In this document: piece after piece, positions 1-64,000 of the stretch | Position numbering within the stretch: position 1 is the first letter of the stretch | Layout of the letters: the number at the start of each line of letters is the position of its first letter | NCBI RefSeq assembly: GCF_053078305.1 | Contig: NZ_CP166879.1 | Reading direction: 5' to 3' (one strand) | Length of the DNA: 64,000 nucleotides | Notes under the pieces: generated by a model | Told to the model about the DNA's origin: nothing | Databases searched by the model: none | The model's input: only the letters and a program-made list of their open reading frames with translations | Program-made: the position numbers and the translations under genes

Positions 1-379
1 AACACCGGCTGTCGGTTTTGCGATGGGCCTCGAACGTCTTGTATTGTTAGTACAGGCCGTTAATCCGGAATTTAAAGCCGATCCTGTTGTCGATATATAC
101 CTGGTGGCTTCAGGTGCTGATACACAATCTGCGGCTATGGCATTAGCTGAGCGTCTGCGTGATGAATTACCGGGCGTGAAATTGATGACCAACCACGGCG
201 GCGGCAACTTTAAGAAACAGTTTGCCCGTGCTGATAAATGGGGTGCCCGCGTTGCTGTGGTGCTGGGTGAGTCTGAAGTGGCTAACGGCACAGCAGTAGT
301 GAAGGATTTGCGCTCTGGTGAGCAAACGGCAGTTGCGCAGGATAGCGTAGCCGCGCATTTGCGCACGTTACTGGGTTAA
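1..379 (+). CDS. hisS: histidine--tRNA ligase, C-terminal part (5' end outside window)
   Basis: Track ORF 23..379 in a frame open from position 2; encodes the HisRS anticodon-binding C-terminus (...[33 protein letters not shown]...); followed by yfgM-bamB-der as in E. coli. Confidence 0.9.
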
Positions 380-396
380 GGAAGGAGAAGGACAGC

Positions 397-1017
397 GTGG
401 AAATTTACGAGAACGAAAACGACCAGGTAGAAGCGGTTAAACGCTTTTTTGCTGAAAATGGCAAAGCACTGGCTGTTGGGGTGATTTTGGGCGTTGGCGC
501 ACTGATTGGCTGGCGCTACTGGAACAGCCATCAGGTTGATTCTGCACGCTCCGCTTCTCTTGCCTATCAAAATGCGGTTACCGCAGTGAGCGAAGGCAAA
601 CCGGATAGCATCCCGGCGGCGGAAAAATTTGCTGCTGAAAATAAAAATACTTATGGTGCGCTGGCTTCTTTGGAACTTGCGCAGCAATTTGTTGACAAAA
701 ATGAACTAGAGAAAGCTGCCGCCCAGTTACAACAGGGGCTGGCAGACACGAGCGATGAAAATCTCAAAGCCGTGATAAATCTGCGTCTTGCTCGCGTTCA
801 GGTACAGCTCAAGCAGGCTGATGCCGCGCTGAAAACCCTTGATACCATCAAAGGTGAAGGGTGGGCTGCCATTGTTGCCGACCTGCGTGGTGAAGCATTG
901 CTGAGCAAAGGTGATAAGCAAGGTGCGCGTAGTGCATGGGAAGCAGGCGTGAAAAGCGATGTTACTCCGGCACTGAGCGAAATGATGCAGATGAAAATTA
1001 ATAATTTGTCCATCTGA
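397..1017 (+). CDS. yfgM: YfgM, inner-membrane ancillary SecYEG translocon subunit (TPR-like)
   Basis: 206 aa ORF with GTG start at 397, N-terminal TM helix, sequence recognised as YfgM; GGAG RBS upstream. Confidence 0.92.
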   Translation: MEIYENENDQVEAVKRFFAENGKALAVGVILGVGALIGWRYWNSHQVDSARSASLAYQNAVTAVSEGKPDSIPAAEKFAAENKNTYGALASLELAQQFVDKNELEKAAAQLQQGLADTSDENLKAVINLRLARVQVQLKQADAALKTLDTIKGEGWAAIVADLRGEALLSKGDKQGARSAWEAGVKSDVTPALSEMMQMKINNLSI

Positions 1018-1027
1018 GAGGGACCCG

Positions 1028-2206
1028 ATGCAATTGCGTAAATTACTGCTGCCAGGACTGCTTTCCGTTACCCTTTTAAGCGGCTGTTCGCTGTTTAACA
1101 GCGAAGAAGATGTGGTAAAGATGTCCCCATTGCCAACCGTTGAAAACCAGTTTACGCCGACCACGGCGTGGAGCACTTCCGTTGGTAGCGGCATTGGCAA
1201 CTTCTATTCCAATCTTCATCCGGCACTGGCGGACAACGTTGTCTATGCAGCGGACCGCGCTGGTTTAGTAAAAGCGCTGAATGCGGATGATGGCAAAGAA
1301 ATCTGGTCTGTCAGCCTGGCCGAGAAAGATGGCTGGTTCTCTAAAGAGCCTGCATTACTTTCTGGCGGTGTGACCGTGTCTGGTGGGCATGTCTACATTG
1401 GCAGCGAAAAGGCGCAGGTTTACGCGCTGAATACCAGCGATGGTACTGTGGCATGGCAAACTAAAGTCGCGGGTGAAGCACTTTCGCGCCCGGTGGTCAG
1501 CGACGGTCTGGTGTTAATCCACACCAGTAACGGTCAGTTACAAGCGCTGAACGAAGCTGACGGCGCTGTCAAATGGACAGTTAACCTCGATATGCCTTCG
1601 CTCTCTTTGCGTGGCGAGTCTGCGCCGGCAACGGCTTTTGGTGCGGCCGTCGTGGGTGGCGATAATGGTCGCGTCAGCGCAGTGCTGATGGAACAGGGCC
1701 AGATGATTTGGCAGCAGCGTATTTCCCAGGCGACCGGTTCTACCGAAATTGACCGTCTGAGCGATGTTGACACGACTCCCGTCGTTGTTAACGGCGTTGT
1801 TTTCGCGCTGGCCTATAATGGTAACCTGACGGCGCTTGATCTGCGCAGTGGTCAGATTATGTGGAAACGCGAACTGGGTTCGGTGAATGATTTCATCGTC
1901 GACGGCAATCGCATCTATCTGGTCGATCAAAATGACCGGGTGATGGCGTTGACCATTGATGGCGGCGTTACGCTGTGGACACAAAGCGATCTGCTGCATC
2001 GCCTGCTGACTTCTCCGGTGCTGTATAATGGCAACCTGGTGGTCGGTGACAGTGAAGGTTATCTGCACTGGATTAACGTCGAAGATGGTCGTTTCGTTGC
2101 CCAGCAAAAAGTTGATAGTTCCGGTTTCCAGACTGAACCGGTTGCCGCTGACGGCAAACTGCTGATCCAGGCAAAAGACGGAACCGTGTACTCTATTACA
2201 CGTTAA
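1028..2206 (+). CDS. bamB: BamB, outer-membrane protein assembly lipoprotein (PQQ beta-propeller)
   Basis: 392 aa ORF, lipobox LLSGCSLF, sequence recognised as BamB/YfgL. Confidence 0.95.
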   Translation: MQLRKLLLPGLLSVTLLSGCSLFNSEEDVVKMSPLPTVENQFTPTTAWSTSVGSGIGNFYSNLHPALADNVVYAADRAGLVKALNADDGKEIWSVSLAEKDGWFSKEPALLSGGVTVSGGHVYIGSEKAQVYALNTSDGTVAWQTKVAGEALSRPVVSDGLVLIHTSNGQLQALNEADGAVKWTVNLDMPSLSLRGESAPATAFGAAVVGGDNGRVSAVLMEQGQMIWQQRISQATGSTEIDRLSDVDTTPVVVNGVVFALAYNGNLTALDLRSGQIMWKRELGSVNDFIVDGNRIYLVDQNDRVMALTIDGGVTLWTQSDLLHRLLTSPVLYNGNLVVGDSEGYLHWINVEDGRFVAQQKVDSSGFQTEPVAADGKLLIQAKDGTVYSITR

Positions 2207-2227
2207 TCGTCTCTGTCGTTCACTTTG

Positions 2228-2264
2228 AAAACGGCTCCTGGACAGGGGCCGTTTTCCTGTTTTT
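2228..2264 (+). terminator. hairpin plus T-run after bamB (possible partial terminator/attenuator before der)
   Basis: aaacggc...ggccgtttt stem followed by cctgttttt. Confidence 0.4.
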
Positions 2265-2323
2265 AACAACGACGCGAATATAGCGTGCGTTGTCTGATGA
2301 TTTATAAAAATGAGGCTTTAAAC

Positions 2324-3796
2324 ATGGTACCTGTGGTCGCGCTTGTCGGGCGCCCTAACGTAGGAAAATCCACGTTATTTAACCGTCTAACTCGCACCCG
2401 AGATGCGCTGGTTGCGGATTTCCCGGGTCTGACTCGTGACCGTAAGTACGGTCGTGCGGAAATTGAAGGCCGTGAGTTTATCTGTATTGATACCGGCGGG
2501 ATTGATGGCACAGAAGACGGTGTAGAAACCCGCATGGCGGAACAGTCGCTGCTGGCGATTGAAGAAGCGGACGTCGTACTGTTTATGGTGGATGCGCGCG
2601 CGGGCCTGATGCCGGCAGATGAAGCGATTGCCAAACATCTGCGCTCCCGTGAAAAACCGACCTTCCTGGTGGCAAACAAAACTGACGGTCTGGATCCCGA
2701 TCAGGCAGTGGTTGATTTCTACTCGCTTGGTTTAGGTGAAATCTACCCGATCGCCGCGTCTCACGGTCGTGGCGTATTAAGTCTGCTGGAGCATGTGCTA
2801 CTGCCGTGGATGGAAGATCTCGCACCGCAAGAGGAAGTCGACGAAGACGCTGAATACTGGGCGCAATTTGAAGCGGAAGAGAACGGCGAAGAAGAAGAGG
2901 AAGACGACTTCGACCCGCAAAGTCTGCCGATCAAACTGGCGATTGTGGGTCGTCCGAACGTAGGTAAGTCTACACTCACTAACCGTATTCTTGGTGAAGA
3001 GCGCGTTGTTGTTTATGACATGCCTGGTACGACGCGTGACAGTATCTACATTCCAATGGAACGCGATGGACGTGAGTATGTGCTCATTGACACCGCTGGC
3101 GTACGTAAACGCGGCAAAATCACCGATGCTGTAGAGAAATTCTCCGTAATCAAAACGTTGCAGGCCATTGAAGACGCCAACGTGGTGATGTTAGTGATTG
3201 ATGCGCGCGAAGGTATTTCCGATCAGGATCTCTCGCTGCTGGGCTTTATTCTCAATAGTGGGCGCTCACTTGTCATTGTGGTGAATAAGTGGGATGGCCT
3301 GAGTCAGGAAGTGAAAGAGCAGGTGAAAGAAACGCTGGACTTCCGTCTGGGCTTTATCGATTTTGCTCGTGTGCACTTTATCTCTGCCTTGCACGGCAGT
3401 GGTGTTGGTAACTTGTTTGAATCAGTACGTGAAGCGTATGACAGCTCCACCCGTCGTGTGGGGACCTCTATGCTGACGCGCATCATGACGATGGCTGTTG
3501 AAGATCACCAACCGCCGCTGGTACGCGGTCGTCGTGTGAAGCTGAAATATGCACACGCCGGTGGTTATAATCCGCCGATTGTGGTGATTCACGGTAATCA
3601 GGTGAAAGACCTGCCTGATTCCTACAAGCGTTACTTGATGAACTACTTCCGCAAATCGCTGGACGTAATGGGATCGCCGATTCGTATTCAGTTCAAAGAA
3701 GGGGAAAACCCGTATGCGAACAAGCGTAACACCCTGACGCCAACCCAGATGCGTAAACGTAAGCGTCTGATGAAGCACATCAAGAAAAATAAATAA
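2324..3796 (+). CDS. der: Der/EngA, ribosome-associated double GTPase
   Basis: Two P-loops (GRPNVGKS twice), KH-like C-terminus; true ATG at 2324 (track ORF begins at an upstream in-frame codon, 2285). Confidence 0.95.
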
Positions 3797-3864
3797 TTAT
3801 CCGTAAGTATTTTATCTGCCATTCCCTCTATGAATGTAGAGGGGTGGCTACCGGAGGAATTCAT

Positions 3865-5477
<1,613 letters not shown>

Positions 5478-5519
5478 TTATTCAGTCGATAGTAACCCGC
5501 CCTTCGGGGATAGCAAGCA

Positions 5520-5570
5520 TTTTTTGCAAAAAGGGGTAGATGCAATCGGTTACGCTCTGTATAATGCCGC
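5520..5570 (+). promoter_or_regulatory. guaBA promoter region with candidate PurR-box-like element
   Basis: TATAAT at 5560..5565 about 44 bp upstream of the guaB ATG; weak -35; atgcaatcggttacgc (5540..5555) matches the 16-bp pur-box palindrome at about 11/16. Confidence 0.45.
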
Positions 5571-5608
5571 GGCAATATTTATTAACCACTCTGGTCGAGA
5601 TATTGCCC

Positions 5609-7075
5609 ATGCTACGTATCGCTAAAGAAGCTCTGACGTTTGACGACGTTCTCCTCGTTCCTGCTCATTCTACTGTTCTGCCGAATACTGCTGACCTCAG
5701 CACCCAGCTGACGAAAACTATTCGTCTGAATATCCCTATGCTTTCCGCAGCAATGGATACCGTAACGGAAGCGCGCCTGGCTATTGCTCTGGCTCAGGAA
5801 GGCGGTATCGGCTTTATCCACAAAAACATGTCCATTGAACGCCAGGCAGAAGAAGTTCGCCGTGTGAAAAAACACGAATCTGGCGTGGTGACTGATCCGC
5901 AGACTGTTCTGCCAACCACGACGCTGCGCGAAGTGAAAGAACTGACCGAGCGTAACGGTTTTGCGGGCTATCCGGTCGTTACCGAAGAAAACGAACTGGT
6001 GGGTATTATCACCGGTCGTGACGTGCGTTTTGTTACCGACCTGAACCAGCCGGTTAGCGTTTACATGACGCCGAAAGAGCGTCTGGTCACCGTGCGTGAA
6101 GGTGAAGCCCGTGAAGTGGTGCTGGCAAAAATGCACGAAAAACGCGTTGAAAAAGCGCTGGTGGTTGATGACGAATTCCACCTGATCGGCATGATCACCG
6201 TGAAAGATTTCCAGAAAGCGGAACGTAAACCGAACGCCTGTAAAGACGAGCAAGGCCGTCTGCGTGTTGGTGCTGCAGTTGGCGCAGGTGCGGGTAACGA
6301 AGAGCGTGTTGACGCGCTGGTTGCCGCTGGCGTTGACGTTCTGCTGATCGACTCCTCCCACGGTCACTCAGAAGGCGTTTTGCAGCGTATCCGTGAAACC
6401 CGTGCTAAATATCCGGATCTGCAAATCATCGGCGGCAACGTGGCAACAGCTGCAGGTGCACGCGCTCTGGCAGAAGCTGGTTGCAGCGCGGTTAAAGTCG
6501 GTATCGGCCCTGGTTCTATCTGTACGACTCGTATCGTTACTGGCGTAGGTGTTCCGCAGATCACTGCCGTTGCTGACGCAGTTGAAGCCCTGGAAGGCAC
6601 CGGTATTCCGGTTATCGCAGATGGTGGTATTCGCTTCTCCGGCGACATCGCCAAAGCTATCGCCGCTGGCGCAAGCGCGGTGATGGTAGGTTCCATGCTG
6701 GCGGGTACTGAAGAATCTCCGGGTGAAATCGAACTCTACCAGGGCCGTTCTTACAAATCTTACCGTGGTATGGGTTCCCTGGGCGCGATGTCCAAAGGTT
6801 CCTCTGACCGTTATTTCCAGAGCGATAACGCTGCCGACAAACTGGTGCCGGAAGGTATCGAAGGTCGCGTAGCTTATAAAGGTCGCCTGAAAGAGATCAT
6901 TCACCAGCAGATGGGCGGCCTGCGCTCCTGTATGGGTTTGACCGGCTGTGGTACTATCGACGAACTGCGTACTAAAGCGGAGTTTGTACGTATCAGCGGT
7001 GCGGGCATTCAGGAAAGCCACGTTCACGACGTGACCATTACTAAAGAGTCCCCGAACTACCGTCTGGGCTCCTGA
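5609..7075 (+). CDS. guaB: IMP dehydrogenase
   Basis: 488 aa from ATG 5609 ([21 protein letters not shown]...), CBS and catalytic GSICTT motif; track ORF is N-extended to 5540. Confidence 0.96.
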
Positions 7076-7082
7076 TTCTCTT

Positions 7083-7103
7083 CGCCCGACTTCATGTCGG
7101 GCG
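7083..7103 (+). other. GC hairpin in guaB-guaA spacer
   Basis: cgcccgac ttcat gtcgggcg inverted repeat followed by atttatatt; possible intra-operon attenuator or RNA processing site. Confidence 0.3.
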
Positions 7104-7143
7104 ATTTATATTATCTGTTTCACTTGCCTCGGAATAAGCGTCA

Positions 7144-8721
7144 ATGACGGAAAACATTCATAAGCATCGCATCCTCATTCTGGACTTCGGTTCTCAGTAC
7201 ACTCAACTGGTTGCGCGCCGCGTGCGTGAGCTGGGTGTTTACTGCGAACTGTGGGCGTGGGATGTGACAGAAGCACAAATTCGTGACTTCAATCCAAGCG
7301 GCATTATTCTTTCCGGCGGCCCGGAAAGTACTACTGAAGAAAACAGTCCGCGTGCGCCGCAGTATGTCTTTGAAGCAGGCGTACCGGTATTCGGCGTTTG
7401 CTATGGCATGCAGACCATGGCAATGCAGTTGGGCGGTCACGTTGAAGCCTCTAACGAACGTGAATTTGGCTACGCGCAGGTTGAAGTCGTAAACGACAGC
7501 GCACTGGTTCGCGGTATCGAAGATGCGCTGACCGCAGACGGTAAACCGCTGCTCGATGTCTGGATGAGCCACGGCGATAAAGTTACCGCTATCCCGTCCG
7601 ACTTCGTCACCGTAGCCAGCACCGAAAGCTGCCCGTTTGCCATTATGGCTAACGAAGAAAAACGCTTCTATGGCGTACAGTTCCACCCGGAAGTGACTCA
7701 CACCCGCCAGGGTATGCGCATGCTGGAGCGTTTTGTGCGTGATATCTGCCAGTGTGAAGCCCTGTGGACGCCAGCGAAAATTATCGACGATGCTGTAGCT
7801 CGCATCCGCGAGCAGGTAGGCGACGATAAAGTCATCCTCGGCCTCTCTGGTGGTGTGGATTCCTCCGTAACCGCAATGCTGCTGCACCGCGCTATCGGTA
7901 AAAACCTGACTTGCGTATTCGTCGACAACGGCCTGCTGCGTCTCAACGAAGCAGAGCAGGTTCTGGATATGTTTGGCGATCACTTTGGTCTTAACATTGT
8001 TCACGTACCGGCAGAAGATCGCTTCCTGTCAGCGCTGGCTGGCGAAAACGATCCGGAAGCAAAACGTAAAATCATCGGTCGCGTTTTCGTTGAAGTATTC
8101 GATGAAGAAGCGCTGAAACTGGAAGACGTGAAGTGGCTGGCACAGGGCACCATCTACCCTGACGTTATCGAATCTGCGGCGTCTGCAACCGGTAAAGCAC
8201 ACGTCATCAAATCTCACCACAACGTGGGCGGCCTGCCGAAAGAGATGAAGATGGGCCTGGTTGAACCGCTGAAAGAGCTGTTCAAAGACGAAGTGCGTAA
8301 GATTGGTCTGGAGCTGGGTCTACCGTACGACATGCTGTACCGTCACCCGTTCCCGGGACCAGGCCTTGGCGTTCGTGTTCTGGGTGAAGTGAAGAAAGAG
8401 TACTGTGACCTGCTGCGCCGTGCTGACGCCATCTTCATTGAAGAACTGCGTAAAGCGGATCTGTACGACAAAGTCAGCCAGGCGTTCACCGTCTTCCTGC
8501 CAGTACGTTCCGTTGGCGTAATGGGCGATGGTCGTAAGTATGACTGGGTTGTCTCTCTGCGTGCTGTCGAAACCATCGACTTTATGACCGCACACTGGGC
8601 GCATCTGCCGTACGATTTCCTCGGTCGCGTTTCCAACCGCATTATCAATGAAGTGAACGGTATTTCCCGCGTGGTGTATGACATCAGCGGCAAGCCGCCA
8701 GCTACCATTGAGTGGGAGTGA
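7144..8721 (+). CDS. guaA: GMP synthase (glutamine-hydrolysing)
   Basis: 525 aa, class-I GATase N-terminus, [10 protein letters not shown]-loop. Confidence 0.96.
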
Positions 8722-8761
8722 GGCTATTATTTAAACTATTGTTTTATTTGATTTAGTGAGT

Positions 8762-8800
8762 GCCATTGATGATATTGACTGCATTATCAATGGCATTTTT
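8762..8800 (+). terminator. AT-rich hairpin plus T-run downstream of guaA
   Basis: gccattgat (8762..8770) pairs with atcaatggc (8786..8794), followed by attttt. Confidence 0.4.
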
Positions 8801-9105
8801 CATGGTATAAGGCCGACGCTGAATCGAAGATATAGCAAATACCATGTGACTGTATCAGCAAATGCCATGGTATCGACAACCGGGGGCATTGCAGCGCTGT
8901 GCTGATGCCATCGATGCCCGCTTTTAGTCAGAACACTCTCTCGACCCAAGCCTCCAGATCCTTAAATATGCGCCAGAGGAGCACCTCGTGATCGAAATTA
9001 TGAACAAGACAGCCGCCGCTCGGAATCGAAGTCTCCATATGGGTGAATAAGGTTTGCGGAAAACACGCTGAGAAAATAGAAAAGCGTCAATGAAGGGACA
9101 TAGCA

Positions 9106-10386
9106 ATGGCGATTAACGGAGTGGACGGTGTTAGCGCAGTCACCGTGGATGAACTACTCAAGCAAGGCCTTCGGATACCGAACTATCAACGCCCATACAG
9201 TTGGGAAGTATCGACCGCTCTACAACTGGTGGATGATCTCAGCGAAGCTCTTCGAGATACCGAAAGAAAAGATATTCCCTATGTTTTGGGTGCAATCATT
9301 CTTCACGATGATGGTGAGTATCTCAATGTAGTCGACGGACAGCAACGTCTGCTGACTTTGCGAATGATTCTTGCGGCCTTAGATCCGATAAATCACCAAA
9401 TTTCGGTGTCTGGTAACAGAGAAACCTCTGTCTCCCTGGTTTGGATAGAGCTTCAAAGGCGCCTGTCGCAGTTGGAAGATAAAAAAGAATTTTTGGATTT
9501 TATCTGTCACAAATGTCAGTTGGTGCGTATTGTGACGGACGATATTGATGAGGCATTCCGTGTCTTTGATTCCCAGAACTATCGCGGCAAACCGCTTGCC
9601 CCTCATGACTTGCTCAAAGCACACCACCTGCGCGAAATGCACGATGAGTCCGCTGCTATGAAAGTGGCTGTCGTTGAGGCTTGGGAAGCCGTAAATGATG
9701 AGGATCTGGACAGGCTTTTTTCTACTTTTTTATACCGGATATCCAAGTGGTCACGAGGAGAAAGCTCGCTCGAATTTGCTATTCGGGACATCGGTATGTT
9801 CAAGGGAATTTCATCACGATCCCACAGATCATTTTCGCCAAATCTGCGATATCACCTTGCAGCACAAGCCGCTATGCCACTTCTAAGTGCATGGGCGGTG
9901 TCCTCGACACATGATGCTCGAAATGCCGGGCGCAGCCGCTTTCAGCTTGATGCCCCGATAATCGCTGGGCGCTCATTTTTCGAGATGGTGGCATTCATGC
10001 TTGACGAATTGAAGATACTGGAAAAAGAGGTTATCGACAAAGGTTTCAAAAACTTTGGCCCATCTCAAAGTCGCTACCGCTACGTGTACGAATTGTTCAT
10101 TGCCGCTCTGCTTTGCTATACAAACAAGTTTGGCGATGAAGATGTGGATGAAGTGCGAAATAGGTTATTCGCATGGGCATATGCCTTGCGGGTCGAGTTA
10201 CTTCGTGTGCAATTTGTATCTGCTGACAACCGAGCTCGAGGTAAAAACGATGCAAATAAATCGCCTTTTGTTTTGCTACGCAACGCGATGACTGGAAGTG
10301 TTGTCCGCAAACTTCCAATAGCAAGTCAGCCATACAACGATAACCACGAAAAGGAACTCATTGCTTTTATCAAGGGGCTGCAATGA
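9106..10386 (+). CDS. DUF262 (ParB/Srx-like NTPase, GmrS-like) protein; accessory gene A
   Basis: 426 aa; IPNYQRPYSW motif and DGQQR (nt 9334..9348); later FRVFDSQNYRGKPL motif; no HNH/His-Me motif seen in the C-terminal ~270 aa; ATG 9106 with GGGA RBS; stop overlaps the next start (ATGA at 10383..10386). Confidence 0.8.
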   Translation: MAINGVDGVSAVTVDELLKQGLRIPNYQRPYSWEVSTALQLVDDLSEALRDTERKDIPYVLGAIILHDDGEYLNVVDGQQRLLTLRMILAALDPINHQISVSGNRETSVSLVWIELQRRLSQLEDKKEFLDFICHKCQLVRIVTDDIDEAFRVFDSQNYRGKPLAPHDLLKAHHLREMHDESAAMKVAVVEAWEAVNDEDLDRLFSTFLYRISKWSRGESSLEFAIRDIGMFKGISSRSHRSFSPNLRYHLAAQAAMPLLSAWAVSSTHDARNAGRSRFQLDAPIIAGRSFFEMVAFMLDELKILEKEVIDKGFKNFGPSQSRYRYVYELFIAALLCYTNKFGDEDVDEVRNRLFAWAYALRVELLRVQFVSADNRARGKNDANKSPFVLLRNAMTGSVVRKLPIASQPYNDNHEKELIAFIKGLQ

Positions 10387-12335
10387 GCAAGAAGGAGTTG
10401 AAACCCGAACTGCTAACAGTAGGCAAGCTATTCACGGACAATTATCTGATTCCTATTTATCAACGGAACTATGCTTGGCGGGCCGAACAGATTGAGCAAC
10501 TTATCAGCGATATTCAAGACTCGGTTGTTGGGGGCCAGGACGACTATTTTCTTGGAAACCTTGTTGTAATCAAGCGGGGTAGAGAGGACGAGTTCGAGGT
10601 CATAGATGGACAACAACGACTTACAACCCTCTATCTGCTTCTGACCTTCCTGGAGCAAGACGGTGAGGGTGGGAAGCCGTCGATTGGCCATGCAGGCCAC
10701 TTGCAATATGAGTCGCGTGCACGGGCAACGGAAGCCCTGCGGCGAGTAGCACAGGAGGCGGCTAAGGGGCACGTCCGACCGCAGGGCTCCACGAGTAATG
10801 CAGATGCTGGCATCCATGAAGGCTACAGCATCATCAATCAGTTCTTCAAACAAAATGAAACCCTTAATTGCTCACGCGAAAAATTCTCCGATTTCTTGCT
10901 AACGAAGGTTACTGTCGTCCGTGCCTCGCTGCCACCCAATACAGATCTCAATCGCTACTTCGAGATCATGAACACTCGTGGGCAGCAACTCAAGCAGGTT
11001 GATATTGTTAAGGCTCGCCTGATGAGCAAGCTGCCCAATCAATATGAACGCGAATGCTTCGCCTGGGTTTGGGATGCCTGTGCTGAGATGGATTCTTATG
11101 TCCAGATGTCTCTGACCCGTGGTGACACCAGTTTGCGAAACAAAGTATTTGGCGATGAATGGTCCTGGCTGGAGGTGACCAGCTTCGCGTCGTTAATGGA
11201 AAGTCGTCCGCAATCCGGCATCAATTCTTCAAGGCAATCCTCCGAAGGGGTATCGTTGTCCTTGGATGAGGCGTTGTCAAAATACGCTAAAGAGATCGAG
11301 TCAAATTCCACTGAAGACGAGGGCAACGAGCGGTTTCGTTCGACTATTGAGTTTCCGGCCTTTCTGCTACACGTTCTAAGAATTATGAAAGGCGATGAGG
11401 TCGAAGACGAAGGCCAGCTTGACGACAAACGCCTCATCAAGTCATTTGACGACGCTGTAAATAATGTACCCGATGCTAAAGCCGATTGGGTGCGTAACTT
11501 TACATTCATGCTCCTCAAGTGCCGCAACCTCTTCGATGGCTTCATTTTGAAGCGTCAATTCACGGCGAACATCGGTGACGATGGCGATTGGTCTCTCCAG
11601 CGATTGAAGAAAGGCGGCGCGGACAAGAAGCCAACCCCGACGTATATCCATGTTTTCTCGGCCAGCAATGGAAACTTAGAGGAGGACGGCGGTGCTGACC
11701 CACATACCCGAGATGTATTGCTGCTTCAGTCCATGCTTCGGATAACCTACACTTCTCCGCGAACGATGCACTGGATTACCAAAGTTCTTCGCTGGCTATC
11801 CGTCAAAGCCCCTCAAGACGCGAAACATGCGGATCTTGCCGATTTGTTGAAGGGGTATGCCCGCAGCAAGGTCAAAGAGACATTCCCCTTTGAGGAAGAT
11901 CAGCAACCACAAGGGTTTGGTATCAGCCGCATCGTCTTTTCGTATCTCGACTATCTTCTGTTGAGCGATTCCTCAAAACGAGATTTCAAATTTCAGTTCA
12001 GAACTTCCATTGAGCACTTTTATCCACAGCATCCGGACAAAGAACAGTCGGGCGCGGTTGTTTCAGGTTCTAGCCTTAACCTGCTTGGCAACCTTGCGCT
12101 CGTAAGCGTCAGCGCGAACTCAAAATTCAGCAATAGCCTTCCCAGAGCGAAGGCCGAAAACTTCAAGGATACGATTGAACTTCAAAGTCCCAAGCTCAAG
12201 AGAATGGCGGAAATCACTCGAAATACAAGCTGGGACGATCAGCAGATAACAGCTCATCATGAAGAGATGGTGACATTGCTTCGTGATGATGTAAGTCTGG
12301 TGGAGGCAAGCGGAAGATCCTACCCGGGGCGTTGA
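10383..12335 (+). CDS. DUF262-DUF1524 protein (GmrSD/SspE/BrxU-family type IV restriction endonuclease-like); accessory gene B
   Basis: 650 aa; N-terminal IPIYQRNYAW plus DGQQR (10605..10619) plus FEIMNTRGQQL; C-terminal His-Me finger motifs SIEHFYPQHP (12009..12038) and NLLGNLALVSVSANSKFSN (about 12072..12128). Confidence 0.85.
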   Translation: MSKKELKPELLTVGKLFTDNYLIPIYQRNYAWRAEQIEQLISDIQDSVVGGQDDYFLGNLVVIKRGREDEFEVIDGQQRLTTLYLLLTFLEQDGEGGKPSIGHAGHLQYESRARATEALRRVAQEAAKGHVRPQGSTSNADAGIHEGYSIINQFFKQNETLNCSREKFSDFLLTKVTVVRASLPPNTDLNRYFEIMNTRGQQLKQVDIVKARLMSKLPNQYERECFAWVWDACAEMDSYVQMSLTRGDTSLRNKVFGDEWSWLEVTSFASLMESRPQSGINSSRQSSEGVSLSLDEALSKYAKEIESNSTEDEGNERFRSTIEFPAFLLHVLRIMKGDEVEDEGQLDDKRLIKSFDDAVNNVPDAKADWVRNFTFMLLKCRNLFDGFILKRQFTANIGDDGDWSLQRLKKGGADKKPTPTYIHVFSASNGNLEEDGGADPHTRDVLLLQSMLRITYTSPRTMHWITKVLRWLSVKAPQDAKHADLADLLKGYARSKVKETFPFEEDQQPQGFGISRIVFSYLDYLLLSDSSKRDFKFQFRTSIEHFYPQHPDKEQSGAVVSGSSLNLLGNLALVSVSANSKFSNSLPRAKAENFKDTIELQSPKLKRMAEITRNTSWDDQQITAHHEEMVTLLRDDVSLVEASGRSYPGR

Positions 12336-12553
12336 CTTCTTTGAATAACCGCTTTTGGACGAATGTCCCTTGTGGAGTGCAAGTTGTCAGTTTAAAAGTG
12401 TTTTGCGTCGGGCGACACGATCAGTACAGCTCCCAGGTTTTTTTACCATGGTATTTTGTGTGGTATCGACATGCAAAGATAATGCTATTTTGTTGATTTT
12501 ATAGTGTTTTAAGGCGGCATTGATCATCGAGTGGGAATAAACCCTGTACATAT

Positions 12554-12594
12554 TGCTGAAGTTTTCTTTTCGGATAAAACTTCAGCAGATTTTC
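12554..12594 (+). terminator. perfect 12-bp-stem hairpin downstream of the accessory operon
   Basis: tgctgaagtttt (12554..12565) is the exact reverse complement of aaaacttcagca (12576..12587), 10-nt loop, then GATTTTC; a T8 run follows at 12622..12629. Confidence 0.45.
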
Positions 12595-12686
12595 ACAGCA
12601 AACCCCTCTTATCTCTGGAGGTTTTTTTTACGCAAATTAAAAACCCATAACTCTCACGAATCATGGGCTTTGTGGTAGAAAGACGA

Positions 12687-13226
12687 TTAATTAAACCAAC
12701 CGTCCGATTTATTCTCTTCTGCTTTACCCACGCTTTTCATCAAATCGCGACCGCCTTCTGTCACATTTCTGTTAGCGTCAGCTTCAGATTGCACGACATC
12801 AGTTTGCGCGGCTTTGTGCTTCAGCTCCTGGTCGATAAACTCGTTCTCTCGCTTAACGCGGGCTTCTTCTTTCGCCAGCGCCAGCTTTTGTTTCTGAATC
12901 TCTAAGCTGCGCAGCTCATCTTCATAACTTTGATCGCGTTTTTTATCCGCGGTGGCTTCGGCGTCCAGTTTATCCTGACGAGCTTTCTTATCCGCTGCTG
13001 CTGCCGCCGCTCTTTTGTTAGCGGCGGCCTGGGCATTTGCGCGACGTTGCTTCTCTTGCTGGATTTCCCTGTTGCGCTCCGCGACCCATTCGTCATGCTG
13101 CCTTTGCTCTTCATTTTTACCTTGCTGTTCCGCTTCTGCGACAGCAGAGAGTTGATCCTGCAATGATGAGGCGATAGCCGGATAGCTTAAGGAGACCAAG
13201 ATGGCGCAAAGAAAAACTTTCTTCAT
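12687..13226 (-). CDS. yfgI: YfgI, secreted coiled-coil protein
   Basis: 179 aa, signal peptide, K/E/Q-rich; recognised as YfgI. Confidence 0.9.
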   Translation of the reverse strand: MKKVFLCAILVSLSYPAIASSLQDQLSAVAEAEQQGKNEEQRQHDEWVAERNREIQQEKQRRANAQAAANKRAAAAAADKKARQDKLDAEATADKKRDQSYEDELRSLEIQKQKLALAKEEARVKRENEFIDQELKHKAAQTDVVQSEADANRNVTEGGRDLMKSVGKAEENKSDGWFN

Positions 13227-13241
13227 GACTCCTCCTGATTA

Positions 13242-13760
13242 TTAGCTCTTTTCAGGACATTTGGTATTTGGCTGAATACGCGTTTCGTTATACGTCGTGG
13301 TAATAACAACGGCTAAACCTGTCGTAAACTGGCACTCTTTACCCACCTGAGTAGAGGTATACACTTTGGTGCCTTCCTTATACGTTAAAGAAACACCTTC
13401 CACTAAGGTTTTATCATTCACCATAGAACCCGCTGCCGCGCCTACAGCTCCGCCGCCAACTGCACCTGCCGTCGTTCCGGAATTGCTGCCAGACCCGACG
13501 TTGTGGCCGATAACACCGCCAGCGACTGCGCCAATAAGCGCGCCGAAGGCTTGTGCGTTCCGTTTATTTTGGGAGTTGTCTACGGCAACTTTTGCGGGAA
13601 GAATGGAAATAATATTAACGGTTTTAGTTTCTTGTTTGGTATTCAGTTGATCGGTTTGATAAACATCGGCGGCATGATCGTCAGCATTTGACTGGCATCC
13701 TGCCAGAGTGAATGACGCTAACATTGCCACAGGCAGAAGACATTTTTTAAATTTCATCAC
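13242..13760 (-). CDS. yfgH: YfgH, glycine-zipper outer-membrane lipoprotein
   Basis: Lipobox LAGCQ, Gly-rich GALIGAVAGGVIGHNVGSG segment; start may be the ATG at 13757 rather than the GTG at 13760. Confidence 0.9.
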   Translation of the reverse strand: MMKFKKCLLPVAMLASFTLAGCQSNADDHAADVYQTDQLNTKQETKTVNIISILPAKVAVDNSQNKRNAQAFGALIGAVAGGVIGHNVGSGSNSGTTAGAVGGGAVGAAAGSMVNDKTLVEGVSLTYKEGTKVYTSTQVGKECQFTTGLAVVITTTYNETRIQPNTKCPEKS

Positions 13761-14059
13761 TATTCCTTGTTATACACATTACGAAAAATAAGACATTTAA
13801 GATCATCAAAAGAGGAAAGTAAATGTATTGCGTATAAAGGGATAGATTAAATTTATTAAAATTCACGTGGGGAATAATTTATGAAAACACATCATTACAA
13901 CATATATATTAATTTTGCAGCCAAACAGGATAAACATCAGTCAGGACAAAGACGTAAAATTTAAGATGAAAGAATATCTGCCGCTTTGATAATTCCAAAG
14001 AGCAAAAGCATCCGACAGCGAAGCGCCGTTATGTTCTGTGAAAGTGGAGAAGGTAACCG

Positions 14060-14251
14060 CTAACGTTGTACCGGTGATTCGACGGAGAGTGTGGATTGCT
14101 GAGCTTCTTTTTTGCTCTGATGGTGCTGCCAGGCACCGACGGACGAGTAGATAAAACGGCCAAAGAAGAAGATAAAGCTGATGAGCAGTACGATACGGGT
14201 CATGCGACTGTTAAATCGGTGTCGTTTTCGCATACTGGTTGCCTGACTCAC
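14060..14251 (-). CDS. yfgG: YfgG, small membrane protein
   Basis: 63 aa from GTG (57 aa from the internal ATG at 14233), one hydrophobic helix; recognised as YfgG. Confidence 0.7.
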   Translation of the reverse strand: MSQATSMRKRHRFNSRMTRIVLLISFIFFFGRFIYSSVGAWQHHQSKKEAQQSTLSVESPVQR

Positions 14252-14461
14252 AAAAGGTTCCTTGAAGTATGTCCCACGCTGTGGACGGTACTTACATTAA
14301 GGCACAACAGGACAAAATGGTCAATTCTTCGTTATGTAAAAAAGCGTCAGTGGATACATATTTTAATGTTATGGAAGTTAATTTAATTATTTACAATGAT
14401 GATGTAATAATGATGAATTAACATGATAAACGTAATAATTCATTAATCAGGGTTATTTTGT

Positions 14462-14475
14462 TTGATATATATCAA
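14462..14475 (+). promoter_or_regulatory. consensus FNR/CRP-family box upstream of pdeF
   Basis: TTGATATATATCAA is a perfect TTGAT-N4-ATCAA palindrome; TAGAAT -10-like hexamer at 14497..14502. Confidence 0.55.
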
Positions 14476-14602
14476 TTGGAACTTTCATATGACACTTAGA
14501 ATCAATGCTCTCTATAGTGATGAATAATCATCATTCGAAGTCAGGTGGGATGCCTGTCTGAATACACCTCCTTCAGGATGTGGGGGATTCTGCTGAGCAT
14601 CT

Positions 14603-16846
14603 ATGAAACTGAATGCAACTTATATAAAAATACGTGATAAATGGTGGGGGCTTCCGCTGTTCCTGCCTTCTTTAATCTTGCCCATTTTCGCCCACATTAA
14701 TACTTTCGCGCATATTTCTTCCGGTGAGGTTTTTCTCTTTTATCTGCCTTTGGCACTGATGATCAGCATGATGATGTTTTTCAGCTGGGCGGCATTGCCA
14801 GGGATCGCCTTAGGGATTTTTGTCCGCAAATATGCAGAGCTTGGTTTTTACGAAACGCTCTCATTAACGGCTAATTTTATTATCATTATCATTCTCTGTT
14901 GGGGCGGTTACAGGGTCTTTACTCCCCGCCGTAACAACGTTTCACATGGTGATACCCGTTTAATTTCCCAGCGTATATTCTGGCAGATTGTGTTTCCTGC
15001 AACGCTGTTTCTGATACTTTTCCAGTTTGCTGCGTTTGTAGGATTACTGGCGAGCAGAGAAAATCTGGTCGGCGTCATGCCTTTTAACCTCGGGACCTTA
15101 ATCAATTATCAGGCCTTACTGGTGGGTAATCTGATCGGTGTCCCGCTGTGCTACTTCATCATTCGGGTAGTGCGAAATCCATTTTATTTACGTAGCTATT
15201 ATTCGCAATTAAAACAGCAGGTTGATGTCAAAGTCACCAAAAAAGAGTTCGCACTCTGGCTACTGGCATTAGGTGCTTTACTGTTGCTGTTATGCATGCC
15301 GTTAAATGAAAAAAGCACAATTTTTAGCACCAATTATACCTTGTCATTATTGCTGCCCCTGATGATGTGGGGAGCGATGCGCTATGGTTATAAGCTGATT
15401 TCGCTGCTCTGGGCGGTCGTGTTGATGATCAGCATCCACAGCTATCAAAATTACATTCCCATTTATCCTGGCTATACCACGCAGCTGACCATAACCTCCT
15501 CCAGTTATCTGGTATTCTCTTTTATTGTCAATTATATGGCTGTACTGGCAACCCGTCAGAGAACGGTAGTCAGACGCATTCAGCGGCTTGCGTATGTGGA
15601 CCCGGTGGTTCATCTGCCAAATGTTCGCGCCCTGAATCGCGCGTTGCGTGATGCCCCCTGGTCTGCGCTTTGTTATTTACGCATCCCTGGCATGGAAATG
15701 CTGGTTAAGAACTATGGCATCATGCTGCGGATTCAATACAAGCAAAAACTTTCTCACTGGCTGTCACCCTTGCTGGAACCGGGTGAAGATGTTTATCAGC
15801 TTTCGGGTAACGATCTCGCGCTGCGACTGAATACAGAATCGCACCAGGAGCGCATTGCCGCACTGGATAGCCATCTCAAGCAATTTCGTTTCTTTTGGGA
15901 TGGCATGCCGATGCAACCGCAGATTGGCGTCAGTTACTGCTATGTGCGCTCGCCAGTGAATCATATCTACCTGCTGCTGGGAGAGCTAAATACGGTCGCC
16001 GAACTTTCCATCGTGACCAACGCCCCGGAAAATATGCAGCGTCGCGGGGCAATGTATTTGCAACGCGAATTGAAAGATAAAGTCGCGATGATGAATCGAC
16101 TACAGCAGGCGCTGGAACACAACCATTTTTTCCTGATGGCCCAGCCGATTACCGGTATGCGTGGTGATGTTTACCATGAAATTCTTCTGCGCATGAAAGG
16201 TGAGAATGATGAACTGATCGGCCCCGATAGCTTCTTGCCGGTCGCGCACGAATTTGGTTTATCGTCGAGTATCGACATGTGGGTCATTGAGCATACGCTG
16301 CAATTTATGGCTGAAAACAGAGCGAAGATGCCCGCTCACCGTTTTGCTATTAATCTGTCTCCAACCTCGGTATGTCAGGCTCGTTTTCCTGTTGAAGTCA
16401 GTCAGTTGCTGGATAAATATCAGATTGAAGCGTGGCAACTTATTTTTGAAGTCACCGAAAGTAATGCTCTGACCAATGTTAAGCAGGCGCAAATCACCTT
16501 GCAGCATCTTCAGGAATTAGGCTGCCAGATTGCGATTGATGATTTCGGCACCGGCTACGCCAGCTATGCGCGGCTTAAAAATGTGAATGCCGATCTGCTT
16601 AAAATTGACGGCAGTTTTATCCGCAATATTGTGTCAAATAGTCTGGATTATCAGATAGTGGCATCGATTTGCCACCTGGCGCGAATGAAGAAAATGCGGG
16701 TAGTGGCAGAGTACGTTGAAAACGAAGAGATCCGCGAGGCGGTGCTCTCTTTGGGGATCGATTATATGCAGGGTTATCTTATTGGTAAGCCGCAGCCGTT
16801 AATTGATACGTTGAATGAAATCGAACCCATTCGCGAAAGTGCCTGA
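14603..16846 (+). CDS. pdeF: c-di-GMP phosphodiesterase PdeF (MASE1 - degenerate GGDEF - EAL)
   Basis: 747 aa, multi-TM N-terminus, C-terminal EAL domain; recognised as YfgF/PdeF. Confidence 0.93.
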   Translation: MKLNATYIKIRDKWWGLPLFLPSLILPIFAHINTFAHISSGEVFLFYLPLALMISMMMFFSWAALPGIALGIFVRKYAELGFYETLSLTANFIIIIILCWGGYRVFTPRRNNVSHGDTRLISQRIFWQIVFPATLFLILFQFAAFVGLLASRENLVGVMPFNLGTLINYQALLVGNLIGVPLCYFIIRVVRNPFYLRSYYSQLKQQVDVKVTKKEFALWLLALGALLLLLCMPLNEKSTIFSTNYTLSLLLPLMMWGAMRYGYKLISLLWAVVLMISIHSYQNYIPIYPGYTTQLTITSSSYLVFSFIVNYMAVLATRQRTVVRRIQRLAYVDPVVHLPNVRALNRALRDAPWSALCYLRIPGMEMLVKNYGIMLRIQYKQKLSHWLSPLLEPGEDVYQLSGNDLALRLNTESHQERIAALDSHLKQFRFFWDGMPMQPQIGVSYCYVRSPVNHIYLLLGELNTVAELSIVTNAPENMQRRGAMYLQRELKDKVAMMNRLQQALEHNHFFLMAQPITGMRGDVYHEILLRMKGENDELIGPDSFLPVAHEFGLSSSIDMWVIEHTLQFMAENRAKMPAHRFAINLSPTSVCQARFPVEVSQLLDKYQIEAWQLIFEVTESNALTNVKQAQITLQHLQELGCQIAIDDFGTGYASYARLKNVNADLLKIDGSFIRNIVSNSLDYQIVASICHLARMKKMRVVAEYVENEEIREAVLSLGIDYMQGYLIGKPQPLIDTLNEIEPIRESA

Positions 16847-16851
16847 ATAAT

Positions 16852-16878
16852 GCGGGCCGACATTTCTCGTCGGCCCGC
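16852..16878. terminator. bidirectional hairpin between convergent pdeF and ppx
   Basis: gcgggccgac (16852..16861) / gtcggcccgc (16869..16878) perfect 10-bp stem, 7-nt loop. Confidence 0.55.
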
Positions 16879-16884
16879 AAAGCA

Positions 16885-20497
<3,613 letters not shown>

Positions 20498-20625
20498 TAC
20501 CACTTTTACTCCGTTTTATTCACGGGACACTGCCTGGATATTATGGCGAGCAATATTGGCAGATGTCCAACTATGCCAGAAAAGGGGGAAAAAAACTGCT
20601 GGAGCTTGCGATTTACAGGTGAATT

Positions 20626-20656
20626 GAAAAACGCCAGCGGCAGAGCTGGCGCTTTA
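20626..20656 (-). terminator. rho-independent terminator after purN
   Basis: Minus strand reads AAAGCGCCAGCUCUGCCGCUGGCGUUUUU. Confidence 0.6.
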
Positions 20657-20667
20657 ACTACGGGGCA

Positions 20668-21305
20668 TTACTCGTCGGCAGCGTAGCCCTGCGGCGGCAG
20701 ACGTTGACCATCCAGCCACGCGGCGTTTTCGTGCATTTTCAGACGACCATCGGCAAACCAGCTAATCACCAGTGGATAAATGGCGTGTTCCTGGGTTTGC
20801 ACGCGGGCGGTGACGTCATCTTCCGTATCACCAGCAAATACCGGGACTTTCGCCTGTAAAATAACCGGGCCACCGTCCAGTTCATCGGTGACGAAATGCA
20901 CCGATGTACCGTGCTCTTCATCACCATTTTCCAGCGCCTGACGATGGGTGTGTAATCCGGGATATTTCGGCAGCAGAGAAGGGTGAATGTTCAGCAAACG
21001 CCCGGCATAGTGGGAGACAAACGCCGGGCTGAGAATGCGCATAAAACCAGCCAGCACGACCACATCGGGTGCGTACATGTCGATTTCATGAATCAACTCC
21101 CGGTCATAGGCTTCACGACTGTCAAACGCGCTGGCGATGAGCGTATGCGTTGCAATACCCGCCTGGCGGGCGCGTTCAAGGCCGAACGCGTCGGCCTTAT
21201 TGCTGAAAACTGCCCGTACGGTGCCTTTAATTTTGTTGGTTTTACAGGCGTCAATAATTGCCTGCAAATTACTTCCGTTGCCGGAAATAAGCACCACAAT
21301 ATTCA

Positions 21306-21306
<1 letters not shown>
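20668..21306 (-). CDS. purN: phosphoribosylglycinamide formyltransferase 1
   Basis: 212 aa, recognised as PurN; overlaps the purM stop. Confidence 0.95.
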
Positions 21307-22361
<1,055 letters not shown>

Positions 22362-22406
22362 TTACTTGCGGTAGAAAAATAAAATTCGGCGCAATTCTAA
22401 CAGGGA

Positions 22407-22422
22407 AAGCAAACGTTTGCGA
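22407..22422 (-). promoter_or_regulatory. PurR operator (pur box) of purMN
   Basis: Minus strand reads TCGCAAACGTTTGCTT, near-perfect ACGCAAACGTTTTCNT-type palindrome, about 70 bp upstream of the purM start. Confidence 0.75.
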
Positions 22423-22597
22423 GACTGCTTTACACAACCTTTTTGCACGTCTTTTCCCCAGGCGCGCGGCGAAAGAAGATTTGTGCCAGGGCAAAGGTTA
22501 GTTTTCGGATGGAATAATCTTCTTTCATAACCATTTGAATATAAAATAACTTTATCTCAAACCGTTATCATTTTGACTAAAGTCAACGAAAATAATA

Positions 22598-22640
22598 TTG
22601 CCGCCTTGAAGAAAGGAGGTATAATCCGTCGATTTTTTTT
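22598..22640 (+). promoter_or_regulatory. upp promoter and T-tract initially-transcribed region
   Basis: -35 TTGCCG (22598..22603), 16-bp spacer, -10 TATAAT (22620..22625), then CCGTCGATTTTTTTTG with T8 at 22633..22640; ATG at 22668. Confidence 0.7.
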
Positions 22641-22667
22641 GTGGCTGCCCCTCAAAGGAGAAAGAGT

Positions 22668-23294
22668 ATGAAGATCGTGGAAGTCAAACACCCACTCGTC
22701 AAACACAAGCTGGGACTGATGCGTGAGCAAGATATCAGCACCAAGCGCTTTCGCGAACTCGCTTCCGAAGTGGGTAGCCTGCTGACTTACGAAGCGACCG
22801 CCGACCTCGAAACGGAAAAAGTAACTATCGAAGGCTGGAACGGCCCGGTAGAAATCGACCAGATCAAAGGTAAGAAAATTACCGTTGTGCCAATTCTGCG
22901 TGCGGGTCTGGGGATGATGGACGGTGTGCTGGAAAACGTTCCGAGCGCGCGCATCAGCGTTGTCGGTATGTACCGTAATGAAGAAACGCTGGAGCCGGTA
23001 CCGTACTTCCAGAAACTGGTTTCTAACATCGATGAGCGTATGGCGCTGATCGTTGACCCAATGCTGGCAACCGGTGGTTCCGTTATCGCGACCATCGACC
23101 TGCTGAAAAAAGCGGGCTGCAGCAGCATCAAAGTTCTGGTGCTGGTAGCTGCACCAGAAGGTATCGCTGCGCTGGAAAAAGCGCATCCGGACGTCGAACT
23201 GTATACCGCATCGATTGACCAGGGACTGAACGAGCACGGATACATTATTCCGGGCCTCGGCGATGCCGGTGACAAAATCTTTGGTACGAAATAA
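22668..23294 (+). CDS. upp: uracil phosphoribosyltransferase
   Basis: 208 aa from ATG 22668 ([21 protein letters not shown]...). Confidence 0.96.
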
Positions 23295-23311
23295 AGAATA
23301 AAAATAATTAA

Positions 23312-23339
23312 AGCCGACTTTAAGAGTCGGCTTTTTTTT
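23312..23339 (+). terminator. rho-independent terminator/attenuator between upp and uraA
   Basis: agccgact ttaag agtcggc followed by T8. Confidence 0.7.
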
Positions 23340-23379
23340 GAGTAAAGCGCCTATAACACATAATACAGAGGATAATACT

Positions 23380-24669
23380 ATGACGCGCCGTGCTATCGGG
23401 GTGAGTGAAAGACCGCCACTTTTACAGACAATCCCGCTTAGTTTGCAACATTTGTTCGCCATGTTTGGTGCAACCGTCCTGGTGCCCGTCTTATTTCATA
23501 TTAACCCGGCGACTGTACTGTTATTTAACGGTATTGGAACGCTGCTGTATCTCTTCATCTGTAAAGGGAAAATTCCGGCTTATCTTGGTTCCAGCTTTGC
23601 CTTTATTTCACCGGTATTGCTGCTGTTGCCGTTGGGGTATGAAGTCGCGCTGGGCGGCTTTATTATGTGCGGCGTGCTGTTTTGCCTGGTTTCTTTTATC
23701 GTGAAGAAAGCGGGGACCGGCTGGCTGGACGTGCTGTTTCCACCTGCGGCAATGGGCGCAATCGTTGCCGTCATCGGTCTGGAGCTGGCGGGCGTAGCTG
23801 CCGGTATGGCGGGTTTACTCCCGGCTGAAGGGCAAACGCCAGACTCCAAAACCATCATCATCTCTATTACCACCCTGGCGGTCACGGTTTTAGGTTCCGT
23901 GCTGTTCCGTGGTTTCCTGGCAATTATCCCGATTTTAATTGGCGTGCTGGTGGGGTACGCGCTCTCTTTCGCAATGGGAATTGTCGATACCACGCCGATT
24001 ATTAATGCTCACTGGTTTGCGCTGCCAACCCTCTATACGCCGCGCTTCGAGTGGTTTGCCATTCTGACTATTCTGCCAGCGGCGTTAGTGGTTATTGCCG
24101 AACACGTAGGGCACCTGGTAGTAACGGCTAATATCGTCAAAAAAGATCTGCTGCGCGATCCAGGTCTGCACCGTTCGATGTTTGCTAACGGCTTGTCGAC
24201 CGTGATTTCCGGCTTCTTTGGCTCCACGCCAAACACCACCTACGGGGAAAACATTGGCGTGATGGCGATCACCCGTGTTTACAGTACCTGGGTTATCGGC
24301 GGGGCGGCGATTTTCGCTATCCTGCTTTCCTGCGTCGGTAAACTGGCTGCCGCTATCCAGATGATCCCATTGCCGGTGATGGGCGGCGTTTCGCTGCTGC
24401 TTTATGGTGTCATCGGTGCTTCCGGTATTCGTGTTTTGATCGAATCGAAAGTGGATTACAACAAAGCACAGAACCTGATCCTGACTTCCGTGATTTTGAT
24501 CATCGGCGTCAGTGGCGCGAAGGTAAACATCGGCGCGGCGGAGTTGAAAGGTATGGCGCTGGCGACCATCGTCGGTATCGGCTTAAGTTTGATTTTCAAA
24601 CTGATCAGTGTGCTGCGCCCTGAAGAAGTGGTGCTGGACGCAGAAGACGCGGATATAACAGACAAATAA
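23380..24669 (+). CDS. uraA: uracil:H+ symporter
   Basis: 429 aa from ATG 23380 ([24 protein letters not shown]...), polytopic NCS2-family sequence. Confidence 0.95.
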
Positions 24670-24676
24670 TGTACCG

Positions 24677-24699
24677 ACCGGGCAGTGTTGCTGCCCGGT
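24677..24699 (+). other. perfect 9-bp-stem hairpin after uraA (no U-tract)
   Basis: accgggcag tgttg ctgcccggt. Confidence 0.35.
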
Positions 24700-24763
24700 T
24701 CAAACATCATGGCATTCTGTGGTAAACTTCTCGCGATTTTGTGAAATCCTGGTTGAGGTATCT

Positions 24764-25465
24764 CTGAACACACCGGCACAGCTCTCTTTGCCACTTTATC
24801 TTCCTGACGACGAAACCTTTGCAAGTTTCTGGCCGGGGGATAACTCCTCTTTACTGGCCGCGCTGCAAAACGTGCTGCGTCAGGAACATAGCGGTTACAT
24901 CTATCTCTGGGCACGCGAAGGCGCGGGGCGCAGCCATCTGCTGCACGCGGCTTGCGCGGAATTGTCGCAGCGTGGCGATGCGGTGGGCTATGTCCCGCTG
25001 GATAAACGCACCTGGTTTGTTCCGGAAGTGCTCGACGGTATGGAGCATTTGTCGCTGGTCTGTATCGACAACATTGAGTGTATTGCAGGCGATGAGTTGT
25101 GGGAGATGGCGATTTTCGATCTCTACAATCGAATTCTGGAATCGGGCAAAACACGGTTGTTGATCACCGGCGATCGTCCACCGCGGCAGTTGAATCTGGG
25201 ATTACCGGATCTCGCGTCGCGACTCGACTGGGGGCAGATCTACAAATTGCAGCCACTTTCTGATGAAGATAAGTTGCAGGCGCTACAGTTACGCGCGCGT
25301 TTGCGTGGTTTTGAACTGCCGGAAGATGTGGGGCGTTTCTTGCTGAAGCGGCTCGACAGAGAAATGCGCACGCTATTTATGACGTTGGATCAGTTGGATC
25401 GTGCGTCGATTACCGCGCAACGTAAATTGACCATTCCGTTTGTGAAAGAAATTCTGAAGTTGTAG
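24764..25465 (+). CDS. hda: Hda, DnaA-inactivating AAA+ protein (RIDA), CUG start
   Basis: Product begins at [21 protein letters not shown]... with no in-frame ATG; the codon before NTPAQ is CTG (24764..24766); Walker A GAGRSHLL. Confidence 0.85.
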
Positions 25466-25478
25466 ATAAGGTGTGTAT

Positions 25479-25576
25479 TGTCGGATGCGGCGCGAACGCC
25501 TTATCCGAACTACGCGAAGTTAATCCATAGTATTCGTAGGCCGGATAAGACGTGGCAAGCGTCGCATCCGGCAATG
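25479..25576. repeat. REP/BIME element (two inverted REP units)
   Basis: tgtcggatgcggcgcgaacgccttatccgaactac and gtaggccggataagacgtggcaagcgtcgcatccggcaatg. Confidence 0.75.
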
Positions 25577-25602
25577 TGCTTCAACTAGCGATGGAGCACA
25601 TC

Positions 25603-25962
25603 TTAACCCACGATTTCCAGTACCTGCTCCGGTGGACGACCAATCCGCGCTTTGCCATTCGCGACCACAATCGGGCGCTCCATCAGCTTCGGATTATCCA
25701 CCATTGCCTGAATTAGCGCCTCTTCGCTAAGCGAACTGTCAGCCAGGTTCAGTTCTTTATAAAGATCCTCTTTCTGGCGCATCAATTCACGGGCGCTATT
25801 CATCCCCAGCATTTTCAGCAAATCGCGCAGCGTTGCCGCATCGGCGGGTGTCTCAAGGTAGAGCACCACTTCTGGCTCCACGCCGTTTTCTTTCAGCAGG
25901 TTCAGCGTTTCCCGGCTCTTTGAACAGCGTGGGTTATGGTAGATTTTTACCTGTTTGGTCAT
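25603..25962 (-). CDS. yfgD: ArsC-family (arsenate reductase-like) protein
   Basis: 119 aa, N-terminal CSKS redox motif. Confidence 0.9.
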   Translation of the reverse strand: MTKQVKIYHNPRCSKSRETLNLLKENGVEPEVVLYLETPADAATLRDLLKMLGMNSARELMRQKEDLYKELNLADSSLSEEALIQAMVDNPKLMERPIVVANGKARIGRPPEQVLEIVG

Positions 25963-25982
25963 TGTTCTTCCTTTAATGCGAA

Positions 25983-27446
25983 TTACATCTTGGTATAAGG
26001 CTTAAAGCGTTCCTGCAGCTGGCGCAACTGGTCGATGCGCGCATCGTAACGCGCTTGTTGCAGGCTGCCTAATTTCACCTGCGAACTGGCGCTACTCAAC
26101 AGCGAAATAGCCTGATCGAGTCGCCCGGCGAGCGCATAACCTTCTGCTCGCGCAGCCAGTTCCTGATCGCGGTTATTTAGCGCGGCTTCCGCCTGTGCCA
26201 GTAAATCCCAGCCGTTACTGTCATCTTTATTATTAAAGGTGTAGCGATTAAGAATATTGGCCGCTTCTTGTGGTTGACCGCCTTGTAGATAAGCGTTCGC
26301 CAGGTTGAGCTGCAACACAGGATTGGTGCGCAAATCGCGGGCATTTTTCAGACGATTGATCGCCTCATTGGCTTTGTTTTGCCCAAGATCGATATCAGTA
26401 GCCAGATCGAGATACCATGCGTTGCCAGGTTCTGCCGCCAGTAACGGTTGCAGCGTTTTACGCGCCTCGTCGTATTTATTGGCTTCCATCGCCTGTAAAG
26501 CACGACCATATTGTGCTGCTCGTTGCTGACGAACGTTTCCTTTCGCCCATTCATCCAGCAAATCACTGGTGAGCTGGTTACGTCCGGAATTATACATCCC
26601 CAGTGTGCGCGCTTTCGCCAGATAGAAATCTTCCGACGACTGCACCACCATCGGGCGCATCTGATTAGCACGGTTGCGGGCATCTGCCAGACGACTTTCC
26701 GGCAACGGGTGAGTCAATAAAATTTCCGGCGGACGCGAGGAGTAACGCGCCTGATCGAGTAATTTTTCGAGGAAGGTCGGCATCGCCTGCGGATCGAATC
26801 CTGAGCGTTGCAGCACCTGAATACCAATGCGGTCCGCTTCCTGTTCATTTTGCTGGGTGAAACTGATCATCCCCTGACGCGTTCCCGCCAGTGTACCGGT
26901 CAGCGCCGCCATCCCCGCCTGCGGACTGGCCATCGCCAGTAAAATAGAACCTAACGCGCCGACCCAGGTCAGCGGCGCGCTGCGCTGCTGATCTTCCATC
27001 GCTCGCGCCAGGTGACGTTGGGTGACGTGGGAGATTTCGTGCGCCATAACTGAAGCCAGTTGACTTTCGTTATCGGAATAACGGAACAGGGCAGAGTGCA
27101 GCACCACGTTGCCGCCAAAGAAAGCAAAGGCGTTAATTTCGTCGTTGTTGATCAGAAAGAAATGAAACGGTGTCTTAACCGAATTGGCATGCGAAACCAG
27201 ACGCATCCCCAGCGAATTAATATATTGCGTTAACAGCGGGTCATTAATTAACGGCGCGCTGCCGCGTAGCTGGCGGACATAATAGTCGCCCATCTGCATT
27301 TCCTGACCAATGGAAAGCGTGCTTCCTGCGGAGGTTCCCATATCCGGCAAGGTGTCTGCGCTGTCGGCAAACGCCGGGGCTACCTGACCAATGGTCATAG
27401 CAGCAATGAGGGTTGCAACCAGGTTTTTTTTCAACTGCCTGAACAT
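25983..27446 (-). CDS. bepA: BepA, periplasmic beta-barrel assembly-enhancing M48 metalloprotease with TPR domain
   Basis: 487 aa, signal peptide, HEISH zinc motif; recognised as YfgC/BepA. Confidence 0.94.
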
Positions 27447-27658
27447 AACCTCTATCCTGTATTTCTGAAGATAGTCATTTGACCGATACTGTGAAATATC
27501 GTTCCCACCGCGCCGCCTTTGAGTGTAACGGCGAAGATTAGCCCACTCAAATGACTTTTCAGTTTCCTGAATCCGTCATAAAAAGCGAAGTCTTTTTTGT
27601 GACATTTCGATACAATTGCGGATCGCAATCCCGCTCTTGAGGTTCAGGGAAGGTCTTT

Positions 27659-28720
27659 ATGCTCGAAATGTTGATGCAATGGTATCGCCGCCGTTTTAGC
27701 GACCCGGAAGCGATTGCCTTGCTGGTTATTTTAGTTGCCGGATTTGGCATTATCTTTTTCTTTAGTGGCCTGCTTGCTCCGTTGCTGGTGGCTATTGTGC
27801 TGGCCTATTTGCTGGAATGGCCAACCGTGCGCCTGCAATCTATTGGCTGCTCCCGCCGCTGGGCGACGTCGATTGTATTGGTGGTTTTCGTCGGTATATT
27901 GCTACTGATGGCGTTCGTGGTACTGCCTATCGCCTGGCAACAGGGCATCTACTTAATCCGCGATATGCCGGGGATGCTCAATAAGCTTTCTGACTTTGCC
28001 GCCACGTTGCCGCGCCGCTATCCGGCGTTAATGGACGCGGGCATTATTGATGCAATGGCCGAAAATATGCGCAGTCGGATGCTGACCATGGGCGATTCGG
28101 TGGTGAAAATTTCCCTCGCCTCGCTGGTCGGTTTGCTGACCATTGCCGTCTATCTGGTGCTGGTGCCATTGATGGTCTTCTTCCTGCTGAAAGACAAAGA
28201 GCAGATGCTGAATGCCGTTCGCCGGGTGCTGCCGCGTAACCGTGGGCTGGCAGGACAGGTGTGGAAGGAGATGAATCAACAAATCACCAACTATATCCGC
28301 GGCAAAGTGCTGGAGATGATCGTGGTGGGGATCGCCACCTGGCTGGGGTTCTTGCTCTTTGGGCTGAACTATTCGCTGCTGCTGGCGGTGCTGGTCGGCT
28401 TCTCGGTACTTATTCCGTACATTGGCGCATTTGTGGTGACCATTCCTGTGGTTGGCGTGGCGCTATTCCAGTTTGGTGCAGGCACGGAATTCTGGAGCTG
28501 CTTCGCAGTGTATCTGATTATTCAGGCGCTGGACGGTAATCTGTTAGTACCGGTGTTGTTCTCCGAAGCGGTTAACCTGCATCCGCTGGTGATTATTTTA
28601 TCGGTGGTGATCTTCGGTGGTTTGTGGGGATTCTGGGGCGTATTCTTCGCCATTCCATTGGCGACGCTGATCAAAGCCGTGATCCACGCCTGGCCCGATG
28701 GTCAAATAGCGCAAGAATAA
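27659..28720 (+). CDS. perM: AI-2E family transporter / permease PerM
   Basis: 353 aa polytopic membrane protein recognised as YfgO/PerM. Confidence 0.9.
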   Translation: MLEMLMQWYRRRFSDPEAIALLVILVAGFGIIFFFSGLLAPLLVAIVLAYLLEWPTVRLQSIGCSRRWATSIVLVVFVGILLLMAFVVLPIAWQQGIYLIRDMPGMLNKLSDFAATLPRRYPALMDAGIIDAMAENMRSRMLTMGDSVVKISLASLVGLLTIAVYLVLVPLMVFFLLKDKEQMLNAVRRVLPRNRGLAGQVWKEMNQQITNYIRGKVLEMIVVGIATWLGFLLFGLNYSLLLAVLVGFSVLIPYIGAFVVTIPVVGVALFQFGAGTEFWSCFAVYLIIQALDGNLLVPVLFSEAVNLHPLVIILSVVIFGGLWGFWGVFFAIPLATLIKAVIHAWPDGQIAQE

Positions 28721-28724
28721 TCTT

Positions 28725-28757
28725 CAGCCCGACGAACTGTTTCGCCGGGCTGATTTT
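28725..28757. terminator. bidirectional terminator between convergent perM and focB
   Basis: cagcccg...cgggctg stem followed by attttt on the plus strand. Confidence 0.55.
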
Positions 28758-29606
28758 TCAGGATTCCTGACGTAAATAAATAGCCCGATAACAAATACTC
28801 ACCAGCACTGCACCGCCGATAATATTACCCAGCATCACCGGGAGCAGATTGGCGGTAATAAAATGGCTGACCGTCAGTGCAGGAAAATTGTCTGCGCTAC
28901 TGTGCGCCAGTTGCCAGAAGGGGCGTGGGGCAAAATGGCGAATGGCAATGGCGAACGGAATCACAAACAAATTGGCGATACAGTGCTCAAAGCCACTGGC
29001 GACAAACAGGGTGATGGGCAAAATCATGGCGACGATTTTGTCGCATAACGAACGCCCGCAATAACTCATCCACAGCGCCAGGCAAACCATCAGATTGCAC
29101 ATAATGCCGAGGCTGACAGATTCAGTAAATGTATGATGCATTTTGCCCTCGGCGCAGTGTAAAACCGCGACTCCCCACATCGCGTTTTCACTCATCACCA
29201 GCCCGGAAAACCAGATTAACAAACTGAAACAGGCAATACCTGCCAGATTACCGCAGGCCACCAGAAGTGCGTTAATCAGCCAAGTTCGCCAACTAATAAC
29301 GCCCCGACTTTTTGCCATCACCGTCATTACCGACGAGGTGAACAGGCTGGTGCCACAAACCGCCAGCAAAATAAAGCCGAGTGTAAAGCAAAGGCCGCCC
29401 ACCAGATGGGTTAATGCCTGTGAAGACGGGGCATCGGCGATAACGGAAAGGTAAAAAGTAAATCCAATCGCCATAAACACGCCAGCGGACATCGCCATTA
29501 AAAAGACCGATACATTGCTGCGGGCAATTTTATGGGCAGCAATCCGTTCAGCGATTGCCGCTTTTCTGGCGCTCAACTGCAAGTCGAAAGAGAGTTTATT
29601 TCTCAT
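28758..29606 (-). CDS. focB: formate channel FocB (FNT family)
   Basis: 282 aa polytopic FNT-family sequence; last gene of the hyf cluster. Confidence 0.92.
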   Translation of the reverse strand: MRNKLSFDLQLSARKAAIAERIAAHKIARSNVSVFLMAMSAGVFMAIGFTFYLSVIADAPSSQALTHLVGGLCFTLGFILLAVCGTSLFTSSVMTVMAKSRGVISWRTWLINALLVACGNLAGIACFSLLIWFSGLVMSENAMWGVAVLHCAEGKMHHTFTESVSLGIMCNLMVCLALWMSYCGRSLCDKIVAMILPITLFVASGFEHCIANLFVIPFAIAIRHFAPRPFWQLAHSSADNFPALTVSHFITANLLPVMLGNIIGGAVLVSICYRAIYLRQES

Positions 29607-29627
29607 GCATACTCCTGCAAAAACAGA

Positions 29628-31640
29628 TTACAACACCTCGCGAACCGAGATCCCCAGACGCTGCATTCGTGACAGCAGCGTGGTGCGCTTCATCCCTAAT
29701 CGTGTCGCCGCGCCACGGGGCCCGGCAACAATGCCATTGGTTTCTCGCAATACCTGAACAATGCGCTGACGTTCTTCTTCGTCATTCTCTGGCGTCGTCG
29801 GGTGCAGCAACTGCGCCATTGAACTGCGAAGCGCTGAATCTTCATTTAGCGTCGGCAGTAAACGGCTTTGTCGGACATTAAGATGTAAATTCAGACTGTT
29901 ACCGCGAGTCAGCAGTACCGCTCGCTCAATCACGTTTTCCAGCTCGCGCACGTTGCCCGGCCAGTCCCACGACATCAACTGGCGTAGCGCCTCGGTTGGG
30001 ATGGCGTCAATTGCGCGATTCATATGGCGCGCCATTTTTTGCGTGAAATGTTTTGCTAAAAGAGGGATATCTTCCGGACGGTCGCGTAGCGGCGGCAATT
30101 CCAGTGGGAAGACATTCAGGCGATAAAAGAGATCGCTGCGAAACTGGCGATCTTCAACCATTTGCCACAAATCACGGTTGGTGGCGGCAATGACTCTGAC
30201 ATTCACCGGGATCGTTCTACTCCCGCCGAGACGCTCAATCTCCCGCTCCTGCAATACGCGCAGCAATTTAGGCTGAAGTTCTAACGGCAGATCGCCAATT
30301 TCATCGAGAAACAACGTGCCGCCATCGGCAATTTCAAAACGACCACGATGGGTATTAATCGCACCAGTAAACGCCCCTTTGTCATGACCGAATAACTCAC
30401 TTTCCAGAAGACTGGCGGGGATGGCAGCGCAGTTGATTTTGACCAGCGGTTTGTCGCGTCGCGGGCTAAGTTGATGGATCGCTCTGGCGATCACCTCTTT
30501 GCCGGTTCCGGTTTCACCGCAAATCAACACCGTACTGTCGCTCTTCGCCACAATATCTACCTGCTGGAGCAGGTCTTCCATTGCCTGGCTTTGATAGATA
30601 ATGTCACCGACGCCCAGATTCGAAAGGAGCTGCTCGCTAAGCTGGTGGTTTTCTTGCTGCAAACTTTCCTGCAAATCGGTCATGCTACGCCAGGCATCGG
30701 CATTGCCAACGGCAATAGCGATGCGATCGGCTATGTGTTGTAGTAGCTGGCAGTTTTCCTCACTAAAGAGAGTGGAAGAGGTATGCGCCAGCAACAATGC
30801 ACCCGGTGTATGGTTGCCAAAGGTAAGCGGTATCAGGAGCGCAGATTCGCAGCCGTTAGATGCAAGTAAGTGTAATAATGGGTCGCGTTGCCAGAGAAAC
30901 AGATCGTCTGCACGGTGCGTCAAGGTCGGTTGTCGGGTTTGTAGCGTTTGTGTCAGCAATACACTGTCGCCAGGCATATTGCGTGGCAGACACGCACAAT
31001 GTGAGGCAGAAAGATCGCTGCACCACAGGCTGAACTTCTCGTTCTTTCGATGATCGCCCAGTACCATACTGACTGAAGCCAGACCGAAAAAATGATGGAT
31101 CTCACGGGCGACGTCAGCGATCAGATCGTCGAGATCAAGATGTGACAGCACTGCATTAGTGATATCCACCAGTACCCGATGATGATCGCGATCTTTCTCC
31201 AGCAAACGCAGCGCCACCTGTTGTTCTTCATCATTGAGCCATGATTGCAGAACCGGGGTGATAATGCGTGCCAGCCAGTTAAACAGTGTGCAATCCTGGG
31301 GAGTAAAACGGCTGCCGTGGGTACGAATAAAGCGTAGCTCCGCCATTCCACTACTGCCGAGAAGGACGGCGTGACGCGAATAATCGACCATCTCGCCCTG
31401 ATACTCTACTGTTGCCGTCACATCGCTGCCATCATCATGGTAGCGGTAATAGAAGTTGCTTTTGAGAACATGCAGTTCAATAAGTTGTACCGGGCTGAAC
31501 GGCGGCGGCAGCGGGATGAAGGCGCGTAATAAAGACGCCTTGCCGTGTTTCTGCGCTAACCGCTCCGCGAGCATTCCGTTTACCGCTTCAATTGTTATTC
31601 CTTGCGGCGGGGCAAACATCGCCTCGTCTGACATAGCCAT
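29628..31640 (-). CDS. hyfR: HyfR, sigma54-dependent transcriptional activator (FhlA-like)
   Basis: GAF N-terminus, AAA+ sigma54-interaction domain ([14 protein letters not shown]), C-terminal HTH; ATG at 31640 chosen (track ORF begins at TTG 31643; another ATG at 31634). Confidence 0.9.
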
Positions 31641-31669
31641 CAACAGTCCTTATTAATGAGAAATCCTTC

Positions 31670-32083
31670 TCACGCAATTTTTCTGGCCATCAGATAGATG
31701 GCCGGTTCCAGCACAATTTCATCCAACAGATGAATGAATTGAATGCTACGCGCCTGCCACGCCGACGTCGCGTCATCTGCCAGTGGCGCGAATGCCCGGG
31801 TCAACAGGGCGGTGTGGCTGGCGTCAATAACAATCTCACCAAAGGTCATCACCCCCAGCATCTTACGTCGGGCTTGCTTCTCTTCGACCTGTGCAAGCCA
31901 ATCTTCGTATTCCGTCTGTGGGCAGCGGAAGGCGACATTCAGACAATCAATCACGCCAACGTGATGACCGATAGCCAACGAGTAATACATTACCTGGGAG
32001 CTGTGTTCCGGCATCTCGTCGCTACTGGCGATAAATTTTTTTCGCAGCGTCCAGAAAACAATTTCCCCGCACTCTTCAGTCAT
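31670..32083 (-). CDS. hyfJ: HyfJ (HycH-like hydrogenase maturation/assembly protein)
   Basis: 137 aa from ATG 32083 ([13 protein letters not shown]...); overlaps the hyfI stop by 8 nt. Confidence 0.88.
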
Positions 32084-32834
32084 GTAACCCCCGGAGTACG
32101 CGAAAGAGTTGCTGAACGATACTATTGAGACGTGGATCGTCGGCATCGCGCAACCAGGTGTTAACCCGATTTCCTGTAGGATCGTCGCTTAAATGGCGCA
32201 GGAGCCGATCGCAAATTTCTCGCCCCTGACGATAGCCCGCCAGCCGCCGCGCTTCTCGCTCAATGGCGATACGCTGTGATGGCGGGATCTGCGGCCACAA
32301 CGGTTGCATAGTCACCCCGGTGGGATCGCGATAATCCACAGCGTGAATCTTCTGTTGCAGCAAACCGAGCGCCACGGCGAAACCGTGAATGGTGGCGGCC
32401 GGTGTTGGCGGGCAGCCGGGGATCCAAACATCAATGGGGACAATGGTGTCGCTGCCGCCCCAGACGCTGTAGAGATCGTGGAAAATACCGCCGCCGACAC
32501 CGCACGCGCCGTAGGAAACACAAATTTTATTATCGGGGGCAGACTCATACGCCCGAAGTGCAGGCATACGCATCGCCCGGGTGACTGCGCCAGTAAATAA
32601 CAAAATATCGGCGTGACGCGGTGATGAAACAACCTTAATGCCAAAACGTTCTGCGTCGAATACTGGTGTGATGGCGGCAAAAATTTCGATTTCACAGGCG
32701 TTGCAGCCGCCGCAATCGACGCGATAAACGTAGGCTGAGCGACGGATATCCTGTAGCAAATGCCGCTTCATCTTTTGCGTTTGCTCGTCCAGCGTGATGG
32801 GCTGGCTGACATGTTGTGTAAGCACTGGACTCAT
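32076..32834 (-). CDS. hyfI: hydrogenase-4 small subunit (HycG/NuoB-like)
   Basis: 252 aa with NuoB-type cysteine ligands (CGGCNAC ... CPGCPP). Confidence 0.93.
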
Positions 32835-33376
32835 AGCTGCTCCTTAGCCACCAGCGGTACATCTGTATCGTCGTTGATCAGCGTCGCGCGTTGTTTGCAC
32901 TCCGGGCAGACGCTCGCTTGCGCCCGCAACATTTCGCGGTTTTGTGGCGCATTTTGTTGCTGTGCCAACAATTCAGCAGCCAGTGCGACGGTTTTTTGCG
33001 GGGCAAACGGGCGTTCGCAACGGCTGCAACGTTGTAGATGGAACGTCGCGCGGGTATAGAGATCGGCTTTATTGGTGACGGTCAGTTCAAAGTTATTGGT
33101 AAGCTGAATGGCTCTGGTCGGGCACACTTCTTCACAACGTCCGCAGTAAATACAACGCCCCAGATAGAGCTGCCAGGTGCGCGAATTTTGCTGGTCGTCG
33201 GTCTGGATAGTCAGCGCATTTGCCGGACAAGCACAGGCGCAGGCACCACAGGCAATACATTGGCTGGGCATCAGGTCCGGTTTCCCGCGAAAGCCTGGGC
33301 TGACCTCCAGTGGCGCGAAGGGATATTTCACCGTCGCGGTTCCGGCGCGCATAATAGTTTTCAGTAACTTCAGCAT
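32831..33376 (-). CDS. hyfH: hydrogenase-4 Fe-S subunit (HycF/NuoI-like, 2x[4Fe-4S])
   Basis: 181 aa with CxxCxxCxxxCP ferredoxin motifs. Confidence 0.93.
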
Positions 33377-33385
33377 CTTCTGTCC

Positions 33386-35101
33386 TTACTTCAGCGGCGA
33401 ACGGTTACGATCAATGCCGTAGCGTTCGATCTCTTTATACGGCACGGTTTTTGACTGGCGCTTGCGCACATCAACCAGCGTCACACGGTCGGTACAGGAG
33501 TAGCAGGGATCAAGGCTACCGATAATCAGCGGTGCGTCAGAAACGGTATTGCCGCGTAGCATGTAACGCAGCACCGGCCAGTTGGCGTAGGTGGCGGCAC
33601 GACAGCGCCAGCGGAACAATTTTTGATTATCACCGAGCATGCTCCAGTGCACGTCTTCACCGCGTGGCGCTTCAACAAAGCCCAGCGCGAATGCGTGAGG
33701 TTTATAGCTAAAGCCTTCGGTCAGCAGTGGGGTATCCGGCATGTTGTCGAGAGCAAATTCCAGCATTGCCAGCGAATCAAACGTCTCTTTGACACGGACC
33801 ATCACGCGGGAGAAAACATCGCCGCCGGTGAAGGTAAACAGTGTTTTTGGAATATTGCCGTAGTCGGCATAGGGGTGATCAAAGCGCAAATCACGGGCAA
33901 AACCACTGCCGCGGATCAGCGGCCCTACATGGCTATATTCACGGGCGATTTGTCGGTCGAGAATGCCAATGCCCTGAGTGCGTTGTTCCATATTCGGCGT
34001 AGCAAGCAGCATCTCTACCAGCTCCGACACGTCGGCGCGCATCTCGCGCACCAGTTTCAGCGTTTGCAGACGTTGCTCTTTGAGAATATCGCGGCGAACA
34101 CCACCAATCAGATTCAGACCGTAGGTTTTACGCGACCCGGTCAGCAATTCCGCCATCGTCATCGACTTTTCCCGCACGCGGAAAAATTGCATAAAGCCGG
34201 TATCAAAACCAACAAAATGGCAGGAGAGGCCAAGATTGAGCAAATGACTGTGTAGCCGTTCGACTTCCAGCAGAATCGAGCGAATGGTATGCGCTCGTTG
34301 CGGCACCTCAATCCCCAGTGCATTTTCAACCGAGTTGGTATAGGCCACACTGTGGGCAAAACCGCAAATCCCACACACGCGGTCCGATAAGAAGGTCACT
34401 TCGTTGTAGCCCATCCGCGTTTCTGCCAGTTTCTCCATGCCGCGATGGACATAAAACAGACGGTAATCAGCATCGACAATTTGCTCGCCATCCACAAACA
34501 AGCGGAAGTGACCCGGTTCATCGGAGGTGATATGCAGCGGGCCGACAGGGATCACCCGCGCATCGCTGTTGCCCTCATTGATAAACGGATACGTTTCGGA
34601 ATCAGTCGTCGGTTCAGGGCGCAGTCGATAATCCATCGCATCTTTGCGCAGCGGATGCATATCTTCCGGCCAGTCATCGGGCAACACCAGGCGACGCTGA
34701 TCCGGCAGGCCAACCGGAATCAGCCCGTACATATCGCGAATTTCTCGCTCGCCCCAGACCGCGGCAGGGACGCGCGGTGTGACTGACGGAAACTCCCGAC
34801 TGTCGGCATCGACCAGCGCCTTCACCACAATCCAGCATTTTTCGGCCCCTTCCATTGAAAGGGCATAATAAACCGCGTAATGACCGTTAAGTGTCCGCTC
34901 GTCGTTGCCAAACAGGACCGGAAGCCAGCCATCATGTTGATAATAAAGATACTGTACAACGTCAGGCAGCAGATTGATTTTCACCGTAATGGTGACCTGT
35001 TCAGGCGTTTGTCGCTCTTCATCCAGCACCGCGCCGGGGAACTGCGTTTTCAGGGCGGCGAGAATCGCTTCGCCACGATTTGACGATGAATTAACGTTCA
35101 C
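33386..35101 (-). CDS. hyfG: hydrogenase-4 large [NiFe] subunit (HycE/NuoCD-like)
   Basis: [12 protein letters not shown]-terminal Ni-ligand motif and [10 protein letters not shown]-terminal motif; no in-frame ATG near the N-terminus, so GTG at 35101 proposed (overlaps the hyfF 3' end); exact start uncertain. Confidence 0.85.
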
Positions 35102-36671
35102 TGTGTTTCTCCGAAACAGATGCGGTGCCTGAAGGCAAAAAATCATGCCAGGTGCTACGTTGTGCAGGCAGATCGTGCGTCCCTGAGAGGACTATAGTGG
35201 AAGCGCCCGCCAGGATCCTGATGACAGGTTGTGGAATATGCGTTCCCATCGCCAGCATCATGACCAGCAGAATCACCATTGGCGAGGTGGTCAACCAGCC
35301 GAGATCACCCCGGTTAACGGCCTGCGGCGGTTTCGCCATTAACACCCGCGCAGCCATCCGTACCAGGCCCGCCAGCACCAGCGTTAACAGCAATAACAGC
35401 AGGACGATAATCAGCAGGTGATTACGTGCCAGTCCGGCGGTAACGGTCATAAATTCGCTAAGAAAAATGTTGAAGGGCGGCATCCCTGCCAGCGCCAGCG
35501 CACCGCCGCCAAACAGCACGGCGGTAAATGGCATGATTTTGAGCATCCCACAGACGACGTTGAGATCGCGCGTGCCGTACTTGAGCAGTACATTGCCGGA
35601 ACCGCAGAACAGCAGCGTTTTTGCCAGACTGTGGTTTAAGGTGTGCAGCAGCGCGGCAAAAATTCCCAGCGGCCCGCCAATGCCTAGCGCCACCGCGACC
35701 AGTCCCATGTTCTCCACGCTGGAGTACGCCAGCAGACGCTTAATGTCCCGCTGTACCAGAATGAAAAATGCCGCCACGGCAACCGACAACATGCCGAAGA
35801 TGAGCAACAACCGGTTGGGGAAATCGCTGCCGATGGCCTGGCAAATAATGATGTAATAGCGAATCAGCACCAACAGCGCGCAGTTCAGCAATACGGCGGA
35901 GAGTAGGGCGCTGACCGGACTCGGCGCTTCACTGTGAGCATCCGGCAGCCAGGCGTGCATGGGAAATAGCCCGGTTTTGGTACCAAAGCCAATTAGCACA
36001 AACACAAAGGCCAACAGCATTAATGTTGGATCAAGCAAGGACGATTGCTTAAGAACCTCGCTCCAGAATATCGCCATTTCTGCCTGCGGCATAAAGCTGG
36101 CGGCGTTGGCGTATACCAGCACGGTACCGAACAGACCAAAAGCGACACCAACAGTACAAATAATGATGTACTTCCATGCTGCTTCCAGCGATGAACGCTG
36201 ACCGTAAATGCCTACCAGAAACGCCGAGCTTAAGGTGGTGGCTTCGATCGCCGCCCACATCACAATCAGGTTATTGCTGGTAACAACCAGCAGCATGGTG
36301 AACAAAAACAGATGGAAGAAACCGTAGTAATCGCACAGCGTAACGGGTGAAAGCTCGCCGTGTGCCACTTCATGACGCATGTAGCCAATCGAGTAAACAC
36401 CGGTGAGAAAGCCAATCACACCAAGAATGGCGAGGAACAAACCGCCCAGACCATCAATATGAAGCCACAGTCCCGCAGCGAATATTTCTCCTGCATCAGC
36501 GGCAGTTTGGACCACCCAGAGTGCCAGAATCAGCAGCAGTGTGATCCCTAAGCTATGTAATACGGTCACCGTGCGAGTCGCAGAGAGCCTCCGTTTCCGG
36601 CAGGCAAAACAGAGCAGCGAAAAAAGCAGCGGCGTGAGCAGGAGTAAAGCGAACATCACAGAATAACTCAT
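35091..36671 (-). CDS. hyfF: hydrogenase-4 membrane subunit (NuoL/M/N antiporter-like)
   Basis: 526 aa polytopic, NuoM/N-like. Confidence 0.92.
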
Positions 36672-36675
36672 CTCA

Positions 36676-37326
36676 TTATCCCTTCAGCGCGGTCAAGTTG
36701 TTCACGTCCAGCGTGCCGTGGGTACGCCATATTTTTCTTGCCAGTAACACCATCACAATGACGGCGAAGATGGCGTCGGTAGCGATACCAATTTCCACCA
36801 GTTCCGGTGCACGCCAGGCTAGAAGCGCCAGCACCAGATGGGAGCCGTTTTCCATCAGGCAGTAACCAAAAATTTGCCGCAGGATATTGCGCTGGCTAAC
36901 AATGCACAGCAGGCCAAGCAGAAAATGACCTAACGCCACCGCCAGCGCAGGTTTCAGCCCGGTAGCCATCGGTAGCTTCACGGGCTGAACGACAAATGCG
37001 CAAAGCAGGACAATTAACGCCGCGAGCAGTGCCATCATTGCCGGACCGAATAACGCTTTTTCCGGGATGTTCTGGGGAATATTTCGTGCAGCGTAAGTCA
37101 TGATTAACGGTACCAGCAGCACTTTGGTGATAAAGGCGCTGGCGGACCAGATCAGCAGTTGCTCTGCGGCGAACAGGCACGAGAGGGTGGCGAAAATAGA
37201 CACCAGCACCAGTGACTGGCAGGCGTAAAATCCGCATGACAGGCGATAGCTTTTGACGCTAATCACAAACAGCGATGTCAGCATCATCAGTCCCGCCAGA
37301 TTATTTACGATCATAGAACCGGTCAT
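36676..37326 (-). CDS. hyfE: hydrogenase-4 membrane subunit HyfE
   Basis: 216 aa hydrophobic protein. Confidence 0.9.
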
Positions 37327-37337
37327 TCATCATCTCC

Positions 37338-38777
37338 TTACTGCAACCAGGTCGCGGCGATTACGCTGGAAATCAGCGACATCACAATCAGTACAATCAG
37401 CACCAGGCGCATTGACCCTGGCAGCGGTGCGGCATCGGCGACGGCCTCGCTCGGTTTGCCGGGGACGACGCGACCAAACCAGCGAATAAACCAGGCGAAA
37501 CTGGCGACCGATTCAATCATCAGCAGAATCATGGCGGGCAGCAGGATCCAGTACTCCACTGACAACGCAAAACCGGCAGCAAACAGCGGGAATTTACTGA
37601 AGAAGCCGTTGAACGGCGGTACGCCGGTAATCGCCAGCGCTGCCACGCAGAAACCCACGCCTGGCAACGGCAGGGTGTGCAATACGCCACGCAGACGCGG
37701 CAACAAGCGCGTGCCGCAGCTGTAACTCAGCGCACCTGCTACAAGGAAAAACAGGCTTTTAGCGAACGCGTGGTTGACGATGTAGGCGATGCTGCCCTCC
37801 AGCGCCAGCCGCGAGCCGAAGATGGAGAGCGACAAGCCGAAGAACATCCAGCCAAGTTGAGTGATGGTCGACCAGGCCAGCAACCGCTTCATATCCTGCT
37901 GTGGCAAATACATCAGAAATCCATAAAGAATGGTGACCAGCGCCATGACCATGCCAACGCCGCCAATCACATGCGGGATATTGCCGCCGTCGATAATGGC
38001 GCGGGCAAAAATGTAAACGCCCACTTTCACCATCGATGCGGCGTGGAGATAGGCGCTGATCGGTGTTGGCGCTTCCATTGCGTCCGGTAGCCACGCTTGC
38101 ATCGGTAGCTGGGCCGATTTCCCCCACGCGGCAAACAGGATGCCGCCATAAACCAGATAACGTGCGTCGCCGTGTAACTCGCTCATCGCGCTAAGCGCAA
38201 ACGTTCCGGTCTGCAAAAACAGCGTGGCGGCGGCAAGATACAACCCCAACGAACCGATATGGGTGATAAGCAACGCTTTTAGTGCTGAACGCTGCGCTTT
38301 ATCGCTCTGGTAATAACTGATCAACGCCCAGGAGCAGCCGCCCGTAATTTCAAAAAACAACAACTGACCGAGCAGCGTCGAGGAGAGTACCAGTCCCGCC
38401 ATCGCGCCGATAAACAACAGCAAAAATGCGTAATAACGATTCGTGCCGTTATGCGGGTGTTCGCGATTTTTATCCGTCAGATAACCCGTGGAGTAGATCG
38501 TGACCAGCAAACCGAGAAACACCACCACAAACAGAATCAGCGTACTCACGCGATCAATGAGCAGGCCAAACAACGCCACATCCCCCACGTTGACCAACGT
38601 CAACGTGACGGCAACTTTATCGGCCTGATAAAACGCGGAGATCAGTGACAACATGCACAGCGTGGTCAGCGCGGCGAACAAAACCCCCCATTCGGCGGCC
38701 CGACGTTGTGGCGAAAACGAAACGACCAGTGCGCCGATAAAAGGCAGCAATAACGTCGTCAGAGCAAGATTTTCCAT
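37338..38777 (-). CDS. hyfD: hydrogenase-4 membrane subunit (NuoM/N antiporter-like)
   Basis: 479 aa polytopic. Confidence 0.92.
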   Translation of the reverse strand: MENLALTTLLLPFIGALVVSFSPQRRAAEWGVLFAALTTLCMLSLISAFYQADKVAVTLTLVNVGDVALFGLLIDRVSTLILFVVVFLGLLVTIYSTGYLTDKNREHPHNGTNRYYAFLLLFIGAMAGLVLSSTLLGQLLFFEITGGCSWALISYYQSDKAQRSALKALLITHIGSLGLYLAAATLFLQTGTFALSAMSELHGDARYLVYGGILFAAWGKSAQLPMQAWLPDAMEAPTPISAYLHAASMVKVGVYIFARAIIDGGNIPHVIGGVGMVMALVTILYGFLMYLPQQDMKRLLAWSTITQLGWMFFGLSLSIFGSRLALEGSIAYIVNHAFAKSLFFLVAGALSYSCGTRLLPRLRGVLHTLPLPGVGFCVAALAITGVPPFNGFFSKFPLFAAGFALSVEYWILLPAMILLMIESVASFAWFIRWFGRVVPGKPSEAVADAAPLPGSMRLVLIVLIVMSLISSVIAATWLQ

Positions 38778-38793
38778 ATTCCGTCAGTGCTCC

Positions 38794-39741
38794 TTACAGA
38801 CCGGTTAACCAGAAGACCCATGCAAGCGCAGCAAGGCTGAAGCCAAGCCAGGTCACATGGTGAATGAGTAAAAAACGCCCGCGTGCCAGCGTGTTTTCTG
38901 CGATAGAGGCCAGAACAAAAATCAGCAAAACCTTGAGCAGCGTAACGACAAGTGAAGTCAGCAGGCAGGCGAGAGAAAGCTCTTGCGCGCGCCCAAAGGG
39001 CAGAAACAGGGCCACAAACAGTGCTGCCATCACGACCTGTTTCAGCCCCAGCCCCCATTTCGCCAGCGCCAGCCCGGCACCGGAATATTCGGTCAGCGGG
39101 CCTTCCTGTAATTCCTGTTCTGCTTCAGCAACATCAAAGGGAATTTTTCCCATCTCAATGAAGCAGGCAAAACCACAGGCCAGTAACGCCAGGACGGTGG
39201 TTAGCGGCGAGTTCCAGCCCGTTGCCAGCGTATTGCTGATCATCTCGATATGCGTGGAACCTGCTATCAGCGCCAATACCAGCAGTGAGAGAATGAGCAT
39301 GGGTTCGACCAGAATGCCGAGCGTCAACTCGCGACTGGCACCGACCCCCGCAAACGGGCTTCCGGTATCCAGCCCGGAAAGAGCAAAGAAAAAACGAAAC
39401 AGGGCAAGAAGATAGATAAGGGTGATCAGATCGCCGCCGCCCGCAAAAGGGGAAACGGTAATAAATAGTGGTAGGGCCATCGCCAGCACCAGCATGCTAC
39501 TGATTAATACCCACGGCATCAGGCGGAACATCAGACCTGAAGATGTCGGCGCAACTTCCTGCCGTTTAAACAGTTTGTGGATATCGCGATAATCCTGCCA
39601 GATCCCCGGTCCGCGGCGGGAGTGCATTCGCGCGCGTATCTGCCGGGAAATACCCGTAAAAAGTGGGGTTAGCATCAGCAGAATCACGGCCTGTGCTAAC
39701 GCAAAAATGACCAGATATCCGTCGCAAAGAGTTTGTCTCAT
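38794..39741 (-). CDS. hyfC: hydrogenase-4 membrane subunit (HycD/NuoH-like)
   Basis: 315 aa from ATG 39741 (MRQTLCDGYLVIF...) with AAGGAA RBS; track ORF is N-extended into hyfB. Confidence 0.9.
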   Translation of the reverse strand: MRQTLCDGYLVIFALAQAVILLMLTPLFTGISRQIRARMHSRRGPGIWQDYRDIHKLFKRQEVAPTSSGLMFRLMPWVLISSMLVLAMALPLFITVSPFAGGGDLITLIYLLALFRFFFALSGLDTGSPFAGVGASRELTLGILVEPMLILSLLVLALIAGSTHIEMISNTLATGWNSPLTTVLALLACGFACFIEMGKIPFDVAEAEQELQEGPLTEYSGAGLALAKWGLGLKQVVMAALFVALFLPFGRAQELSLACLLTSLVVTLLKVLLIFVLASIAENTLARGRFLLIHHVTWLGFSLAALAWVFWLTGL

Positions 39742-39751
39742 GGTGATTTCC

Positions 39752-41770
39752 TTAGACGGCAATAGCGATTAGCAGCACAACCAGTGCGGCGACCACATAC
39801 AGGCAATAGAGACGAAAGTCGCCGCTTTGCAGATGCTGTATTTCTTTGGCCAGCCGTTGGGTGGCGCTCACGATGGGGCGGATCACCCGCTCATCCCAGA
39901 AGGGTTCTGTGCTCTGAGCTCTGGCGGTGACGTGCGCAAGACCTTTATTTAGCCTCAGCGTAGGGTCGAGCTGTTGTCGTAGACGAAATAACGCAGAGAA
40001 GACCACACGCAGCGGCTGCATCACGCCATTGCCTGACGGAGCCATCGCGTTTTCCCAGCTGTAGCCGCATGCCCAGGCATCTCCTGTGCGACGAAACGCT
40101 GCGCGGCGCGAACGACACCACAGCCAGTAAAGGCCAGGCAGTAAAGGCATCGCCAGTAGTAACAGCAACAGTAATGAGGGAGTGACCCGTGTATGAAACG
40201 TGCCGGGTACAAGTGCTATTCCGCTGGCGACAGTGACGGGAGGGGTATTGGTAAAGGCATGGGCAATATGCATTATCTTCGGTGCCAGCCAACTGGCACT
40301 AAGCGCAATTAATACGCAGAGTGCCGCGAGCAGTAGCATGGCGACGATCATCGTATTTGGCACTTCCTGTGCCTCTTCAGCGTGTGTACTGCGCGGCGCA
40401 CCACAGAAAGTAATACCGTACATTTTGACGAAGCACATTACTGCCAGCCCACCAGTGACTGCCAGCATCACCATAGCAATAGGACCCGCAAGTTGTAGCG
40501 CTACGGCTTCCACACGACTTAGTGAGAACAGCGACTGCCAGGTGTACCATTCGCTGATAAAACCATTCAGCGGAGGAAGGGCTGATATCGCGAGGCAACC
40601 AATCAGGCATGCTGCGGCTGTCCACGGCATCCGTTTCGCCAGTGCCCCCATTTTTTCCATGTCGTGGGTATGCAAACGCGAAATAATCGCGCCCGCGCCG
40701 AGAAATAGCAGCCCTTTGAACAGCGCATGGTTGAGCAGATGAAACAGTGCGCCGAGCAGTCCAACCACGGTGAGCAGCGGGTCGTGCAGTGACAGACCGA
40801 CCATCGCCACACCGACTGCCAGCAAAATAATGCCGACGTTTTCGACGGTACTCCAGGCCAGCAGCCGTTTGATATCCTGTTCCGCCAGCGCATACAGCAC
40901 GCCCAGGAGCGCGGAGATTGCGCCGATCGCCATCACCAGAATGCCCCACCACAGAGGCAAACCCGTTTGCGCCAGCAGATCCATCGCTACTTTCAGGATG
41001 CCGAAAATACCGATTTTGACCATTACACCAGACATCAACGCCGAAGCGTGCGATGGTGCGGCAGGGTGAGCGCGCGGCAACCAGCTGTGCAACGGCATCA
41101 TCCCGGCTTTCGCGCCAAAACCGAAAAAGGCCAGCAGGAACACCGCCGACGCCAGCCCCGGAGAAAGTGAAAGCGTGCGGAAACTGGCAAAATCGAGGCT
41201 GCCGCTTTCGCGCCCCATCAGCAAGAAGGCGATCATTATCAGCACCGATCCGGCGTGGGCGATAAAAAAGTAGAGCATGCCAGCGTTGATCGACGTTTTA
41301 TCCTGCCTGGCAATGACCAGAAACCAGGAAGACAGCGACATCATTTCAAACAGCACGATGAACCAAAAAGCGTTGTCCATCACCAGCAGGGCAACCATCG
41401 ATGCGATGAAAATATTCATAAAGAAGCCCATCGCCGCCGCGCCTTTGCCCTCGTATTCGCGCATATAAGTCAATGAATAGAGCGAACAAACCACCACCAG
41501 CAAGGAGATAACCAGCACCATAAATGCCGAGAGGCTATCCATTCGCAGGGTTAAATCGGCAAAGTCAAAAGGGGTGGCAAAACGGGCGACTAAAGTTACG
41601 CCTGCATGTAATTGCGTAATTCCGCTGATGATGCCAATCACGCCGCCCACCAGCGATGTGATGCCGGAAAGCTTAATAGCCAGTCTGTCCAGACCGAGTA
41701 AAAACAGCGAAGCCAGACTGGCAAACAGATAGAGGATCAGCGACCAGGTTAATAATTGCAGGGCATCCAT
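39752..41770 (-). CDS. hyfB: hydrogenase-4 membrane subunit (NuoL-like)
   Basis: 672 aa polytopic; start ATG overlaps the hyfA stop (TAATG). Confidence 0.93.
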   Translation of the reverse strand: MDALQLLTWSLILYLFASLASLFLLGLDRLAIKLSGITSLVGGVIGIISGITQLHAGVTLVARFATPFDFADLTLRMDSLSAFMVLVISLLVVVCSLYSLTYMREYEGKGAAAMGFFMNIFIASMVALLVMDNAFWFIVLFEMMSLSSWFLVIARQDKTSINAGMLYFFIAHAGSVLIMIAFLLMGRESGSLDFASFRTLSLSPGLASAVFLLAFFGFGAKAGMMPLHSWLPRAHPAAPSHASALMSGVMVKIGIFGILKVAMDLLAQTGLPLWWGILVMAIGAISALLGVLYALAEQDIKRLLAWSTVENVGIILLAVGVAMVGLSLHDPLLTVVGLLGALFHLLNHALFKGLLFLGAGAIISRLHTHDMEKMGALAKRMPWTAAACLIGCLAISALPPLNGFISEWYTWQSLFSLSRVEAVALQLAGPIAMVMLAVTGGLAVMCFVKMYGITFCGAPRSTHAEEAQEVPNTMIVAMLLLAALCVLIALSASWLAPKIMHIAHAFTNTPPVTVASGIALVPGTFHTRVTPSLLLLLLLAMPLLPGLYWLWCRSRRAAFRRTGDAWACGYSWENAMAPSGNGVMQPLRVVFSALFRLRQQLDPTLRLNKGLAHVTARAQSTEPFWDERVIRPIVSATQRLAKEIQHLQSGDFRLYCLYVVAALVVLLIAIAV

Positions 41771-42387
41771 TAGCGTTGCTCCTGAGTGAGGGAAAGGGGA
41801 TCCTCCCCGCCATTGGCAAACCAGCTTGCGGCAAGGCGCTGTTTTTCTTTCATCTGACGTTGCAGGCTATCGCCGGTGATCAGCCGTAACGCCTGATTCG
41901 GGCAAGCGCGAACGCAGGCCGGACCTTCTGGCAAGAAATCACACAGGTCGCATTTCACCGCGACGGTCTGGACACCCGGTTCCCAGCGCAGCAAAGCATG
42001 TTGTGTTTGCGCGTTTTCTTCGCCGTCTTTGAGTGAGCCCTCAGCCTGAAAAACATATTGCGCAGGGGCATTCACCGGACGGCTTCCTGAAGCGCTGATT
42101 GCGCCAAATGGGCAGACCACGGCGCAAAGCTTGCAGCCAATACAGAGGCTTTCGTTGAGTTGGATCGCATCATCCCTCTGGGAGATGGCATTGACCGGGC
42201 AGACCTGCAGGCAAGGGGCTTCCTCACAGTGATGACACACGACAGGGGCAGTGAGTGTTGACGTCTTCGCCAGGGCCAGGCGCGGGTGTTGCTGTAAACC
42301 TTGCGTTTTATGCACGTCCGAACAGGCAGCGAGACAGGTATTACATCCTGTACACCACAGTGGTTCGGCCACCACAAAGCGGTTCAT
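41770..42387 (-). CDS. hyfA: hydrogenase-4 ferredoxin-type Fe-S subunit (HycB-like)
   Basis: 205 aa from ATG 42387 (MNRFVVAEPLWCTGCNTC...), four Cys clusters. Confidence 0.92.
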   Translation of the reverse strand: MNRFVVAEPLWCTGCNTCLAACSDVHKTQGLQQHPRLALAKTSTLTAPVVCHHCEEAPCLQVCPVNAISQRDDAIQLNESLCIGCKLCAVVCPFGAISASGSRPVNAPAQYVFQAEGSLKDGEENAQTQHALLRWEPGVQTVAVKCDLCDFLPEGPACVRACPNQALRLITGDSLQRQMKEKQRLAASWFANGGEDPLSLTQEQR

Positions 42388-42428
42388 GTCGGCTCCTTGA
42401 AAATGATATGAAACATTGCATTTCATAA

Positions 42429-42444
42429 TGCATAAAGGATGCCA
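42429..42444 (-). promoter_or_regulatory. sigma54 (-24/-12) promoter of the hyf operon
   Basis: Minus strand reads TGGCATCCTTTATGCA: GG and GC dinucleotides at canonical spacing (consensus TGGCAC-N5-TTGCA), about 40 bp upstream of the hyfA ATG; co-located with hyfR. Confidence 0.7.
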
Positions 42445-42539
42445 GTATGATTAATTTAATATATTCAATAAGTTATGAATTAACTGGATTCTGAGCGGTA
42501 CAAAAATGATGGTCATTAACGTTCAGCAAAAAATGGATT

Positions 42540-42553
42540 CGACACCCGTGTCG
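42540..42553. promoter_or_regulatory. inverted repeat about 100 bp upstream of the hyf sigma54 promoter (candidate enhancer/UAS)
   Basis: cgacac cc gtgtcg perfect 6-bp arms. Confidence 0.35.
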
Positions 42554-42639
42554 CAGGGGAAAGTGAGAATGTGATCTTGGTCACGAGAAGTGAGGTGTGC
42601 TGACCGCAAGCGCAGCCAGCACGGAATGGAGCAAAGTAA

Positions 42640-43110
42640 TCAGGCGTGTTCTTTCAACCAGTTCAGCACAACGTCGTGGTGATTGCTGGTTTTGAAATCG
42701 TCAAAGACATGTTCGATTTTGCCATCAGCGTCAATCAGGAAGCTGATGCGATGAATACCATCGTAGGTTTTGCCCATGAAGGACTTTTCCCCCCAGACGC
42801 CGAATTGCTCGCACACCTGGTGGTCCTCATCAGACAGGAGCGTAAAGTTAAGCAGCTCTTTTTCCGCAAAACGGGAGAGTTTTTCGGGTTTATCGGTGCT
42901 GATACCCAGCACATCAACGCCCGCTTTTTTCAACTCATCCATGTTATCGCGTAAGCCGCAGGCCTGTACGGTACAGCCGGGGGTCATGGCTTTCGGGTAG
43001 AAATAAACCAGAACACGCTGTCCCTGGAAGTCGGTCAAATTAACTTGTTCTCCGTCTTGATCCGGCAAGCTAAATTTCGGTGCGATATCACCGGCTTTCA
43101 GTGGATTCAT
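42640..43110 (-). CDS. bcp: thiol peroxidase Bcp (peroxiredoxin)
   Basis: 156 aa, peroxidatic Cys in PKAMTPGCT motif. Confidence 0.95.
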   Translation of the reverse strand: MNPLKAGDIAPKFSLPDQDGEQVNLTDFQGQRVLVYFYPKAMTPGCTVQACGLRDNMDELKKAGVDVLGISTDKPEKLSRFAEKELLNFTLLSDEDHQVCEQFGVWGEKSFMGKTYDGIHRISFLIDADGKIEHVFDDFKTSNHHDVVLNWLKEHA

Positions 43111-43682
43111 TACTTAACTCCATCCTGTTCATCATGTTGGGAATAATTGACGACGTTAATACTGCCTTGTGCATTGAGTTCTGTACATAGGGCTTTGAAC
43201 GCTTGCTCAATATTTGCTGCGTCCGCAGATGCGGGGCTGTGGGCAGTAATCTGAATATGCAACTGCGCAGCCCGTTCATTTTCAGCAGGTTGCGTGCGCG
43301 ACACCAGCTCCGCAATGTTCATATGATGCGCGTCGAAAAGTGCTGTGAAGCGTTCAATTAAATGCGGGGAGTCTGCCACATCGACCTGAACCCAGACAGA
43401 TGCTGGCATTGGCGGACGCGGACGCGCCGTCGTGCGCTTCATCACGATTAAAAGATCCAGTTCGGCACCTTTCAACGGTAACGTTGATTCAATCAGAGTA
43501 ATGGCATTCCATGAACCGGAAAGCAGCATGATAAACGTGAACTCTTCTCCCAGCATCGCCAGGCGACTGTCTTCAATATTACAGCCGCAACTACTGACAT
43601 GACGGGTGATGGTGTTCACAATTCCAGGGCGATCGGCACCCAACGCAGTGATCACCAGATAATGTTGCGATGACAGTGTCAA
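43110..43682 (-). CDS. gcvR: glycine cleavage system transcriptional repressor GcvR (ACT domains)
   Basis: 190 aa from TTG at 43682 (TLSSQHYLVITALGADRPGIV...), AGGA RBS 9 nt upstream; stop overlaps the bcp start (TAATG). Confidence 0.85.
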   Translation of the reverse strand: MTLSSQHYLVITALGADRPGIVNTITRHVSSCGCNIEDSRLAMLGEEFTFIMLLSGSWNAITLIESTLPLKGAELDLLIVMKRTTARPRPPMPASVWVQVDVADSPHLIERFTALFDAHHMNIAELVSRTQPAENERAAQLHIQITAHSPASADAANIEQAFKALCTELNAQGSINVVNYSQHDEQDGVK

Positions 43683-43827
43683 ACTGGTTATTCCTTTAAG
43701 GGGTGAGTTGTTCTTAAGGAAAGCATAAAAAAAACATGCATACAACAATCAGAACGGTTCTGTCTGCTTGCTTTTAATGCCATACCAAACGTACCATTGA
43801 GACACTTGTTTGCACAGAGGATGGCCC

Positions 43828-44706
43828 ATGTTCACGGGAAGTATTGTCGCGATTGTTACTCCGATGGATGAAAAAGGTAATGTCTGTCGGGCTAGCTTGA
43901 AAAAACTGATTGATTATCATGTCGCCAGCGGTACTTCGGCGATCGTTTCTGTTGGCACCACTGGCGAGTCCGCTACCTTAAATCATGACGAACATGCTGA
44001 TGTGGTGATGATGACGCTGGAGCTGGCTGACGGGCGCATTCCGGTGATTGCCGGGACCGGTGCTAACGCTACTGCGGAAGCCATTAGCCTGACGCAGCGC
44101 TTCAATGACAGTGGTATCGTCGGCTGCCTGACGGTAACCCCTTACTACAATCGTCCGTCGCAAGAAGGTTTGTATCAGCATTTCAAAGCCATCGCTGAGC
44201 ATACTGACCTGCCGCAAATTCTGTATAATGTGCCGTCCCGTACTGGCTGCGATCTGCTCCCGGAAACGGTGGGCCGTCTGGCGAAAGTAAAAAATATTAT
44301 CGGAATCAAAGAGGCAACAGGGAACTTAACGCGTGTAAACCAGATCAAAGAGCTGGTTTCAGATGATTTTGTTCTGCTGAGCGGCGATGATGCGAGCGCG
44401 CTGGACTTCATGCAATTAGGCGGTCATGGGGTTATTTCCGTTACGGCTAACGTCGCAGCGCGTGATATGGCCCAGATGTGCAAACTGGCAGCAGAAGGGC
44501 ATTTTGCCGAGGCACGCGTTATTAATCAGCGTCTGATGCCATTACACAACAAACTATTTGTCGAACCCAATCCAATCCCGGTGAAATGGGCATGTAAGGA
44601 ACTGGGTCTTGTGGCGACCGATACGCTGCGCCTGCCAATGACACCAATCACCGACAGTGGTCGTGAGACGGTCAGAGCGGCGCTTAAGCATGCCGGTTTG
44701 CTGTAA
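43828..44706 (+). CDS. dapA: 4-hydroxy-tetrahydrodipicolinate synthase
   Basis: 292 aa from ATG 43828 ([19 protein letters not shown]...). Confidence 0.96.
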
Positions 44707-44722
44707 AGTTTAGGGAGATTTG

Positions 44723-45757
44723 ATGGCTTACTCTGTTCAAAAGTCGCGCCTGGCAAAGGTTGCGGGTGTTTCGCTTGTTTTATTACTCGCTGCCTGTAGT
44801 TCTGACTCACGCTATAAGCGTCAGGTCAGTGGTGATGAAGCCTACCTGGAAGCGGCACCGCTTGCGGAGCTTCATGCCCCGGCTGGAATGATTTTGCCGG
44901 TGACCTCCGGTGATTATGCAATCCCGGTGACCAACGGTAGTGGTGCTGTCGGTAAGGCGCTGGACATTCGTCCACCAGCCCAGCCGCTGGCACTGGTTTC
45001 TGGCGCGCGTACCCAGTTCACGGGCGATACCGCTTCATTGCTGGTGGAAAATGGTCGTGGCAATACTCTGTGGCCGCAGGTGGTTAGCGTGCTGCAGGCG
45101 AAAAACTACACCATCACCCAACGTGATGATGCCGGTCAGACACTGACCACCGATTGGGTACAATGGAACCGTCTGGACGAAGACGAGCAGTATCGTGGTC
45201 GTTATCAAATCTCTGTTAAGCCGCAGGGTTATCAGCAGGCGGTTACGGTTAAACTGCTGAACCTGGAACAGGCGGGCAAACCGGTTGCAGACGCGGCTTC
45301 CATGCAGCGTTACAGCACGGAGATGATGAACGTTATTTCCGCTGGTCTGGATAAATCTGCCACTGACGCCGCGAACGCTGCGCAAAATCGTGCCTCCACC
45401 ACTATGGACGTACAAAGTGCAGCTGATGACACCGGTTTACCAATGCTGGTCGTACGCGGGCCGTTCAATGTGGTTTGGCAACGTCTGCCAGCGGCGCTGG
45501 AAAAAGTGGGCATGAAAGTGACCGACAGCACCCGTTCGCAGGGTAACATGGCCGTAACTTATAAGCCGCTGTCTGACAGCGACTGGCAGGAACTGGGCGC
45601 GAGCGATCCAGGCCTGGCATCCGGTGACTATAAACTGCAGGTTGGTGATTTAGATAACCGCAGCAGCCTACAGTTCATCGATCCGAAAGGTCATACTCTG
45701 ACTCAGAGTCAGAACGACGCGCTGGTAGCTGTCTTCCAGGCTGCGTTTAGCAAGTAA
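44723..45757 (+). CDS. bamC: BamC (NlpB), outer-membrane protein assembly lipoprotein
   Basis: 344 aa from ATG 44723, lipobox LLAACSS. Confidence 0.95.
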
Positions 45758-45762
45758 AAATA

Positions 45763-45790
45763 CAGGGCTGGAATCATCCGGCCCTTTTTT
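45763..45790 (+). terminator. rho-independent terminator after bamC
   Basis: cagggctgg aatcat ccggccct followed by T6. Confidence 0.65.
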
Positions 45791-45800
45791 CTGATATGAC

Positions 45801-45816
45801 ACGCAAACGTGTGCGT
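45801..45816 (+). promoter_or_regulatory. PurR operator (pur box) upstream of purC
   Basis: ACGCAAACGTGTGCGT, 14/16 palindromic match to the pur-box consensus. Confidence 0.7.
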
Positions 45817-45869
45817 CGGCAGGAAAACGCGATTTTAGCGGTAATTCGCACGAAATTTGTTTGTCGGAC

Positions 45870-45906
<37 letters not shown>

Positions 45907-45969
45907 ACATCCGGCACACCAGACAGCAAAAGATTTTAAAACGTTAATTCACACCCAGGAGTGATAAAG

Positions 45970-46683
45970 ATGCAAAAGCAAGCTGAGTTGTATCGTGGTA
46001 AAGCGAAAACCGTATACAGCACGGAAAACCCGGACCTGTTGGTGCTCGAATTCCGCAATGATACGTCAGCAGGGGATGGCGCGCGCATTGAGCAGTTTGA
46101 TCGCAAAGGTATGGTGAACAACAAGTTCAACTACTTCATTATGAGCAAACTGGCTGAAGCGGGTATCCCGACTCAAATGGAGCGTCTGCTCTCCGATACC
46201 GAATGTCTGGTGAAAAAGCTGGATATGGTACCGGTTGAGTGTGTCGTGCGTAACCGTGCTGCAGGCTCTCTGGTGAAACGTCTTGGAATCGAAGAAGGTA
46301 TTGAGCTGAACCCGCCGCTGTTCGATCTGTTTCTGAAAAACGACGCCATGCACGATCCGATGGTCAACGAATCTTACTGCGAAACCTTTGGCTGGGTAAG
46401 CAAAGAGAACCTGGCGCGTATGAAAGAGCTGACCTACAAAGCGAACGACGTGCTGAAAAAACTGTTCGATGATGCTGGTCTGATTCTGGTCGACTTCAAG
46501 CTGGAATTTGGTCTGTACAAAGGCGAAGTGGTACTGGGTGATGAGTTCTCCCCGGACGGTAGCCGCCTGTGGGACAAAGAAACGCTGGAGAAAATGGACA
46601 AAGACCGTTTCCGCCAGAGCCTCGGTGGCCTGATCGAAGCCTATGAAGCCGTCGCCCGCCGCCTGGGTGTACAGCTGGACTGA
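45970..46683 (+). CDS. purC: SAICAR synthetase
   Basis: 237 aa from ATG 45970 ([17 protein letters not shown]...). Confidence 0.96.
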
Positions 46684-46699
46684 TTTTTCTGTTCATCAT

Positions 46700-46724
46700 C
46701 TTGCCGTGCTGCTGGCACGGCAAG
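46700..46724. other. perfect 10-bp palindrome just downstream of purC
   Basis: cttgccgtgc tgctg gcacggcaag; no adjacent U-tract on either strand. Confidence 0.4.
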
Positions 46725-46850
46725 ACAACCATTCTCGTAAGATGTGCATTGAACGCTCATTCCTCCGCCATTTCATCCCGCTTTCCTGTGGTAATCTTCC
46801 TCTGAACCACCTACGATCATTTCTATAATGAATATATTGTTGAGGTATCT

Positions 46851-47714
46851 ATGCGTTGGCAAGGGCGACGTGAAAGTGACAATGTTGAAGACAGGCGCAA
46901 TAGCTCCGGTGGTCCGTCAATGGGCGGTCCCGGTTTCCGTCTGCCGAGCGGTAAAGGCGGGCTGATTTTACTGATAGTCGTGTTGGTTGCAGGCTACTAT
47001 GGCGTTGATTTAACCGGGTTGATGACCGGGCAGCCGGTTTCTCAACAGCAATCAACGCGGTCAATTAGCCCAAATGAAGACGAAGCCGCAAAATTCACCT
47101 CGGTGATTCTGGCAACCACGGAAGACACCTGGGGACAACAGTTCGAGAAGATGGGTAAGACCTATCAGCAACCGAAGCTGGTCATGTACCGTGGAATGAC
47201 GCGTACCGGATGCGGGGCGGGCCAGTCCATAATGGGGCCGTTCTATTGCCCGGCGGATGGCACGGTTTATATCGATCTCTCCTTCTATGATGACATGAAA
47301 GACAAACTTGGCGCGGATGGCGATTTTGCCCAGGGGTACGTTATCGCCCATGAAGTCGGTCATCATGTGCAGAAACTGTTAGGCATCGAGCCGAAAGTTC
47401 GTCAACTGCAACAAAACGCGACGCAGGCGGAAGTGAACCGCTTATCTGTGCGTATGGAACTCCAGGCCGACTGTTTTGCCGGTGTCTGGGGGCATAGTAT
47501 GCAGCAGCAAGGCGTTCTGGAAACCGGCGATCTGGAAGAGGCGCTGAACGCGGCGCAGGCCATCGGCGATGACCGTTTACAACAGCAAAGTCAGGGGCGA
47601 GTAGTACCAGACAGTTTCACTCATGGCACTTCTCAGCAACGCTACAGCTGGTTTAAACGTGGTTTCGACAGCGGCGATCCGGCACAATGCAATACTTTTG
47701 GTAAAAGCATTTAA
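46851..47714 (+). CDS. ypfJ: YpfJ, putative zinc metallopeptidase-family protein
   Basis: 287 aa, N-terminal TM segment, HEVGHH zinc motif. Confidence 0.9.
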
Positions 47715-47728
47715 CTTCCGGGGCAGGG

Positions 47729-49744
47729 ATGGCTGAACTGACTGCGCTTCACACATTAACAGCGCAAATGAAACGTGAAGGGATCCGCCGCTTGCTGGTG
47801 TTGAGCGGGGAAGAGTGTTGGTGTTTTGATCATGCGCTTAAGTTACGTGATGCCTTACCTGGCGACTGGCTGTGGATTTCGCCGCAGCCAGATGCTGAAA
47901 ACCACTGTTCTCCCTCGGCACTACAAACTTTACTTGGGCGCGAGTTCCGGCATGCGGTATTCGACGCCCGCCACGGCTTTGATGCCGCTGCCTTTGCCGC
48001 ACTTAGCGGAACGTTGAAAGCGGGAAGCTGGCTGGTTTTGTTACTCCCTGTATGGGAAGAGTGGGAAAACCAACCTGATGCCGACTCGCTGCGCTGGAGT
48101 GATTGCCCTGACCCTATTGCGACGCCGCATTTTGTCCAGCATTTCAAACGCGTACTTACGGCGGATAACGACGCTATCCTCTGGCGGCAAAACCAGCCAT
48201 TCTCGTTGGCGCATTTTACTCCCCGTACTGACTGGCACCCCGCGACCGGCGCACCACAACCAGAACAACAGCAACTCTTACAGCAGTTACTGACCATGCC
48301 GCCGGGCGTGGCAGCGGTAACGGCTGCGCGTGGGCGCGGTAAATCGGCGTTGGCAGGGCAACTCATTTCTCGTATTGCGGGCAGTGCGATTGTCACTGCG
48401 CCCGCAAAAGCGGCAACGGATGTACTGGCACAATTTGCGGGCGAGAAGTTTCGCTTTATTGCACCGGATGCCTTGTTAGCCAGCGATGAGCAAGCCGACT
48501 GGCTGGTGGTCGACGAAGCCGCAGCCATACCTGCGCCGTTGTTGCATCAACTGGTATCGCGTTTTCCTCGAACGTTGTTAACCACTACGGTGCAGGGCTA
48601 CGAAGGTACCGGACGTGGTTTTTTGCTGAAATTTTGCGCTCGCTTTCCGCATTTACACCGTTTTGAACTGCAACAGCCGATCCGCTGGGCACAGGGATGC
48701 CCGCTGGAAAAAATGGTTAGTGAGGCACTGGTTTTTAACGATGAAAACTTCACCCATACACCACAAGGCAATATCGTCATTTCCGCATTTGAACAAACGT
48801 TATGGCGAAGCGAGCCAGAAACGCCGTTAAAGGTTTATCAGTTATTGTCTGGTGCGCACTACCGGACTTCGCCGCTGGATTTACGCCGCATGATGGATGC
48901 ACCAGGGCAACATTTTTTACAGGCGGCTGGCGAAAACGAGATTGCCGGAGCGCTGTGGCTGGTGGATGAGGGTGGATTATCTCAACAACTCAGTCAGGCG
49001 GTATGGGCAGGTTTTCGTCGCCCGCGGGGTAATCTGGTGGCCCAGTCGCTGGCGGCGCACGGCAGCAATCCACTGGCGGCGACATTGCGTGGACGGCGGG
49101 TCAGCCGGATAGCAGTTCATCCGGCGCGTCAGCGCGAAGGCGTTGGGCAACAGCTCATTGCCAGCGCTTTGCAATATAGGCCTGGCCTCGACTATCTTTC
49201 GGTGAGTTTTGGTTACACCGGGGAGTTATGGCGTTTCTGGCAACGCTGCGGTTTTGTGCTGGTGCGAATGGGTAATCATCGTGAAGCCAGCAGCGGTTGC
49301 TATACGGCGATGGCGCTGTTACCGATGAGTGATGCGGGTAAACAGCTGGCTGAACGTGAGCATTACCGTTTACGTCGCGATGCGCAAGCTCTCGCGCAGT
49401 GGAATGGCGAAACACTCCCTGTTGATCCACTAAACAATGCCGTCCTTTCTGACGACGACTGGCTTGAACTGGCCGGTTTTGCTTTCGCTCATCGTCCGCT
49501 ATTAACATCGTTAGGTTGCTTATTGCGTCTGCTACAAACCAGTGAACTGGCATTACCGGCGCTGCGTGGGCGTTTACAGAAAAACGTCAGCGACGCGCAG
49601 TTATGTACCACACTTAAACTTTCAGGCCGCAAGATGTTACTGGTCCGTCAGCGGGAAGAGGCCGCACAGGCGCTGTTCGCACTTAATGATGTTCGCACTG
49701 AGCGTCTGCGCGATCGCATAACGCAATGGCAATTTTTTCACTGA
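47729..49744 (+). CDS. tmcA: tRNA(Met) cytidine acetyltransferase
   Basis: 671 aa with ATPase/helicase-like region and GNAT-like C-terminus; recognised as YpfI/TmcA. Confidence 0.93.
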   Translation: MAELTALHTLTAQMKREGIRRLLVLSGEECWCFDHALKLRDALPGDWLWISPQPDAENHCSPSALQTLLGREFRHAVFDARHGFDAAAFAALSGTLKAGSWLVLLLPVWEEWENQPDADSLRWSDCPDPIATPHFVQHFKRVLTADNDAILWRQNQPFSLAHFTPRTDWHPATGAPQPEQQQLLQQLLTMPPGVAAVTAARGRGKSALAGQLISRIAGSAIVTAPAKAATDVLAQFAGEKFRFIAPDALLASDEQADWLVVDEAAAIPAPLLHQLVSRFPRTLLTTTVQGYEGTGRGFLLKFCARFPHLHRFELQQPIRWAQGCPLEKMVSEALVFNDENFTHTPQGNIVISAFEQTLWRSEPETPLKVYQLLSGAHYRTSPLDLRRMMDAPGQHFLQAAGENEIAGALWLVDEGGLSQQLSQAVWAGFRRPRGNLVAQSLAAHGSNPLAATLRGRRVSRIAVHPARQREGVGQQLIASALQYRPGLDYLSVSFGYTGELWRFWQRCGFVLVRMGNHREASSGCYTAMALLPMSDAGKQLAEREHYRLRRDAQALAQWNGETLPVDPLNNAVLSDDDWLELAGFAFAHRPLLTSLGCLLRLLQTSELALPALRGRLQKNVSDAQLCTTLKLSGRKMLLVRQREEAAQALFALNDVRTERLRDRITQWQFFH

Positions 49745-49817
49745 CTCCTTCAATTTTCTCCCATGGTCATTGTGAGTCAGCGGCGTAAAATTAATGACAT
49801 CAGTTAAGGAGTTCGCC

Positions 49818-50516
49818 ATGAAACATGACCATTTTGTTGTTCAAAGCCCGGATAAACCTGCGCAACAGTTGTTACTGCTTTTCCACGGTGTCGGGGATAA
49901 CCCGGTGGCAATGGGGGAAATAGGCAGCTGGTTTGCGCCGCTATTTCCTGATGCGCTGGTGGTGAGTGTCGGTGGCGCGGAGCCGAGCGGTAATCCGGCG
50001 GGGCGTCAGTGGTTTTCGGTGCAGGGTATTACGGAAGATAATCGCCAGGCGCGTGTGGATGCGATCATGCCGACGTTTATTGAAACGGTACGCTACTGGC
50101 AGAAACAGAGCGGAGTAGGGGCTAACGCCACGGCGCTAATTGGTTTCTCACAAGGCGCGATTATGGCGCTGGAGAGCATTAAAGCCGAACCGGGCCTTGC
50201 CTCACGCGTCATTGCCTTTAACGGACGCTATGCGAGCCTGCCGGAAACCGCGTCTACAGCCACGACAATTCACCTGATTCATGGCGGTGAAGATCCGGTT
50301 ATCGATCTGGCGCATGCAGTTGCGGCGCAGGAAGCGTTAATCAGTGCCGGTGGTGACGTGACGCTGGATATCGTGGAGGATTTAGGCCATGCGATCGACA
50401 ATCGCAGTATGCAATTTGCCCTGGATCACTTGCGTTATACCATTCCGAAACATTATTTCGACGAAGCGCTAAGTGGCGGTAAGCCTGGCGATGATGATGT
50501 GATTGAAATGATGTAA
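49818..50516 (+). CDS. ypfH: YpfH esterase (alpha/beta hydrolase)
   Basis: 232 aa from ATG 49818 (MKHDHFVVQSPDKPAQQLLLLFHGVGDNP...), GFSQG nucleophile elbow. Confidence 0.92.
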   Translation: MKHDHFVVQSPDKPAQQLLLLFHGVGDNPVAMGEIGSWFAPLFPDALVVSVGGAEPSGNPAGRQWFSVQGITEDNRQARVDAIMPTFIETVRYWQKQSGVGANATALIGFSQGAIMALESIKAEPGLASRVIAFNGRYASLPETASTATTIHLIHGGEDPVIDLAHAVAAQEALISAGGDVTLDIVEDLGHAIDNRSMQFALDHLRYTIPKHYFDEALSGGKPGDDDVIEMM

Positions 50517-50521
50517 TAATA

Positions 50522-50590
50522 GCCGGGTAGGCCTGATAAGACCGTATCAGGCATCATGGCCGGATGCGGCGTTAACGCCTTATCCGGCCA
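50522..50590. repeat. REP/BIME element
   Basis: gccgggtaggcctgataagaccgtatcaggcatcatggccggatgcggcgttaacgccttatccggcc. Confidence 0.75.
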
Positions 50591-50596
50591 CTTAGC

Positions 50597-50797
50597 TTAC
50601 TTCTTCGGTTGATCCTTTTTCGGCCAGTCGTCGTCATCGTCCCACTTATCGTTGAAATCACGATGCGGGGGAAGCTCCGGCTTGTTGGCGAGAAATTTCT
50701 TATGGTCGACGCGCTTGAGATCTTTAATCACGTTCAGCAGGACGCCTACCAAAAAGACAATCACCAGAATCCACCAATATTTAGCCAGCCAGTCCAT
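50597..50797 (-). CDS. ypfN: YpfN, small membrane protein (UPF0370)
   Basis: 66 aa from ATG 50797 ([23 protein letters not shown]...). Confidence 0.85.
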
Positions 50798-50824
50798 GCT
50801 TATTTCCTCTTGCAGAACCACTCA

Positions 50825-51952
50825 TCACGCGACGAGCTGTTCCATGATACGTTGATACATACGGGCAAGTAGCTGCAGGTCGGCAGCGTTCACACATTCA
50901 TTAATTTTATGAATAGTGGCATTGACCGGCCCGAGTTCCACCACCTGCGCCCCCATGCGAGCAATAAAGCGCCCGTCGGACGTTCCGCCTGTGGTCAGTA
51001 GCTGCGGTTTAATTTCATTATAGTGCTCAACCGCGTTAACGACCGCATCCACCAGTTTACCGCGCGCGGTCAAAAATGGCTGCCCGGAAAGCCACCAATC
51101 CACCGTATAGCGCAGTTGATGTTTTTCAAGCAGGGCAAGCACCTGCGCTTTGATCGTCTCATCAGTCAGTTCGGTGCTGAAGCGGAAGTTAAACTGCACA
51201 AACAGTTCACCCGGAATAACGTTGTTACTGCCCGTTCCCGCCTGAATATTGGCAATCTGCATACTGGTCGCCGGGAAGAATTCATTGCCCTGATCCCACT
51301 CAATAGCCACTAATTCATTAAGGAAAGGTGCTGCGCGATGTACCGGATTGTCAGCCAGATGTGGGTAGGCAACATGCCCCTGAACGCCATGAATGGTTAG
51401 GTTGCAGGTTAACGATCCGCGACGACCATTTTTCACCACATCACCTACCACTTCGATACTCGACGGTTCGCCGACCAGGCAGTAATCGAGACGCTCATTA
51501 CGTGCCATTAACGCTTCGACGACTTTTACCGTACCATTGTGTGCACTGGCTTCTTCATCAGAGGTGATCAGAAATGCCAGTCGCCCCGTATGGTTGGGAT
51601 GTTGTGCGACAAAACGTTCTGCAGCTACCACCATTGCCGCCAGTGAGCCTTTCATATCTGACGCACCGCGCCCGAATAACATGCCGTCACGAATGGTCGG
51701 TTCAAACGGCGGATTGATCCAACGGTCGGCGTCGCCAGGCGGCACCACGTCGGTATGCCCGGCAAAGGCCAATGTTTCACCTTGCCCACGCCATGCCCAA
51801 AAATTCTGCGTATCGGCAAAGTCCATGCGTTCAACGGTAAAACCGATCGCCTGCAAACGTTCAATCAACAAAGCCTGGCATCCTGCGTCATCAGGACTCA
51901 GGGAAGGGCGGCGAATAAGCTGTTGTGTCAGCTCAATAACCGGGCACGACAT
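50825..51952 (-). CDS. dapE: succinyl-diaminopimelate desuccinylase
   Basis: 375 aa M20-family peptidase recognised as DapE. Confidence 0.96.
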
Positions 51953-51955
51953 AGA

Positions 51956-52330
<375 letters not shown>

Positions 52331-52692
52331 TTATGAGAATAAATACTCATTTAAGAGTGAAAACATTTTGCCTGCAAATGATTATCAGGAAATATAACAT
52401 TATCGAAGTATTCAAATTAACAACTATTAAATAATATTAAACATTTTTAACGTAAACATTAAGAATATTCATCTTGTTATCTGTCTGTATTTTAACCAGA
52501 ATTAAATCAGTATTAGATGCCGTATGAATATCTCGAAATGTTGCTGTGTATCACATACAAATCATCACCGCAGGACCATAGTATTTACATAAGGTTTGTC
52601 CCCCGGAGGTAGTCTTCGCAGCAATCGAGTAAATTAGCTTCACCACGGTATATTGTTTCCGTAGAATACCCATAATTATAAGAGAGGTTGTT

Positions 52693-52752
52693 ATGATTGA
52701 ACGTGAACTGGGGAACTGGAAAGACTTTATCGAAGTTATGCTTCGTAAGTAA
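52693..52752 (+). CDS. ypfM: YpfM, 19-aa small protein
   Basis: ATG 52693 preceded by AGAGAGG RBS; encodes MIERELGNWKDFIEVMLRK; too short for the ORF track; recalled as the K-12 ypfM small protein at this position. Confidence 0.6.
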   Translation: MIERELGNWKDFIEVMLRK

Positions 52753-52812
52753 TTCCTGAGACAAAGTACAAACAGCAAGAACCCGCTGAGCAGGTTCTTA
52801 ATCGGAAAGTTG

Positions 52813-52846
52813 AAAAAGGCGACACATTAGCATGTCGCCTTTTTTA
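52813..52846. terminator. bidirectional terminator between ypfM and acrD
   Basis: aaaaggcgacac attagc atgtcgcctttttt. Confidence 0.6.
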
Positions 52847-52850
52847 TTGC

Positions 52851-55800
52851 TTATTCCGGGCGCGGCTTCAGCGGGAAGCGGCGGCGCACCAGCACAAAGA
52901 ACAGCGGCACGAAGTAAATAGCCAGAATAGTGGCTGAAATCATCCCGCCCATTACGCCAGTACCCACCGCATGCTGACCACCGGAACCGGCACCCGTGCT
53001 GGTTGCCATTGGCAATACGCCGAAGATAAATGCCAGCGAGGTCATTAGAATCGGGCGTAAACGCTGACGGCAGGCGTGGAGCGTCGCTTCAAACAGGTCG
53101 TGGCCTTTTTGGTTCATCTCGTTAGCAAACTCGACGATTAGGATGGCGTTTTTCGCCGATAAACCTATGACCGTTAACAGGCCCACCTGGAAGTAAACGT
53201 CGTTTTCCAGCCCGCGCATCCAGGTTGCTAGCAGCGCGCCGATAACCCCCAGCGGCACGACCAGCATTACCGAGAACGGTACCGACCAGCTTTCATACAA
53301 CGCCGCCAGACACAGGAATACCACCAGCAAGGAAATAGCGTACAGCGCCGGAGCCTGCGCGCCGGAAAGCCGCTCCTGATACGACATCGCCGTCCACTCC
53401 AGACCAAAGCCGTTTGGCAACTGCTTCACTAACGATTCCATAATATCCATCGCCGTACCGGTACTGACCCCCGGTGCGGCTTCCCCAACAATCTCAACCG
53501 CAGAATAACCGTTATAGCGTTCCAGACGCGGCGAGCCTGTCTCCCAGCGTGAGGTCGCGAAAGCAGAGAAGGGCACCATGCCGCCATCTTTATTTCGGAC
53601 ATACCAGAGATTAATGTCATCTGGCAGCATGCGATACGGCGCAGCTGCCTGCACATAGACTTTCTTCACGCGACCGCGATCCATAAAGTCATTCACATAG
53701 CTCGAACCCCAGGCGGTTTGCAGTGTGTCGTTAATATCGTCGATAGCAACGCCCAGCGCCTGAGCTTTACGCTGGTCGATATCAATCTGCAACTGCGGAC
53801 TGTCGTCGAGGCCGTTATGGCGCACACGGGTTAGCTCCGGGTTTTCCGCCGCCAGCGCCAGCAACTGGTTACGTGCTGCCATCAGCGCATCGTGACCTGC
53901 TCCAGCGTGGTCCTGCAACTCCATATCAAAACCCGCAGAACTACCAAGACCGCTAATTGCTGGCGGGCTGCTGGCGATAACGCGAGCTTCTTTAATCTTG
54001 TTAAACGCCTTCGTTGCACGCTCGATAATGGCAAATGAGGTGCCGGTCTTACTGTCGCGTTCGCTCCAGTCTTTCAGGCGGATAAACATTCGCGCCACGT
54101 TTTGCCCGTTACCCCCAGGGCCAGAGCCAACAGTGGCAAACACCGACATGATGTTGTCTTTTTCATGGGTGAAGTAATATTTCTCGATTTGCTCAACGAC
54201 TTTCAGGGTCTGTTGTTGGGTTGAACCGCTGGGCAATTGTACCGAGGTAGTAAACATGCCCCGGTCTTCCAGCGGTAAGAACGACGTCGGCAAACGCAGG
54301 AACAGGAACACCATGCCGCCAAGCAGCAGGACATAAATCACAATCCAGCGCAGGCTACGGTGGAGAATTTTCGCCACCCCTTTTTCGTAGCGTTCGGCGT
54401 TGCGGTTAAACATCTGGTTAAACCAGGCAAAAAAGCCTTTTTGCCCGTGATGCTCACCTTTTTTCAGTGGCTTAAGTAGCGTGGCACACAGAGCCGGAGT
54501 GAGGATCATCGCTACCAGTACTGACAGCACCATCGCCGCAACAATGGTAATAGAGAACTGGCGATAGATGGCACCGGTGGTGCCGCCGAAGAAGGCCATT
54601 GGTACAAATACCGCCGAAAGCACCATCGCAATCCCGACCAGTGCCCCCTGGATCTGCCCCATCGATTTACGTGTGGCTTCGCGAGGAGTGAGTCCTTCCT
54701 CACTCATAATACGTTCGACGTTTTCCACCACCACGATGGCGTCATCCACCAGCAGACCGATCGCCAGCACCATCGCGAACATGGTTAAGGTGTTGACGCT
54801 GTAACCGAAGGCGTAAAGTACGGAGAAGGTTCCCATCAACACCACCGGCACGGCGATAGTGGGTATCAGCGTGGCGCGGAAGTTTTGCAGGAACAGATAC
54901 ATAACGAGGAAAACCAGGGCGATAGCTTCCAGCAGCGTTTTCACCACGTCTTCAATGGAGGCTTTAACAAACGAGGTGGTTTCATACGCCACCTTGTATT
55001 CCAGTCCGTGCGGGAAGTACTGCGCCAGCTCGTCGAGACGATTGAGCACCAGCTCCGCTGTCGCCATTTCGTTTGCGCCGGAGGCCAGTTTTACCCCCAG
55101 CCCCGAGGCTGGCTTACCATTGAAGCGGCTAAGATAATCGTATTTCTCCGCCCCCATTTCGACGGTGGCGACATCGCCCAGCCTTACCTCTGAGCCGTCC
55201 TGATTCACCCGCAAGGTGATATCGCGGAACTGTTCTGGTGTTTGCAGCAGTGACTGGGCGTTAATGGTGGCGTTGAGCGCCTGCTTATCGACGGAAGGTG
55301 TACCCCCAAGTTGCCCAACCGCAATCTGCGCGTTCTGTGACTCAATGGCATCAGTGACATCTTTAGCCGTCATCTGGAAACTGTTGAGTTTCGCCGGGTC
55401 CAGCCAGATACGCATGGAATATTGCGAACCATAGGCATCGATATCCCCGACGCCATTCACGCGGCTTAACGGGTCCTGAATATTACTGGCAACATAATCA
55501 GCAATATCCTGTTTATCCATCGAACCATCGGTAGAGACGAAGGCAATGGTCAGAATGTTGGTATCGCCGGTTTTACGCACCGTCACGCCCTGATTTTGCA
55601 CCGCCTGCGGTAACTTTCGCATGGCTGATTGCAGCTGGTTTTGTACTTGCTGCACGGCTTCGTCCGGATCGGTGCCTGCTTTAAAACTTAAAGTGACAGA
55701 TGCCTGACCGGTGCCACTGCTCTGAGATGACATATACATGAGATTATCGAGGCCGGTCATATTTTGCTCGATAACCTGGGTCACGGTGTTTTCCAGCGTC

Positions 55801-55964
55801 TGGGCCGATGCGCCGGGATAGTTAGCGGTCACTCGCACATTCGGTGGCGCGAGATCGGGGTATTGTTCAACGGGCAATGAAAAAATCGCCAGGGTACCTG
55901 TCAGACACAACAGGATTGCCAGCACCCAGGCAAAAATGGGGCGATCAATAAAGAAATTCGCCAT
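52851..55964 (-). CDS. acrD: RND multidrug/aminoglycoside efflux pump AcrD
   Basis: 1037 aa, 12-TM RND transporter recognised as AcrD. Confidence 0.95.
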
Positions 55965-56035
55965 TAAAAGAGGACCTCGTGTTTCTGCGTATCGTTGTAG
56001 GCTTGACTTGCTTCACTGTAGCGGCAAGGTACGAG

Positions 56036-56054
56036 CCAATCGTGGAGAAAAAAA
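56036..56054 (-). promoter_or_regulatory. BaeR box upstream of acrD
   Basis: Minus strand reads TTTTTTCTCCACGATTGGC, matching the BaeR consensus TTTTTCTCCATDATTGGC at all but the central dinucleotide; about 75-90 bp upstream of the acrD ATG. Confidence 0.65.
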
Positions 56055-56127
56055 GGAGTTAATGTAAATTATCATGCCCTTTTATACTGAATCTTAAGTG
56101 CAAGTATTCTTTGGTCAGTAGGAGGCA

Positions 56128-57828
56128 TTACATCAACTGACTTTCCTCACCCTCCGCAGAGCGAAAGCTAATACTCACTAACGTGCCGCCGCCGGAAGGT
56201 TGTGAAAAAGTCAGCGTCCCACCTAGCCGTTCCGCGCGTTCGCGCATGATATTCAGACCATAATGACCTTCGGGTTCTTTCGGTTCACCGATACCAATCC
56301 CGTTATCACGGATATAAACCGTGTGATTGCCGTCCGGCGCGGTGACGCAACTGACGGCGATTTCGCTGGCGTTGGCGTGCTTCATCGCATTCAGCACCGC
56401 TTCGCGAATAATTTGCAACAAATGCACCTGCATTTGCGCATCCAGTGCCAGGGTTGGCAGACGGCAGTCGAGGGTCAGTTTGGCGCTGGTTTGATTTTGT
56501 AACGTATCCAGCATTTCCCTCAACGCGGAGGGGAGATCCGCCTGCTGCAGCGTCAGGCGGAAAGTAGTCAACAGCTCGCGTAACTGCCGATAAGCATCAT
56601 TCAACGCCTGGGAAAAATCGGCCATGATACTTTGTGCGGTGGCGTTATCTTCCGGTATCGAACGCTTCAGTAACGTCAACTGGATACGTAAGTAAGAAAG
56701 TACCTGAGCCAGCGAGTCGTGCAATTCGCGGGCGATGGTTGCACGTTCTTCCATCAACAATAACTGCTGAAAATGCTTCTGCGCCTGATTAAAGTACAAA
56801 CCGCGTCCCAGCATCGACGAAACGCTGTTAAGCAGCGGTTCTGATGATGAAACGTGACTATTTTGCCAGTGCAGTTCGCCGTAAACCGTCTCTTGCATTG
56901 TCACCGGTAAAATCTGCATCGGCAATTCCGGGTTTGGTTGCCCTTCGCTAATCCGCCAGTTTTCACCGACATTTAACTCCAGATATTCAGCCGCTTCATT
57001 GTCGCGAACAATCTGCAAAATATGGCGGAAACAATGCACATCAATCTGGCTGGTGTTCAGCGCCTGCGAACATTGATACAACACCTCCAGACGACGCTTG
57101 GCCTCGTGGAGATCGCGGGTCTTTTCTTCTACTGACGCCTCCAGCGAACGGTACAATTTATGTAGCTCGCTCGACATCTGGTTAAAGGTTTTTGCAAGCA
57201 GGCCAAGCTCATTCGGCAGGCTGGTATCCAGCGGTGGCGAGTCGAACTGTCCGTGTTCAATACGCTGACTGGCGGTAACCAGCTGATTCAGCGGGGCAAC
57301 CACCTGATGGCGTATGCGGCGCAAAGTAAAAAAGACCAGCGTGAAAATACCGATGCCGCCAGCCAGGGAAATCGCCACCACCAGCAGCATTTTGCGTTCA
57401 GCGTAGTGCTGTAAAGCCAGCACGAACAGGTCTATCTGATTAACATAATTATTAATATTGGCCTGATACCACGGCAAATCGCCCTTGCTGAGCCGATTAT
57501 TCATCTCCAGCCAGTTGGCATTCAGATGCGCATAGCGAGTTTTTACTGCTTCTGGCACATACCAGACGTTGAGATTGGTTAATACCGGTGAATGCAGTGC
57601 CTGCTGAAATAACTGGCGATGTGCATTGAGTTGTGGACTGCCACTTTGCAAGTCGTAGCCCAGGCGGTAACTCTGCATACGCAGCGATCCGGCAATATTG
57701 ATAGCCTCAGCGTCGCGCAAACTGCTCGCCAGAGTTAGCAGAGCGATACCCGTGGAAAGAATCGACAGCAGCACAATGTAAAAAAAGGCCCGGGCCAGAC
57801 TGGCCGAGACGGGTCGTTTAACAATCAC
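56128..57828 (-). CDS. narQ: nitrate/nitrite sensor histidine kinase NarQ
   Basis: 566 aa from GTG at 57828 (VIVKRPVSASLARAFFYIV...); P-box, HAMP and HisKA_3 histidine; track ORF begins at an upstream GTG (57843). Confidence 0.92.
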   Translation of the reverse strand: MIVKRPVSASLARAFFYIVLLSILSTGIALLTLASSLRDAEAINIAGSLRMQSYRLGYDLQSGSPQLNAHRQLFQQALHSPVLTNLNVWYVPEAVKTRYAHLNANWLEMNNRLSKGDLPWYQANINNYVNQIDLFVLALQHYAERKMLLVVAISLAGGIGIFTLVFFTLRRIRHQVVAPLNQLVTASQRIEHGQFDSPPLDTSLPNELGLLAKTFNQMSSELHKLYRSLEASVEEKTRDLHEAKRRLEVLYQCSQALNTSQIDVHCFRHILQIVRDNEAAEYLELNVGENWRISEGQPNPELPMQILPVTMQETVYGELHWQNSHVSSSEPLLNSVSSMLGRGLYFNQAQKHFQQLLLMEERATIARELHDSLAQVLSYLRIQLTLLKRSIPEDNATAQSIMADFSQALNDAYRQLRELLTTFRLTLQQADLPSALREMLDTLQNQTSAKLTLDCRLPTLALDAQMQVHLLQIIREAVLNAMKHANASEIAVSCVTAPDGNHTVYIRDNGIGIGEPKEPEGHYGLNIMRERAERLGGTLTFSQPSGGGTLVSISFRSAEGEESQLM

Positions 57829-58033
57829 ACGCGTCTTCTCCACAAAAAATCATTAATGTTCCAGTTCGCTGAAACGCAATTTAGTCAGTGATGGGATTAT
57901 TTGATCTGCCACAGTTTATAGCGAAATAGTTACTTATTCTGGGCACATGAACATTGCCGATTCCCCTGTAAGTCGGGTAATAACAACACTCATATAAAGA
58001 ATAAGGTTTTTACAACCAAAAAAGAAGGTCGTT

Positions 58034-60013
58034 ATGAATCGTTTTATTATGGCCAACAGTCAGCAATGTCTGGGTTGTCATGCTTGTGAAATCGCTTGTG
58101 TCATGGCTCACAATGATGAGCAACATGTCCTGAGCCAACATCATTTTCATCCCCGAATTACGGTTATCAAACATCAGCAGCAACGTAGTGCAGTGACCTG
58201 TCACCATTGTGAAGATGCGCCCTGCGCCCGTAGCTGCCCTAATGGCGCAATCAGCCACGTTGATGACAGCATTCAGGTCAATCAGCAAAAGTGTATTGGC
58301 TGTAAATCCTGCGTGGTGGCCTGTCCGTTTGGTACGATGCAAATCGTCCTGACACCCGTCGCAGCGGGCAAAGTTAAAGCCACGGCGCATAAATGCGACC
58401 TTTGTGCAGGGCGCGAAAATGGTCCTGCCTGTGTCGAGAATTGCCCGGCGGACGCGCTGCAACTGGTCACTGATGCCGCACTCTCCGGCATGGCGAAATC
58501 CCGCCGCTTGCGCACCGCACGTCAGGAACATCAACCGTGGCATGCCAGTACCGCTGCACAAGAAATGCCGGTAATGAGTAAAGTCGAACAAATGCAGGCA
58601 ACGCCCGCGCGTGGCGAGCCGGATAAACTGGCGATTGAAGCGCGAAAAACCGGTTTTGATGAAATTTATCTGCCATTCCGTGCCGATCAGGCACAACGGG
58701 AAGCCTCGCGCTGCCTTAAGTGCGGCGAGCATAGCGTTTGTGAATGGACCTGCCCGCTGCATAACCATATTCCGCAGTGGATTGAACTGGTGAAAGCCGG
58801 AGATATCGACGCCGCCGTCGAGCTTTCTCACCAGACCAACACCCTGCCTGAAATTACCGGGCGCGTTTGCCCGCAAGACCGGCTGTGCGAAGGTGCCTGC
58901 ACCATTCGCGATGAGCACGGCGCGGTAACTATCGGCAACATTGAACGCTACATTTCGGATCAGGCGCTGGCGAAAGGTTGGCGCCCTGACTTAAGCCATG
59001 TCACCAAAGTGGACAAGCGGGTGGCGATTATCGGTGCAGGTCCGGCAGGGCTGGCCTGTGCGGATGTTCTGACCCGCAATGGCGTGGCGGTGACGGTGTA
59101 CGATCGCCATCCAGAAATCGGTGGCTTGCTCACTTTCGGCATTCCTTCTTTCAAACTGGATAAATCCCTGCTGGCACGCCGTCGGGAAATCTTCAGCGCG
59201 ATGGGGATTCACTTCGAACTCAATTGTGAAGTGGGTAAAGATGTCTCTTTGGATTCGCTTTTGGAACAATACGACGCGGTCTTCGTTGGCGTAGGCACTT
59301 ACCGTTCCATGAAAGCGGGTTTACCCAATGAAGATGCGCCGGGCGTTTATGACGCGCTGCCGTTCCTCATCGCCAACACTAAACAGGTGATGGGGCTCGA
59401 AGAGCTACCGGAAGAGCCGTTTATCAATACCGCCGGACTTAACGTCGTGGTACTGGGCGGCGGCGACACCGCGATGGACTGTGTGCGTACTGCGCTGCGC
59501 CACGGCGCGAGTAACGTCACCTGCGCTTATCGTCGTGATGAAGCTAACATGCCAGGCTCGAAGAAAGAGGTGAAGAACGCCCGCGAAGAGGGGGCCAACT
59601 TCGAATTTAACGTCCAGCCGGTGGCGCTTGAGCTGAATGAACAAGGTCACGTCTGCGGGATTCGTTTCCTGCGCACGCGTCTTGGCGAGCCGGATGCCCA
59701 GGGGCGTAGGCGTCCAGTGCCGGTGGAAGGCAGTGAATTTGTCATGCCAGCCGACGCGGTGATTATGGCGTTTGGCTTCAATCCGCACGGGATGCCGTGG
59801 CTGGAGTCGCACGGTGTAACGGTAGACAAATGGGGCCGCATCATCGCGGATGTGGAAAGCCAGTACCGTTACCAGACCACCAATCCGAAAATCTTCGCCG
59901 GTGGCGACGCCGTGCGTGGTGCGGATCTGGTGGTTACCGCAATGGCAGAAGGACGTCATGCGGCACAGGGGATTATTGACTGGCTGGGGGTAAAATCAGT
60001 CAAATCTCACTGA
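58034..60013 (+). CDS. aegA: AegA, Fe-S/FAD oxidoreductase (ferredoxin domains plus GltD-like domain)
   Basis: 659 aa, N-terminal 4Fe-4S cysteine clusters, C-terminal GxGxxG FAD/NAD folds. Confidence 0.93.
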   Translation: MNRFIMANSQQCLGCHACEIACVMAHNDEQHVLSQHHFHPRITVIKHQQQRSAVTCHHCEDAPCARSCPNGAISHVDDSIQVNQQKCIGCKSCVVACPFGTMQIVLTPVAAGKVKATAHKCDLCAGRENGPACVENCPADALQLVTDAALSGMAKSRRLRTARQEHQPWHASTAAQEMPVMSKVEQMQATPARGEPDKLAIEARKTGFDEIYLPFRADQAQREASRCLKCGEHSVCEWTCPLHNHIPQWIELVKAGDIDAAVELSHQTNTLPEITGRVCPQDRLCEGACTIRDEHGAVTIGNIERYISDQALAKGWRPDLSHVTKVDKRVAIIGAGPAGLACADVLTRNGVAVTVYDRHPEIGGLLTFGIPSFKLDKSLLARRREIFSAMGIHFELNCEVGKDVSLDSLLEQYDAVFVGVGTYRSMKAGLPNEDAPGVYDALPFLIANTKQVMGLEELPEEPFINTAGLNVVVLGGGDTAMDCVRTALRHGASNVTCAYRRDEANMPGSKKEVKNAREEGANFEFNVQPVALELNEQGHVCGIRFLRTRLGEPDAQGRRRPVPVEGSEFVMPADAVIMAFGFNPHGMPWLESHGVTVDKWGRIIADVESQYRYQTTNPKIFAGGDAVRGADLVVTAMAEGRHAAQGIIDWLGVKSVKSH

Positions 60014-60080
60014 TAGCCTGCGCAGACAAACCCGACTTCACAGCGTAAGATAATTGTTCATTTCGCGCTGTGGAGTCGGT

Positions 60081-60656
60081 ATGACGCAACAAATCACCCT
60101 CATTAAAGACAAAATTCTCTCCGATAACTATTTCACCCTGCACAACATTACTTACGATCTCACGCGCAAAGATGGCGAAGTTATCCGCCATAAACGTGAA
60201 GTTTACGATCGCGGTAATGGTGCGACGATCCTCCTGTACAACGCGAAGAAAAAGACCGTGGTTCTGATTCGTCAGTTCCGTGTCGCTACCTGGGTTAATG
60301 GCAATGAAAGCGGGCAGCTGATTGAAACCTGCGCCGGGCTGCTGGATAACGACGAACCGGAAGTGTGCATTCGCAAAGAAGCGATTGAAGAGACGGGCTA
60401 TGAAGTGGGTGAAGTGCGAAAATTATTTGAACTGTATATGTCGCCAGGCGGTGTGACTGAGCTAATCCACTTTTTTATCGCCGAATACAGTGACAATCAG
60501 CGCGCTAACGCCGGTGGCGGTGTCGAAGATGAAGATATTGAAGTGCTCGAGCTGCCGTTCAGCCAGGCGCTGGAGATGATCAAAACCGGCGAGATACGTG
60601 ACGGTAAGACGGTGTTATTGCTTAACTATTTGCAAACGTCACATTTAATGGACTGA
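60081..60656 (+). CDS. nudK: GDP-mannose pyrophosphatase NudK (Nudix)
   Basis: 191 aa from ATG 60081, Nudix box (...[24 protein letters not shown]...). Confidence 0.92.
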
Positions 60657-60781
60657 AAAATAACAATAATATTTCGTTGTTTATTGTTGGCTCAATCCGA
60701 CAAATCCGATTGAGCCGCGCTACCTGCGCAACGAAGATACGACTTGTGCTGTTTGTTTGAACTTCTGGGGTCGTACCGTCC

Positions 60782-61825
60782 ATGCGCTATCGCATTTTCC
60801 TTCTCTTTTTTTTCGCTTTGTTGCCGACGTCTTTGGTGTGGGCGGCACCAGCGCAACGGGCGTTTTCCGACTGGCAGGTCACCTGTAATAACCAAAACTT
60901 CTGCGTGGCGCGTAATACGGGCGATCATAATGGACTGGTGATGACCCTGAGCCGCAGCGCCGGGGCGCATACCGATGCCGTTTTACGTATTGAGCGCGGC
61001 GGGTTGAAGTCGCCGGATGCGTCTGAAGGGGAGATAGCGCCACGGCTGCTGTTAGATGGTGAGCCGTTGGCGTTAAGTGGTGACAAGTGGCGGATTTCAC
61101 CATGGTTATTAGTAACCGATGATACGGCAACCATCACCGAGTTTTTGCAGATGATTCAGGAAGGGAAGGCGATCACCTTACGCGACGGCAATCAGACCAT
61201 TTCTCTGAGTGGCTTAAAAGCGGCGTTGTTGTTTATTGATGCTCAGCAAAAGCGCGTTGGCAGTGAAACCGCGTGGATCAAGAAAGGGGACGAACCGCCG
61301 CTCAGCGTACCGCCCGCGCCTGCGCTGAAAGAGGTCGTGGTGGTTAACCCAACGCCGACGCCACTCTCACTCGAAGAACGCAACGATTTGCTGGATTATG
61401 GAAACTGGCGGATGAATGGTCTGCGCTGCTCGCTTGATCCATTGCGTCGTGAGGTGAATGTCACTGCGCTGACTGATGATAAAGCGCTGATGATGATTAG
61501 CTGTGAGGCAGGGGCCTATAACACCATTGATTTGGCATGGATTGTGTCGCGTAAAAAGCCACTAGCCTCGCGTCCGGTTCGGTTGCGTTTGCCGTTCAAC
61601 AACGGGCAGGAGACAAATGAACTGGAACTGATGAACGCAACATTTGATGAGAAATCGCGTGAACTGGTGACCTTAGCGAAAGGGCGCGGATTAAGCGATT
61701 GTGGCATTCAGGCGCGCTGGCGCTTTGACGGTCAGCGTTTTCGCCTGGTGCGTTACGCCGCAGAACCCACCTGCGATAACTGGCATGGGCCAGACGCCTG
61801 GCCCACGTTGTGGATCACCCGTTAA
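60782..61825 (+). CDS. ypfG: YpfG, periplasmic DUF1176-family protein
   Basis: 347 aa with signal peptide, recognised as YpfG. Confidence 0.88.
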   Translation: MRYRIFLLFFFALLPTSLVWAAPAQRAFSDWQVTCNNQNFCVARNTGDHNGLVMTLSRSAGAHTDAVLRIERGGLKSPDASEGEIAPRLLLDGEPLALSGDKWRISPWLLVTDDTATITEFLQMIQEGKAITLRDGNQTISLSGLKAALLFIDAQQKRVGSETAWIKKGDEPPLSVPPAPALKEVVVVNPTPTPLSLEERNDLLDYGNWRMNGLRCSLDPLRREVNVTALTDDKALMMISCEAGAYNTIDLAWIVSRKKPLASRPVRLRLPFNNGQETNELELMNATFDEKSRELVTLAKGRGLSDCGIQARWRFDGQRFRLVRYAAEPTCDNWHGPDAWPTLWITR

Positions 61826-61842
61826 ACAAAATGGCGGGACAT

Positions 61843-61915
61843 GTAGGCCGGATAAGACGCTGTAGGCCGGATAAGACGCGTCAGCGTCGCATCCGGCAAT
61901 CAGCATCCGGCGATC
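61843..61915. repeat. REP cluster (tandem gtaggccggataagacgc units plus inverted REP)
   Basis: gtaggccggataagacgc at 61843..61860 and 61862..61879, then gtcagcgtcgcatccggcaatcagcatccggcg. Confidence 0.75.
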
Positions 61916-61919
61916 ACCA

Positions 61920-63923
61920 TCAGGCACCTTTTACTCCCAGCACCTTATGCGCTTTTGCCACAATATTCTCGGCGGTAAAGCCAAAGAACGGGAACAGCTT
62001 ATCCGCCGGAGCAGATTCCCCGTAACCCGTCATCCCGACAATTGCCCCTTTCAGACCAACATACTTGTACCAGTAATCGGCAATACCTGCTTCCACCGCC
62101 ACGCGAGCCGCAACGTTAGAAGGCAACACCGACTCCCGATATTCCTCATCCTGGGCGTCGAAAATATCGGTCGAGGGCAGGGAAACTACGCGAACATTGC
62201 GACCTTCTCCCGCTAATTTCTCTGCCGCTTGCAGGGTGATTTCCATCTCTGAACCGGTGGCAATCAAAATAATATCTGGCTTACCGCCGCTGTCTTTCAG
62301 CACATAACCGCCACGAGCAATCTCTTTAACCTGATCCGGCGTACGTTCCACCTGGGCCAGATTCTGCCTGGAGAGAATCAGTGCCGTCGGTCCGTTGTGG
62401 CGCTCAACCGCCAGCTTCCAGCCCACCGCCGCTTCCACCTGATCGCACGGTCGCCAGGTGCTGAAATTTGGCGTTAAGCGCAGGCTGGCCAGTTGCTCAA
62501 CAGCCTGGTGCGTCGGACCATCTTCGCCCAGACCAATTGAGTCGTGGGTATAAACCATAATCTGCCGCGCTTTCATCAGTGCCGCCATCCGCGCGGCGTT
62601 ACGGGCGTATTCAACAAACATCAGGAACGTTGCGGTATACGGCACAAAGCCGCCGTGGTGCGCAATGCCGTTGGCGATAGCGGTCATGCCAAATTCACGC
62701 ACCCCGTAGTGAATGTAGTTGCCCGCCGGATCTTCCTTCAGCGAAACAGAACCTTTCCAGATGGTCAGGTTGCTGGGAGCCAGATCCGCTGAACCGCCGA
62801 GCAGCTCCGGTAGCATCGGCCCGTAAGCGTTAAGCGTATTTTGCGAAGCCTTACGGGTAGCGATTTTCGCCGGATTTGCCTGTAACTCATTGATATATTT
62901 CTGAGTCGTTTTCTCCCAGTCCTTCGGTAAACCACCGCTCATCCGACGGATAAACTCTTCTGCCAGTTGCGGATGAGCCTTTTTATAGGCGGCAAACTTC
63001 TCATTCCAGCTCTGCTGCGCTTTTTCGCCTTTTTCGCGGGCATCCCAGGCGTGATAAATCTCTTTAGGGATCTCAAATGGCGGATGGTGCCAGCCCAGTT
63101 TTTGCCGTGCCAGCGCCACTTCTTCTTCCCCCAGCGGTGCGCCGTGCGCCTCTTCCTTACCTGCTTTATTCGGCGATCCAAAGCCAATCACCGTACGGCA
63201 GATAATCAGCGACGGCTTATCTTTCACGCTTTGCGCTTCAAGGATCGCTTCCTTCACCGCCTGCGGATCGTGACCGTCGATTTCATGGATCACATGCCAG
63301 TGATAGGCTTCAAAACGTTTTGCCGTATCGTCGGTAAACCAGCCTTCGGTTTCTCCATCAATCGAAATACCGTTGTGATCGTAAAAACCAATCAGCTTGC
63401 CCAGTCCCAGCGTGCCCGCCAGCGAACAGACTTCATGGGAAATACCTTCCATCAGGCAGCCGTCGCCCATAAACACATAGGTGAAGTGATCGACGATCTC
63501 ATGGTCTGGCTGGTTAAACTGTGCAGCCAGCGTACGTTCCGCTATCGCCAGCCCGACGGCGTTCGCCAAACCTTGTCCAAGAGGACCGGTGGTGGTTTCA
63601 ACTCCGGGCGTATAGCCGATTTCCGGGTGGCCAGGGGTTTTCGAATGCAGTTGACGAAAGTTCTTCAGCTCTTCCAGCGGCAGGTCGTAACCGGTCAGAT
63701 GCAGCAAACTGTAGAGCAGCATCGACGCGTGACCGTTGGAAAGAATAAAGCGGTCGCGATCATACCAGGTTGGGTCGGTAGGGTTATGTTTAAGAAAATC
63801 GTTCCACAGCACTTCGGCAATATCAGCCATGCCCATCGGCGCGCCGGGATGACCAGAATTGGCTTTTTGTACCGCATCCATACTGAGTGCGCGAATCGCA
63901 TTGGCAAGGTCTTTTCGGGACAT
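61920..63923 (-). CDS. tktB: transketolase 2
   Basis: 667 aa from ATG 63923 ([21 protein letters not shown]...); track ORF is N-extended. Confidence 0.96.
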
Positions 63924-63942
63924 ATAACACTCCGTGGCTGGT

Positions 63943-64000
63943 TTATAGTTTGGCGGCAAGAAGATCTTCCAGTTTGCGTTGATCAACGGCGAACAGACGA
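63943..64000 (-). CDS. talA: transaldolase A, C-terminal end (gene continues beyond window)
   Basis: Minus-strand frame reads ...[18 protein letters not shown]-stop with the stop 19 nt upstream of the tktB start, as in the talA-tktB operon; only 18 codons visible. Confidence 0.6.

Follow-up and report, generated by a model that had tools for sequence, protein, structure and literature searches.

The yfgF (pdeF) gene of Escherichia coli K-12 is described by the Green laboratory as activated by FNR and maximally expressed under anaerobic conditions, with reference to Lacey, Partridge & Green 2010 (PMC3718329). In that description the yfgF promoter is class II FNR-dependent, with an FNR box at -41.5 and the same -10 element that we read here (PMC3718329), and the RegulonDB curation table holds the entry 'FNR yfgF Activator Anaerobiosis'. 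A genome-wide study with a delta-fnr control found an FNR ChIP-seq/ChIP-chip peak at yfgF/yfgG (Myers 2013 Table S5, PMC3688515). In the same study TTGATATATATCAA is listed as the predicted site below this peak (peak '+'), with a score of 16.08 that is among the highest shown and without nucleoid-protein overlap (Table S6), and yfgF is given as the estimated target of the peak, together with one known transcription start site (TSS), for which Lacey 2010 is cited (Table S9). According to the papers that cite them, Lacey et al. 2010 essentially performed both the anaerobic reporter fusions in fnr mutants and the 5' end mapping; the mapped yfgF TSS and the reporter data are used here in the form in which the citing papers report them.

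We analysed a stretch of 64 kb, in the following called the window, which corresponds to the reverse complement of K-12 MG1655 around b2503. The genes guaA, yfgI, yfgH and yfgG are found on one side of the promoter and pdeF, ppx and ppk on the other. A segment of 501 bp spanning the promoter region (14200-14700) was matched in 5422 of the 5426 complete E. coli genomes, and pdeF is annotated at its counterpart among the matches listed. A Pfam search with the 747-aa ORF returned MASE1 and EAL domains. Together with the pdeF annotation in the matching genomes this bore out the initial annotation, which had named the downstream gene as pdeF, encoding a c-di-GMP phosphodiesterase. In the 351-bp intergenic region between yfgG and pdeF a single difference to K-12 MG1655 was detected, at position 14480 (A here, T in K-12). 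The position, at about -30 of the promoter and 5 nt 3' of the FNR box, belongs to neither the box nor the -10 element, and about half of the complete E. coli genomes carry the A here. The features of the promoter region are collected in the table.

Features of the yfgG-pdeF region, in window coordinates.
Feature	Position	Strand	Remarks
FNR box	14462-14475	.	TTGATATATATCAA; 10/10 specified positions of TTGAT-N4-ATCAA
-10 hexamer TAGAAT of the class II promoter	14497..14502	+	21 nt 3' of the box; named as yfgF -10 element in PMC3718329
Predicted transcription start	14510	+	Deduced from the published -41.5 box position; 14509-14511 all fit
pdeF 5' untranslated leader, ~93 nt	14510..14602	+	Derived from the predicted start and the start codon
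pdeF (yfgF) coding sequence	14603..16846	+	747 aa; MASE1, degenerate GGDEF, EAL; c-di-GMP phosphodiesterase
Second consensus-type promoter ATGACA-18-TATAGT	14489..14518	+	Consensus scan, 10/12 matches; overlaps the class II core
AT-rich upstream region	14330..14461	.	About 23-25% GC
yfgG promoter, divergent (context, outside the FNR promoter)	14288..14324	-	-35 TTGACC 14319-14324, -10 CTTAAT 14296-14301, TSS near 14288

The sequence read around the box and the downstream promoter was ...gttattttgtTTGATATATATCAAttggaactttcatatgacactTAGAATcaatgc..., in which the box has the 4-nt centre ATAT and AT-rich flanks. The box is placed in the intergenic region shared by yfgG and pdeF, and from its centre (14468.5) the distance to the pdeF ATG is 134.5 bp. 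The GC content of 14340-14461 was 23%, compared to 52% for the window. The initial annotation had described a perfect TTGAT-N4-ATCAA palindrome in AT-rich surroundings about 134 bp upstream of the pdeF ATG, with a TAGAAT hexamer at 14497..14502 in roughly class-II spacing, and each of these features was read as described.

On both strands of the window TTGATATATATCAA was the sole exact match to TTGAT-N4-ATCAA. To estimate the chance rate the 64-kb window was shuffled 100 times with dinucleotides preserved; 0.11 exact matches are expected by chance, and at least one was present in 11/100 shuffled windows. The bare occurrence of an exact box in 64 kb is thus weakly non-random and not remarkable alone. 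The importance of the box derives instead from its intergenic placement, its conservation across genera and the published FNR ChIP-seq occupancy. Boxes with one mismatch were found at two other positions in the window (51116 and 61236), both within long ORFs. The window also contains two other sites listed under FNR peaks by Myers 2013, at 5448-5461 and 22573-22586. The former, GTGAGCGAGATCAA, is the site in the guaB/xseA spacer, where an overlap with a CRP site is described (Myers 2013), and the latter is the reverse complement of TTGACTTTAGTCAA, the site in the upp/purM spacer.

With a start at 14510 the FNR box is centred at -41.5 and TAGAAT occupies -13..-8, and the sequence at -36..-31, AATTGG, is not a -35 hexamer. 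The arrangement of box and TAGAAT is the standard class II layout: the box, with 10/10 positions of the FNR consensus, reaches into the -35 region, and TAGAAT follows at the spacing required of a -10 hexamer. The overlapping ATGACA-18-TATAGT element was proposed from genomic SELEX as a 'constitutive' RpoD promoter of yfgF (PMC3946193). A start from this element would set the FNR box at about -56.5/-57.5, a non-canonical position, and the element is without conservation beyond Escherichia. The divergent yfgG promoter, TTGACC-17-CTTAAT, was taken from PMC3946193, and the yfgG TSS has been reported at 2627275 in older K-12 coordinates (PMC4447067). Older K-12 coordinates were converted to those of the window with an offset of 1978 bp between the K-12 versions, deduced from site coordinates. 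With the same deduced offset the FNR peak summits of Myers 2013 would fall at ~14417-14463 of the window, on or adjoining the box.

We also considered a structured leader for pdeF and rejected it. When the promoter and leader were compared to Rfam, no family was found at E <= 1 except a spurious lncRNA match, and with z = -0.36 the fold of the leader was no more stable than that of shuffled sequences. The leader contains one imperfect palindrome, TGATGAATAATCATCA (14519-14534), at +10..+25 of the predicted pdeF transcript. The sole stable hairpin of the leader is formed by this palindrome, which is conserved within Escherichia and absent in other genera.

To follow the promoter beyond E. coli, orthologues were collected by a protein-guided scan using one genome per species, which returned full-length pdeF orthologues with 57-93% protein identity. 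The scan yielded other Escherichia lineages, Enterobacter asburiae, two Phytobacter species, several Kluyvera and another Enterobacteriaceae genome. The peptide patterns of the scan gave no Salmonella, Citrobacter or Klebsiella loci, and conservation in Salmonella is taken from PMC3718329 only. In all 13 orthologous loci (Escherichia, Enterobacter, Phytobacter, Kluyvera) TTGA-N6-TCAA was invariant, the box had 0-1 mismatches to the consensus and it was positioned 140-180 bp 5' of the start of the protein match, which is at or near the start codon. The box occurred as TTGATATATATCAA, TTGATATGCATCAA, TTGATGTGCATCAA, TTGATGTATATCAA, TTGACTCA[T/C]ATCAA and TTGATTTAAGTCAA. A TA[G/A]AAT hexamer followed exactly 21 nt 3' of the box in 13/13 loci. 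Almost complete divergence was seen in the non-Escherichia loci for the 21-nt spacer, for the central 4 nt of the box and for the leader. Since the half-sites, the hexamer and the spacing were kept while the rest diverged, selection has acted on the two half-sites and the hexamer as well as on the spacing between them, which is what is expected of a class II activator site. Purifying selection on the site in orthologous promoters supports a class II assignment but does not strictly define it.

Within the species the 61-nt promoter core was present in 5403 of the 5426 complete E. coli genomes, identical in 2696 and with one mismatch in 2707 (the K-12 allele included). In one E. coli strain, L73, an IS1X2 element (L081 2536-3428) separates the box from the -10 hexamer, its insertion point corresponding to 14486/14487 of the window. 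This insertion should uncouple pdeF from FNR in that genome.

Three other explanations for the palindrome were weighed. CRP is a paralogue of FNR and recognises related palindromes, and the initial annotation had pointed out that CRP shares the half-site and had called the identity of the factor inferred. Hybrid sites do exist, for example at pepT, and overlapping sites are described at guaB, ptsH and uxaB (Myers 2013, PMC3688515). If the site were a CRP site or a hybrid CRP/FNR site, pdeF would be controlled by carbon source and not by oxygen. When read in the CRP register the site is TTTGA-N6-TCAAT, which matches 7/10 core positions of TGTGA-N6-TCACA. Of the mismatches, the two in the inner core replace the G and the C of TGTGA/TCACA, the pair that reportedly discriminates CRP from FNR sites (work by Bell et al. 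1989 and Spiro et al. 1990). At both positions the site has T/A, so that the CRP core including its G/C pair is not present and the statement of a half-site shared with CRP does not hold, and these T/A discriminators were invariant in 13/13 orthologues. The occupancy data in vivo are for FNR, with the delta-fnr control, and yfgF is outside the FNR peaks tabulated with other regulators such as CRP, its entry being 'Unknown' (Myers Table S9, PMC3688515). The identity of the factor accordingly rests on experiment, namely FNR ChIP-seq occupancy and published FNR-dependent expression. We rejected CRP as the main factor because the core matches at 7/10 positions with both discriminators wrong; CRP is unlikely to be the primary factor, and we regard control of pdeF by carbon source through this site as very improbable.

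The FNR site could also act on the divergent yfgG, or on both genes, instead of pdeF, as the intergenic region of 351 bp is shared. Expression of yfgG was ~2.2-fold higher anaerobically in the wild type (ratio 0.45, Myers Table S12, PMC3688515), and in the part of the sigma-70 ChIP-seq table (S1) that was covered the only peak of the region is at the yfgG promoter. This peak is anaerobic and strong (2627279 in older K-12 coordinates) and is located on the yfgG promoter at 14252-14330, upstream of yfgG itself (14060-14251, minus strand). Against this, the centre of the box would be ~180 bp 5' of the reported yfgG TSS when coordinates are converted with the deduced offset, and FNR usually activates from -41.5 to about -61.5. 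This distance beyond the usual activating positions disfavours yfgG as the target. Moreover, Myers et al. assigned the peak to yfgF (PMC3688515), and the -10 hexamer at the 21-nt spacing faces pdeF in all genera. There is only a very small chance, in our estimate, that the site serves yfgG, alone or together with pdeF. We note that yfgG, though ~2.2-fold up anaerobically, is without an FNR site at the usual activating distance. Finally, the palindrome could be a chance product of AT-rich DNA, or an FNR site that is bound but functionless ('silent'). An exact match in 11/100 shuffled windows, the ATAT centre with AT-rich flanks and the lack of an FNR-dependent expression change in exponential glucose-minimal medium (Myers Table S9, PMC3688515) speak for such a view. 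It is countered by the half-sites and the spacing from box to hexamer, kept across four genera while neighbouring bases diverged, by the FNR ChIP-seq peak (Myers 2013), by the published FNR-dependent anaerobic expression of yfgF (PMC3718329; RegulonDB curation table) and by the ~4-fold O2-dependent regulation of yfgF in an hns stpA background (0.23, Myers 2013). We concluded that the palindrome is almost certainly neither accidental nor silent.

We therefore consider the palindrome to be the FNR operator of a class II, FNR-activated sigma-70 promoter of pdeF (yfgF), with a probability of roughly 0.93. FNR occupancy in vivo and expression dependent on FNR and anaerobiosis are published experiments; the sequence, the geometry and the conservation in four genera were observed here. 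Without oxygen FNR would keep its [4Fe-4S] cluster, dimerise and bind TTGATATATATCAA, ~41.5 bp 5' of the predicted start at about 14510, where it would replace a -35 element. Contacts between FNR and RNA polymerase are established for class II FNR promoters, and by analogy the bound FNR would contact the polymerase here and recruit it to the TAGAAT -10 element. The resulting transcript would consist of the ~93-nt leader followed by the coding sequence of the membrane-bound c-di-GMP phosphodiesterase PdeF. Oxygen would break the cluster and turn the promoter off. The level of transcription would additionally be set by H-NS/StpA on the AT-rich upstream DNA and by growth phase or temperature. The site couples oxygen sensing by FNR to c-di-GMP turnover, through which it bears on motility, on the cell surface and on how E. 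coli responds to peroxide. The expectation of the initial annotation, anaerobic and FNR-dependent expression of pdeF, agrees with the published work on E. coli K-12 yfgF.

The published data also show that FNR does not act alone at this promoter. In anaerobic exponential cultures in glucose-minimal medium at 37 C, FNR-dependent change of yfgF expression was absent, even though FNR gave a ChIP peak (Myers Table S9, PMC3688515). In an hns stpA mutant the average of the FNR peak rose from 0.35 to 1.68, and yfgF was O2-regulated only in this mutant, with an aerobic/anaerobic ratio of 0.23 (Myers Tables S7 and S11, PMC3688515). Because FNR is bound under these exponential conditions without an FNR-dependent change of yfgF, and O2 regulation emerges only when H-NS/StpA are absent, we concluded that FNR binding is necessary but not sufficient and that further input is needed at the pdeF promoter. 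The spacer between yfgG and pdeF has been flagged 'HNS' (Shimada 2014, PMC3946193). The AT-rich upstream region (14330-14461) is likely the substrate of H-NS/StpA, which would dampen FNR occupancy and anaerobic induction; the exact stretch, and with it the site of H-NS action, is where we infer it to be. In the part of Table S1 that was covered there was no sigma-70 ChIP-seq peak at the pdeF promoter. An E-sigma-S ChIP region has been reported on the yfgG side of the spacer, at the yfgG promoter (PMC4447067).

With its perfect consensus box and bound FNR, the class II promoter is still almost inactive during exponential growth at 37 C. It is conceivable, although we think it rather doubtful, that an extra Escherichia-specific element gates the activation by FNR, either the TGATGAATAATCATCA palindrome or H-NS/StpA nucleation on the 23%-GC tract. 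If so, pdeF would illustrate 'primed but gated' FNR regulation in which a co-regulator takes part. The TGATGAATAATCATCA palindrome could be a repressor operator. To the eye, TGATGAATAATCATCA and the upstream AATGATGA repeats resemble Fur sites, and a Fur box was tried and rejected: the best score against the 19-bp Fur consensus GATAATGATAATCATTATC was 12/19, no better than that of shuffled sequence, as 942 of 2000 shuffled intergenic regions (47%) also reached it. A 2025 report on an avian pathogenic strain describes that BasR binds the yfgF promoter and represses it ~2.3-fold, and binding of BasR could be the gating input. When the intergenic region was inspected by eye for the BasR/PmrA box (C/T)TTAA(G/T)-N5-(C/T)TTAA(G/T), half-matches only were found. 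At 14395-14445 of the AT-rich tract, AATGATGATGTAA and AATGATGAATTAA are direct repeats spaced by 14 bp, and ATGAATTA...TAATTCAT is a perfect inverted repeat of 8 bp with a spacing of 15 nt. Chance in DNA of 23% GC may account for these repeats, or they may be binding sites of a nucleoid protein or BasR.

Several observations concern the wider locus. A 50-aa ORF at 14269-14421 (plus strand) in the AT-rich yfgG-pdeF spacer is a RefSeq 'hypothetical protein' (WP_000017552/WP_000017559). It overlaps the yfgG promoter and stops 41 bp short of the FNR box, and for these reasons it is probably an annotation artefact. From the gene coordinates alone, a length difference of 11 bp to K-12 is implied in the yfgH-yfgG spacer (13761-14059). 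An island of two genes (9106-12335, plus strand) between guaA (7144-8721) and yfgI is missing in K-12. The first gene (426 aa) contains GmrSD_N and DUF7834 and the second (650 aa) GmrSD_N and GmrSD_C. Since both match the PADLOC models HEC-06, Orf5 and SspE-like, the island is probably a type IV restriction-like defence module. The segment 9000-13300 was covered to at least 80% in 78 of the 5426 complete E. coli genomes. In strain E2865 prophage genes are found directly past yfgI, on the same side as the island here, which suggests a variable hotspot.

The closest described system is the class II yfgF promoter of E. coli K-12 (Lacey, Partridge & Green 2010, Microbiology 156:2873, as presented in PMC3718329), which is the same locus. 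Box, -10 hexamer and spacing are the same as published there (PMC3718329), with no difference of substance. The box analysed here is therefore already known as the published FNR site of the yfgF/pdeF promoter; the assignment is correct and not new. The link between FNR and pdeF has been in the literature since 2010, with ChIP-seq support from 2013. What our analysis adds is modest: the footprint of box and -10 element across genera, by which this architecture is conserved past Escherichia/Salmonella into Kluyvera, Phytobacter and Enterobacter, and the finding that an earlier call made from sequence only was accurate. For yfgF of Salmonella enterica (STM2503) an FNR box at -41.5 with an equally spaced -10 element is likewise described; the box, TTGAC--ATCAA, and the -10 element, TACAAT, each differ by one substitution (PMC3718329), and the TTGAC variant is also the form seen in Kluyvera. 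The class II promoters of yfiD, dmsA, narG, nirB and fnrS (with sites between -40.5 and -42.5; Myers 2013 Table 1) have in common a near-consensus TTGAT-N4-ATCAA at about -41.5. Like these canonical class II FNR promoters, pdeF combines a sigma-70 -10 element and anaerobic activation with no recognisable -35 hexamer. Unlike the class II promoters of Category 1, yfgF was without FNR-dependent change in exponential glucose-minimal medium (Myers 2013). It is among the peaks without a known co-regulator (Table S9), and its assignment to Category 5 is ours, made from the definitions in Myers 2013. A further difference to the canonical Category 1 promoters is that both FNR occupancy and the O2 response of yfgF go up when H-NS/StpA are removed.

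Follow-up and report, generated by a model that had tools for sequence, protein, structure and literature searches.

The PUR boxes at purMN, purC and guaBA in the DNA analyzed here are almost certainly operators of PurR, a LacI/GalR-family dimer, and each of them overlaps a core promoter. These operators are already known, and for the window itself (the whole stretch of 64,000 nucleotides) the finding carries little weight: these are three textbook operators of the purine regulon, recognizable from sequence. What the analysis adds is (i) an explanation of the purC geometry by a transcription start inside the operator and a lineage-specific insertion in the leader; (ii) further PurR-type sites in the window; and (iii) a class of purC loci in which a box abuts the stop codon. 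This 3'-operator class, found in relatives, is the one item worth follow-up, and it is apparently undescribed. The three operators of the window are as follows.

22407..22422, minus strand: purMN PurR operator (PUR box) TCGCAAACGTTTGCTT, spanning -35..-20 of the purM promoter
45801..45816, plus strand: purC PurR operator ACGCAAACGTGTGCGT, spanning -6..+10, with the transcription start inside the box
5540..5555, plus strand: guaBA PurR operator ATGCAATCGGTTACGC (weak), spanning -32..-17 of PguaB

The source of the window is an E. coli chromosome: the 2-kb piece around the finding at 22407-22422 is at least 95% identical to 5,424 of the 5,426 complete E. coli genomes (best 99.9%). The strain is not K-12, and the nearest complete genome compared is 99.2-99.3% identical over 62 kb. 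Annotation transfer from the closest records gives the gene order xseA, guaBA, an island, ppx-ppk, purN-purM (minus strand), upp-uraA-hda, bepA, yfgO, the hyf operon, gcvR-bcp, dapA-bamC-purC, ypfJ and, further on, tkt-tal. Compared to the PurR regulon of K-12, genes and gene order are alike, and over 51 nt the purM and guaB promoter contexts show 0 mismatches. The purC promoter differs from that of K-12 by T>C at -7 and by T>G 2 nt past the box, the box itself being unchanged. In the closest reference strain, two DUF262-domain genes lie between guaA and yfgI (7595-10824 of that locus, corresponding to about 9000-12400 of the window); this region looks like a strain-variable island, possibly related to defense.

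The pur genes as well as guaBA are controlled by PurR, for which hypoxanthine and guanine serve as corepressors (2024 review, PMC10912719), and Meng 1990 and He 1990 are cited in later literature for repression by PurR. According to Cho 2011 (PMC3159470), PurR sites generally lie between -35 and -10, adenine represses the purine biosynthesis genes, and PurR roadblocks exist inside purB and purR. The purMN and guaBA boxes occupy this canonical repressing position between -35 and -10. In the proposed mechanism, PurR activated by hypoxanthine or guanine would sit on the box and keep RNA polymerase from initiating. At purMN, it would cover the -35 hexamer and the spacer (-35..-20); at guaBA, where the box is weaker, it would cover -32..-17; and at purC, it would cover the transcription start (-6..+10); the probable extended -10 element upstream of this box directly adjoins the bamC terminator. 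We infer steric occlusion as the mechanism and take the K-12 results to be transferable to the strain of the window.

For scoring, we built a position weight matrix (PWM) from the 24 motifs of Cho 2011 Table 1 (PMC3159470) that lie outside the window; the test is not circular, because none of the training sites comes from the window. Ranking all 128,000 positions of the window, the scan proposed in the preliminary description placed the three boxes first, third and fourth.

purC box: 18.8 bits, rank 1, 0.04 equally good matches expected per window
purMN box: 16.9 bits, rank 3, 0.12 equally good matches expected per window
guaBA box: 15.1 bits, rank 4, 0.35 equally good matches expected per window

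All three p-values are below 1e-4, the cut-off of Cho 2011 (PMC3159470), and all three scores are inside the range of the leave-one-out scores of the 24 training sites (5.3 to 25.2 bits). With the consensus ACGCAAACGTTTGCGT and up to 3 mismatches, there are 3 matches in the window, where 0.56 would be expected, and a count of 3 is not attained in any of 100 shuffles; the purC box has 1 mismatch, the purMN box 2, and the guaBA box keeps the central CG. Under a first-order Markov null, the distribution is somewhat broader, with a window maximum of 15.3 ± 2.1 bits and a 95th percentile of 19.1. Sequence by itself is suggestive, more convincingly so for purC and purMN than for guaBA, and the case rests on position and published data. 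The published comparison is direct: the three 16-mers are letter-for-letter the ChIP-chip motifs of Cho 2011, the documented PurR operators. The preliminary description had graded the purMN and purC boxes as strong and the guaB match as weaker, in agreement with both the PWM scores and the ChIP values (a maximal 2.08 for both purC and purMN versus 0.84 for guaBA).

Transcription starts were taken from Kim 2012 Table S1 (PMC3415461), where they are experimentally derived and each is given with a 51-nt context, by which it was located in the window. Consensus promoter scans around the three boxes missed the purC, purM and guaB promoters, and called only the upp promoter and a match on the xseA side. 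Since none of the three promoters was called, their core elements were deduced from the mapped starts.

At purMN, AAGCAAACGTTTGCGA on the plus strand at 22407-22422 reads TCGCAAACGTTTGCTT on the strand of purM, which is identical to the purM-purN motif of Cho 2011 (PMC3159470), with a ChIP log2 value of 2.08 with adenine and 0.98 without. A strong box at these coordinates on the minus strand had been described beforehand, and both its position and its strength (16.9 bits) are correct; control of purMN by PurR, which had been proposed on this basis, is already established, and the box is identical to the K-12 ChIP-chip motif. In the promoter listed next, both the -35 hexamer and the spacer lie under the box.

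22394-22399, minus strand: -10 hexamer TAGAAT of purM (sequence reading)
22387, minus strand: purM transcription start (Kim 2012 context, 0 mismatches to the window)

The purM leader is 44 nt long and ends at the GTG start codon at 22343. The same box was also considered as a regulator of upp and rejected, because relative to the upp start it occupies -224..-209.

At guaBA, the 16-mer ATGCAATCGGTTACGC is the reverse complement of the guaB-guaA motif GCGTAACCGATTGCAT of Cho 2011 (PMC3159470), for which the ChIP value is 0.84 and was obtained only with adenine. Control of guaBA by PurR, considered possible beforehand, is already established, and the box, though weak, is identical to the K-12 ChIP-chip motif. 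The match had also been said to overlap the -35 region of guaB; the mapped start puts it at -32..-17, over the 3' half of the -35 hexamer and the spacer, and the guaB literature describes a putative PurR site overlapping the core promoter.

5560-5565, plus strand: -10 hexamer TATAAT of PguaB
5572, plus strand: guaB transcription start (Kim 2012), followed by a 37-nt leader to the ATG at 5609

Alternatively, the guaB match could be due to chance, without direct action of PurR at PguaB, the purine effects being exerted via DnaA, CRP, Fis and growth-rate control. On sequence alone, the match has no window-wide significance, with 0.35 equally good sites expected per window, and a matrix of the 12 classic operators gives it only 11.2 bits, with 2.1 such matches expected. 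No site in the ChIP table has a weaker signal, the literature labels the guaB site 'putative', and several other regulators are found at PguaB. Nevertheless, the ChIP-chip peak with adenine centers on the motif, and the box occupies the canonical repressing position. Once the search is restricted to the promoter of ~100 bp, the chance expectation is ~5e-4 (arithmetic from the per-site p-value), and the match is significant. In addition, the guaB literature refers to Meng 1990 and Davies & Drabble 1996 for down-regulation of guaB by PurR. We consider the chance explanation unlikely, and retain the guaBA box as a PurR operator.

The purC box combines the highest score in the window with an unusual position. 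The 16-mer ACGCAAACGTGTGCGT is the reverse complement of the purC motif ACGCACACGTTTGCGT of Cho 2011 (PMC3159470; ChIP 2.08 with adenine and 1.52 without). PurR control of purC, too, is already established, and the strong box described at 45801..45816 stands exactly there, with 18.8 bits and rank 1. The following features describe its surroundings.

45764..45792, plus strand: bamC intrinsic terminator (hairpin and T-run; terminator scan), directly upstream of the purC promoter
45792..45800, plus strand: probable extended -10 element TGaTATGAc of purC, at -15..-7 (TGATATGAT in K-12)
45807, plus strand: purC transcription start (Kim 2012), the seventh base of the box
45807..45969, plus strand: purC 5' leader of 163 nt, from the Kim 2012 start to the ATG at 45970
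45852..45954, plus strand: Escherichia-specific insertion of about 103 nt (cross-genus alignment)
45840-45851 and 45943-45954: imperfect 12-bp direct repeat, GGTAATTCGCAC and GTTAATTCACAC, flanking the insertion
45860-45906: REP-like hairpin in the insertion (inverted repeats and fold)

The box ends 153 nt before the ATG, and its center is about 161 nt away, so the earlier figure of about 155 bp was fair. From this distance, the preliminary description had derived either a long leader or a distal operator. The long leader stands and the distal operator does not: the published start at position 7 of the box gives a 5' UTR of 163 nt, and the 5' end, as known from K-12, lies inside the box and not upstream of it. 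Judging by its spacing to the mapped start, TGaTATGAc is probably the purC -10 element, that is, an extended -10 made of TGn and a TATAAT-like hexamer. The bamC terminator, the hairpin of which is kept across genera, sits where the -35 element of purC would be.

The purC box is also conserved. The 16-mer is identical in about 30 species, and in an alignment of ten genera it is the sole invariant block from the bamC terminator to the Shine-Dalgarno sequence, whereas its flanks diverge. This invariance is an independent phylogenetic footprint. An upstream box of at least 14 bits occurs in 44 of 80 purC loci, compared to 3 of 80 when the purC coding sequence serves as control. Escherichia, Citrobacter, Kluyvera and Pluralibacter have a -10-like hexamer upstream of the box; Enterobacter, Leclercia, Phytobacter and Pseudescherichia have it 5-7 nt downstream. 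The comparison suggests that the core promoter of purC may have moved around a fixed operator.

The operator is far from the purC ATG because the insertion of ~103 nt, which is confined to Escherichia, lengthens the leader. In the alignment, E. coli and E. albertii have the insertion, whereas Citrobacter, Enterobacter, Leclercia, Phytobacter, Pluralibacter, Pseudescherichia and Siccibacter lack it. The distance from box to ATG is 152-153 nt in E. coli and E. albertii, and 49-60 nt, with an identical 16-mer, in Citrobacter, Enterobacter, Leclercia, Phytobacter, Pluralibacter, Pseudocitrobacter and others. The sequence of the direct repeat is present as a single copy in Citrobacter, and the repeat looks like a target-site duplication, which is not expected for REP elements. 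The hairpin at 45860-45906 may belong to the REP type by its resemblance to the REP consensus; the K-12 RefSeq record has no repeat feature annotated at this hairpin. A riboswitch or other known RNA in the leader was considered and rejected: the Rfam scan of the leader found no family at threshold and no riboswitch, the match to the REP-derived naRNA4 is sub-threshold (30.9 bits versus a gathering score of 59.5; E 7.5e-4), and the fold is unremarkable compared to shuffles (z-score -1.6).

It is very improbable that the purC box is a distal operator placed ~150 bp upstream of a gene-proximal promoter, and acting remotely or on bamC termination. Such an arrangement would account for the 153 nt between box and ATG, and no sigma-70 consensus promoter was called in 45500-46100. 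However, the mapped 5' end falls at position 7 of the box, the extended -10 (TGnTATGAT in K-12) is exactly at -15..-7, and in other genera only some 50 nt separate this box from the ATG. Moreover, looping is not expected of PurR, because PurR is a dimer without the tetramerization domain of LacI. The purC box is therefore retained as a promoter-overlapping operator.

That all three boxes are chance palindromes without any regulatory role is hardly worth entertaining: the Markov null does leave no single score overwhelming, but three purine-nucleotide operons have three of the top four PWM matches in their core promoters, the same sequences are bound in vivo in K-12 (published ChIP-chip data, which already refute this reading), and the purC box shows no change across genera, unlike its flanks.

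The base adjoining the purC box carries a rare allele. The 51 nt leading up to the purC start differ from K-12 in a single base, T>C at -7 (45800). The exact 41-mer of the window at 45781-45821 occurs in 0 of 5,426 complete E. coli genomes, and with a 41-mer chosen to leave out the common polymorphism at 45818, exact matches with the C allele are obtained in 6 of these 5,426. Three carriers of the C allele were examined, and these represent at least two other sequence backgrounds; one of them, compared regionally, is about 98.1-98.7% identical to the window, versus 99.3% for a strain with the T allele. An artefact peculiar to the window is thus rejected, as six complete genomes, in at least two other backgrounds, carry the C. 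The allele may weaken the purC promoter, since the T at -7 is among the two best-conserved bases of a -10 element, or the start mapped in K-12 may not be kept here. In C-allele strains from cattle and human, a vapBC toxin-antitoxin pair lies between purC and ypfJ (locus positions 7064-7689); it is absent from the window and from K-12.

Boxes at the opposite end of purC were found in other Enterobacterales. We compared purC loci from 80 species, including 65 Enterobacterales and 15 non-Enterobacterales. Among the 65 Enterobacterales, 44 have the upstream box only, whereas 21 are without an upstream box (best score below 13 bits in 900 nt) and have a box of 16-24 bits just 3' of purC; at a threshold of at least 14 bits, none of the 65 has both boxes or neither. 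The 15 non-Enterobacterales loci have neither the upstream nor the 3' box. Species with a 3' box include Yersinia, Photorhabdus, Proteus, Pectobacterium, Brenneria, Budvicia and Rahnella, as well as Cedecea neteri, Mangrovibacter and Shimwellia, the last of which has a degenerate upstream copy in addition to its 3' box. The 3' box is located between the purC stop codon and the terminator (locus positions about 1612-1700). In 18 of the 21 loci, the layout is the last codon, TAA, two variable bases, the box, and a strong hairpin with a T-run; in Rahnella and Rouxiella, the spacer from stop codon to box is 22-26 nt.

Three other explanations of the 3' boxes were rejected. The boxes are neither promoter elements of ypfJ nor the result of an inversion of purC: the two classes share the bamC>purC>ypfJ order, the purC stop codon keeps its box even if ypfJ is missing or a convergent gene comes next, and a terminator follows the box directly. 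Two horizontally exchanged purC alleles are rejected because the purC tree agrees with taxonomy. On this tree, the 5'/3' state needs at least 9 changes. The 5' boxes vary by lineage in sequence and distance, whereas the 3' box has one position. No remnant of a 3' box was found in E. coli, the best score in 46601-46900 being 2.2 bits. This pattern fits an old 3' site that may have been repeatedly replaced by new 5' sites, with the two kinds of site being functionally interchangeable.

Taken further, the purC operator would be mobile, the E. coli box would be a derived replacement, and PurR bound at the 3' box would act as a roadblock that gives rise to non-stop mRNA. We offer this scheme tentatively, and regard it as somewhat more probably wrong than right. 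Only polymerases coming straight from the transcription of purC would run into the 3' box, and PurR bound there would halt RNA polymerase before the purC stop codon is transcribed; the stop codon would remain untranscribed under the block because the spacer is only 2 nt. Repression would then consist of non-stop purC mRNA and tmRNA-tagged PurC. For LacI, Abo 2000, as cited in PMC3711431, is the source for binding at O3, at the 3' end of lacI, leading to truncated transcripts and SsrA-tagged LacI. A 2026 preprint describes transcript release and trans-translation at a blocked polymerase, with ~24 nt from a dCas9 block to the active site. The lacI case and the purC 3' boxes of other Enterobacterales are alike in having a LacI-family operator at a stop codon. 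They would differ in that LacI at O3 regulates its own gene and requires O1-O3 looping, whereas the purC 3' box, by analogy, would serve an enzyme gene through a single dimer site. No description of 3'-roadblock repression of purC was found in the literature searched, which is not proof of absence. If the scheme is true, this would be a natural case of metabolite-controlled repression via non-stop mRNA and trans-translation, and a clean example of operator turnover between the opposite ends of a gene.

Other PurR-type sites were found in the window. The sites in hda (25291, 12.5 bits) and hyfD (38195, 14.5 bits) were rejected, as they are at chance level (0.5-1.4 expected) and are not in the ChIP table. 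The remaining two are as follows.

27704..27719, plus strand: PurR ChIP motif CCGGAAGCGATTGCCT of yfgO/bepA (yfgC), an exact match to Cho 2011 Table 1
23756-23771, minus strand: PurR-like site ACGGCAACGATTGCGC inside uraA, predicted by the PWM (18.3 bits, rank 2)

The yfgO/bepA site is the fourth documented PurR site of the window, and was missing from the preliminary description. It scores 14.0 bits and has a ChIP value of 1.18 (yfgO/yfgC), with adenine only (Cho 2011; PMC3159470). It should be noted that this motif falls within the yfgO coding sequence (+81..+96, counted from the proximal yfgO start), whereas Cho 2011 (PMC3159470) calls the binding regions intergenic. The uraA site is 376 nt into the gene and is one base off the yieG operator, which is strongly bound in ChIP; it has no ChIP peak of its own in Cho 2011 (PMC3159470). 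In the same study, uraA is down 17.6-fold with adenine and shows a ~2-fold change in the purR deletion, described as 'direct or indirect'. By its placement, the uraA site is a possible candidate for a roadblock of the purB type. The purB and purR roadblock operators (Cho 2011) are intragenic and downstream of the promoter, as are the yfgO ChIP site and the predicted uraA site; unlike these roadblock operators, the three boxes at purMN, purC and guaBA overlap their promoters.

What the first reader, a model, noticed from the sequence alone, without database searches (positions are those of the whole stretch)
22598..22667. upp promoter with T-tract initially transcribed region
TATAAT (22620..22625) is followed by CCGTCGATTTTTTTTG. 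This arrangement matches the classic upp/pyrBI-type UTP-sensing mechanism (start-site switching and reiterative transcription at the T-run). Upstream lies a palindrome TTGACTAAAGTCAA (22572..22585) of unknown function.
Basis: partly seen in the sequence, partly recalled or inferred. Interest (0 to 1): 0.35.

Follow-up and report, generated by a model that had tools for sequence, protein, structure and literature searches.

The report
Known E. coli upp promoter
This is the well-studied Escherichia coli upp-uraA promoter, whose run of eight T's senses UTP through RNA polymerase stuttering, and the upstream palindrome is a published binding site for the oxygen-sensing regulator FNR, so the finding is correct but already known.

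Summary
The window is an E. coli chromosome and 22598-22667 is the promoter and leader of upp-uraA (uracil phosphoribosyltransferase and uracil permease). It is identical to the published upp-uraA initially transcribed region 5'-GATTTTTTTTG, the textbook case of UTP-sensitive start-site switching coupled to UTP-dependent reiterative transcription (Tu & Turnbough 1997; Cheng et al. 2001). It is a published FNR site: Grainger et al. 2007 list this sequence as an FNR ChIP-chip target centred at -51.5 from the upp start, and Myers et al. 2013 report an FNR ChIP-seq peak there. My additions are small. TATAAT-N5-GA-T7-9 is conserved in about 90% of 119 sampled species. A TTGAT-N4-ATCAA box sits at a fixed offset in about three quarters of them and is absent in Erwiniaceae. 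E. coli genomes are polymorphic for T8 (91%), T7 (8%) and T9 (0.4%). The one open point is how FNR acts from the atypical -51.5 position. Verdict: real, correctly read, already known, low interest.

The parts
22573..22586 (.). FNR-type box TTGACTAAAGTCAA, matching 8 of 10 specified positions of TTGAT-N4-ATCAA. Its centre at 22579.5 is -51.5 from G6.
   Evidence: Exact position. The Grainger 2007 ChIP-chip motif TTTCGTTGACTTTAGTCAAAATGA is the reverse complement of window 22568-22591, with site centre -51.5 from the upp start. Myers 2013 report a ChIP-seq peak upstream of upp. A box scoring at least 7/10 sits at offset -47/-48 from TATAAT in 79 of 106 species, with conserved arms and a variable centre.
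22598..22603 (+). -35-like hexamer TTGCCG (4 of 6 positions), 16-nt spacer
   Evidence: Promoter scan. In other genera this position reads T(A/G)TGGCG, a poor -35.
22604..22619 (+). Spacer with an A-rich tract and GG immediately before the -10. It is conserved across genera as AAAAGCGG.
   Evidence: One-per-genus footprint. Its function is inferred only.
22620..22625 (+). -10 hexamer TATAAT
   Evidence: Invariant in all 107 species matched by the core pattern.
22626..22630 (+). GC-rich discriminator CCGTC (positions 1-5 downstream of the -10)
   Evidence: The variants CCGGC, CCCGC, CTCGC and CCGTC account for 101 of 107 species.
22631..22632 (+). Alternative start sites G6 (22631) and A7 (22632)
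   Evidence: The published initially transcribed region is GATTTTTTTTG. Grainger's -51.5 places the annotated start at 22631. GA is conserved in 103 of 107 species. The G6/A7 naming comes from my knowledge of Tu & Turnbough 1997, which is not held in the library.
22633..22640 (+). T8 tract, where the nascent AUUU... transcript slips and U is added repeatedly
   Evidence: T7-T9 across 107 species. Within E. coli: T8 in 4941 genomes, T7 in 440, T9 in 21.
22641..22667 (+). Rest of the 5' leader, with Shine-Dalgarno AAGGAG at 22655-22660. No attenuator.
   Evidence: No terminator-like site, no Rfam match, fold z-score +0.62.
22668..23294 (+). upp coding sequence (uracil phosphoribosyltransferase)
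   Evidence: ORF list; RefSeq annotation of a record 100% identical over the queried 341 bases (window 22360-22700).
23380..24669 (+). uraA coding sequence (uracil permease), second gene of the operon
   Evidence: Annotation (locus 4021-5310, offset +19359); ORF list.

Best explanation
Window 22573-22667 is the regulatory region of the E. coli upp-uraA pyrimidine-salvage operon. A sigma-70 promoter (TTGCCG, 16 nt, TATAAT) is followed by the initially transcribed sequence G6-A7-T8-G. RNA polymerase can start at G6 or A7. At high UTP it mainly starts at A7, and the short AUUU... transcript slips backwards on the run of template A's. U residues are added repeatedly, the poly-U transcripts are released, and no upp mRNA is made. 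At low UTP it starts more often at G6. Those transcripts do not slip and are extended into upp-uraA, so salvage capacity rises when pyrimidines are scarce. This level of control needs no repressor and no attenuator. Upstream, the palindrome TTGACTAAAGTCAA is an FNR site centred at -51.5. FNR occupies it in vivo under anaerobiosis and is reported to activate upp in the presence of nitrite. Status of each step: the sequence identity, anatomy, lack of an attenuator and cross-species conservation are shown here. The UTP-dependent switching and stuttering are established in the literature but not re-tested here. How FNR acts from -51.5 is unknown.
For: Identity: the locus is present in 5424 of 5426 complete E. 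coli genomes and is annotated upstream of upp. The motif is unique in the window. The published upp-uraA initially transcribed region 5'-GATTTTTTTTG is identical (PMC7039003), and a K-12 primer equals window 22618-22667. Mechanism from the literature: start-site switching stimulated by excess UTP at codBA and upp leads to non-productive reiterative initiation (PMC12709180); see also the titles of Tu & Turnbough 1997 and Cheng et al. 2001 and PMC6245113. No attenuator. Conservation: TATAAT-N5-NN-T(7-9) in 107 of 119 full-length upstream regions, with GA at positions 6-7 in 103. FNR: ChIP-chip motif and -51.5, ChIP-seq peak and 'Activated by FNR in NO2-', upp-uraA tagged 'FA, FAec', which I read as FNR-activated, and upp and uraA up-regulated anaerobically in Yersinia intermedia. 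The box scores at least 8/10 at offset -47/-48 in 76 of 106 species, against 0.15% of control positions.
Against: None against the identity. The two original experimental papers are not held in the library, so the G6/A7 details rest on secondary sources and my own knowledge. For FNR, Myers 2013 saw no FNR-dependent change in upp expression in glucose minimal medium (Category 3). The -51.5 position is outside the -41.5 +/- 4 window found for 19 of 23 FNR-activated promoters. The E. coli box deviates from consensus at the fifth position of both half-sites.
Confidence: 0.95

Rival explanations
1. pyrBI-type control: the T-run belongs to a leader that works by UTP-sensitive pausing and an intrinsic terminator (attenuation), rather than, or in addition to, control at initiation.
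For: In Pectobacterium and Brenneria the upp leader carries extra GC-rich hairpins followed by T-runs.
Against: The E. coli leader is only 37 nt from G6 to the ATG. It has no terminator-like site, no Rfam match, and folds no better than shuffled sequence (z = +0.62). There is no room for a leader peptide.
Confidence: 0.02
2. The palindrome is not an FNR site. It could be an UP-element-like A/T-rich stretch, a site for another regulator (RutR, the uracil-sensing TetR-family protein, or YeiL, the third CRP/FNR paralogue), or part of a divergent promoter.
For: The position (-59 to -46 from A7) overlaps the usual UP-element zone. The RutR box TTGACCA-NN-TGGTCAA (my knowledge) shares the TTGAC/GTCAA arms. 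-51.5 is atypical for FNR activation. No FNR effect was seen in glucose minimal medium.
Against: FNR occupies this site in two independent in vivo studies. In other genera the box is a perfect TTGAT-N4-ATCAA with GC-rich centres such as TTGATCCCGATCAA, so it is not an A/T-rich UP element. RutR arms are separated by 6 nt, not 4. No usable -10 follows either TTGACT arm at 16-18 nt on either strand (by inspection).
Confidence: 0.07
3. The T-run is an incidental A/T-rich leader feature with no regulatory role.
For: Homopolymer runs are common near promoters. The run length varies: T7-T9 between species and within E. coli.
Against: The arrangement -10, 5 nt, GA, then at least 7 T's is kept in 103 of 119 species across several families of Enterobacterales, while flanking leader sequence diverges. 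The published title states that a long T.A tract is required for regulation (Cheng et al. 2001).
Confidence: 0.01

Closest known systems
E. coli K-12 upp-uraA promoter (Tu & Turnbough 1997; Cheng, Dylla & Turnbough 2001)
   Same: It is the same locus. The -10, discriminator, GATTTTTTTTG and leader are identical to the K-12 sequence over window 22618-22667, and the downstream genes are the same.
   Different: Nothing in the core. This strain differs from many E. coli by a few SNPs elsewhere in the intergenic region: over window 22360-22700, 1188 genomes are at least 99% identical and 4223 fall in the 95-99% band.
E. coli codBA promoter (ATTTTTTG; Qi & Turnbough 1995)
   Same: The same logic applies: UTP-sensitive start-site switching coupled to non-productive UTP-dependent reiterative transcription in a pyrimidine-salvage operon.
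   Different: A different gene pair, a T6 rather than T8 tract, and different alternative start bases. It is not homologous sequence.
E. coli pyrBI promoter (AATTTG; Liu, Heath & Turnbough 1994)
   Same: UTP-dependent stuttering at a T-run in the initially transcribed region gives released poly-U transcripts.
   Different: In pyrBI, stuttering is triggered directly by UTP without start-site switching, the T-run has only three bases, and the operon also has a leader attenuator. The upp leader has none.
Canonical class II FNR-activated promoters (site at -41.5), for example the box upstream of pdeF/yfgF in this same window
   Same: A TTGAT-N4-ATCAA-type inverted repeat upstream of a sigma-70 -10, with in vivo FNR occupancy.
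   Different: At upp the box centre is 40.5 nt upstream of the first base of the -10 (-51.5 from the start). At pdeF the perfect box at 14462-14475 is 28.5 nt upstream of TAGAAT, which is class II spacing. 19 of 23 FNR-activated promoters have the site at -41.5 +/- 4. The FNR effect on upp was seen only with nitrite.

Membership tests
UTP-sensitive start-site switching plus reiterative transcription (upp/codBA type) | Sigma-70 promoter whose start-site window offers two alternative starts, the second of which begins a homopolymeric T-run | tested here: met
   TATAAT-CCGTC-G-A-T8-G at 22620-22641.
UTP-sensitive start-site switching plus reiterative transcription (upp/codBA type) | Sequence identity with the experimentally characterised upp initially transcribed region | tested here: met
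   5'-GATTTTTTTTG quoted for upp-uraA in PMC7039003. The K-12 primer is identical to window 22618-22667.
UTP-sensitive start-site switching plus reiterative transcription (upp/codBA type) | Controls a pyrimidine salvage or biosynthesis operon | tested here: met
   upp and uraA are annotated directly downstream.
UTP-sensitive start-site switching plus reiterative transcription (upp/codBA type) | UTP-dependent shift of 5' ends and poly-U ladders from the A start | not testable with these tools
   Reported in Tu & Turnbough 1997 (title; summarised in PMC12709180). The original paper is not held.
UTP-sensitive start-site switching plus reiterative transcription (upp/codBA type) | A long T tract is needed for regulation | tested here: inconclusive
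   No species among 107 has fewer than 7 T's, and E. coli genomes carry T7, T8 or T9. This is consistent with the title of Cheng et al. 2001, but conservation is not a functional test.
pyrBI-type leader attenuation | Intrinsic terminator or leader peptide between the start site and the structural gene | tested here: not met
   No terminator-like site. The 70-nt leader plus start region folds at z = +0.62. No Rfam family matches.
FNR-binding site | Match to TTGAT-N4-ATCAA | tested here: met
   TTGACTAAAGTCAA matches 8 of 10 specified positions. The consensus is quoted in PMC3688515.
FNR-binding site | In vivo occupancy by FNR | not testable with these tools
   Published ChIP-chip target with this exact motif (PMC1802558) and ChIP-seq peak (PMC3688515).
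FNR-binding site | Position typical of FNR activation: about -41.5 (class II), or -61.5 and further upstream (class I) | tested here: not met
   The centre at 22579.5 is -51.5 from G6 and -52.5 from A7, compared with -41.5 +/- 4 for 19 of 23 activated promoters.
FNR-binding site | FNR-dependent expression of the downstream operon | not testable with these tools
   The literature is mixed. Myers 2013, citing Constantinidou et al., lists upp as activated by FNR in nitrite, but saw no change in glucose minimal medium. upp-uraA is tagged 'FA, FAec', which I read as FNR-activated.
FNR-binding site | Conservation of the half-sites, but not the spacer, in orthologous promoters | tested here: met
   A box scoring at least 7/10 sits at offset -47/-48 in 79 of 106 species. 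Most arm columns carry 1.1-2.0 bits (the outermost 3' base 0.7) and the three central spacer columns 0.1-0.2 bits. The background rate of scores of 8/10 or more is 0.15%.

The most novel reading that the evidence does not exclude
The FNR box is held at an atypical -51.5 position, with a fixed offset, across most families of Enterobacterales and upstream of a promoter with a poor -35. This may mean that FNR does something other than standard class I or class II activation here. For example, it could bias RNA polymerase positioning, and so the G6/A7 start choice, which would tie oxygen or nitrite status to the UTP-sensing switch. It could also act only together with a co-regulator. Its loss in Erwiniaceae would then mark a lineage-specific rewiring of pyrimidine salvage.
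Probability: 0.1. Interest if true: 0.45.

Novelty: already known. Interest (0 to 1): 0.08.

Why it matters
The finding is a correct rediscovery of a textbook regulatory element, so it has little value as a discovery. It does show that sequence reading alone can recognise a "repression without repressors" promoter. The small new points are comparative. The -10/GA/T-run module is nearly invariant across Enterobacterales. Natural T7, T8 and T9 alleles coexist in E. coli. The FNR box is kept at an unusual -51.5 position across the order, which makes the unexplained FNR effect on upp a defined and testable question.

Tried and rejected
1. Reading the original papers (PMC179593, PMC94869) and the Turnbough reviews (PMC2415746, PMC3078970): none is held, so I relied on secondary open-access sources.

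2. Counting T-run alleles with 40-42-nt exact queries: these gave 'No match'. BLAST's low-complexity filter masks the T-run and leaves no 28-nt seed. I redesigned the query with a 40-nt right flank, and that worked.

3. RutR as the protein binding the palindrome: rejected because RutR half-sites are 6 nt apart, not 4 (my knowledge of the consensus), and FNR ChIP data exist.

4. UP element: rejected because orthologous boxes have GC-rich centres.

5. A second, class II FNR-dependent promoter starting near 22621: the required -10 would be AAGAAA (22609-22614), which lacks the key T's, so this is unlikely.

6. A class I start at 22641: the -10 would be TCGATT, also poor.

7. A literal search for the palindrome in the paper library gave 0 hits, because Grainger et al. 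print the other strand.

8. A search for literature on activation from -51.5 returned only numeric noise.

9. Rfam and folding of the leader found nothing.

Full report
**Observation.** The stated sequence is present and unique. TATAATCCGTCGATTTTTTTTG lies at 22620-22641 on the + strand, with 0 matches expected by chance. The only sigma-70-like match in 22300-22750 is TTGCCG (22598-22603), a 16-nt spacer, then TATAAT (22620-22625), matching 10 of 12 positions. After the -10 come CCGTC (22626-22630), G (22631), A (22632), eight T's (22633-22640) and G (22641). A Shine-Dalgarno AAGGAG lies at 22655-22660 and the ATG at 22668.

**Where we are.** Window 22360-22700 matches 5424 of 5426 complete E. 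coli genomes, always on the chromosome. In a record that is 100% identical over that stretch, the neighbours are ppk1, purN and purM on one strand and upp, uraA and hda on the other. The finding is therefore the upp side of the 324-bp purM/upp intergenic region. The upp coding sequence is 22668-23294 and uraA is 23380-24669.

**The T-tract.** The published initially transcribed region of upp-uraA is 5'-GATTTTTTTTG. It is listed alongside pyrBI (AATTTG) and codBA (ATTTTTTG) as E. coli promoters that stutter (PMC7039003). A K-12 BW25113 knockout primer reproduces window 22618-22667 exactly (PMC11200800; mapped). PMC12709180 states that reiterative initiation is triggered directly by high UTP at pyrBI. 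At codBA and upp it is triggered indirectly, through start-site switching stimulated by excess UTP, and the slipped transcripts are released without producing mRNA. The primary sources are Tu & Turnbough 1997 and Cheng, Dylla & Turnbough 2001 (titles). Neither is held in the library, so the G6/A7 naming rests on my own knowledge of the 1997 paper. There is an independent cross-check. Grainger et al. place their FNR site at -51.5 from the upp start. With the site centre at 22579.5, that puts the annotated start at 22631, which is G6.

**Rival: attenuation.** The leader from G6 to the ATG is 37 nt. It has no terminator-like site and no Rfam match at E-values up to 1. It folds no better than shuffled sequence (-11.8 kcal/mol, z = +0.62). 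Control is therefore at initiation, as published.

**Conservation (my analysis).** I scanned one genome per species with a degenerate pattern for the upp N-terminus. This gave 120 loci, mostly Enterobacterales plus a few Pasteurellaceae.

- **Core module:** of 119 full-length upstream regions, 107 carry TATAAT-N5-NN-T(7-9). TATAAT is invariant in those 107, and positions 6-7 are GA in 103.
- **T-run length:** T7 in 46 species, T8 in 47 and T9 in 14.
- **Discriminator:** always GC-rich; CCGGC, CCCGC, CTCGC and CCGTC cover 101 of 107.
- **Footprint:** a one-per-genus alignment shows a continuous conserved block AAAAGCGG-TATAAT-CCNGC-GA-T7+.
- **Exceptions:** E. albertii has T in place of G6. Photorhabdus has GG followed by T7. 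Pectobacterium keeps the module but has about 70 nt of GC-rich hairpins and T-runs inserted in the leader, and Brenneria carries similar inserts. Pasteurellaceae have an interrupted CGATTTTATTTTT.
- **Within E. coli:** exact-match queries give T8 in 4941 genomes, T7 in 440 (including the type strain ATCC 11775) and T9 in 21, out of 5424. Some T9 calls may be homopolymer sequencing errors.

**The palindrome.** Examples are TTGATCCATATCAA, TTGATCCCGATCAA, TTGATTAAAATCAA and TTGATCTGGATCAG.

- **Position:** a match of at least 7/10 to TTGAT-N4-ATCAA sits at offset -47 or -48 from the -10 in 79 of 106 species, and 76 of them score at least 8/10.
- **Information content:** most arm columns carry 1.1-2.0 bits (the outermost 3' base 0.7), while the three central spacer columns carry 0.1-0.2 bits.
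- **Background:** at control positions in the same sequences, scores of 8/10 or more occur at 0.15%.
- **Identity of the motif:** TTGATnnnnATCAA is the FNR consensus (PMC3688515).

The literature already has this site. Grainger et al. 2007, Table 2, list "upp/purM" as an FNR ChIP-chip target also seen in transcriptome data. The motif given is 5'-TTTCGTTGACTTTAGTCAAAATGA-3', centred at -51.5 from upp and -192.5 from purM. That motif is the reverse complement of window 22568-22591. Myers et al. 2013 report an FNR ChIP-seq peak upstream of upp. They place it in Category 3: no FNR-dependent change in glucose minimal medium, but "Activated by FNR in NO2-" according to Constantinidou et al.. The HU-regulon paper tags upp-uraA "FA, FAec", which I read as FNR-activated. 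Yersinia intermedia up-regulates uraA and upp anaerobically. So the palindrome's function is not unknown.

**What remains open.** The position is unusual. 19 of 23 FNR-activated promoters with a known start have the site at -41.5 +/- 4, and one has it at -60.5. The window offers an internal contrast. A perfect box, TTGATATATATCAA (14462-14475), lies 28.5 nt upstream of a TAGAAT -10 in front of pdeF, which is class II spacing. At upp the box centre is 40.5 nt upstream of the -10. I looked for an alternative promoter that would give class II or class I spacing and found only poor -10 candidates (AAGAAA, TCGATT). How FNR acts at upp is therefore unresolved. The fixed spacing across the order argues that it does act. 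The box is missing at the canonical offset in Pantoea, Erwinia, Mixta and Izhakiella, and is shifted in Mangrovibacter.

**Other rivals for the palindrome.** An UP element is unlikely because the orthologous centres are GC-rich. RutR has the wrong half-site spacing. YeiL, or a divergent promoter, is not excluded outright, but both are disfavoured by the two FNR ChIP datasets.

**Verdict.** Both the T-tract mechanism and the palindrome are already described for this exact locus. Novelty: already known. Interest is low. The only mildly new material is the comparative footprint, the T7/T8/T9 polymorphism, and the deeply conserved but non-canonical FNR spacing.

Noticed in passing
window 22407-22422: AAGCAAACGTTTGCGA is the PurR operator of the divergent purMN promoter. 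It is the reverse complement of TCGCAAACGTTTGCTT, listed for purM-purN in the PurR ChIP-chip study (PMC3159470). It belongs to purMN, not upp, although that paper reports that uraA expression falls with adenine and changes in a purR mutant.
   Followed up: yes
window 14462-14475 (with TAGAAT at 14497-14502): A perfect FNR consensus, TTGATATATATCAA, lies 28.5 nt upstream of a TAGAAT -10 and about 130 nt upstream of the pdeF (yfgF) ATG. This is a canonical class II FNR promoter layout and contrasts with the -51.5 site at upp.
   Followed up: partly
window 38590-38603: A third FNR-like box, TTGACCAACGTCAA, lies inside the hyfD coding sequence (hydrogenase 4). Its function, if any, is unknown.
   Followed up: partly
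window 45801-45816: ACGCAAACGTGTGCGT differs by one base from the PurR consensus used. It matches the published purC operator (ACGCACACGTTTGCGT on the other strand) at the expected distance of about 23.4 kb from the purMN operator.
   Followed up: partly
window 22633-22640, compared across 5424 E. coli genomes: The T-run is polymorphic within E. coli: T8 in 4941 genomes, T7 in 440 (including the type strain ATCC 11775) and T9 in 21. Some T9 calls may be homopolymer sequencing errors. Whether the alleles differ in their range of regulation is untested.
   Followed up: partly
L004 (Escherichia albertii NBRC 107761), upstream of upp: The productive start base G6 is replaced by T (TATAATCCGTCTATTTTTTTTG), while the FNR box and T8 are intact. 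If only the A start remains, the start-site switch should behave differently in this species.
   Followed up: no
L017, L032, L080 (Pectobacterium) and L020 (Brenneria), upp leader: In the three Pectobacterium loci the canonical promoter and T-run are retained, but about 70 nt of GC-rich hairpins ending in T-runs (for example AAAACGCGTTTAGCGTTTTTTG) are inserted between the T-run and the Shine-Dalgarno. Brenneria carries two similar units, but its promoter lies beyond the 170 nt I examined. These look like terminators and could add an attenuation layer in these genera.
   Followed up: no
L015, L016, L019, L024, L034, L036, L046, L051, L053, L059, L079, L086, L087, L089, L092, L100, L101, L104 (Pantoea, Erwinia, Mixta, Izhakiella): These Erwiniaceae keep the TATAAT/GA/T-run module but lack the FNR-type box at the canonical offset. 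In Mangrovibacter (L023, L094) the box is shifted about 15 nt further upstream.
   Followed up: partly
L070, L074, L078, L093 (Pasteurellaceae), upstream of upp: The -10-like TAAAAT or TAGAAT is followed by CGATTTTAT(T)n, a T-tract interrupted by A or G. This may be a diverged form of the same initially transcribed region.
   Followed up: no

Follow-up and report, generated by a model that had tools for sequence, protein, structure and literature searches.

The hda gene of the window, by which we mean the whole stretch of 64,000 nucleotides that was analysed, begins with a CTG codon (CUG in the mRNA) immediately before the codons for NTPAQ. The start had been placed there in an initial annotation made from the sequence alone, and both the sequence and the curated coding sequence bear it out; no in-frame ATG lies near the N-terminus of Hda in the window, as that annotation had also stated. 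The CUG start of hda is already known. It was published in 2008 and is curated, and the observation is correct, not new. Hda, a protein of very low copy number, is what chiefly keeps E. coli from re-initiating chromosome replication. We hold with high confidence a single explanation in which translation starts at CUG, a GAGGU sequence is placed for this start, hda probably has its own promoter, and the weak codon would keep Hda scarce. The analysis adds a quantitative account of CTG conservation, frame-breaking indels upstream, the overlap between the old GTG start and a -10 motif, and a likely two-codon mis-start in annotations elsewhere. Curated knowledge is left unchanged; the case illustrates that a real non-canonical start is recognisable from sequence alone. 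The features are listed in Table 1.

Table 1. Coordinates of the hda start region in the window
Feature	Position	Strand	Basis
Stem-loop directly after the uraA stop, 11-bp stem	24676..24700	+	Fold -22.2 kcal/mol, z = -4.76
Start GTG of the old 248-aa annotation, judged not to be the start	24719..24721	+	Overlap with -10, no Shine-Dalgarno sequence, frame breaks
Predicted extended -10 of hda, TGG TAAACT	24720..24728	+	Conservation of TGnTAnnnT in 85/85 loci
Shine-Dalgarno sequence GAGGT, 4 nt before CTG	24755..24759	+	Alignment columns invariant
hda start codon CTG (CUG)	24764..24766	+	Sequence, RefSeq/PGAP CDS start, invariance in 85/85 Enterobacterales loci
hda CDS, DnaA regulatory inactivator, 233 codons + TAG stop	24764..25465	+	HMM scores, 5X06 identity, b2496
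Codons 6-11, QLSLPL, beta-clamp-binding motif, extreme N-terminus	24779..24796	+	Sequence and PMC5397184

Sequence and annotation of the hda start

On the plus strand of the window, the CTG at 24764-24766 is followed by AAC ACA CCG GCA CAG CTC TCT TTG CCA (NTPAQLSLP). The mechanically derived open reading frame (ORF) is longer. It runs from 24719 to 25465 (+), begins with GTG, and encodes 248 aa; CTG is its codon 16 and in frame (24764 - 24719 = 45). The initial annotation had described an in-frame stretch of GTG and TTG codons back to 24719. The GTG is present and is the sole canonical start in this stretch, but an in-frame TTG is absent. TTG 24753 and GTG 24741 are both out of frame, and a second in-frame CTG occurs at 24749. 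This CTG was considered as a start and rejected, as it has no Shine-Dalgarno (SD) sequence and is frame-shifted in Citrobacter and others. An 11-codon ATG ORF (24709-24744) was likewise rejected as an upstream ORF; it is out of frame, it lies upstream of the predicted transcription start site, its ATG is unconserved, and we attribute it to chance.

The hda region of the window shares 99-100% identity with E. coli genomes. Of 5426 complete genomes of the species, 5425 match a 901-nt query spanning the site with at least 95% identity and have hda and uraA annotated there, and the gene order of the region, upp-uraA-hda-arsC(yfgD)-bepA, is that of an E. coli segment. Comparison with curated hda annotation, which had been proposed as a check, came out in favour of CTG in both sources consulted. 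The curated hda gene of K-12 in RefSeq (NC_000913.3, b2496) occupies 2618075..2618776 on the complement (702 nt), and its first codon corresponds to window position 24764. The PGAP annotation of another strain contains the same 702-nt hda CDS, which also begins on CTG. The reports of CUG initiation of E. coli Hda to which the initial annotation had referred are matched by RefSeq, by UniProt, and by EcoGene 3.0. According to EcoGene 3.0, hda was the earliest E. coli gene for which a CTG start was demonstrated; its passage on hda credits the demonstration to Su'etsugu et al. 2008 (PMC3531124). Between the hda gene of the window and the published E. coli gene (b2496) there is no substantive difference; gene, codon, and interpretation are all the same. 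The 2008 study (J Biol Chem 283:36118) reportedly described the CUG start of Hda, with N-terminal sequencing of the native protein, and a cellular content of about 100 Hda molecules; it is also said to have found that Hda in the correct frame is required for a fully active protein. hda was not mentioned in the main text of the Ribo-RET preprint or of the Salmonella riboproteogenomics paper. Literature searches for the hda promoter, for hda expression, and for reviews of non-AUG genes that list hda gave nothing useful.

Hda protein and the position of the clamp-binding motif

The identity of the protein is clear from two profile models. The whole protein scored 474.8 bits against NF005982, above the curated Hda equivalog cut-off of 268, and 281.7 bits against TIGR03420 (cut-off, 194.8). 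The Hda chain in PDB entry 5X06, a crystal of Hda with the clamp, consists of a 20-residue tag followed by MNTPAQ, and the rest is 100% identical to the 233-aa protein of the window.

E. coli Hda stimulates the hydrolysis of DnaA-ATP together with the DNA-loaded clamp, a process termed RIDA (PMC5397184, PMC5742627). Its clamp-binding motif has been numbered 6-QLSLPL-11, and G55, R56, S57, and R153 are further numbered residues (PMC5397184). When CTG of the window is counted as residue 1, QLSLPL, the P-loop residues G55-R56-S57, and the Box VII arginine finger R153 all fall at their published positions. The published residue numbers fit only the 233-aa form and thus support the CTG start. In diverse Hda homologs, the clamp-binding motif lies 1-12 residues from the N-terminus (called starts); leaders of this length fit the 233-aa Hda better than the 248-aa form, whose leader has 20 residues. 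The placement of the start is of practical consequence, as the older 248-aa annotation adds 15 residues before the clamp-binding motif.

Conservation of the CTG codon and the case against the upstream GTG

hda loci were taken from 80 Enterobacteriaceae species (GTDB). One locus was missed by the anchor motif, and the remaining 79 were compared together with the window, which gave 80 loci. The homologous start codon was CTG in 79/79 species loci and in the window. When loci from other families were included, CTG was invariant in 85/85 Enterobacterales loci, and TTG, GTG, and ATG had no occurrence at hda codon 1. CTG is the commonest codon of E. coli; its presence alone is therefore not improbable, and it is its conservation that exceeds chance.

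A different reading of the locus is that translation begins at the in-frame GTG 24719 and yields the originally annotated 248-aa protein, in which CTG would be an internal Leu codon. The frame is indeed open in the window, ORF calling and many automatic gene calls yield 248 aa, and the 248-aa form of Hda (P0002) counts 3510 member sequences. The Leu codons of the gene itself speak against this reading. The 80 loci share 31 invariant-Leu columns, and codon 1 is the only one that uses a single codon. The 30 internal columns use 3-6 different codons each, with a major-codon frequency of 0.28-0.89, and TTG was found in 25 of them, never at codon 1. Were codon 1 an ordinary internal leucine, synonymous variation like that of the other 30 would be expected. 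Of the four-fold degenerate sites of hda, 1/64 is invariant among the 80 loci.

The region before CTG points the same way. No in-frame ATG, GTG, or TTG occurs between the nearest upstream in-frame stop and CTG in 45/80 loci, which leaves these species without any canonical upstream start, and in 27 loci the distance from the upstream in-frame stop to CTG is only six open codons. In the alignment, variability at codon positions 1/2/3 was 0.06/0.009/0.189 downstream of CTG, with 0 gapped columns, and flat upstream of it (0.21/0.22/0.20), with 40 gapped columns. Codon periodicity together with an indel-free alignment from CTG onwards indicates that coding constraint begins at CTG. The 15-codon extension from GTG 24719 lacks codon periodicity, carries indels and stops in other species, and adds only two aligned positions to the match with the Hda family profile. 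Moreover, no purine-rich SD sequence is present in the 20 nt preceding this GTG, and a start there is contradicted by curated annotation and by the literature. Initiation at GTG 24719, which had been named beforehand as the finding that would speak against CTG, is thus extremely unlikely, and the CTG start stands. The comparative tests arrive at this start independently and support it on non-experimental grounds.

A start downstream of CTG was also weighed. The first canonical in-frame codon after CTG is found at residue 9 or later, and at residue 37 in 22 species; initiation at this codon would destroy the clamp-binding motif. In the window, and in 42/80 species, it is the TTG of codon 9 (24788-24790). 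However, a protein starting there would lose the QLS of QLSLPL, codon 9 is CTG or TTA in 38/80 species, no SD sequence precedes the TTG, and codons 2-8 show coding periodicity and conservation at the protein level. We assign the codon-9 start next to no probability, and retain CTG as the start.

The synonymous sites of hda codons 2-9 (24767-24790) are unusually conserved, with invariant runs through CCGGCACAGCTCTC, and the single invariant four-fold site of the gene is codon 4 (CCG). This pattern suggests that the initiation region is constrained at the nucleotide level as well as in its protein sequence.

Shine-Dalgarno sequence and initiation region

GAGGT was found 4 nt upstream of CTG in 79/80 Enterobacteriaceae loci, and the spacer was 5 nt in the other one (L082). 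Other Enterobacterales families have GAGGTG at this place, with a spacer of 3-5 nt to CTG. In the mechanism that we propose, the conserved GAGGU, 4 nt upstream, would position the 30S subunit on CUG, and the initiator tRNA would decode this codon with a first-position mismatch. The expected product is the 233-residue Hda, with the clamp-binding motif five residues from the N-terminus. RNA structure around the hda start was examined as a candidate regulatory element and rejected, as the region 24735-24800 folds no better than shuffled sequences (z = +0.58). In the spacer between uraA and hda, no Rfam family was matched.

Predicted hda promoter

GTG 24719 sits within TGTGGTAAACT, which matches the extended -10 motif TGnTAnnnT; in E. 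coli, the motif reads TGGTAAACT. TGnTAnnnT is present 33-39 nt upstream of CTG in 85/85 Enterobacterales loci (L003-L087), and in 6% of shuffled upstream regions. It is also kept in loci with another gene than uraA upstream, such as those of Proteus and Serratia aquatilis. In 77 loci the motif includes the equivalent GTG, but only 14 of these have it in the hda frame, which indicates that the DNA is preserved here and not a codon. The motif itself probably serves as the promoter of hda. On this basis, the hda transcript is predicted to start, probably, near 24735/24736, approximately 28 nt upstream of CUG. GTG 24719, being inside the -10 motif, would probably be absent from the hda-specific transcript.

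A consensus promoter and terminator scan of 24560-24860 made no call. At the extended -10, only 8/12 hexamer positions match the consensus, which accounts for this result; the promoter proposal consequently rests on conservation. Among the Cappable-seq entries listed, none was near 2618800.

One E. coli strain, SCPM-O-B-8794 (L004), carries a 1-nt insertion approximately 15 nt upstream of CTG (AAATCCCTGG vs AAATCCTGG). The insertion falls between the -10 motif and the SD sequence, and the old GTG is out of frame there, even within Escherichia.

The uraA 3' hairpin and possible dual initiation

The stem-loop in the uraA-hda spacer, whose 3' arm GCCCGGTT is conserved in the alignment, is a probable uraA 3' end or terminator-like element. 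The stem is followed by only UU; for this reason the terminator scan makes no call, and the element does not qualify as a classical intrinsic terminator. A weak -35-like sequence, TTCAAA (24699-24704), shares its first bases with the 3' end of the stem, from 24699.

A hairpin without a U-tract and without a scan call makes some read-through from uraA plausible. On read-through transcripts, a minor extended isoform could be made from GTG 24719 while CUG served as the main start, and the K-12 frame stays open as far upstream as this GTG. Such dual initiation has to contend with the lack of an SD sequence before GTG 24719, with an extension that is unconserved even in Escherichia (the 1-nt insertion of L004 takes the GTG out of frame), and with a 20-residue leader before the clamp motif, unlike the 1-12 residues of the sampled Hda homologs. 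We consider a second isoform very unlikely, and hold to initiation at CUG.

hda starts in other Enterobacterales and in distant Hda

In other Enterobacterales families, Hda is mostly annotated as a 235-aa protein that starts with MLLNTPAQ. In Yersinia (L083), Erwinia (L084), Proteus (L085), and Dickeya (L086), the sequence at 395-412 is GAG GTG CTT CTG AAY, and the 14 nt GAGGTGCTTCTGAA are identical in the four families. The GTG annotated in these four makes up the last three bases of the GAGGTG Shine-Dalgarno sequence and has no SD sequence of its own. Their CTG has the same SD geometry as that of E. coli. Judged from this arrangement, the 235-aa Hda calls in Yersiniaceae, Erwiniaceae, Morganellaceae, and Pectobacteriaceae probably contain two codons in excess, and the real start is probably CUG. 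With an in-frame GTG two codons upstream, inside the SD sequence, the exact start in these four non-Enterobacteriaceae families is ambiguous from sequence.

The Serratia aquatilis locus (L087, 385-405) reads GAGGTGCTTTT CTG, and three codons before this CTG there is an in-frame TGA. A 2-nt insertion puts the GTG at the SD tail out of frame in this species, and PGAP calls a 233-aa protein. Owing to the in-frame TGA, CTG alone can serve as the start there. CTG is conserved across at least five Enterobacterales families. NF005982, the NCBIfam model, likewise has 235 positions.

Six distant Hda representatives (L088-L093), with 45-63% identity, have the called starts GTG, GTG, TTG, ATG, TTG, and ATG. 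Four of these six genes are non-ATG, which, in a small sample of gene-caller starts, hints that weak starts may be common to hda genes in general. There are also hints that automatic callers still misplace the hda start, at 248 aa in E. coli and at 235 aa in other Enterobacterales.

Does the weak start codon limit Hda?

Initiation at CUG reaches approximately 1-2% of that at AUG in reporters (bioRxiv 10.1101/063800). In the proposed mechanism, the poorly initiating CUG would keep Hda scarce, and across Enterobacterales selection would hold CUG in preference to UUG, GUG, or AUG. The absence of TTG, GTG, and ATG from codon 1 in 85 loci, even though TTG is frequent elsewhere in the gene, suggests that the weak codon is maintained by selection, in keeping with the published suggestion of a restricting role. 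Support for the view that the weak CUG codon limits Hda levels is only indirect.

It could be argued that CUG is the start, but that its weakness is an unselected historical accident and that the abundance of Hda is set mainly by transcription or turnover. In the outgroup, two of six hda genes have a called ATG start, and the 2008 study is reported to have offered the restriction of Hda by the inefficient codon as a suggestion rather than a test. Yet TTG, GTG, and ATG are each one base change away and would each be a stronger start, and none is seen in 85 loci from five families. TTG is common at 25/30 other Leu columns and is absent at codon 1, and the called starts of the other four outgroup genes are weak too (GTG or TTG). 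An accident of this kind seems unlikely, and we favour a CUG held by selection.

In E. coli, infC (encoding IF3) and pcnB start with AUU. These starts are near-cognate and inefficient, they belong to low-abundance regulatory proteins, and they are believed to hold expression down. The CUG of hda is likewise a near-cognate, inefficient start on a low-abundance regulatory protein. The mismatch differs: it is in the first position in CUG and in the third position in AUU. The AUU of infC is part of a demonstrated autoregulatory loop that acts via discrimination by IF3; hda is not known to have such autoregulatory feedback. By analogy, the fixation of CUG might couple Hda synthesis to initiation fidelity (IF3, 30S maturation), with the 235-aa mis-start as a lesser corollary. 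We regard this coupling as doubtful. If it were true, the capacity to inactivate DnaA-ATP would be coupled to the translational and growth state.

A second CTG start in E. coli K-12, that of yfjD, is given in EcoGene 3.0 (PMC3531124). It was predicted from conservation and inspection of the ribosome-binding site, the reasoning also applied here to hda, and it was confirmed by start-codon mutagenesis, described as unpublished results (EcoGene 3.0, PMC3531124). In gene and function, yfjD is unrelated to hda.

Neighbouring features in the window

The mechanical ORFs of the two genes upstream of hda are also longer than the curated genes. The upp ORF extends from GTG 22641, while the curated start is ATG 22668, and the uraA ORF extends from TTG 23338, while the curated start is ATG 23380 (RefSeq coordinates converted). 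The longer upp and uraA ORFs are ordinary over-extension by the ORF lister and not a feature. Between hda and arsC/yfgD, the segment 25473-25607 contains REP/BIME-like palindromic repeats, which give sub-threshold matches to naRNA4, a REP-derived Rfam family (28-31 bits vs a gathering score of 59.5).

Follow-up and report, generated by a model that had tools for sequence, protein, structure and literature searches.

Introduction

REPs of Escherichia coli are imperfect palindromes of 30-40 nt with GTAG on the 5' side and two mismatches in the stem, and they fall into the classes y, z1, and z2 (Ton-Hoang et al., PMC3333891). They are found exclusively outside genes, for the most part in 3' UTRs of convergent or tandem gene pairs. 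The family numbers about 600 copies per E. coli genome (PMC3333891), and the consensus GCCGGATGCGGCGTGAACGCCTTATCCGGCCTACGA has been published (PMC12306157). Two composite arrangements are defined: BIME-1, in which z1 and y units are joined by a long L linker that often contains an IHF site, and BIME-2, in which z2 and y units are joined by a short linker and occur in tandem copies (PMC3333891). In K-12, 355 REP elements have been annotated in 4.64 Mb (about 1 per 13 kb), and their placement is 60% convergent and 40% tandem (bioRxiv 10.64898/2026.03.23.713779). The same study describes REP325, which has 12 units with Z2 and Y alternating, and puts forward a dual terminator/stabilizer model for it; REP effects overall showed large variance, with no general effect on mRNA half-life (bioRxiv 10.64898/2026.03.23.713779). 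Spread and rearrangement by TnpA-REP, which requires GTAG and a stem mismatch on the REP strand and a CT cleavage site close by, is the accepted origin of the family, although its proof is still incomplete (PMC3333891, PMC3479197, PMC8266576).

We analyzed a contiguous stretch of 64 kb (the window), which comparison with MG1655 and the list of open reading frames identified as E. coli chromosome, corresponding to the 56-min region of K-12 from yfgM/hisS to tktB in reversed orientation.

Results

Four Intergenic REP Loci in the Window

The REP content of the window consists of six full units, one half-unit, and arm remnants at four sites (6.5 units within the 64 kb). All four sites are intergenic; three lie between convergent genes (site 1, hda/yfgD; site 3, ypfH/ypfN; site 4, ypfG/tktB) and one lies between tandem genes (site 2, bamC/purC). 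The features are listed below in window coordinates.

25477-25513, minus strand: u1 (site 1), a Y-type unit with a foot variant; nhmmer E = 6.9e-11; folds as REP325 Y; identical in K-12
25514-25535, no strand: linker of site 1, 22 nt from CTAC to GTAG; no IHF consensus
25536-25575, plus strand: u2 (site 1), a unit with a Z2-type interior, corresponding to K-12 REP182; nhmmer E = 8.1e-10
45870-45916, plus strand: site 2 as a whole (u3 and a right-arm remnant), corresponding to K-12 REP181
45870-45906, plus strand: u3 (site 2), a single Y-type variant; nhmmer E = 8.9e-11; same fold
45908-45916, plus strand: right-arm remnant CATCCGGCA (site 2), from sequence
50527-50553, plus strand: u4 (site 3), a Z unit truncated to 27 nt, its 8-bp stem perfect; nhmmer E = 1.1e-4
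50557-50592, minus strand: u5 (site 3), a canonical Y hairpin with AGTG for GTAG, the counterpart of the REP180 Y unit in K-12; nhmmer E = 5.7e-10
61842-61860, plus strand: half-unit (site 4; nhmmer match at 61843-61861), an additional REP left half TGTAGGCCGGATAAGACGC that is the first copy of a duplication; from nhmmer and repeat analysis
61861-61899, plus strand: u7 (site 4), an intact unit with a Z2-type interior; nhmmer E = 2.1e-9; identical in K-12
61889-61926, plus strand: 14-nt array (site 4), 2.7 copies, with right-arm remnants GCATCCGGCAATCA, GCATCCGGCGATCA, and CCATCAGGCA

An initial annotation of the window had placed REP sequence at 25479..25576, 45870..45905, 50522..50590, and 61843..61915, and motif counts above those of all shuffles, together with profile matches, bore this out. 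With up to 2 mismatches allowed, the 5'-arm motif GCCKGATGCGRCG matched 27 times (8.7 +/- 2.8 in shuffled sequence), and with up to 3 mismatches allowed, the 3'-arm motif CGYCTTATCMGGCCTAC matched 8 times (0.31 +/- 0.53 in shuffled sequence); for each motif, 0 of 100 shuffles gave as many matches. The canonical REP string quoted in the annotation occurs exactly only at 50559-50589, and the remaining units are variants of it, for which the annotation had allowed.

We then built an nhmmer profile from the six full units and ran it on the window at maximum sensitivity with a threshold of E < 0.01. The matches lay at 25478-25513 (minus), 25536-25574 (plus), 45870-45905 (plus), 50527-50553 (plus), 50557-50590 (minus), 61862-61899 (plus), and 61843-61861 (plus), and comprised the six units, their palindromic self-matches, and the half-unit, and nothing else in the window; the best match outside the REP loci, within hyf coding sequence, had E = 3.1. 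At that sensitivity, nothing is thus missing from the list of four sites, and the profile scan that the annotation had proposed as a check recovered the sites it named and no further ones. A scan of the whole window against Rfam at the gathering score gave 0 matches.

Given 355 elements in 4.64 Mb of K-12, four REP loci are the expected density for 64 kb. The MG1655 RefSeq record lists CDS features only and no curated REP repeat_region features; names of K-12 loci, which follow EcoCyc numbering, were taken from the supplement of bioRxiv 10.64898/2026.03.23.713779. REP180, REP181, and REP182 occupy the same intergenic positions, between the same flanking genes, as window sites 3, 2, and 1, respectively. 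With the density as expected and three sites coinciding with named K-12 REPs, the description of these elements as ordinary for this type of genome was correct: the REP elements at these loci are already catalogued, known features of E. coli. A megablast search with a 38-nt REP unit found a median of 2 places per genome; at a word size of 28 nt it detects near-identical copies only, so the total size of the REP family is not countable in that way.

The Units Are of Y and Z2 Type and Form at Most One Pair per Site

For reference, we extracted a Y unit (GTAGGCCGGATAAGGCGTTTACGCCGCATCCGGCA) and a Z2 unit (GTAGGCCTGATAAGACGCGCAAGCGTCGCATCAGGCA), named after Gilson and Bachellier, from K-12 REP325. 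Units u1, u3, and u5 are of Y type and have in common the upper stem and loop AAGGCG-TTNN-CGCCGC, as in the REP325 Y unit. The upper stem AAGACGC...GCGTCGC of the REP325 Z2 unit is present in u2 and u7, which differ from it in that G:C (the Y state) replaces T:A at the pair that is diagnostic for Y and Z. A compensated foot variant, GTAGTTCGGAT...ATCCGACA, is common to u1 and u3, which lie at two different loci, and is a departure from the REP325 Y reference. GTAG is present in u1, u2, u3, u4, u7, and the half-unit, and u5 has AGTG instead.

As single-stranded DNA, u1, u2, u3, u5, and u7 fold into a stem of 6-7 bp, a 2x2 internal loop, a second stem of 4-5 bp, and a loop of 4-5 nt, which matches the fold of the REP325 Y and Z2 units. 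Profile E-values for these five long units range from 1e-9 to 1e-11. The 27-nt u4 is not a bulged stem, as its DNA fold is a perfect stem without an internal loop. Both units of site 3 are thus decayed, u4 having lost the internal loop and u5 having lost GTAG. From the presence of GTAG and a stem mismatch, u1, u2, u3, and u7 may still be TnpA-REP substrates, and u4 and u5 are predicted not to be.

GC-rich hairpins positioned after genes might also be generic intrinsic terminators or chance palindromes that lie outside any repeat family. A U-tract intrinsic-terminator motif was absent from sites 1, 3, and 4, however, and the intrinsic-terminator reading was rejected because the hairpins lack U-tracts. 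Furthermore, the resemblance of the units to one another and to those of REP325 is one of sequence and not of structure alone, and the motif counts exceeded those in all shuffles. We regard an origin outside the REP family as next to impossible.

The initial annotation had used the joint term REP/BIME. The REP part of this term is exact, and the BIME part is loose, as inverted pairs are present only at sites 1 and 3 and neither pair fully matches BIME-1 or BIME-2. None of the four sites contains the IHF consensus WATCAANNNNTTR (at up to 1 mismatch), a z1 unit, or a linker of L length, and none contains a tandem BIME-2 array, there being at most one REP pair per site. A BIME-1/RIP reading was rejected on the absence of an IHF site and a z1 unit and on the length of the site-1 linker, which is only 22 nt. 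Since an IHF site, a z1 unit, and a tandem array are all lacking, we class site 1 as an inverted pair of atypical form and site 3 as one degenerate pair resembling BIME-2. At sites 2 and 4, a single REP is accompanied by fragments.

The same observations bear on whether the units are architectural protein-binding sites that organize the chromosome, either as an IHF-binding RIP/BIME-1 or as a gyrase-binding BIME-2. Binding of IHF by BIME-1 linkers has indeed been described, as has binding of gyrase by BIME-2 and by atypical BIMEs (PMC3333891). However, the IHF consensus (at up to 1 mismatch), z1 unit, L-length linker, and tandem BIME-2 array are all missing from these sites, and even the 12-unit REP325 has no role in chromosome compaction (bioRxiv 10.64898/2026.03.23.713779), which makes an architectural role very improbable.

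Site 1 Coincides with REP182 and Its Terminator in K-12

A base-by-base alignment with MG1655 revealed 0-2 base differences at each of sites 1, 2, and 4, and both tandem arrays of site 4 are shared. The 1.1-kb piece around site 1, which includes hda, arsC (yfgD), and bepA, is present at an identity of at least 95% in 5,425 of 5,426 complete E. coli genomes. Among these 5,426 genomes, length variation was found at sites 1, 3, and 4. At site 1 it takes the form of a minority allele, present in some strains, in which a 32-bp deletion in u1 and the linker removes much of u1.

The supplement places REP182 (yfgD/hda) at K-12 coordinates 2617969-2618005 and lists a bidirectional terminator at 2617962-2618003, and an in vitro Rho termination peak at 2618004-2618104 overlaps REP182 (bioRxiv 10.64898/2026.03.23.713779, supplement). 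Unit u1 lies beyond the REP182 coordinates annotated there, yet it falls within the 2618004-2618104 Rho peak. Its stem starts 13 nt past the hda stop codon (25463-25465).

A separate hairpin of 8-10 bp that is not a REP, ATGTGCTTCA...TGGAGCACAT, is located at 25574-25602, in the interval from REP182 to the stop codon of yfgD. K-12 has this hairpin too; in RMDEC465, a divergent strain, it is not conserved.

Site 2 Is Conserved and Lies Upstream of purC

Site 2 was conserved in 5,425 of the 5,426 genomes at an identity of at least 95%. REP181 (bamC/purC) spans K-12 coordinates 2597674-2597719 and consists of u3 and the remnant (bioRxiv 10.64898/2026.03.23.713779, supplement). The unit at 45870..45905 was correctly located by the initial annotation, and its extent was too short, as the additional CATCCGGCA remnant continues to 45916. 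Through its REP part, the site-2 query matched a median of 6 places per genome; the roughly 5 further near-identical places suggest a small REP subfamily with the GTAGTTCGGAT...ATCCGACA foot.

The intrinsic terminator of bamC (45764-45785) forms a hairpin of its own, and the site-2 REP follows about 85 nt downstream. Between them, at 45801-45816, lies a PurR-box-like sequence, ACGCAAACGTGTGCGT, which resembles the pur operator consensus and is a putative PurR operator of purC. The REP is located about 55 nt downstream of ACGCAAACGTGTGCGT, and the ATG of purC (45970) follows it at a distance of about 55-65 nt; with the putative PurR operator upstream of it, REP181 may be part of the 5' leader of purC. 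In the supplement, an in vitro Rho termination peak overlaps REP181, antisense to the purC 5' UTR/5' region (bioRxiv 10.64898/2026.03.23.713779, supplement). A literature search for purC, PurR, and REP together found no paper linking them.

Two Alleles of Site 3 Differ in Hairpin Position

Site 3 of the window and K-12 REP180 are different alleles. Relative to K-12, the window Z unit carries a 10-nt internal deletion and has GTAG for CCTG, the length of the linker is less by 7 nt (3-5 nt between u4 and u5), and the Y unit lacks CTAC and 11 nt of flank. Allele counts were read off identity bands and are approximate: about 2,525 of the 5,426 genomes carry a window-like allele (at least 95% identity), and about 2,838 carry a longer, K-12-like allele (80-90% identity to the window).

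IS1397 targets the loops of REPs. In strain ST2747 (NZ_CP007394.1), an IS1397-family element interrupts the Y-unit loop at ypfH/ypfN between GCGGCGTT and AACGCC, a position equivalent to window 50574/50575. The insertion carries a frameshifted, IS3-like transposase gene of the IS1397 family at about 330-410 of the ypfH/ypfN locus of that strain.

The stem of u4 starts 14 nt past the ypfH stop codon, and the distance from the end of the u5 stem to the ypfN stop codon (50597-50599) is 7 nt in the window and 19 nt in K-12. According to a rule of Liang, Rudd and Deutscher (2015), as cited in PMC12306157, ribosomes stall at REPs whose distance to the stop codon is <16 nt. We therefore considered that the units might be translation-coupled regulators, in which a stem no more than 15 nt past the stop codon stalls the terminating ribosome and lowers the output of the upstream gene. 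The distances for hda (13 nt), ypfH (14 nt), and ypfN (7 nt) all fall under the <16 nt rule as given there, and for ypfN the Y hairpin does so in the window allele and not, at 19 nt, in that of K-12. Such a role would be additional to REP identity and not an alternative to it, however, and for hda, ypfH, and ypfN it would be drawn by analogy with other genes; we consider it unlikely. If it did operate, the shift of the ypfN hairpin from 19 to 7 nt crosses the published 15-nt threshold, and the output of YpfN could drop relative to K-12-type strains.

Partial Duplications and Replacement at Site 4

The initial annotation had described a tandem duplicated 18-mer at 61843..61915. The duplication and its position are correct; the repeat is a perfect 19-nt duplication of TGTAGGCCGGATAAGACGC (2.0 copies, 61842-61879), the second copy of which is the left half of u7, and the element is about 10 nt longer at its end owing to the 14-nt array. 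This array overlaps the tktB stop codon (61920-61922), its end lying 8 nt from the stop, and in the predicted RNA fold the array and the duplicated left half together make up a nested outer stem.

The extra copy of the left half is missing in strains ETEC1717 and AR_0089. About 1,400 genomes have site 4 at 90-95% identity, and in the members sampled (302-303 bp) the 19-nt repeat is not duplicated; one additional 14-nt copy is present in strain ET979. Nissle 1917 is among the roughly 880 genomes in which another GC-rich element (...CCCCTCGCCCCTCTGGGGAGAGGGTTAGGGTGAGGGGA...) has taken the place of the REP. This replacement element is dispersed (median 6 places per genome) and is presumably boxC-like. 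In VCSW7 and GN02461, it occupies 112-196 of the locus, equivalent to window 61830-61900, and remnants of the right-hand REP arm are retained.

Site 4 lies between REP178 and REP180 and, by this numbering, is probably K-12 REP179. In the list of bidirectional terminators, no entry for site 4 stands between the consecutive numbers 198 and 199, and the supplement rows listed include no Rho peak for REP179 or REP180 (bioRxiv 10.64898/2026.03.23.713779, supplement).

The 19-nt and 14-nt partial duplications at ypfG/tktB, with their nested two-tier hairpin, could have been left behind by TnpA-REP through cleavage and strand transfer, and not by slippage during replication. Taken jointly with the ypfN alleles, this would make strain-specific REP alleles small regulatory switches, with the site-4 duplications as the TnpA-REP footprint, a combined reading that strikes us as decidedly improbable.

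The REP Loci Are Unrelated to the Accessory Cassette

The window also contains a cassette of ~3.9 kb (8722-12683) that is absent from K-12; it lies between guaA and yfgI and replaces the guaA/yfgI terminator region of K-12. Its two genes, at 9106-10386 and 10383-12335, are on the plus strand and overlap. The first encodes GmrSD_N and DUF7834 domains and the second encodes GmrSD_N and GmrSD_C domains; their best PADLOC matches were HEC-06, Orf5, and SspE-like. The cassette looks like a type IV restriction-like defense pair. Short repeats containing GGTATCGAC are present near both ends of the cassette, at about 8866-8886 and 12447-12470.

The profile search found no REP in the cassette flanks, which contain ordinary hairpins only, and the empty guaA/yfgI site of K-12 has an ordinary terminator only and no REP. 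The statement that the flanks lack REPs and that the REPs are unrelated to the cassette therefore holds, and the REP elements are cleared of a link to the GmrSD-type cassette.

Evidence Bearing on Function

When the intergenic RNAs were folded and compared with shuffled sequences, sites 1, 3, and 4 were far more stable on both strands (z = -4.3 to -6.8) and site 2 was modestly so (z = -2.1). A promoter scan of all sites found none that was convincing; the single weak match (9/12, minus strand of site 1) was at chance level. Because no intrinsic-terminator motif is present at sites 1, 3, and 4, there is no other obvious terminator for these convergent gene pairs. REP180 is the ypfN/ypfH Y unit, and its hairpin is among the bidirectional terminators of convergent genes (bioRxiv 10.64898/2026.03.23.713779, supplement). 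By analogy with the K-12 terminators at REP180 and REP182 and the Rho peaks at REP181 and REP182, a role as terminators is most likely in this strain also. The large variance of REP effects and the lack of a general effect on half-life count against a terminator/stabilizer reading, and so do the missing list entry for site 4, the lack of a Rho peak for REP179 or REP180 among the rows listed, and the modest fold of site 2.

A different interpretation is that the units are selfish or neutral relics of TnpA-REP spread, which are tolerated after genes and have no host function at these loci. It is consistent with the length polymorphism of sites 1, 3, and 4, with the occurrence of another dispersed repeat at site 4 in roughly 880 genomes, and with the state of u4 and u5, which have each lost a feature that TnpA-REP requires (the internal loop and GTAG, respectively). 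However, K-12 REP180 and REP182 coincide with bidirectional terminators mapped in the supplement, the three convergent sites have no alternative terminator motif, a strong hairpin or repeat of some kind is kept in all alleles seen, and site 2 is kept in 5,425 of 5,426 genomes. On balance, we think it somewhat unlikely that the units are relics without function. That deletions, duplications, and repeat replacement are tolerated at sites 1, 3, and 4 argues against a strict sequence requirement.

Discussion

We conclude that the four loci are almost certainly ordinary E. coli REPs that were presumably seeded by TnpA-REP and whose 3'-UTR hairpins most likely serve as terminators or stabilizers. 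In the mechanism that we favor, the family would have been seeded and reshaped by TnpA-REP (RAYT), a single-strand HUH nuclease that would be encoded elsewhere in the genome, and its products would be GTAG-tagged, bulged, GC-rich hairpins of about 35-40 nt that are now fixed in 3' untranslated regions. At the convergent sites, which would be transcribed from either side, the hairpins would act as terminators or pause sites that have no U-tract and are partly Rho-dependent, and they would also be barriers to 3'-to-5' exonucleases; the outcome would be that the two converging transcripts are separated and stabilized. The unit upstream of purC, which lies downstream of the bamC intrinsic terminator, would probably affect mainly residual read-through or antisense transcription. 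We also infer a role for TnpA-REP in the local rearrangements.

Across E. coli, all but one of the four REP loci are hot spots for indels, with deletion, partial duplication, IS1397 insertion, or replacement by a dispersed repeat. This survey of alleles is the modest value of the analysis, and it fits the published view of REP sites as variable between strains, perhaps tuning the behavior of 3' UTRs while the coding sequence is untouched. Otherwise, the results are of little importance, in that they confirm a routine intergenic feature of E. coli.

Compared with the described composite elements, site 1 has the topology of BIME-1 (CTAC-linker-GTAG), but it has no z1 unit or IHF consensus and its linker is 22 nt. 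Site 3 is like BIME-2 in that Z and Y units are joined by a short linker, and it differs in being one decayed pair and not an array. The REPINs of Pseudomonas, which are REP doublets mobilized by RAYT (PMC3116915), belong to another sequence family, and the E. coli pairs differ from them further in being fixed at orthologous sites and not recently mobile. What the E. coli pairs at sites 1 and 3 have in common with REPINs is the inverted arrangement of two units and a presumed mobilization by a single-copy RAYT.

Follow-up and report, generated by a model that had tools for sequence, protein, structure and literature searches.

The minus strand of the window (the whole 64-kb stretch of DNA analysed here) carries at positions 28758-42387 the E. 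coli hyfABCDEFGHIJ-hyfR-focB cluster, as identified by megablast. The junctions between the hyf genes are real, ordinary operon architecture, already known; the paralogous hyc operon and other operons of the window share the same spacings. In the reading that we consider likely, this is the known hyf (hydrogenase-4 / formate hydrogenlyase-2, FHL-2) operon with normal compact junctions, at which termination-reinitiation is combined with SD-led initiation. In itself, the finding of tight junctions is of little weight: it restates what is annotated for the junctions of a textbook operon, and the interpretation offered is already in print, with a test at one junction. What is added here is the near constancy of the hyfA-J geometry across at least five genera and a design common to four junctions, in which the stop codon lies inside the SD.

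Genes, junctions and start sites of the hyf cluster

RefSeq/PGAP gene coordinates match the open reading frames of the window one-to-one. Megablast, RefSeq and the comparison with K-12 place the cluster between bcp and yfgO, in the order hyfA-B-C-D-E-F-G-H-I-J, then hyfR and focB, all on the minus strand. The first genes encode an Fe-S subunit (hyfA, 41770-42387; 205 aa; ATG at 42387, SD CAAGGAGC), an antiporter-like membrane subunit (hyfB, 39752-41770; 672 aa; NCBIfam NF005086, 978 bits against a cutoff of 667) and a NuoH-like protein (hyfC, 38794-39741; 315 aa). They are followed by the extra antiporter-like/membrane subunits HyfD (37338-38777; 479 aa; NF005097, 810 bits, cutoff 430), HyfE (36676-37326; 216 aa; NF008556, 369 bits, cutoff 136) and HyfF (35091-36671; 526 aa; NF005041, 1177 bits, cutoff 951), all three scoring above the curated cutoffs of their NCBIfam equivalogs. 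Next come the [NiFe] large subunit (hyfG, 33386-35101; 571 aa), in a full-length allele with codons 386-401, an Fe-S subunit (hyfH, 32831-33376; 181 aa; NF006076, 364 bits, cutoff 270), a NuoB-like small subunit (hyfI, 32076-32834; 252 aa) and a HycH-type maturation chaperone (hyfJ, 31670-32083; 137 aa; NF011664, 205 bits, cutoff 145). A sigma-54 activator (hyfR, 29628-31640; 670 aa) and a formate channel (focB, 28758-29606; 282 aa) complete the cluster. All twelve reading frames are full length with zero internal stops, in agreement with the earlier claim that frameshifts are absent, and the protein lengths are those of K-12 except for HyfG (571 aa here, 555 aa in K-12). The initial annotation had also described a complete ten-gene structural block plus regulator and formate channel. 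Completeness was borne out; the count of ten was not, since HyfJ is a maturation chaperone outside the structural subunits, which makes nine structural genes and one chaperone.

Stop-to-start distances were counted using the RefSeq and K-12 starts, negative values denoting overlap. Four of the nine hyfA-J junctions are overlaps, and each was read in the sequence as the initial annotation had it. hyfA and hyfB share one nucleotide at 41770 in the TAATG at 41768-41772 (-1); hyfF and hyfG overlap by 11 nt (35091-35101), with the hyfG GTG at 35101, its SD CGGAGA and the hyfF stop at 35093-35091; hyfH and hyfI overlap by 4 nt in an ATGA (32831-32834; -4); and hyfI and hyfJ by 8 nt in ATGACTGA (32076-32083; -8). 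The other five are spacers of +4 to +16. At hyfE/hyfF (36669-36678; +4), TAATGAGATG contains the in-frame tandem stops TAA TGA. At four junctions the stop codon opens the SD (UAAGGA or UAAGGAG): in hyfB/hyfC (39739-39754; +10) the SD TAAGGA at 39754-39749 begins with the stop TAA, so the hyfB stop does sit inside the hyfC ribosome binding site as had been claimed; hyfC/hyfD (38775-38796; +16) has TAAGGAG, stop codon and SD both falling within TAAGGAGC; hyfD/hyfE (37324-37340; +11) has TAAGGAG as well, and hyfG/hyfH (33374-33388; +9) has TAAGGA. At the regulatory junctions, hyfR begins 29 nt past hyfJ (+29) and focB 21 nt past hyfR (+21). Junction geometry in the curated K-12 annotation is identical to that of the window.

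A sigma-54 type -24/-12 promoter element, TGGCATCCTTTATGCA, lies on the minus strand at 42444-42429, 41 nt 5' of the hyfA ATG. In a motif scan of the 64-kb window, nothing else matched TGGCAY-N5-WTGCW perfectly; its function as a sigma-54 promoter is putative, suggested by the motif and by K-12 hyf literature as cited in PMC7654741. The hyf genes are presumably on one transcript, the spacers leaving no room for a terminator and a promoter together; the literature calls hyf a 12-cistron operon (PMC7654741). In K-12, hyf is described as barely expressed or inactive in work cited in that article. An Rfam scan of the whole window gave zero known RNA families and hence neither a known riboswitch nor a known sRNA at the hyf junctions.

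For every gene the annotated start is the one with the strongest SD among the in-frame candidates. At each junction the SD lies in or just past the 3' end of the preceding gene, with a pairing energy of -5.1 to -9.3 kcal/mol. The GUG start of hyfG has been remarked on before (PMC7384014). Longer ORFs exist for hyfA, hyfC, hyfG and hyfJ (from 42426, 39762, 35146 and 32146, respectively), and no N-terminal protein data were found for Hyf; both points lend something to the view that the overlaps arise from misannotation, with the real starts elsewhere and junctions that are not tight. However, the alternative starts have weak or absent SDs (-1.5 to -2.6 kcal/mol) and are unconserved in other genera, and the ATG at 42426 adjoins the -12 promoter element and precedes the point where transcription is expected to begin. 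Starting at the next in-frame codon downstream, for its part, would cost N-terminal residues whose alignment to HycE or to family profiles begins at position 1. An annotation artefact is therefore extremely improbable, and we retain the tight junctions as annotated.

Demonstrated and proposed translational coupling at the junctions

That such junctions suggest translational coupling is the accepted reading, and for hyfH-hyfI coupling has been shown with two-reporter constructs, in which a premature stop in the upstream gene abolishes hyfI translation (Huber 2019, PMC6728339; Huber 2023, PMC10666635). In the same studies, removal of the SD lowered hyfI translation by 60-90% and added spacing decreased it; termination-reinitiation at this junction is SD- and distance-dependent, with 10-30% de novo initiation. 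Between -99 and +30, the hyfH-hyfI fragment of the window differs from that of K-12 at three positions (-92, -66 and -22), none of them in SD, start or stop. We infer that coupling extends to the other eight hyf junctions. In E. coli, gene pairs at -8 to +10 nt are 4.5-fold enriched for subunits of heteromeric complexes, pairs at +9 to +12 likely initiate independently and those at +11 to +20 are gene-specific (Huber 2023, PMC10666635). Six of the nine hyfA-J junctions lie in the -8 to +10 range (A/B -1, B/C +10, E/F +4, G/H +9, H/I -4, I/J -8); C/D (+16), D/E (+11) and F/G (-11) fall outside it. The coupling claim of the initial annotation holds less well for the five junctions that are spacers of +4 to +16, at which coupling is gene-specific and independent SD-led initiation equally possible.

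In the mechanism that we favour, a single sigma-54-dependent transcript would begin upstream of hyfA, with de novo loading of ribosomes at the SD of hyfA. A ribosome that terminates at any of the boundaries would then be -11 to +16 nt from the next start, each start having its own SD. At A/B, F/G, H/I and I/J the same ribosome, or its 30S subunit kept by SD/anti-SD pairing, could re-initiate; termination-reinitiation is probable at E/F (+4) too, and at the +9 to +16 junctions short-range re-initiation would be mixed with ordinary SD-led initiation. The outcome would be roughly proportional, co-localised synthesis of subunits for a 1:1 membrane complex, together with continuous ribosome cover along a transcript of >10 kb. 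Stoichiometric assembly may be the purpose of coupling. As a counterpoint to proportional synthesis, HyfJ is no stoichiometric subunit, and hyf is hardly expressed in K-12 according to the literature cited in PMC7654741.

Predicted opening energies were 4.9-8.5 kcal/mol at all nine junction starts except that of hyfJ (10.6), against a background mean of 10.1, the initiation regions at most hyf junctions being predicted more open than random internal sites; such openness does not discriminate between re-initiation, RNA unfolding and independent initiation. With an SD of its own and a predicted open initiation region, a cistron could feasibly initiate independently, a counterpoint to coupling. 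The same predictions bear on a different form of coupling, in which the upstream ribosome melts a hairpin hiding the next start and a new ribosome initiates. The hyfI start codon is predicted to lie in a stem, with its SD in a loop, a stable structure was predicted at the hyfHI initiation region by Huber 2019 (PMC6728339), the opening energy at hyfJ is average rather than low, and a 2025 review keeps both models open. Against such unfolding speak the openness of most of the initiation regions and the steep drop of hyfI coupling with distance, which would not follow from unfolding (PMC10666635, 2025 review). We regard coupling by unfolding as improbable and continue to prefer termination-reinitiation with SD-led initiation.

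Conservation and context of the junctions

A scan of genome contigs yielded a comparison set of eight loci, the window plus seven hyf operons of Klebsiella, Citrobacter, Phytobacter and Brenneria with 50-92% protein identity to it; the genera having proven active FHL-2 (Pectobacterium, Trabulsiella and Proteus) are outside this set. The A/B distance is -1 in seven of the eight loci, and B/C is +10 in seven; the hyfB stop is fused to GGA throughout. C/D keeps its +16 and TAAGGAGC in all eight, the spacer sequence being variable. D/E (+11 or +12), E/F (+4 or +5), G/H (+9 to +11) and the ATGA of H/I likewise recur in eight out of eight. Overlap at F/G is found in all loci, its length varying (-4, -8, -11, -23) as the hyfF stop drifts, with a hyfG GTG start in seven of the eight; I/J also overlaps throughout (-4, -8 or -20). 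Spacer lengths within hyfA-J hold while their sequences vary. In Klebsiella indica and Citrobacter, in contrast, the J/R spacer is 109-111 nt (29 nt here) and the R/focB spacer 115-124 nt (21 nt here). Over at least five genera the nine hyfA-J junctions are nearly constant, and the two regulatory ones vary freely. Between hyfJ and hyfR, other genera have one weak sigma-70 promoter match (ATTACA-16-TATAGT); a promoter there is no more than an idea, the number of matches being equal to that expected from shuffles.

Tightness could also result from deletional bias or operon compaction alone, with each cistron independently translated from its own SD and with the overlaps and stop-in-SD arrangements as by-products of an SD placed ~5-11 nt before each start. 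Measured against their surroundings, all nine hyfA-J junctions are at most 16 nt, a limit kept by 9 of the window's 27 remaining same-strand neighbours (Fisher p = 5e-4), and seven of the nine fall in the -8 to +6 or +9 to +12 classes, to which 30.5% of unidirectional pairs in E. coli belong (binomial p = 0.005), both baselines including pairs outside shared operons. Likely operon pairs of the window that form no complexes are equally tight (purM-purN -1, gcvR-bcp -1, ppk-ppx +4, yffB-dapE +3, a DUF262 pair -4), as compaction would have it. TAAGGAG occurs five times in the window against 3.7 expected, three of the five copies at hyf junctions; with no enrichment over the window as a whole, it is the placement of the motif alone that counts. 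Compaction further accords with the presence of an SD at all 11 downstream starts, with the predicted accessibility of the initiation regions, with the view that +9 to +12 pairs are likely independent (PMC10666635), and with bioBF, which alone among five overlapping pairs tested in E. coli proved uncoupled (Huber 2019, PMC6728339). The direct experiment on hyfI, most of whose translation depends on that of hyfH (PMC10666635, PMC6728339), argues the other way, as does the fixed hyfA-J geometry in genera whose J/R and R/focB spacers shift four- to five-fold. Constant spacer length may nevertheless reflect SD-to-start spacing alone, since the position of the SD is tied to the stop codon. On balance, compaction alone is an unlikely explanation, and termination-reinitiation combined with SD-led initiation remains our preferred one.

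hyfG alleles and comparison with known systems

The HyfG protein of the window is a group-4 [NiFe] large subunit with an N-terminal RxCGxCxxxH motif, a C-terminal DPCxxC motif (DPCYSCTDR) and a C-terminal extension; it aligns with HycE end to end (7z0s_E HycE, E = 9e-293). K-12 and 2115 of ~4290 hyf-bearing complete E. coli genomes lack 48 nt of hyfG through an in-frame deletion with the 8-bp repeat GCCCGTGA on its flanks; the segment is retained in the window and in 2179 further genomes. The deletion takes out 16 residues including GPxxRGSG, a motif conserved from HycE to the 49-kDa subunit of mitochondrial complex I and intact in the window HyfG. The hyf cluster is wholly absent from ~21% of complete E. 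coli genomes. A literature search of limited coverage found no report of the hyfG deletion, which may still be published. The intact hyfG found here may outweigh the junctions. We suggest, tentatively, that the deletion might inactivate HyfG and that intact strains could make a working, tightly coupled FHL-2; if true, this would explain why hydrogenase-4 has never been activated in K-12 despite strong promoters. With intact and deleted alleles about equal in number, and K-12 carrying the deleted one, this polymorphism may serve researchers of E. coli hydrogen metabolism more than the junctions do.

The K-12 hyfABCDEFGHIJR-focB operon (Andrews et al. 1997, as cited in PMC7654741) agrees with the window in its 12 genes, their order and all junction distances. 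K-12 Hyf proteins are 96-100% identical to those of the window; over the hyf region, the closest complete E. coli genomes reach an overall identity of 99.1-99.2%. Among the coupled pairs of Huber 2019 and 2023, hyfH-hyfI, with its ATGA and upstream SD, is the very junction tested there, and the predicted class also takes in A/B (-1) and I/J (-8). The five spacers of +4 to +16 and the single -11 depart from these pairs, with +11, +16 and -11 lying outside the predictive range.

The paralogous E. coli hyc operon (hydrogenase-3 / FHL-1, hycBCDEFGHI) is equally tight, with distances of -4, +2, +17, +9, -1, -4 and -8. The spacing of large subunit to Fe-S subunit is +9 in both (hycE/hycF and hyfG/hyfH), whereas hycG/hycH is -4 and hyfI/hyfJ -8. 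Overlap types differ as well, A/B being -1 in hyf and -4 in hyc, and H/I -4 in hyf and -1 in hyc; having no counterparts of hyfD, hyfE and hyfF, hyc has three junctions fewer. The trp, atp and ribosomal protein operons, the classical coupled examples, resemble hyf in their short overlaps or spacers between cistrons for interacting proteins, and the benefit proposed for them is matched synthesis (Huber 2023, PMC10666635; 2025 review). For those operons, however, expression is high and measured ratios exist, whereas hyf is near silent in laboratory E. coli, according to the literature cited in PMC7654741.

Organisation of the hyf cluster and its junctions

A megablast search with window positions 31000-43000 matched 5,425 of 5,426 complete E. 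coli genomes (top identity 99.2%), the annotated features beneath the match being hyfA to hyfR. Gene coordinates were transferred to the window from the RefSeq annotation of the best match (window = locus + 26999). All on the minus strand, they place hyfA at 41770-42387, hyfB at 39752-41770, hyfC at 38794-39741, hyfD at 37338-38777, hyfE at 36676-37326, hyfF at 35091-36671, hyfG at 33386-35101, hyfH at 32831-33376, hyfI at 32076-32834, hyfJ at 31670-32083, hyfR at 29628-31640 and focB at 28758-29606, and they coincide with ORFs in a mechanical ORF listing of the window. HyfB, HyfD, HyfE, HyfF, HyfH and HycH/HyfJ exceeded the curated cutoffs of NCBIfam equivalog models, and HyfG matched HycE of the solved FHL-1 complex (7z0s_E, E = 9e-293). 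All 12 ORFs are intact, as the initial annotation had maintained in describing the cluster as complete and free of frameshifts, and their lengths equal those of K-12 except for HyfG (571 aa vs 555). Ordinary E. coli chromosome flanks the cluster, with hisS through purMN and upp-uraA on one side and bcp-gcvR and dapA through tkt-tal on the other.

The closest complete genome is strain D8 for positions 1-25000 (99.4%), O55:H7 and O157:H7 strains for the hyf region (99.1-99.2%) and YZMc3-1 for 42400-64000 (99.7%). By these identities, the change from segment to segment indicates either mosaicism through recombination or a lineage that has been little sampled. Positions 1-25000 are covered to at least 80% in just 4661 of 5426 genomes, so that part of this segment is variable; two DUF262-domain genes overlapping by 4 nt between guaA and yfgI (426 and 650 aa; 9106-12335, plus strand), neither of them a named core gene, are likely candidates for the variable part. 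Proteins with DUF262 are frequently tied to restriction or defence that depends on DNA modification. A scan of the whole window against Rfam found no family.

Stop-to-start distances were taken directly from the window sequence. They are −1 nt at hyfA/hyfB (TAATG), +10 at hyfB/hyfC (where TAAGGA opens with the stop TAA), +16 at hyfC/hyfD (TAAGGAGC), +11 at hyfD/hyfE (TAAGGAGA), +4 at hyfE/hyfF (TAATGAGATG), −11 at hyfF/hyfG (the start being GTG), +9 at hyfG/hyfH (TAAGGAC), −4 at hyfH/hyfI (ATGA) and −8 at hyfI/hyfJ (ATGACTGA), followed by +29 at hyfJ/hyfR and +21 at hyfR/focB. The curated annotation of K-12 MG1655 has identical geometry, and every junction figure reported initially proved correct. 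The overlaps depend on the choice of start codons, as the initial annotation had recognised. When all in-frame ATG, GTG and TTG candidates around each start were scored for pairing with the 3' end of 16S rRNA, the annotated start had the best Shine-Dalgarno (SD) sequence in 12 of 12 genes (−5.1 to −9.3 kcal/mol); pairing was weak or absent (−1.5 to −2.6 kcal/mol) at the starts of longer ORFs for hyfA (42426), hyfC (39762), hyfG (35146) and hyfJ (32146). Upstream of hyfA, the sole perfect match in the 64-kb window to the sigma-54 −24/−12 consensus, with the sequence TGGCATCCTTTATGCA, lies at 42444-42429 (minus strand), 41 nt from the hyfA ATG. Six positions differing between K-12 and the window flank this element, none falling inside it. 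The ATG at 42426 was rejected as the hyfA start: its SD is weak or absent, and a mere 3 nt separate it from the −12 element, which places it upstream of the expected transcription start.

Spacing across genera

Scanning with HyfF, one genome per species, returned eight loci, and hyfA-J is complete in seven of those scanned: Klebsiella indica, four Citrobacter, Phytobacter ursingii and Brenneria sp. Their Hyf proteins are 50-92% identical to those of the window. With starts in these relatives set by homology and SD, independently of any annotation, distances were compared over eight loci, the window included. The hyfA/hyfB distance is −1 in seven (+2 in C. amalonaticus) and hyfB/hyfC +10 in seven; hyfC/hyfD is +16 and hyfH/hyfI reads ATGA in all eight; hyfD/hyfE is +11 or +12, hyfE/hyfF +4 or +5 and hyfG/hyfH +9 to +11. 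Overlap is found in every locus at hyfF/hyfG (−4, −8, −11 or −23) and hyfI/hyfJ (−4, −8 or −20), where the upstream stop drifts and the start and its SD stay unmoved. At the positive spacers, the sequence from SD to start is free to vary and its length is constant. The hyfJ/hyfR spacer measures 29 nt in E. coli as against 109-111 nt in Klebsiella indica and Citrobacter, and the hyfR/focB spacer 21 nt as against 115-124 nt. Since distances are steady from hyfA to hyfJ and variable at these two spacers, the constraint on geometry is specific to genes hyfA to hyfJ, with the caveat that at four junctions the SD opens with the stop codon, and the fixed distance may merely restate the required SD-to-start spacing.

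At hyfE/hyfF (36669-36678), tandem in-frame stops TAA TGA end hyfE, and TAATGAGATGA allows a second reading as a mini-ORF of 2 codons, ATG AGA TGA, which shares 1 nt with the hyfE stop and 4 nt with the hyfF start; the arrangement TAATGNNATGA is found again in 6 of 8 loci. Superficieibacter sp. 1612_C1 carries a hyf remnant (about 10100-12500 of its locus) devoid of hyfA-E and hyfG-J, in which a frameshifted hyfF fragment is fused to the 3' end of hyfR and followed by focB.

Loss within E. coli and a deletion in hyfG

In alignment with Klebsiella indica and Citrobacter, the hyfJ-hyfR spacer (31641-31669) shows a clean 82-nt deletion in E. coli, and the hyfR-focB spacer (29607-29627) falls short of that in other genera by about 95-100 nt. 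A sigma-54-like sequence, CTGGTACGCACTGTGCAT, precedes focB in four of the five loci from Klebsiella indica and Citrobacter (one base off in C. amalonaticus) and is missing from the E. coli spacer. On this comparison, hyfR and focB in E. coli may no longer have promoters of their own; such a loss, if true, might contribute to the silence of the operon. Over window positions 28758-42600, about 1,134 of the 5,425 complete genomes of E. coli matched at the bcp end only, the whole hyfA-focB cluster being absent. In a further group (O103:H2, for example), matches are about 210-260 nt shorter and split into two or three pieces, and hyfD is listed there without a gene name, just as "hydrogenase 4 subunit D". 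The shortened or split matches and the absence of the cluster suggest that decay of the operon is ongoing within E. coli.

The hyfG gene of K-12 MG1655 lacks 48 nt that are kept in the window (33899-33946, minus strand, codons 386-401). The deletion is in frame (near position 11642 of the K-12 locus), has an 8-bp direct repeat, GCCCGTGA, on its flanks and removes 16 residues whose counterpart in aligned HycE is ARDFSNVGPMVRASGH. Within the deleted segment lies a GPxxRGSG motif that is also found in HycE and in the 49-kDa/NuoD/ND7 chains of complex I. Among complete E. coli genomes, 2,179 keep the segment whole and 2,115 contain the deletion junction of K-12; jointly the two alleles account for the approximately 4,291 operon-bearing genomes. 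Other genera, with HyfG of 575-578 aa, retain the segment, which marks the deletion as derived. The deletion could explain the inactive hydrogenase-4 (Hyd-4) of K-12; other candidate defects are the missing HyfK protease and the shortened control regions of hyfR and focB. In the work of Finney et al. 2020 (PMC7654741), neither promoter swaps nor HyfG-HycE tail fusions yielded H2 production by K-12 Hyd-4; term searches of that paper turned up no mention of the deletion, and no paper describing it was found in the literature searched.

Translational coupling and comparison with other operons

The junctions had been read initially as translational coupling for stoichiometric assembly. For hyfH-hyfI, coupling is established: this was one of five native overlapping E. 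coli pairs chosen by Huber et al. 2019 (PMC6728339) for a two-reporter construct holding the final 99 nt of hyfH and the opening 30 nt of hyfI. Downstream translation became undetectable or extremely low once a premature stop was introduced, and removal of the SD lowered re-initiation by 60-90%. The K-12 fragment used differs from the window at −92, −66 and −22 only. Huber et al. 2023 (PMC10666635) found that the last 15 nt of hyfH are enough for hyfI re-initiation and that re-initiation falls with added spacing, by 80-90% at +38 nt; hyfI tolerates about +14 to +15 nt and has 10-30% de novo initiation. Coupling at the other eight junctions, and stoichiometry as its purpose, we infer. The published termination-reinitiation class is matched at six of nine hyf boundaries; for the +9 to +12 class, independent initiation or other means are considered likely (Huber et al. 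2023). We propose that a single sigma-54 transcript would carry the hyf genes; termination-reinitiation would act at the four overlaps, and probably also at hyfE/hyfF (+4), and a mixture of re-initiation and SD-led initiation at the +9 to +16 junctions. Subunits of a 1:1 complex would then be made proportionally and co-localised.

Subunits of heteromeric complexes are encoded by 30.4% of E. coli pairs at −8 to +10 nt and by 6.8% of those spaced more than 20 nt apart (Huber et al. 2023). A 2025 review keeps both RNA unfolding and ribosome re-initiation/scanning as models. By accessibility calculation, start sites at the hyf junctions are mostly more open than random internal positions, hyfJ alone being average, which neither requires nor excludes coupling. 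Finney et al. 2019 (PMC7384014) remark on the hyfG GUG start in E. coli and Pectobacterium and report that HyfG rises when upstream membrane genes are deleted, an effect compatible with upstream translation limiting that of hyfG, though no proof of it. As to the ten-gene structural block described initially, all ten genes are intact, but HyfJ is a HycH-type chaperone and no subunit; for this reason the hyfI/hyfJ overlap is not about strict complex stoichiometry.

Distances of at most 16 nt are found at 9 of 9 hyfA-J junctions vs 9 of 27 other same-strand neighbours in the window (Fisher p = 5e-4), and seven of the nine fall in the classes −8 to +6 or +9 to +12 (binomial p = 0.005 against the 30.5% of E. 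coli unidirectional pairs jointly in these classes; Huber et al. 2023), both baselines also counting neighbours from separate operons. Equally tight are probable operon pairs in the window: purM-purN (−1), gcvR-bcp (−1), ppk-ppx (+4), yffB-dapE (+3) and the DUF262 pair (−4). The tightness of the hyf junctions is real and non-random, yet it is the usual appearance of an operon; the junctions hold nothing new. The paralogous hyc operon of K-12, which encodes hydrogenase-3, is just as tight, with distances of −4, +2, +17, +9, −1, −4 and −8.

Follow-up and report, generated by a model that had tools for sequence, protein, structure and literature searches.

A probable FhlA/HyfR-type upstream site in the sigma-54 control region between bcp and hyfA of Escherichia coli

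The spacer between bcp and hyfA in the window (the whole 64,000-nucleotide stretch of DNA analyzed here) is likely to be a standard enhancer-dependent sigma-54 control region, with an FhlA/HyfR-type site at an inverted repeat upstream of the promoter. This finding mainly confirms the annotation: within the formate regulon, the hyf promoter is a sigma-54 promoter of textbook type, already known in kind. What it adds is a comparative map of the spacer, which runs from a CRP-like block through the activator dyad, an invariant 16-mer, and an IHF-like block to the -24/-12 promoter and narrows the likely FhlA/HyfR contact to 14 bp.

The promoter, TGGCATCCTTTATGCA (TGGCAT-CCTTT-ATGCA), lies at 42444..42429 on the minus strand, with its GG at 42443/42442 and its GC at 42431/42430, which is the canonical -24/-12 spacing. 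The two dinucleotides are one helical turn apart and oriented toward hyfA (sigma-54 consensus used: TGGCAC-N5-TTGCW). The 3' end of the element is 42 nt from the annotated hyfA ATG (42387), in agreement with the original prediction of a -24/-12 promoter about 40 bp upstream of hyfA. A ribosome-binding site, AAGGAG (42393..42398, minus strand), was placed from the sequence and from the hyfA ATG annotated at 42387 in two E. coli records; it is kept as AAGGAG or AGGGAG in an alignment of E. coli, Citrobacter, and Kosakonia. A sigma-54 matrix scan had been proposed as a check, and with the RpoN matrix of Barrios (186 promoters) the hyfA promoter scored 12.1 bits, rank 8 of approximately 128,000 window positions. 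The string TGGCA-N7-TGCA is found once in the window, with 1.21 matches expected. Three intragenic sequences outscore the hyfA promoter on the same matrix (13.2-13.6 bits), at 31201..31216 (-), 29803..29818 (-), and 42278..42293 (+), two of them inside hyfR and one antisense within hyfA; intragenic sigma-54 sites are common in E. coli. A second perfect inverted repeat with 6-bp arms, TGCATT-ATGA-AATGCA (42417..42432), lies across the -12 element and the predicted start of transcription, and it is not conserved in Citrobacter or Kosakonia.

The -24/-12 element of hyfA is an already documented and experimentally established sigma-54 promoter in K-12. Andrews in 1997 and Skibinski in 2002 reportedly described the K-12 operon as hyfABCDEFGHIJR-focB with a sigma-54 promoter at hyfA, and the 2002 work is said to have found hyf transcription to be dependent on rpoN and on an enhancer-binding protein. 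The locus between bcp and hyfA is the same in K-12 and in the window, with an identical TGGCATCCTTTATGCA 16-mer at an equal distance from hyfA. The occupancy data come from K-12, a strain that differs from that of the window and carries the identical 16-mer, which is sigma-54 ChIP-seq site OS23, at a distance of 31 nt from hyfA; the ChIP-seq study marks it as a site that had been confirmed before (Bonocora 2015, PMC4591121). In RpoN gSELEX, the bcp/hyfA spacer gave a 92% peak with the holoenzyme alone and, with NtrC present, the 100% reference peak, which makes it the strongest or second-strongest of the RpoN peaks (PMC8743547). Counting from the -12 C at 42430, transcription is predicted to start at approximately 42418, 31 nt 5' of the hyfA ATG, which agrees with the 31-nt distance of Bonocora.

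The differences between the window and the K-12 promoter region are allelic only. The K-12 site ATGGCATCCTTTATGCA differs from that of the window solely by the base preceding TGGC (A in K-12, C in the window); elsewhere, the CRP-like block has a single C/T difference, and unconserved parts of the spacer show a few substitutions. The window represents a divergent lineage, as its spacer is 95.7% identical to that of a K-12-like strain, 95-97% identical to those of most other strains, and 100% identical to that of the baboon isolate PapRG-06-5. The TGGCA-N7-TGC core shows no variation in six divergent E. coli alleles, nor over approximately eight genera, and of the 43 orthologous loci scanned, 32 have a site with an RpoN matrix score of at least 10 upstream of hyfA.

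Upstream of this promoter, CGACAC-GG-GTGTCG at 42553..42540 forms a perfect inverted repeat with 6-bp arms, which we consider a probable FhlA/HyfR-type upstream activating sequence in the form CGACA-CGGG-TGTCG. Its center is approximately 104 bp from the -24 GG, so that the original placement of the repeat about 100 bp further upstream holds. The repeat starts 109 bp upstream of TGGC, within the range of approximately 70-150 bp expected for an upstream activating sequence. Perfect repeats with 6-bp arms and 0-4 bp spacers are frequent (98 in the window, or approximately 0.39 expected per 252-bp spacer), and the exact string CGWCANNNNTGWCG is found only once in the window, at 42540..42553, with 0.33 expected. 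Neither the promoter motif nor the repeat exceeds chance on sequence alone, and the case for both is built on position, published experiments, and conservation.

A HyfA scan of species-representative genomes yielded 45 orthologous loci. It gave no Escherichia, apparently because the E. coli representative is without hyf, and the comparison within the genus is therefore limited to E. coli genomes. Citrobacter and Kosakonia keep the bcp-hyfA synteny, and their spacers are scrambled relative to that of E. coli except for discrete invariant blocks: the CRP-like block in the form (T/C)GTGA-N6-TCACA, the repeat, TGACCATCAYTTTTGT, the IHF-like block, the -24/-12 element, and the ribosome-binding site. 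The repeat reads CGACAC-N3-TG(C/T)CG in this alignment. When the alignment was widened to Atlantibacter, Sodalis, Dickeya, and the betaproteobacterium Uliginosibacterium, the only invariant parts were the promoter and, at the repeat position, CGACAC-N3-TG-N-CGA. A de novo motif search in 12 non-Escherichia genera, from which the promoter was excluded, returned a single motif, CGACACTAATGACGAC, which reaches 19.5 bits where shuffled sequences give no more than 11.4 and is positioned 67-140 bp upstream of TGGC. The form CGWCA-N4-TGWCG, with at most one mismatch, was found in 30 of the 32 sigma-54-bearing loci, counts that are phylogenetically non-independent and represent approximately 14 genera; its density there is 16.6-fold that in the remainder of these same loci. 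The offset of the element from TGGC is 107-108 bp in Citrobacter, 109 bp in Kosakonia, 108-109 bp in Atlantibacter, and 109 bp in the window, and it ranges from 64 to 140 bp over the wider ortholog set. Judged from these alignments, the repeat is the positional ortholog of the one upstream element conserved across approximately 14 genera. The conserved unit consists of 5-bp arms around a 4-bp center, and in most species the arms are non-complementary; the perfect 6-bp palindromy is incidental.

Within E. coli, 3,676 genomes share one and the same 30-mer centered on the repeat, compared with 3 for a control 30-mer taken from a variable stretch of this spacer. The six divergent hyf-positive alleles all have intact arms, and the sole change among them is a G to A substitution in the center of the strain 042 site (CAGG). 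Among 5,426 complete E. coli genomes, 1,127 lack the hyfA..focB segment, all owing to a single common deletion of approximately 13.8 kb. GCTGAA is found at both deletion breakpoints on the minus strand, at 42522..42527, directly after the T-run downstream of the repeat, and at 28723..28728, in the 3' arm of the focB/yfgO terminator hairpin. In these 1,127 hyf-less genomes, bcp and its hairpin are nearly unchanged, CAACACTCGTTTCA is what is left of the repeat, and the CRP-like block is gone. As the repeat has decayed where hyf was lost and bcp was kept, the constraint on it tracks hyf and not bcp. The decayed hyf-upstream remnant beside bcp also indicates that hyf was lost, and not gained, in these strains.

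The original prediction also stated that the operon encodes its own sigma-54 activator, and this is borne out by hyfR (29628..31643, minus strand), an open reading frame with the Pfam domains GAF, Sigma54_activat, AAA_lid_14, and HTH_8. HyfR is 51% identical overall to K-12 FhlA, with 34 of 44 residues shared in the C-terminal HTH and an identical KRTTLLSRM stretch. Given these near-identical DNA-reading helices, HyfR and FhlA are expected to read the same motif. The same core is present in the K-12 FhlA targets fdhF (CGTCAAAACTGACG) and hydN (CGTCACTAGTGTCG), and the hyc/hyp spacer contains related pentamers. By the same near-identity of the HTH, sequence alone cannot give the site to HyfR rather than FhlA. 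The proposal that the repeat is the HyfR site is thus supported by the comparison as far as an enhancer-binding-protein site is concerned, and does not single out HyfR, whose recognition-helix stretch is identical in FhlA. Purified HyfR reportedly binds the hyf promoter region, according to the abstract of the 2002 Skibinski work, in which the site was not resolved. No described HyfR or FhlA footprint at hyf was found in the literature searched, the reach of which stopped short of the primary hyf papers. Very probably, the repeat would serve as a docking site for FhlA and/or HyfR in ordinary enhancer-dependent regulation.

The K-12 upstream activating sequences of FhlA (fdhF, hydN-hypF, and hyc/hyp) share with the hyf element the dyad CGWCA-N4-TGWCG, a location some 100 bp ahead of a -24/-12 promoter, and the same HTH stretch in the activator. 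The hyf element differs from them in that its center is CGGG and not A/T-rich, in being a single copy, compared with the clustered pentamers at fdhF and hyc/hyp, and in its low FhlA-matrix score. On the published FhlA matrix (PMC7658346), the repeat scores 4.8 bits and comes 600th among the window positions. With a full matrix learned from the other genera, it ranks 13th to 37th in the window, and with an arms-only matrix that ignores the four central positions, it ranks first of approximately 128,000, all 10 arm positions matching. The modest full-matrix rank is due to the G+C-rich center CGGG (42545..42548), in which four of four bases are G or C, compared with zero to two of four at other sites. 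The center of the dyad is A/T-rich in every other genus and in K-12 fdhF and hydN, and CGGG is the fixed form in no fewer than 3,676 E. coli genomes. The hyf spacer contains one copy of a good activator site; many activator-dependent promoters have two or more. The best full-matrix matches of the learned motif in the window are AGTCATTAATGCCG at 52061..52076 (+), just upstream of a 375-aa open reading frame in a stretch without an open reading frame of at least 120 aa, and CGGCAGAAATGCCG at 21906..21919 (-), inside a 350-aa open reading frame. Both are probably chance matches, with no sigma-54 promoter nearby.

Three further conserved blocks flank the repeat or lie between it and the promoter. 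The CRP-like site, CGTGA-CCAAGA-TCACA (42570..42585), is centered approximately 160 bp upstream of the predicted start and has one mismatch to TGTGA-N6-TCACA, a consensus that is perfect in four of four Citrobacter sequences. This block is CGTGACCAAGATCACA in the lineage of the window and CGTGATCAAGATCACA in the five other E. coli alleles examined, and hyfA is among the CRP and FNR targets in a RegulonDB-derived table (PMC2710865). The top spacer match of the published FhlA matrix, TGACCAAGATCACA (42583..42570; 13.05 bits, rank 6 in the window), falls on this block. It was considered as an activator site and rejected, as it has the TGTGA-N6-TCACA form, agrees perfectly with the CRP consensus in Citrobacter, and shows no conservation in genera more distant than Kosakonia; the published FhlA matrix can thus mislabel CRP-type sites.

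Between the activator site and the IHF-like block lies the invariant 16-mer TGACCATCAYTTTTGT (42500..42515, minus strand), which every Escherichia, Citrobacter, and Kosakonia sequence carries unchanged and which more distant orthologs lack. The E. coli form of this block, TTAAT-GACC-ATCAT, matches 8 of 10 positions of the FNR consensus, and its left half is not conserved; by eye, the conserved part fits none of the FNR, IHF, Fur, ArcA, and sigma-70 readings. The IHF-like site, TAA-CTTA-TTGAAT (42463..42475, minus strand), is a putative bending site between the upstream site and the promoter. In this block (YAA-N4-TTGAWW), the AA-N5-TTGA core is invariant in Escherichia, Citrobacter, and Kosakonia, with A as the first base in one Citrobacter, and Citrobacter R56, NCU1, and Awk4 contain a perfect YAANNNNTTGATW match. 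It should be noted that the IHF consensus is matched 52 times in the window against 50.7 expected, which is the chance level, so that the assignment is based on conservation and position. An Rfam search of the spacer gave no match.

The repeat could instead be the conserved site of a regulator other than FhlA or HyfR, or half of a composite with the CRP-like block, and the low score on the published FhlA matrix, the G+C-rich center unlike that of bona fide FhlA sites, the listing of hyfA under FNR and CRP, and the presence of the further conserved block TGACCATCAYTTTTGT would all fit. We nevertheless consider it unlikely, as the arms match the fdhF/hydN motif of K-12 and the hyf promoters of approximately 14 genera, where the distance to the sigma-54 promoter is also the same, are unlike the CRP, FNR, and IHF consensus sequences, and co-occur with a promoter type that needs an enhancer-binding protein.

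The repeat and its T-run (CGACACGGGTGTCG-AATCCA-TTTTTT) could also be read as an intrinsic terminator or an insulator, one that would stop bcp transcripts from running on into hyf. The gene upstream of hyfA, bcp (42640..43110), is followed by an 11-bp hairpin (42597..42622, minus strand; -20.2 kcal/mol) that is the sole stable structure in the centroid fold and is retained in hyf-less strains. This hairpin is the 3' boundary of bcp and lies outside the hyf control region. The primary bcp 3' end mapped by Term-seq in K-12, at 2600994 (Adams 2021, PMC7815308; table sequences span -50/+10 around each end), corresponds to 42594 in the window, 3 nt past the last base of the hairpin. Its location after a very stable hairpin without a U-tract suggests that the end was processed or protected and did not arise at a canonical intrinsic terminator; at the equivalent place, a canonical hairpin and T-run are present in Citrobacter.

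A scan with a loose terminator consensus picked out the repeat and nothing else in the spacer, on account of its 5-bp stem, 4-nt loop, and T-rich tail; shuffled sequence would be expected to give 0.2 such sites. Its hairpin is present in the minimum-free-energy fold, and the mapped bcp 3' end could be the exonuclease-trimmed product of transcripts that stop further downstream. However, the 5-bp stem amounts to -4.9 kcal/mol, compared with -20.2 for the bcp-proximal hairpin, is missing from the centroid structure, and is separated from the T-run by six non-T bases. The mapped primary end at 42594 comes 41 nt before the repeat, and no end is listed after the T-run, although trimming is possible. 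In Citrobacter and Kosakonia, the arm sequence is conserved while arm complementarity and the T-run are not, and in both genera a canonical bcp terminator of their own precedes the CRP block. The W positions of the arms are non-complementary in 9 of 13 distinct sites, with TGCCG or TGACG as the right arm in other genera, which is what half-sites for a protein, and not a hairpin, would show. Finally, hyf-less strains kept bcp while the repeat hairpin was destroyed. The terminator reading is therefore unsupported, and we regard it as distinctly improbable.

It is highly improbable that the repeat is a functionless chance palindrome, with the true activator site elsewhere in the spacer, for instance at TGACCAAGATCACA: a bare repeat with 6-bp arms is indeed expected approximately 0.4 times per such spacer, and TGACCAAGATCACA does top the published FhlA matrix there, but the arms are invariant across genera amid scrambled flanks and in thousands of E. 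coli genomes, and the alternative site has the CRP shape and limited conservation described above.

Taking the repeat as an FhlA/HyfR-type site, the region would work as follows. Sigma-54 RNA polymerase would occupy the -24/-12 element (42444..42429) in a closed complex, the occupancy data being those of K-12. An activator of the FhlA family (FhlA or HyfR), as a dimer or hexamer, would bind CGACA-N4-TGTCG at 42553..42540, approximately 130 bp upstream of the start, and the repeat would be read by this protein as double-stranded DNA and not as an RNA hairpin. In line with the general mechanism of such promoters, the DNA would be bent at the IHF-like block, which would allow the activator ATPase to touch the polymerase and open the promoter, and transcription would begin approximately 31 nt before the hyfA ATG. 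The CRP-like site, approximately 30 bp further upstream, may add catabolite control. The same order of activator site, IHF-like bend, and -24/-12 element within approximately 130 bp is found in nifH and glnHp2, where looping is assisted by IHF. The hyf region differs from them in that IHF binding is deduced from a conserved, consensus-like block and in having the extra CRP-like site upstream of the activator site.

The atypical center of the dyad may have a further meaning. On the RpoN matrix, the hyfA -24/-12 element scores 12 bits in E. coli, compared with 14-18 elsewhere. It is conceivable, though we hold this tentatively, that the E. coli hyf site is a weakened form of an ancestral one, with perfect arms and a CGGG center that would lower FhlA/HyfR affinity or DNA bendability, and that together with the weaker promoter this would explain the near-silence of hyf. 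In an alternative version, the CGGG core would instead serve to discriminate between promoters for HyfR and FhlA. In E. coli, hyf is nearly silent unless the activator is overproduced, and the poor expression of hydrogenase-4 is a long-standing puzzle. If true, a weakened site would bear on this puzzle of low hydrogenase-4 expression in E. coli.
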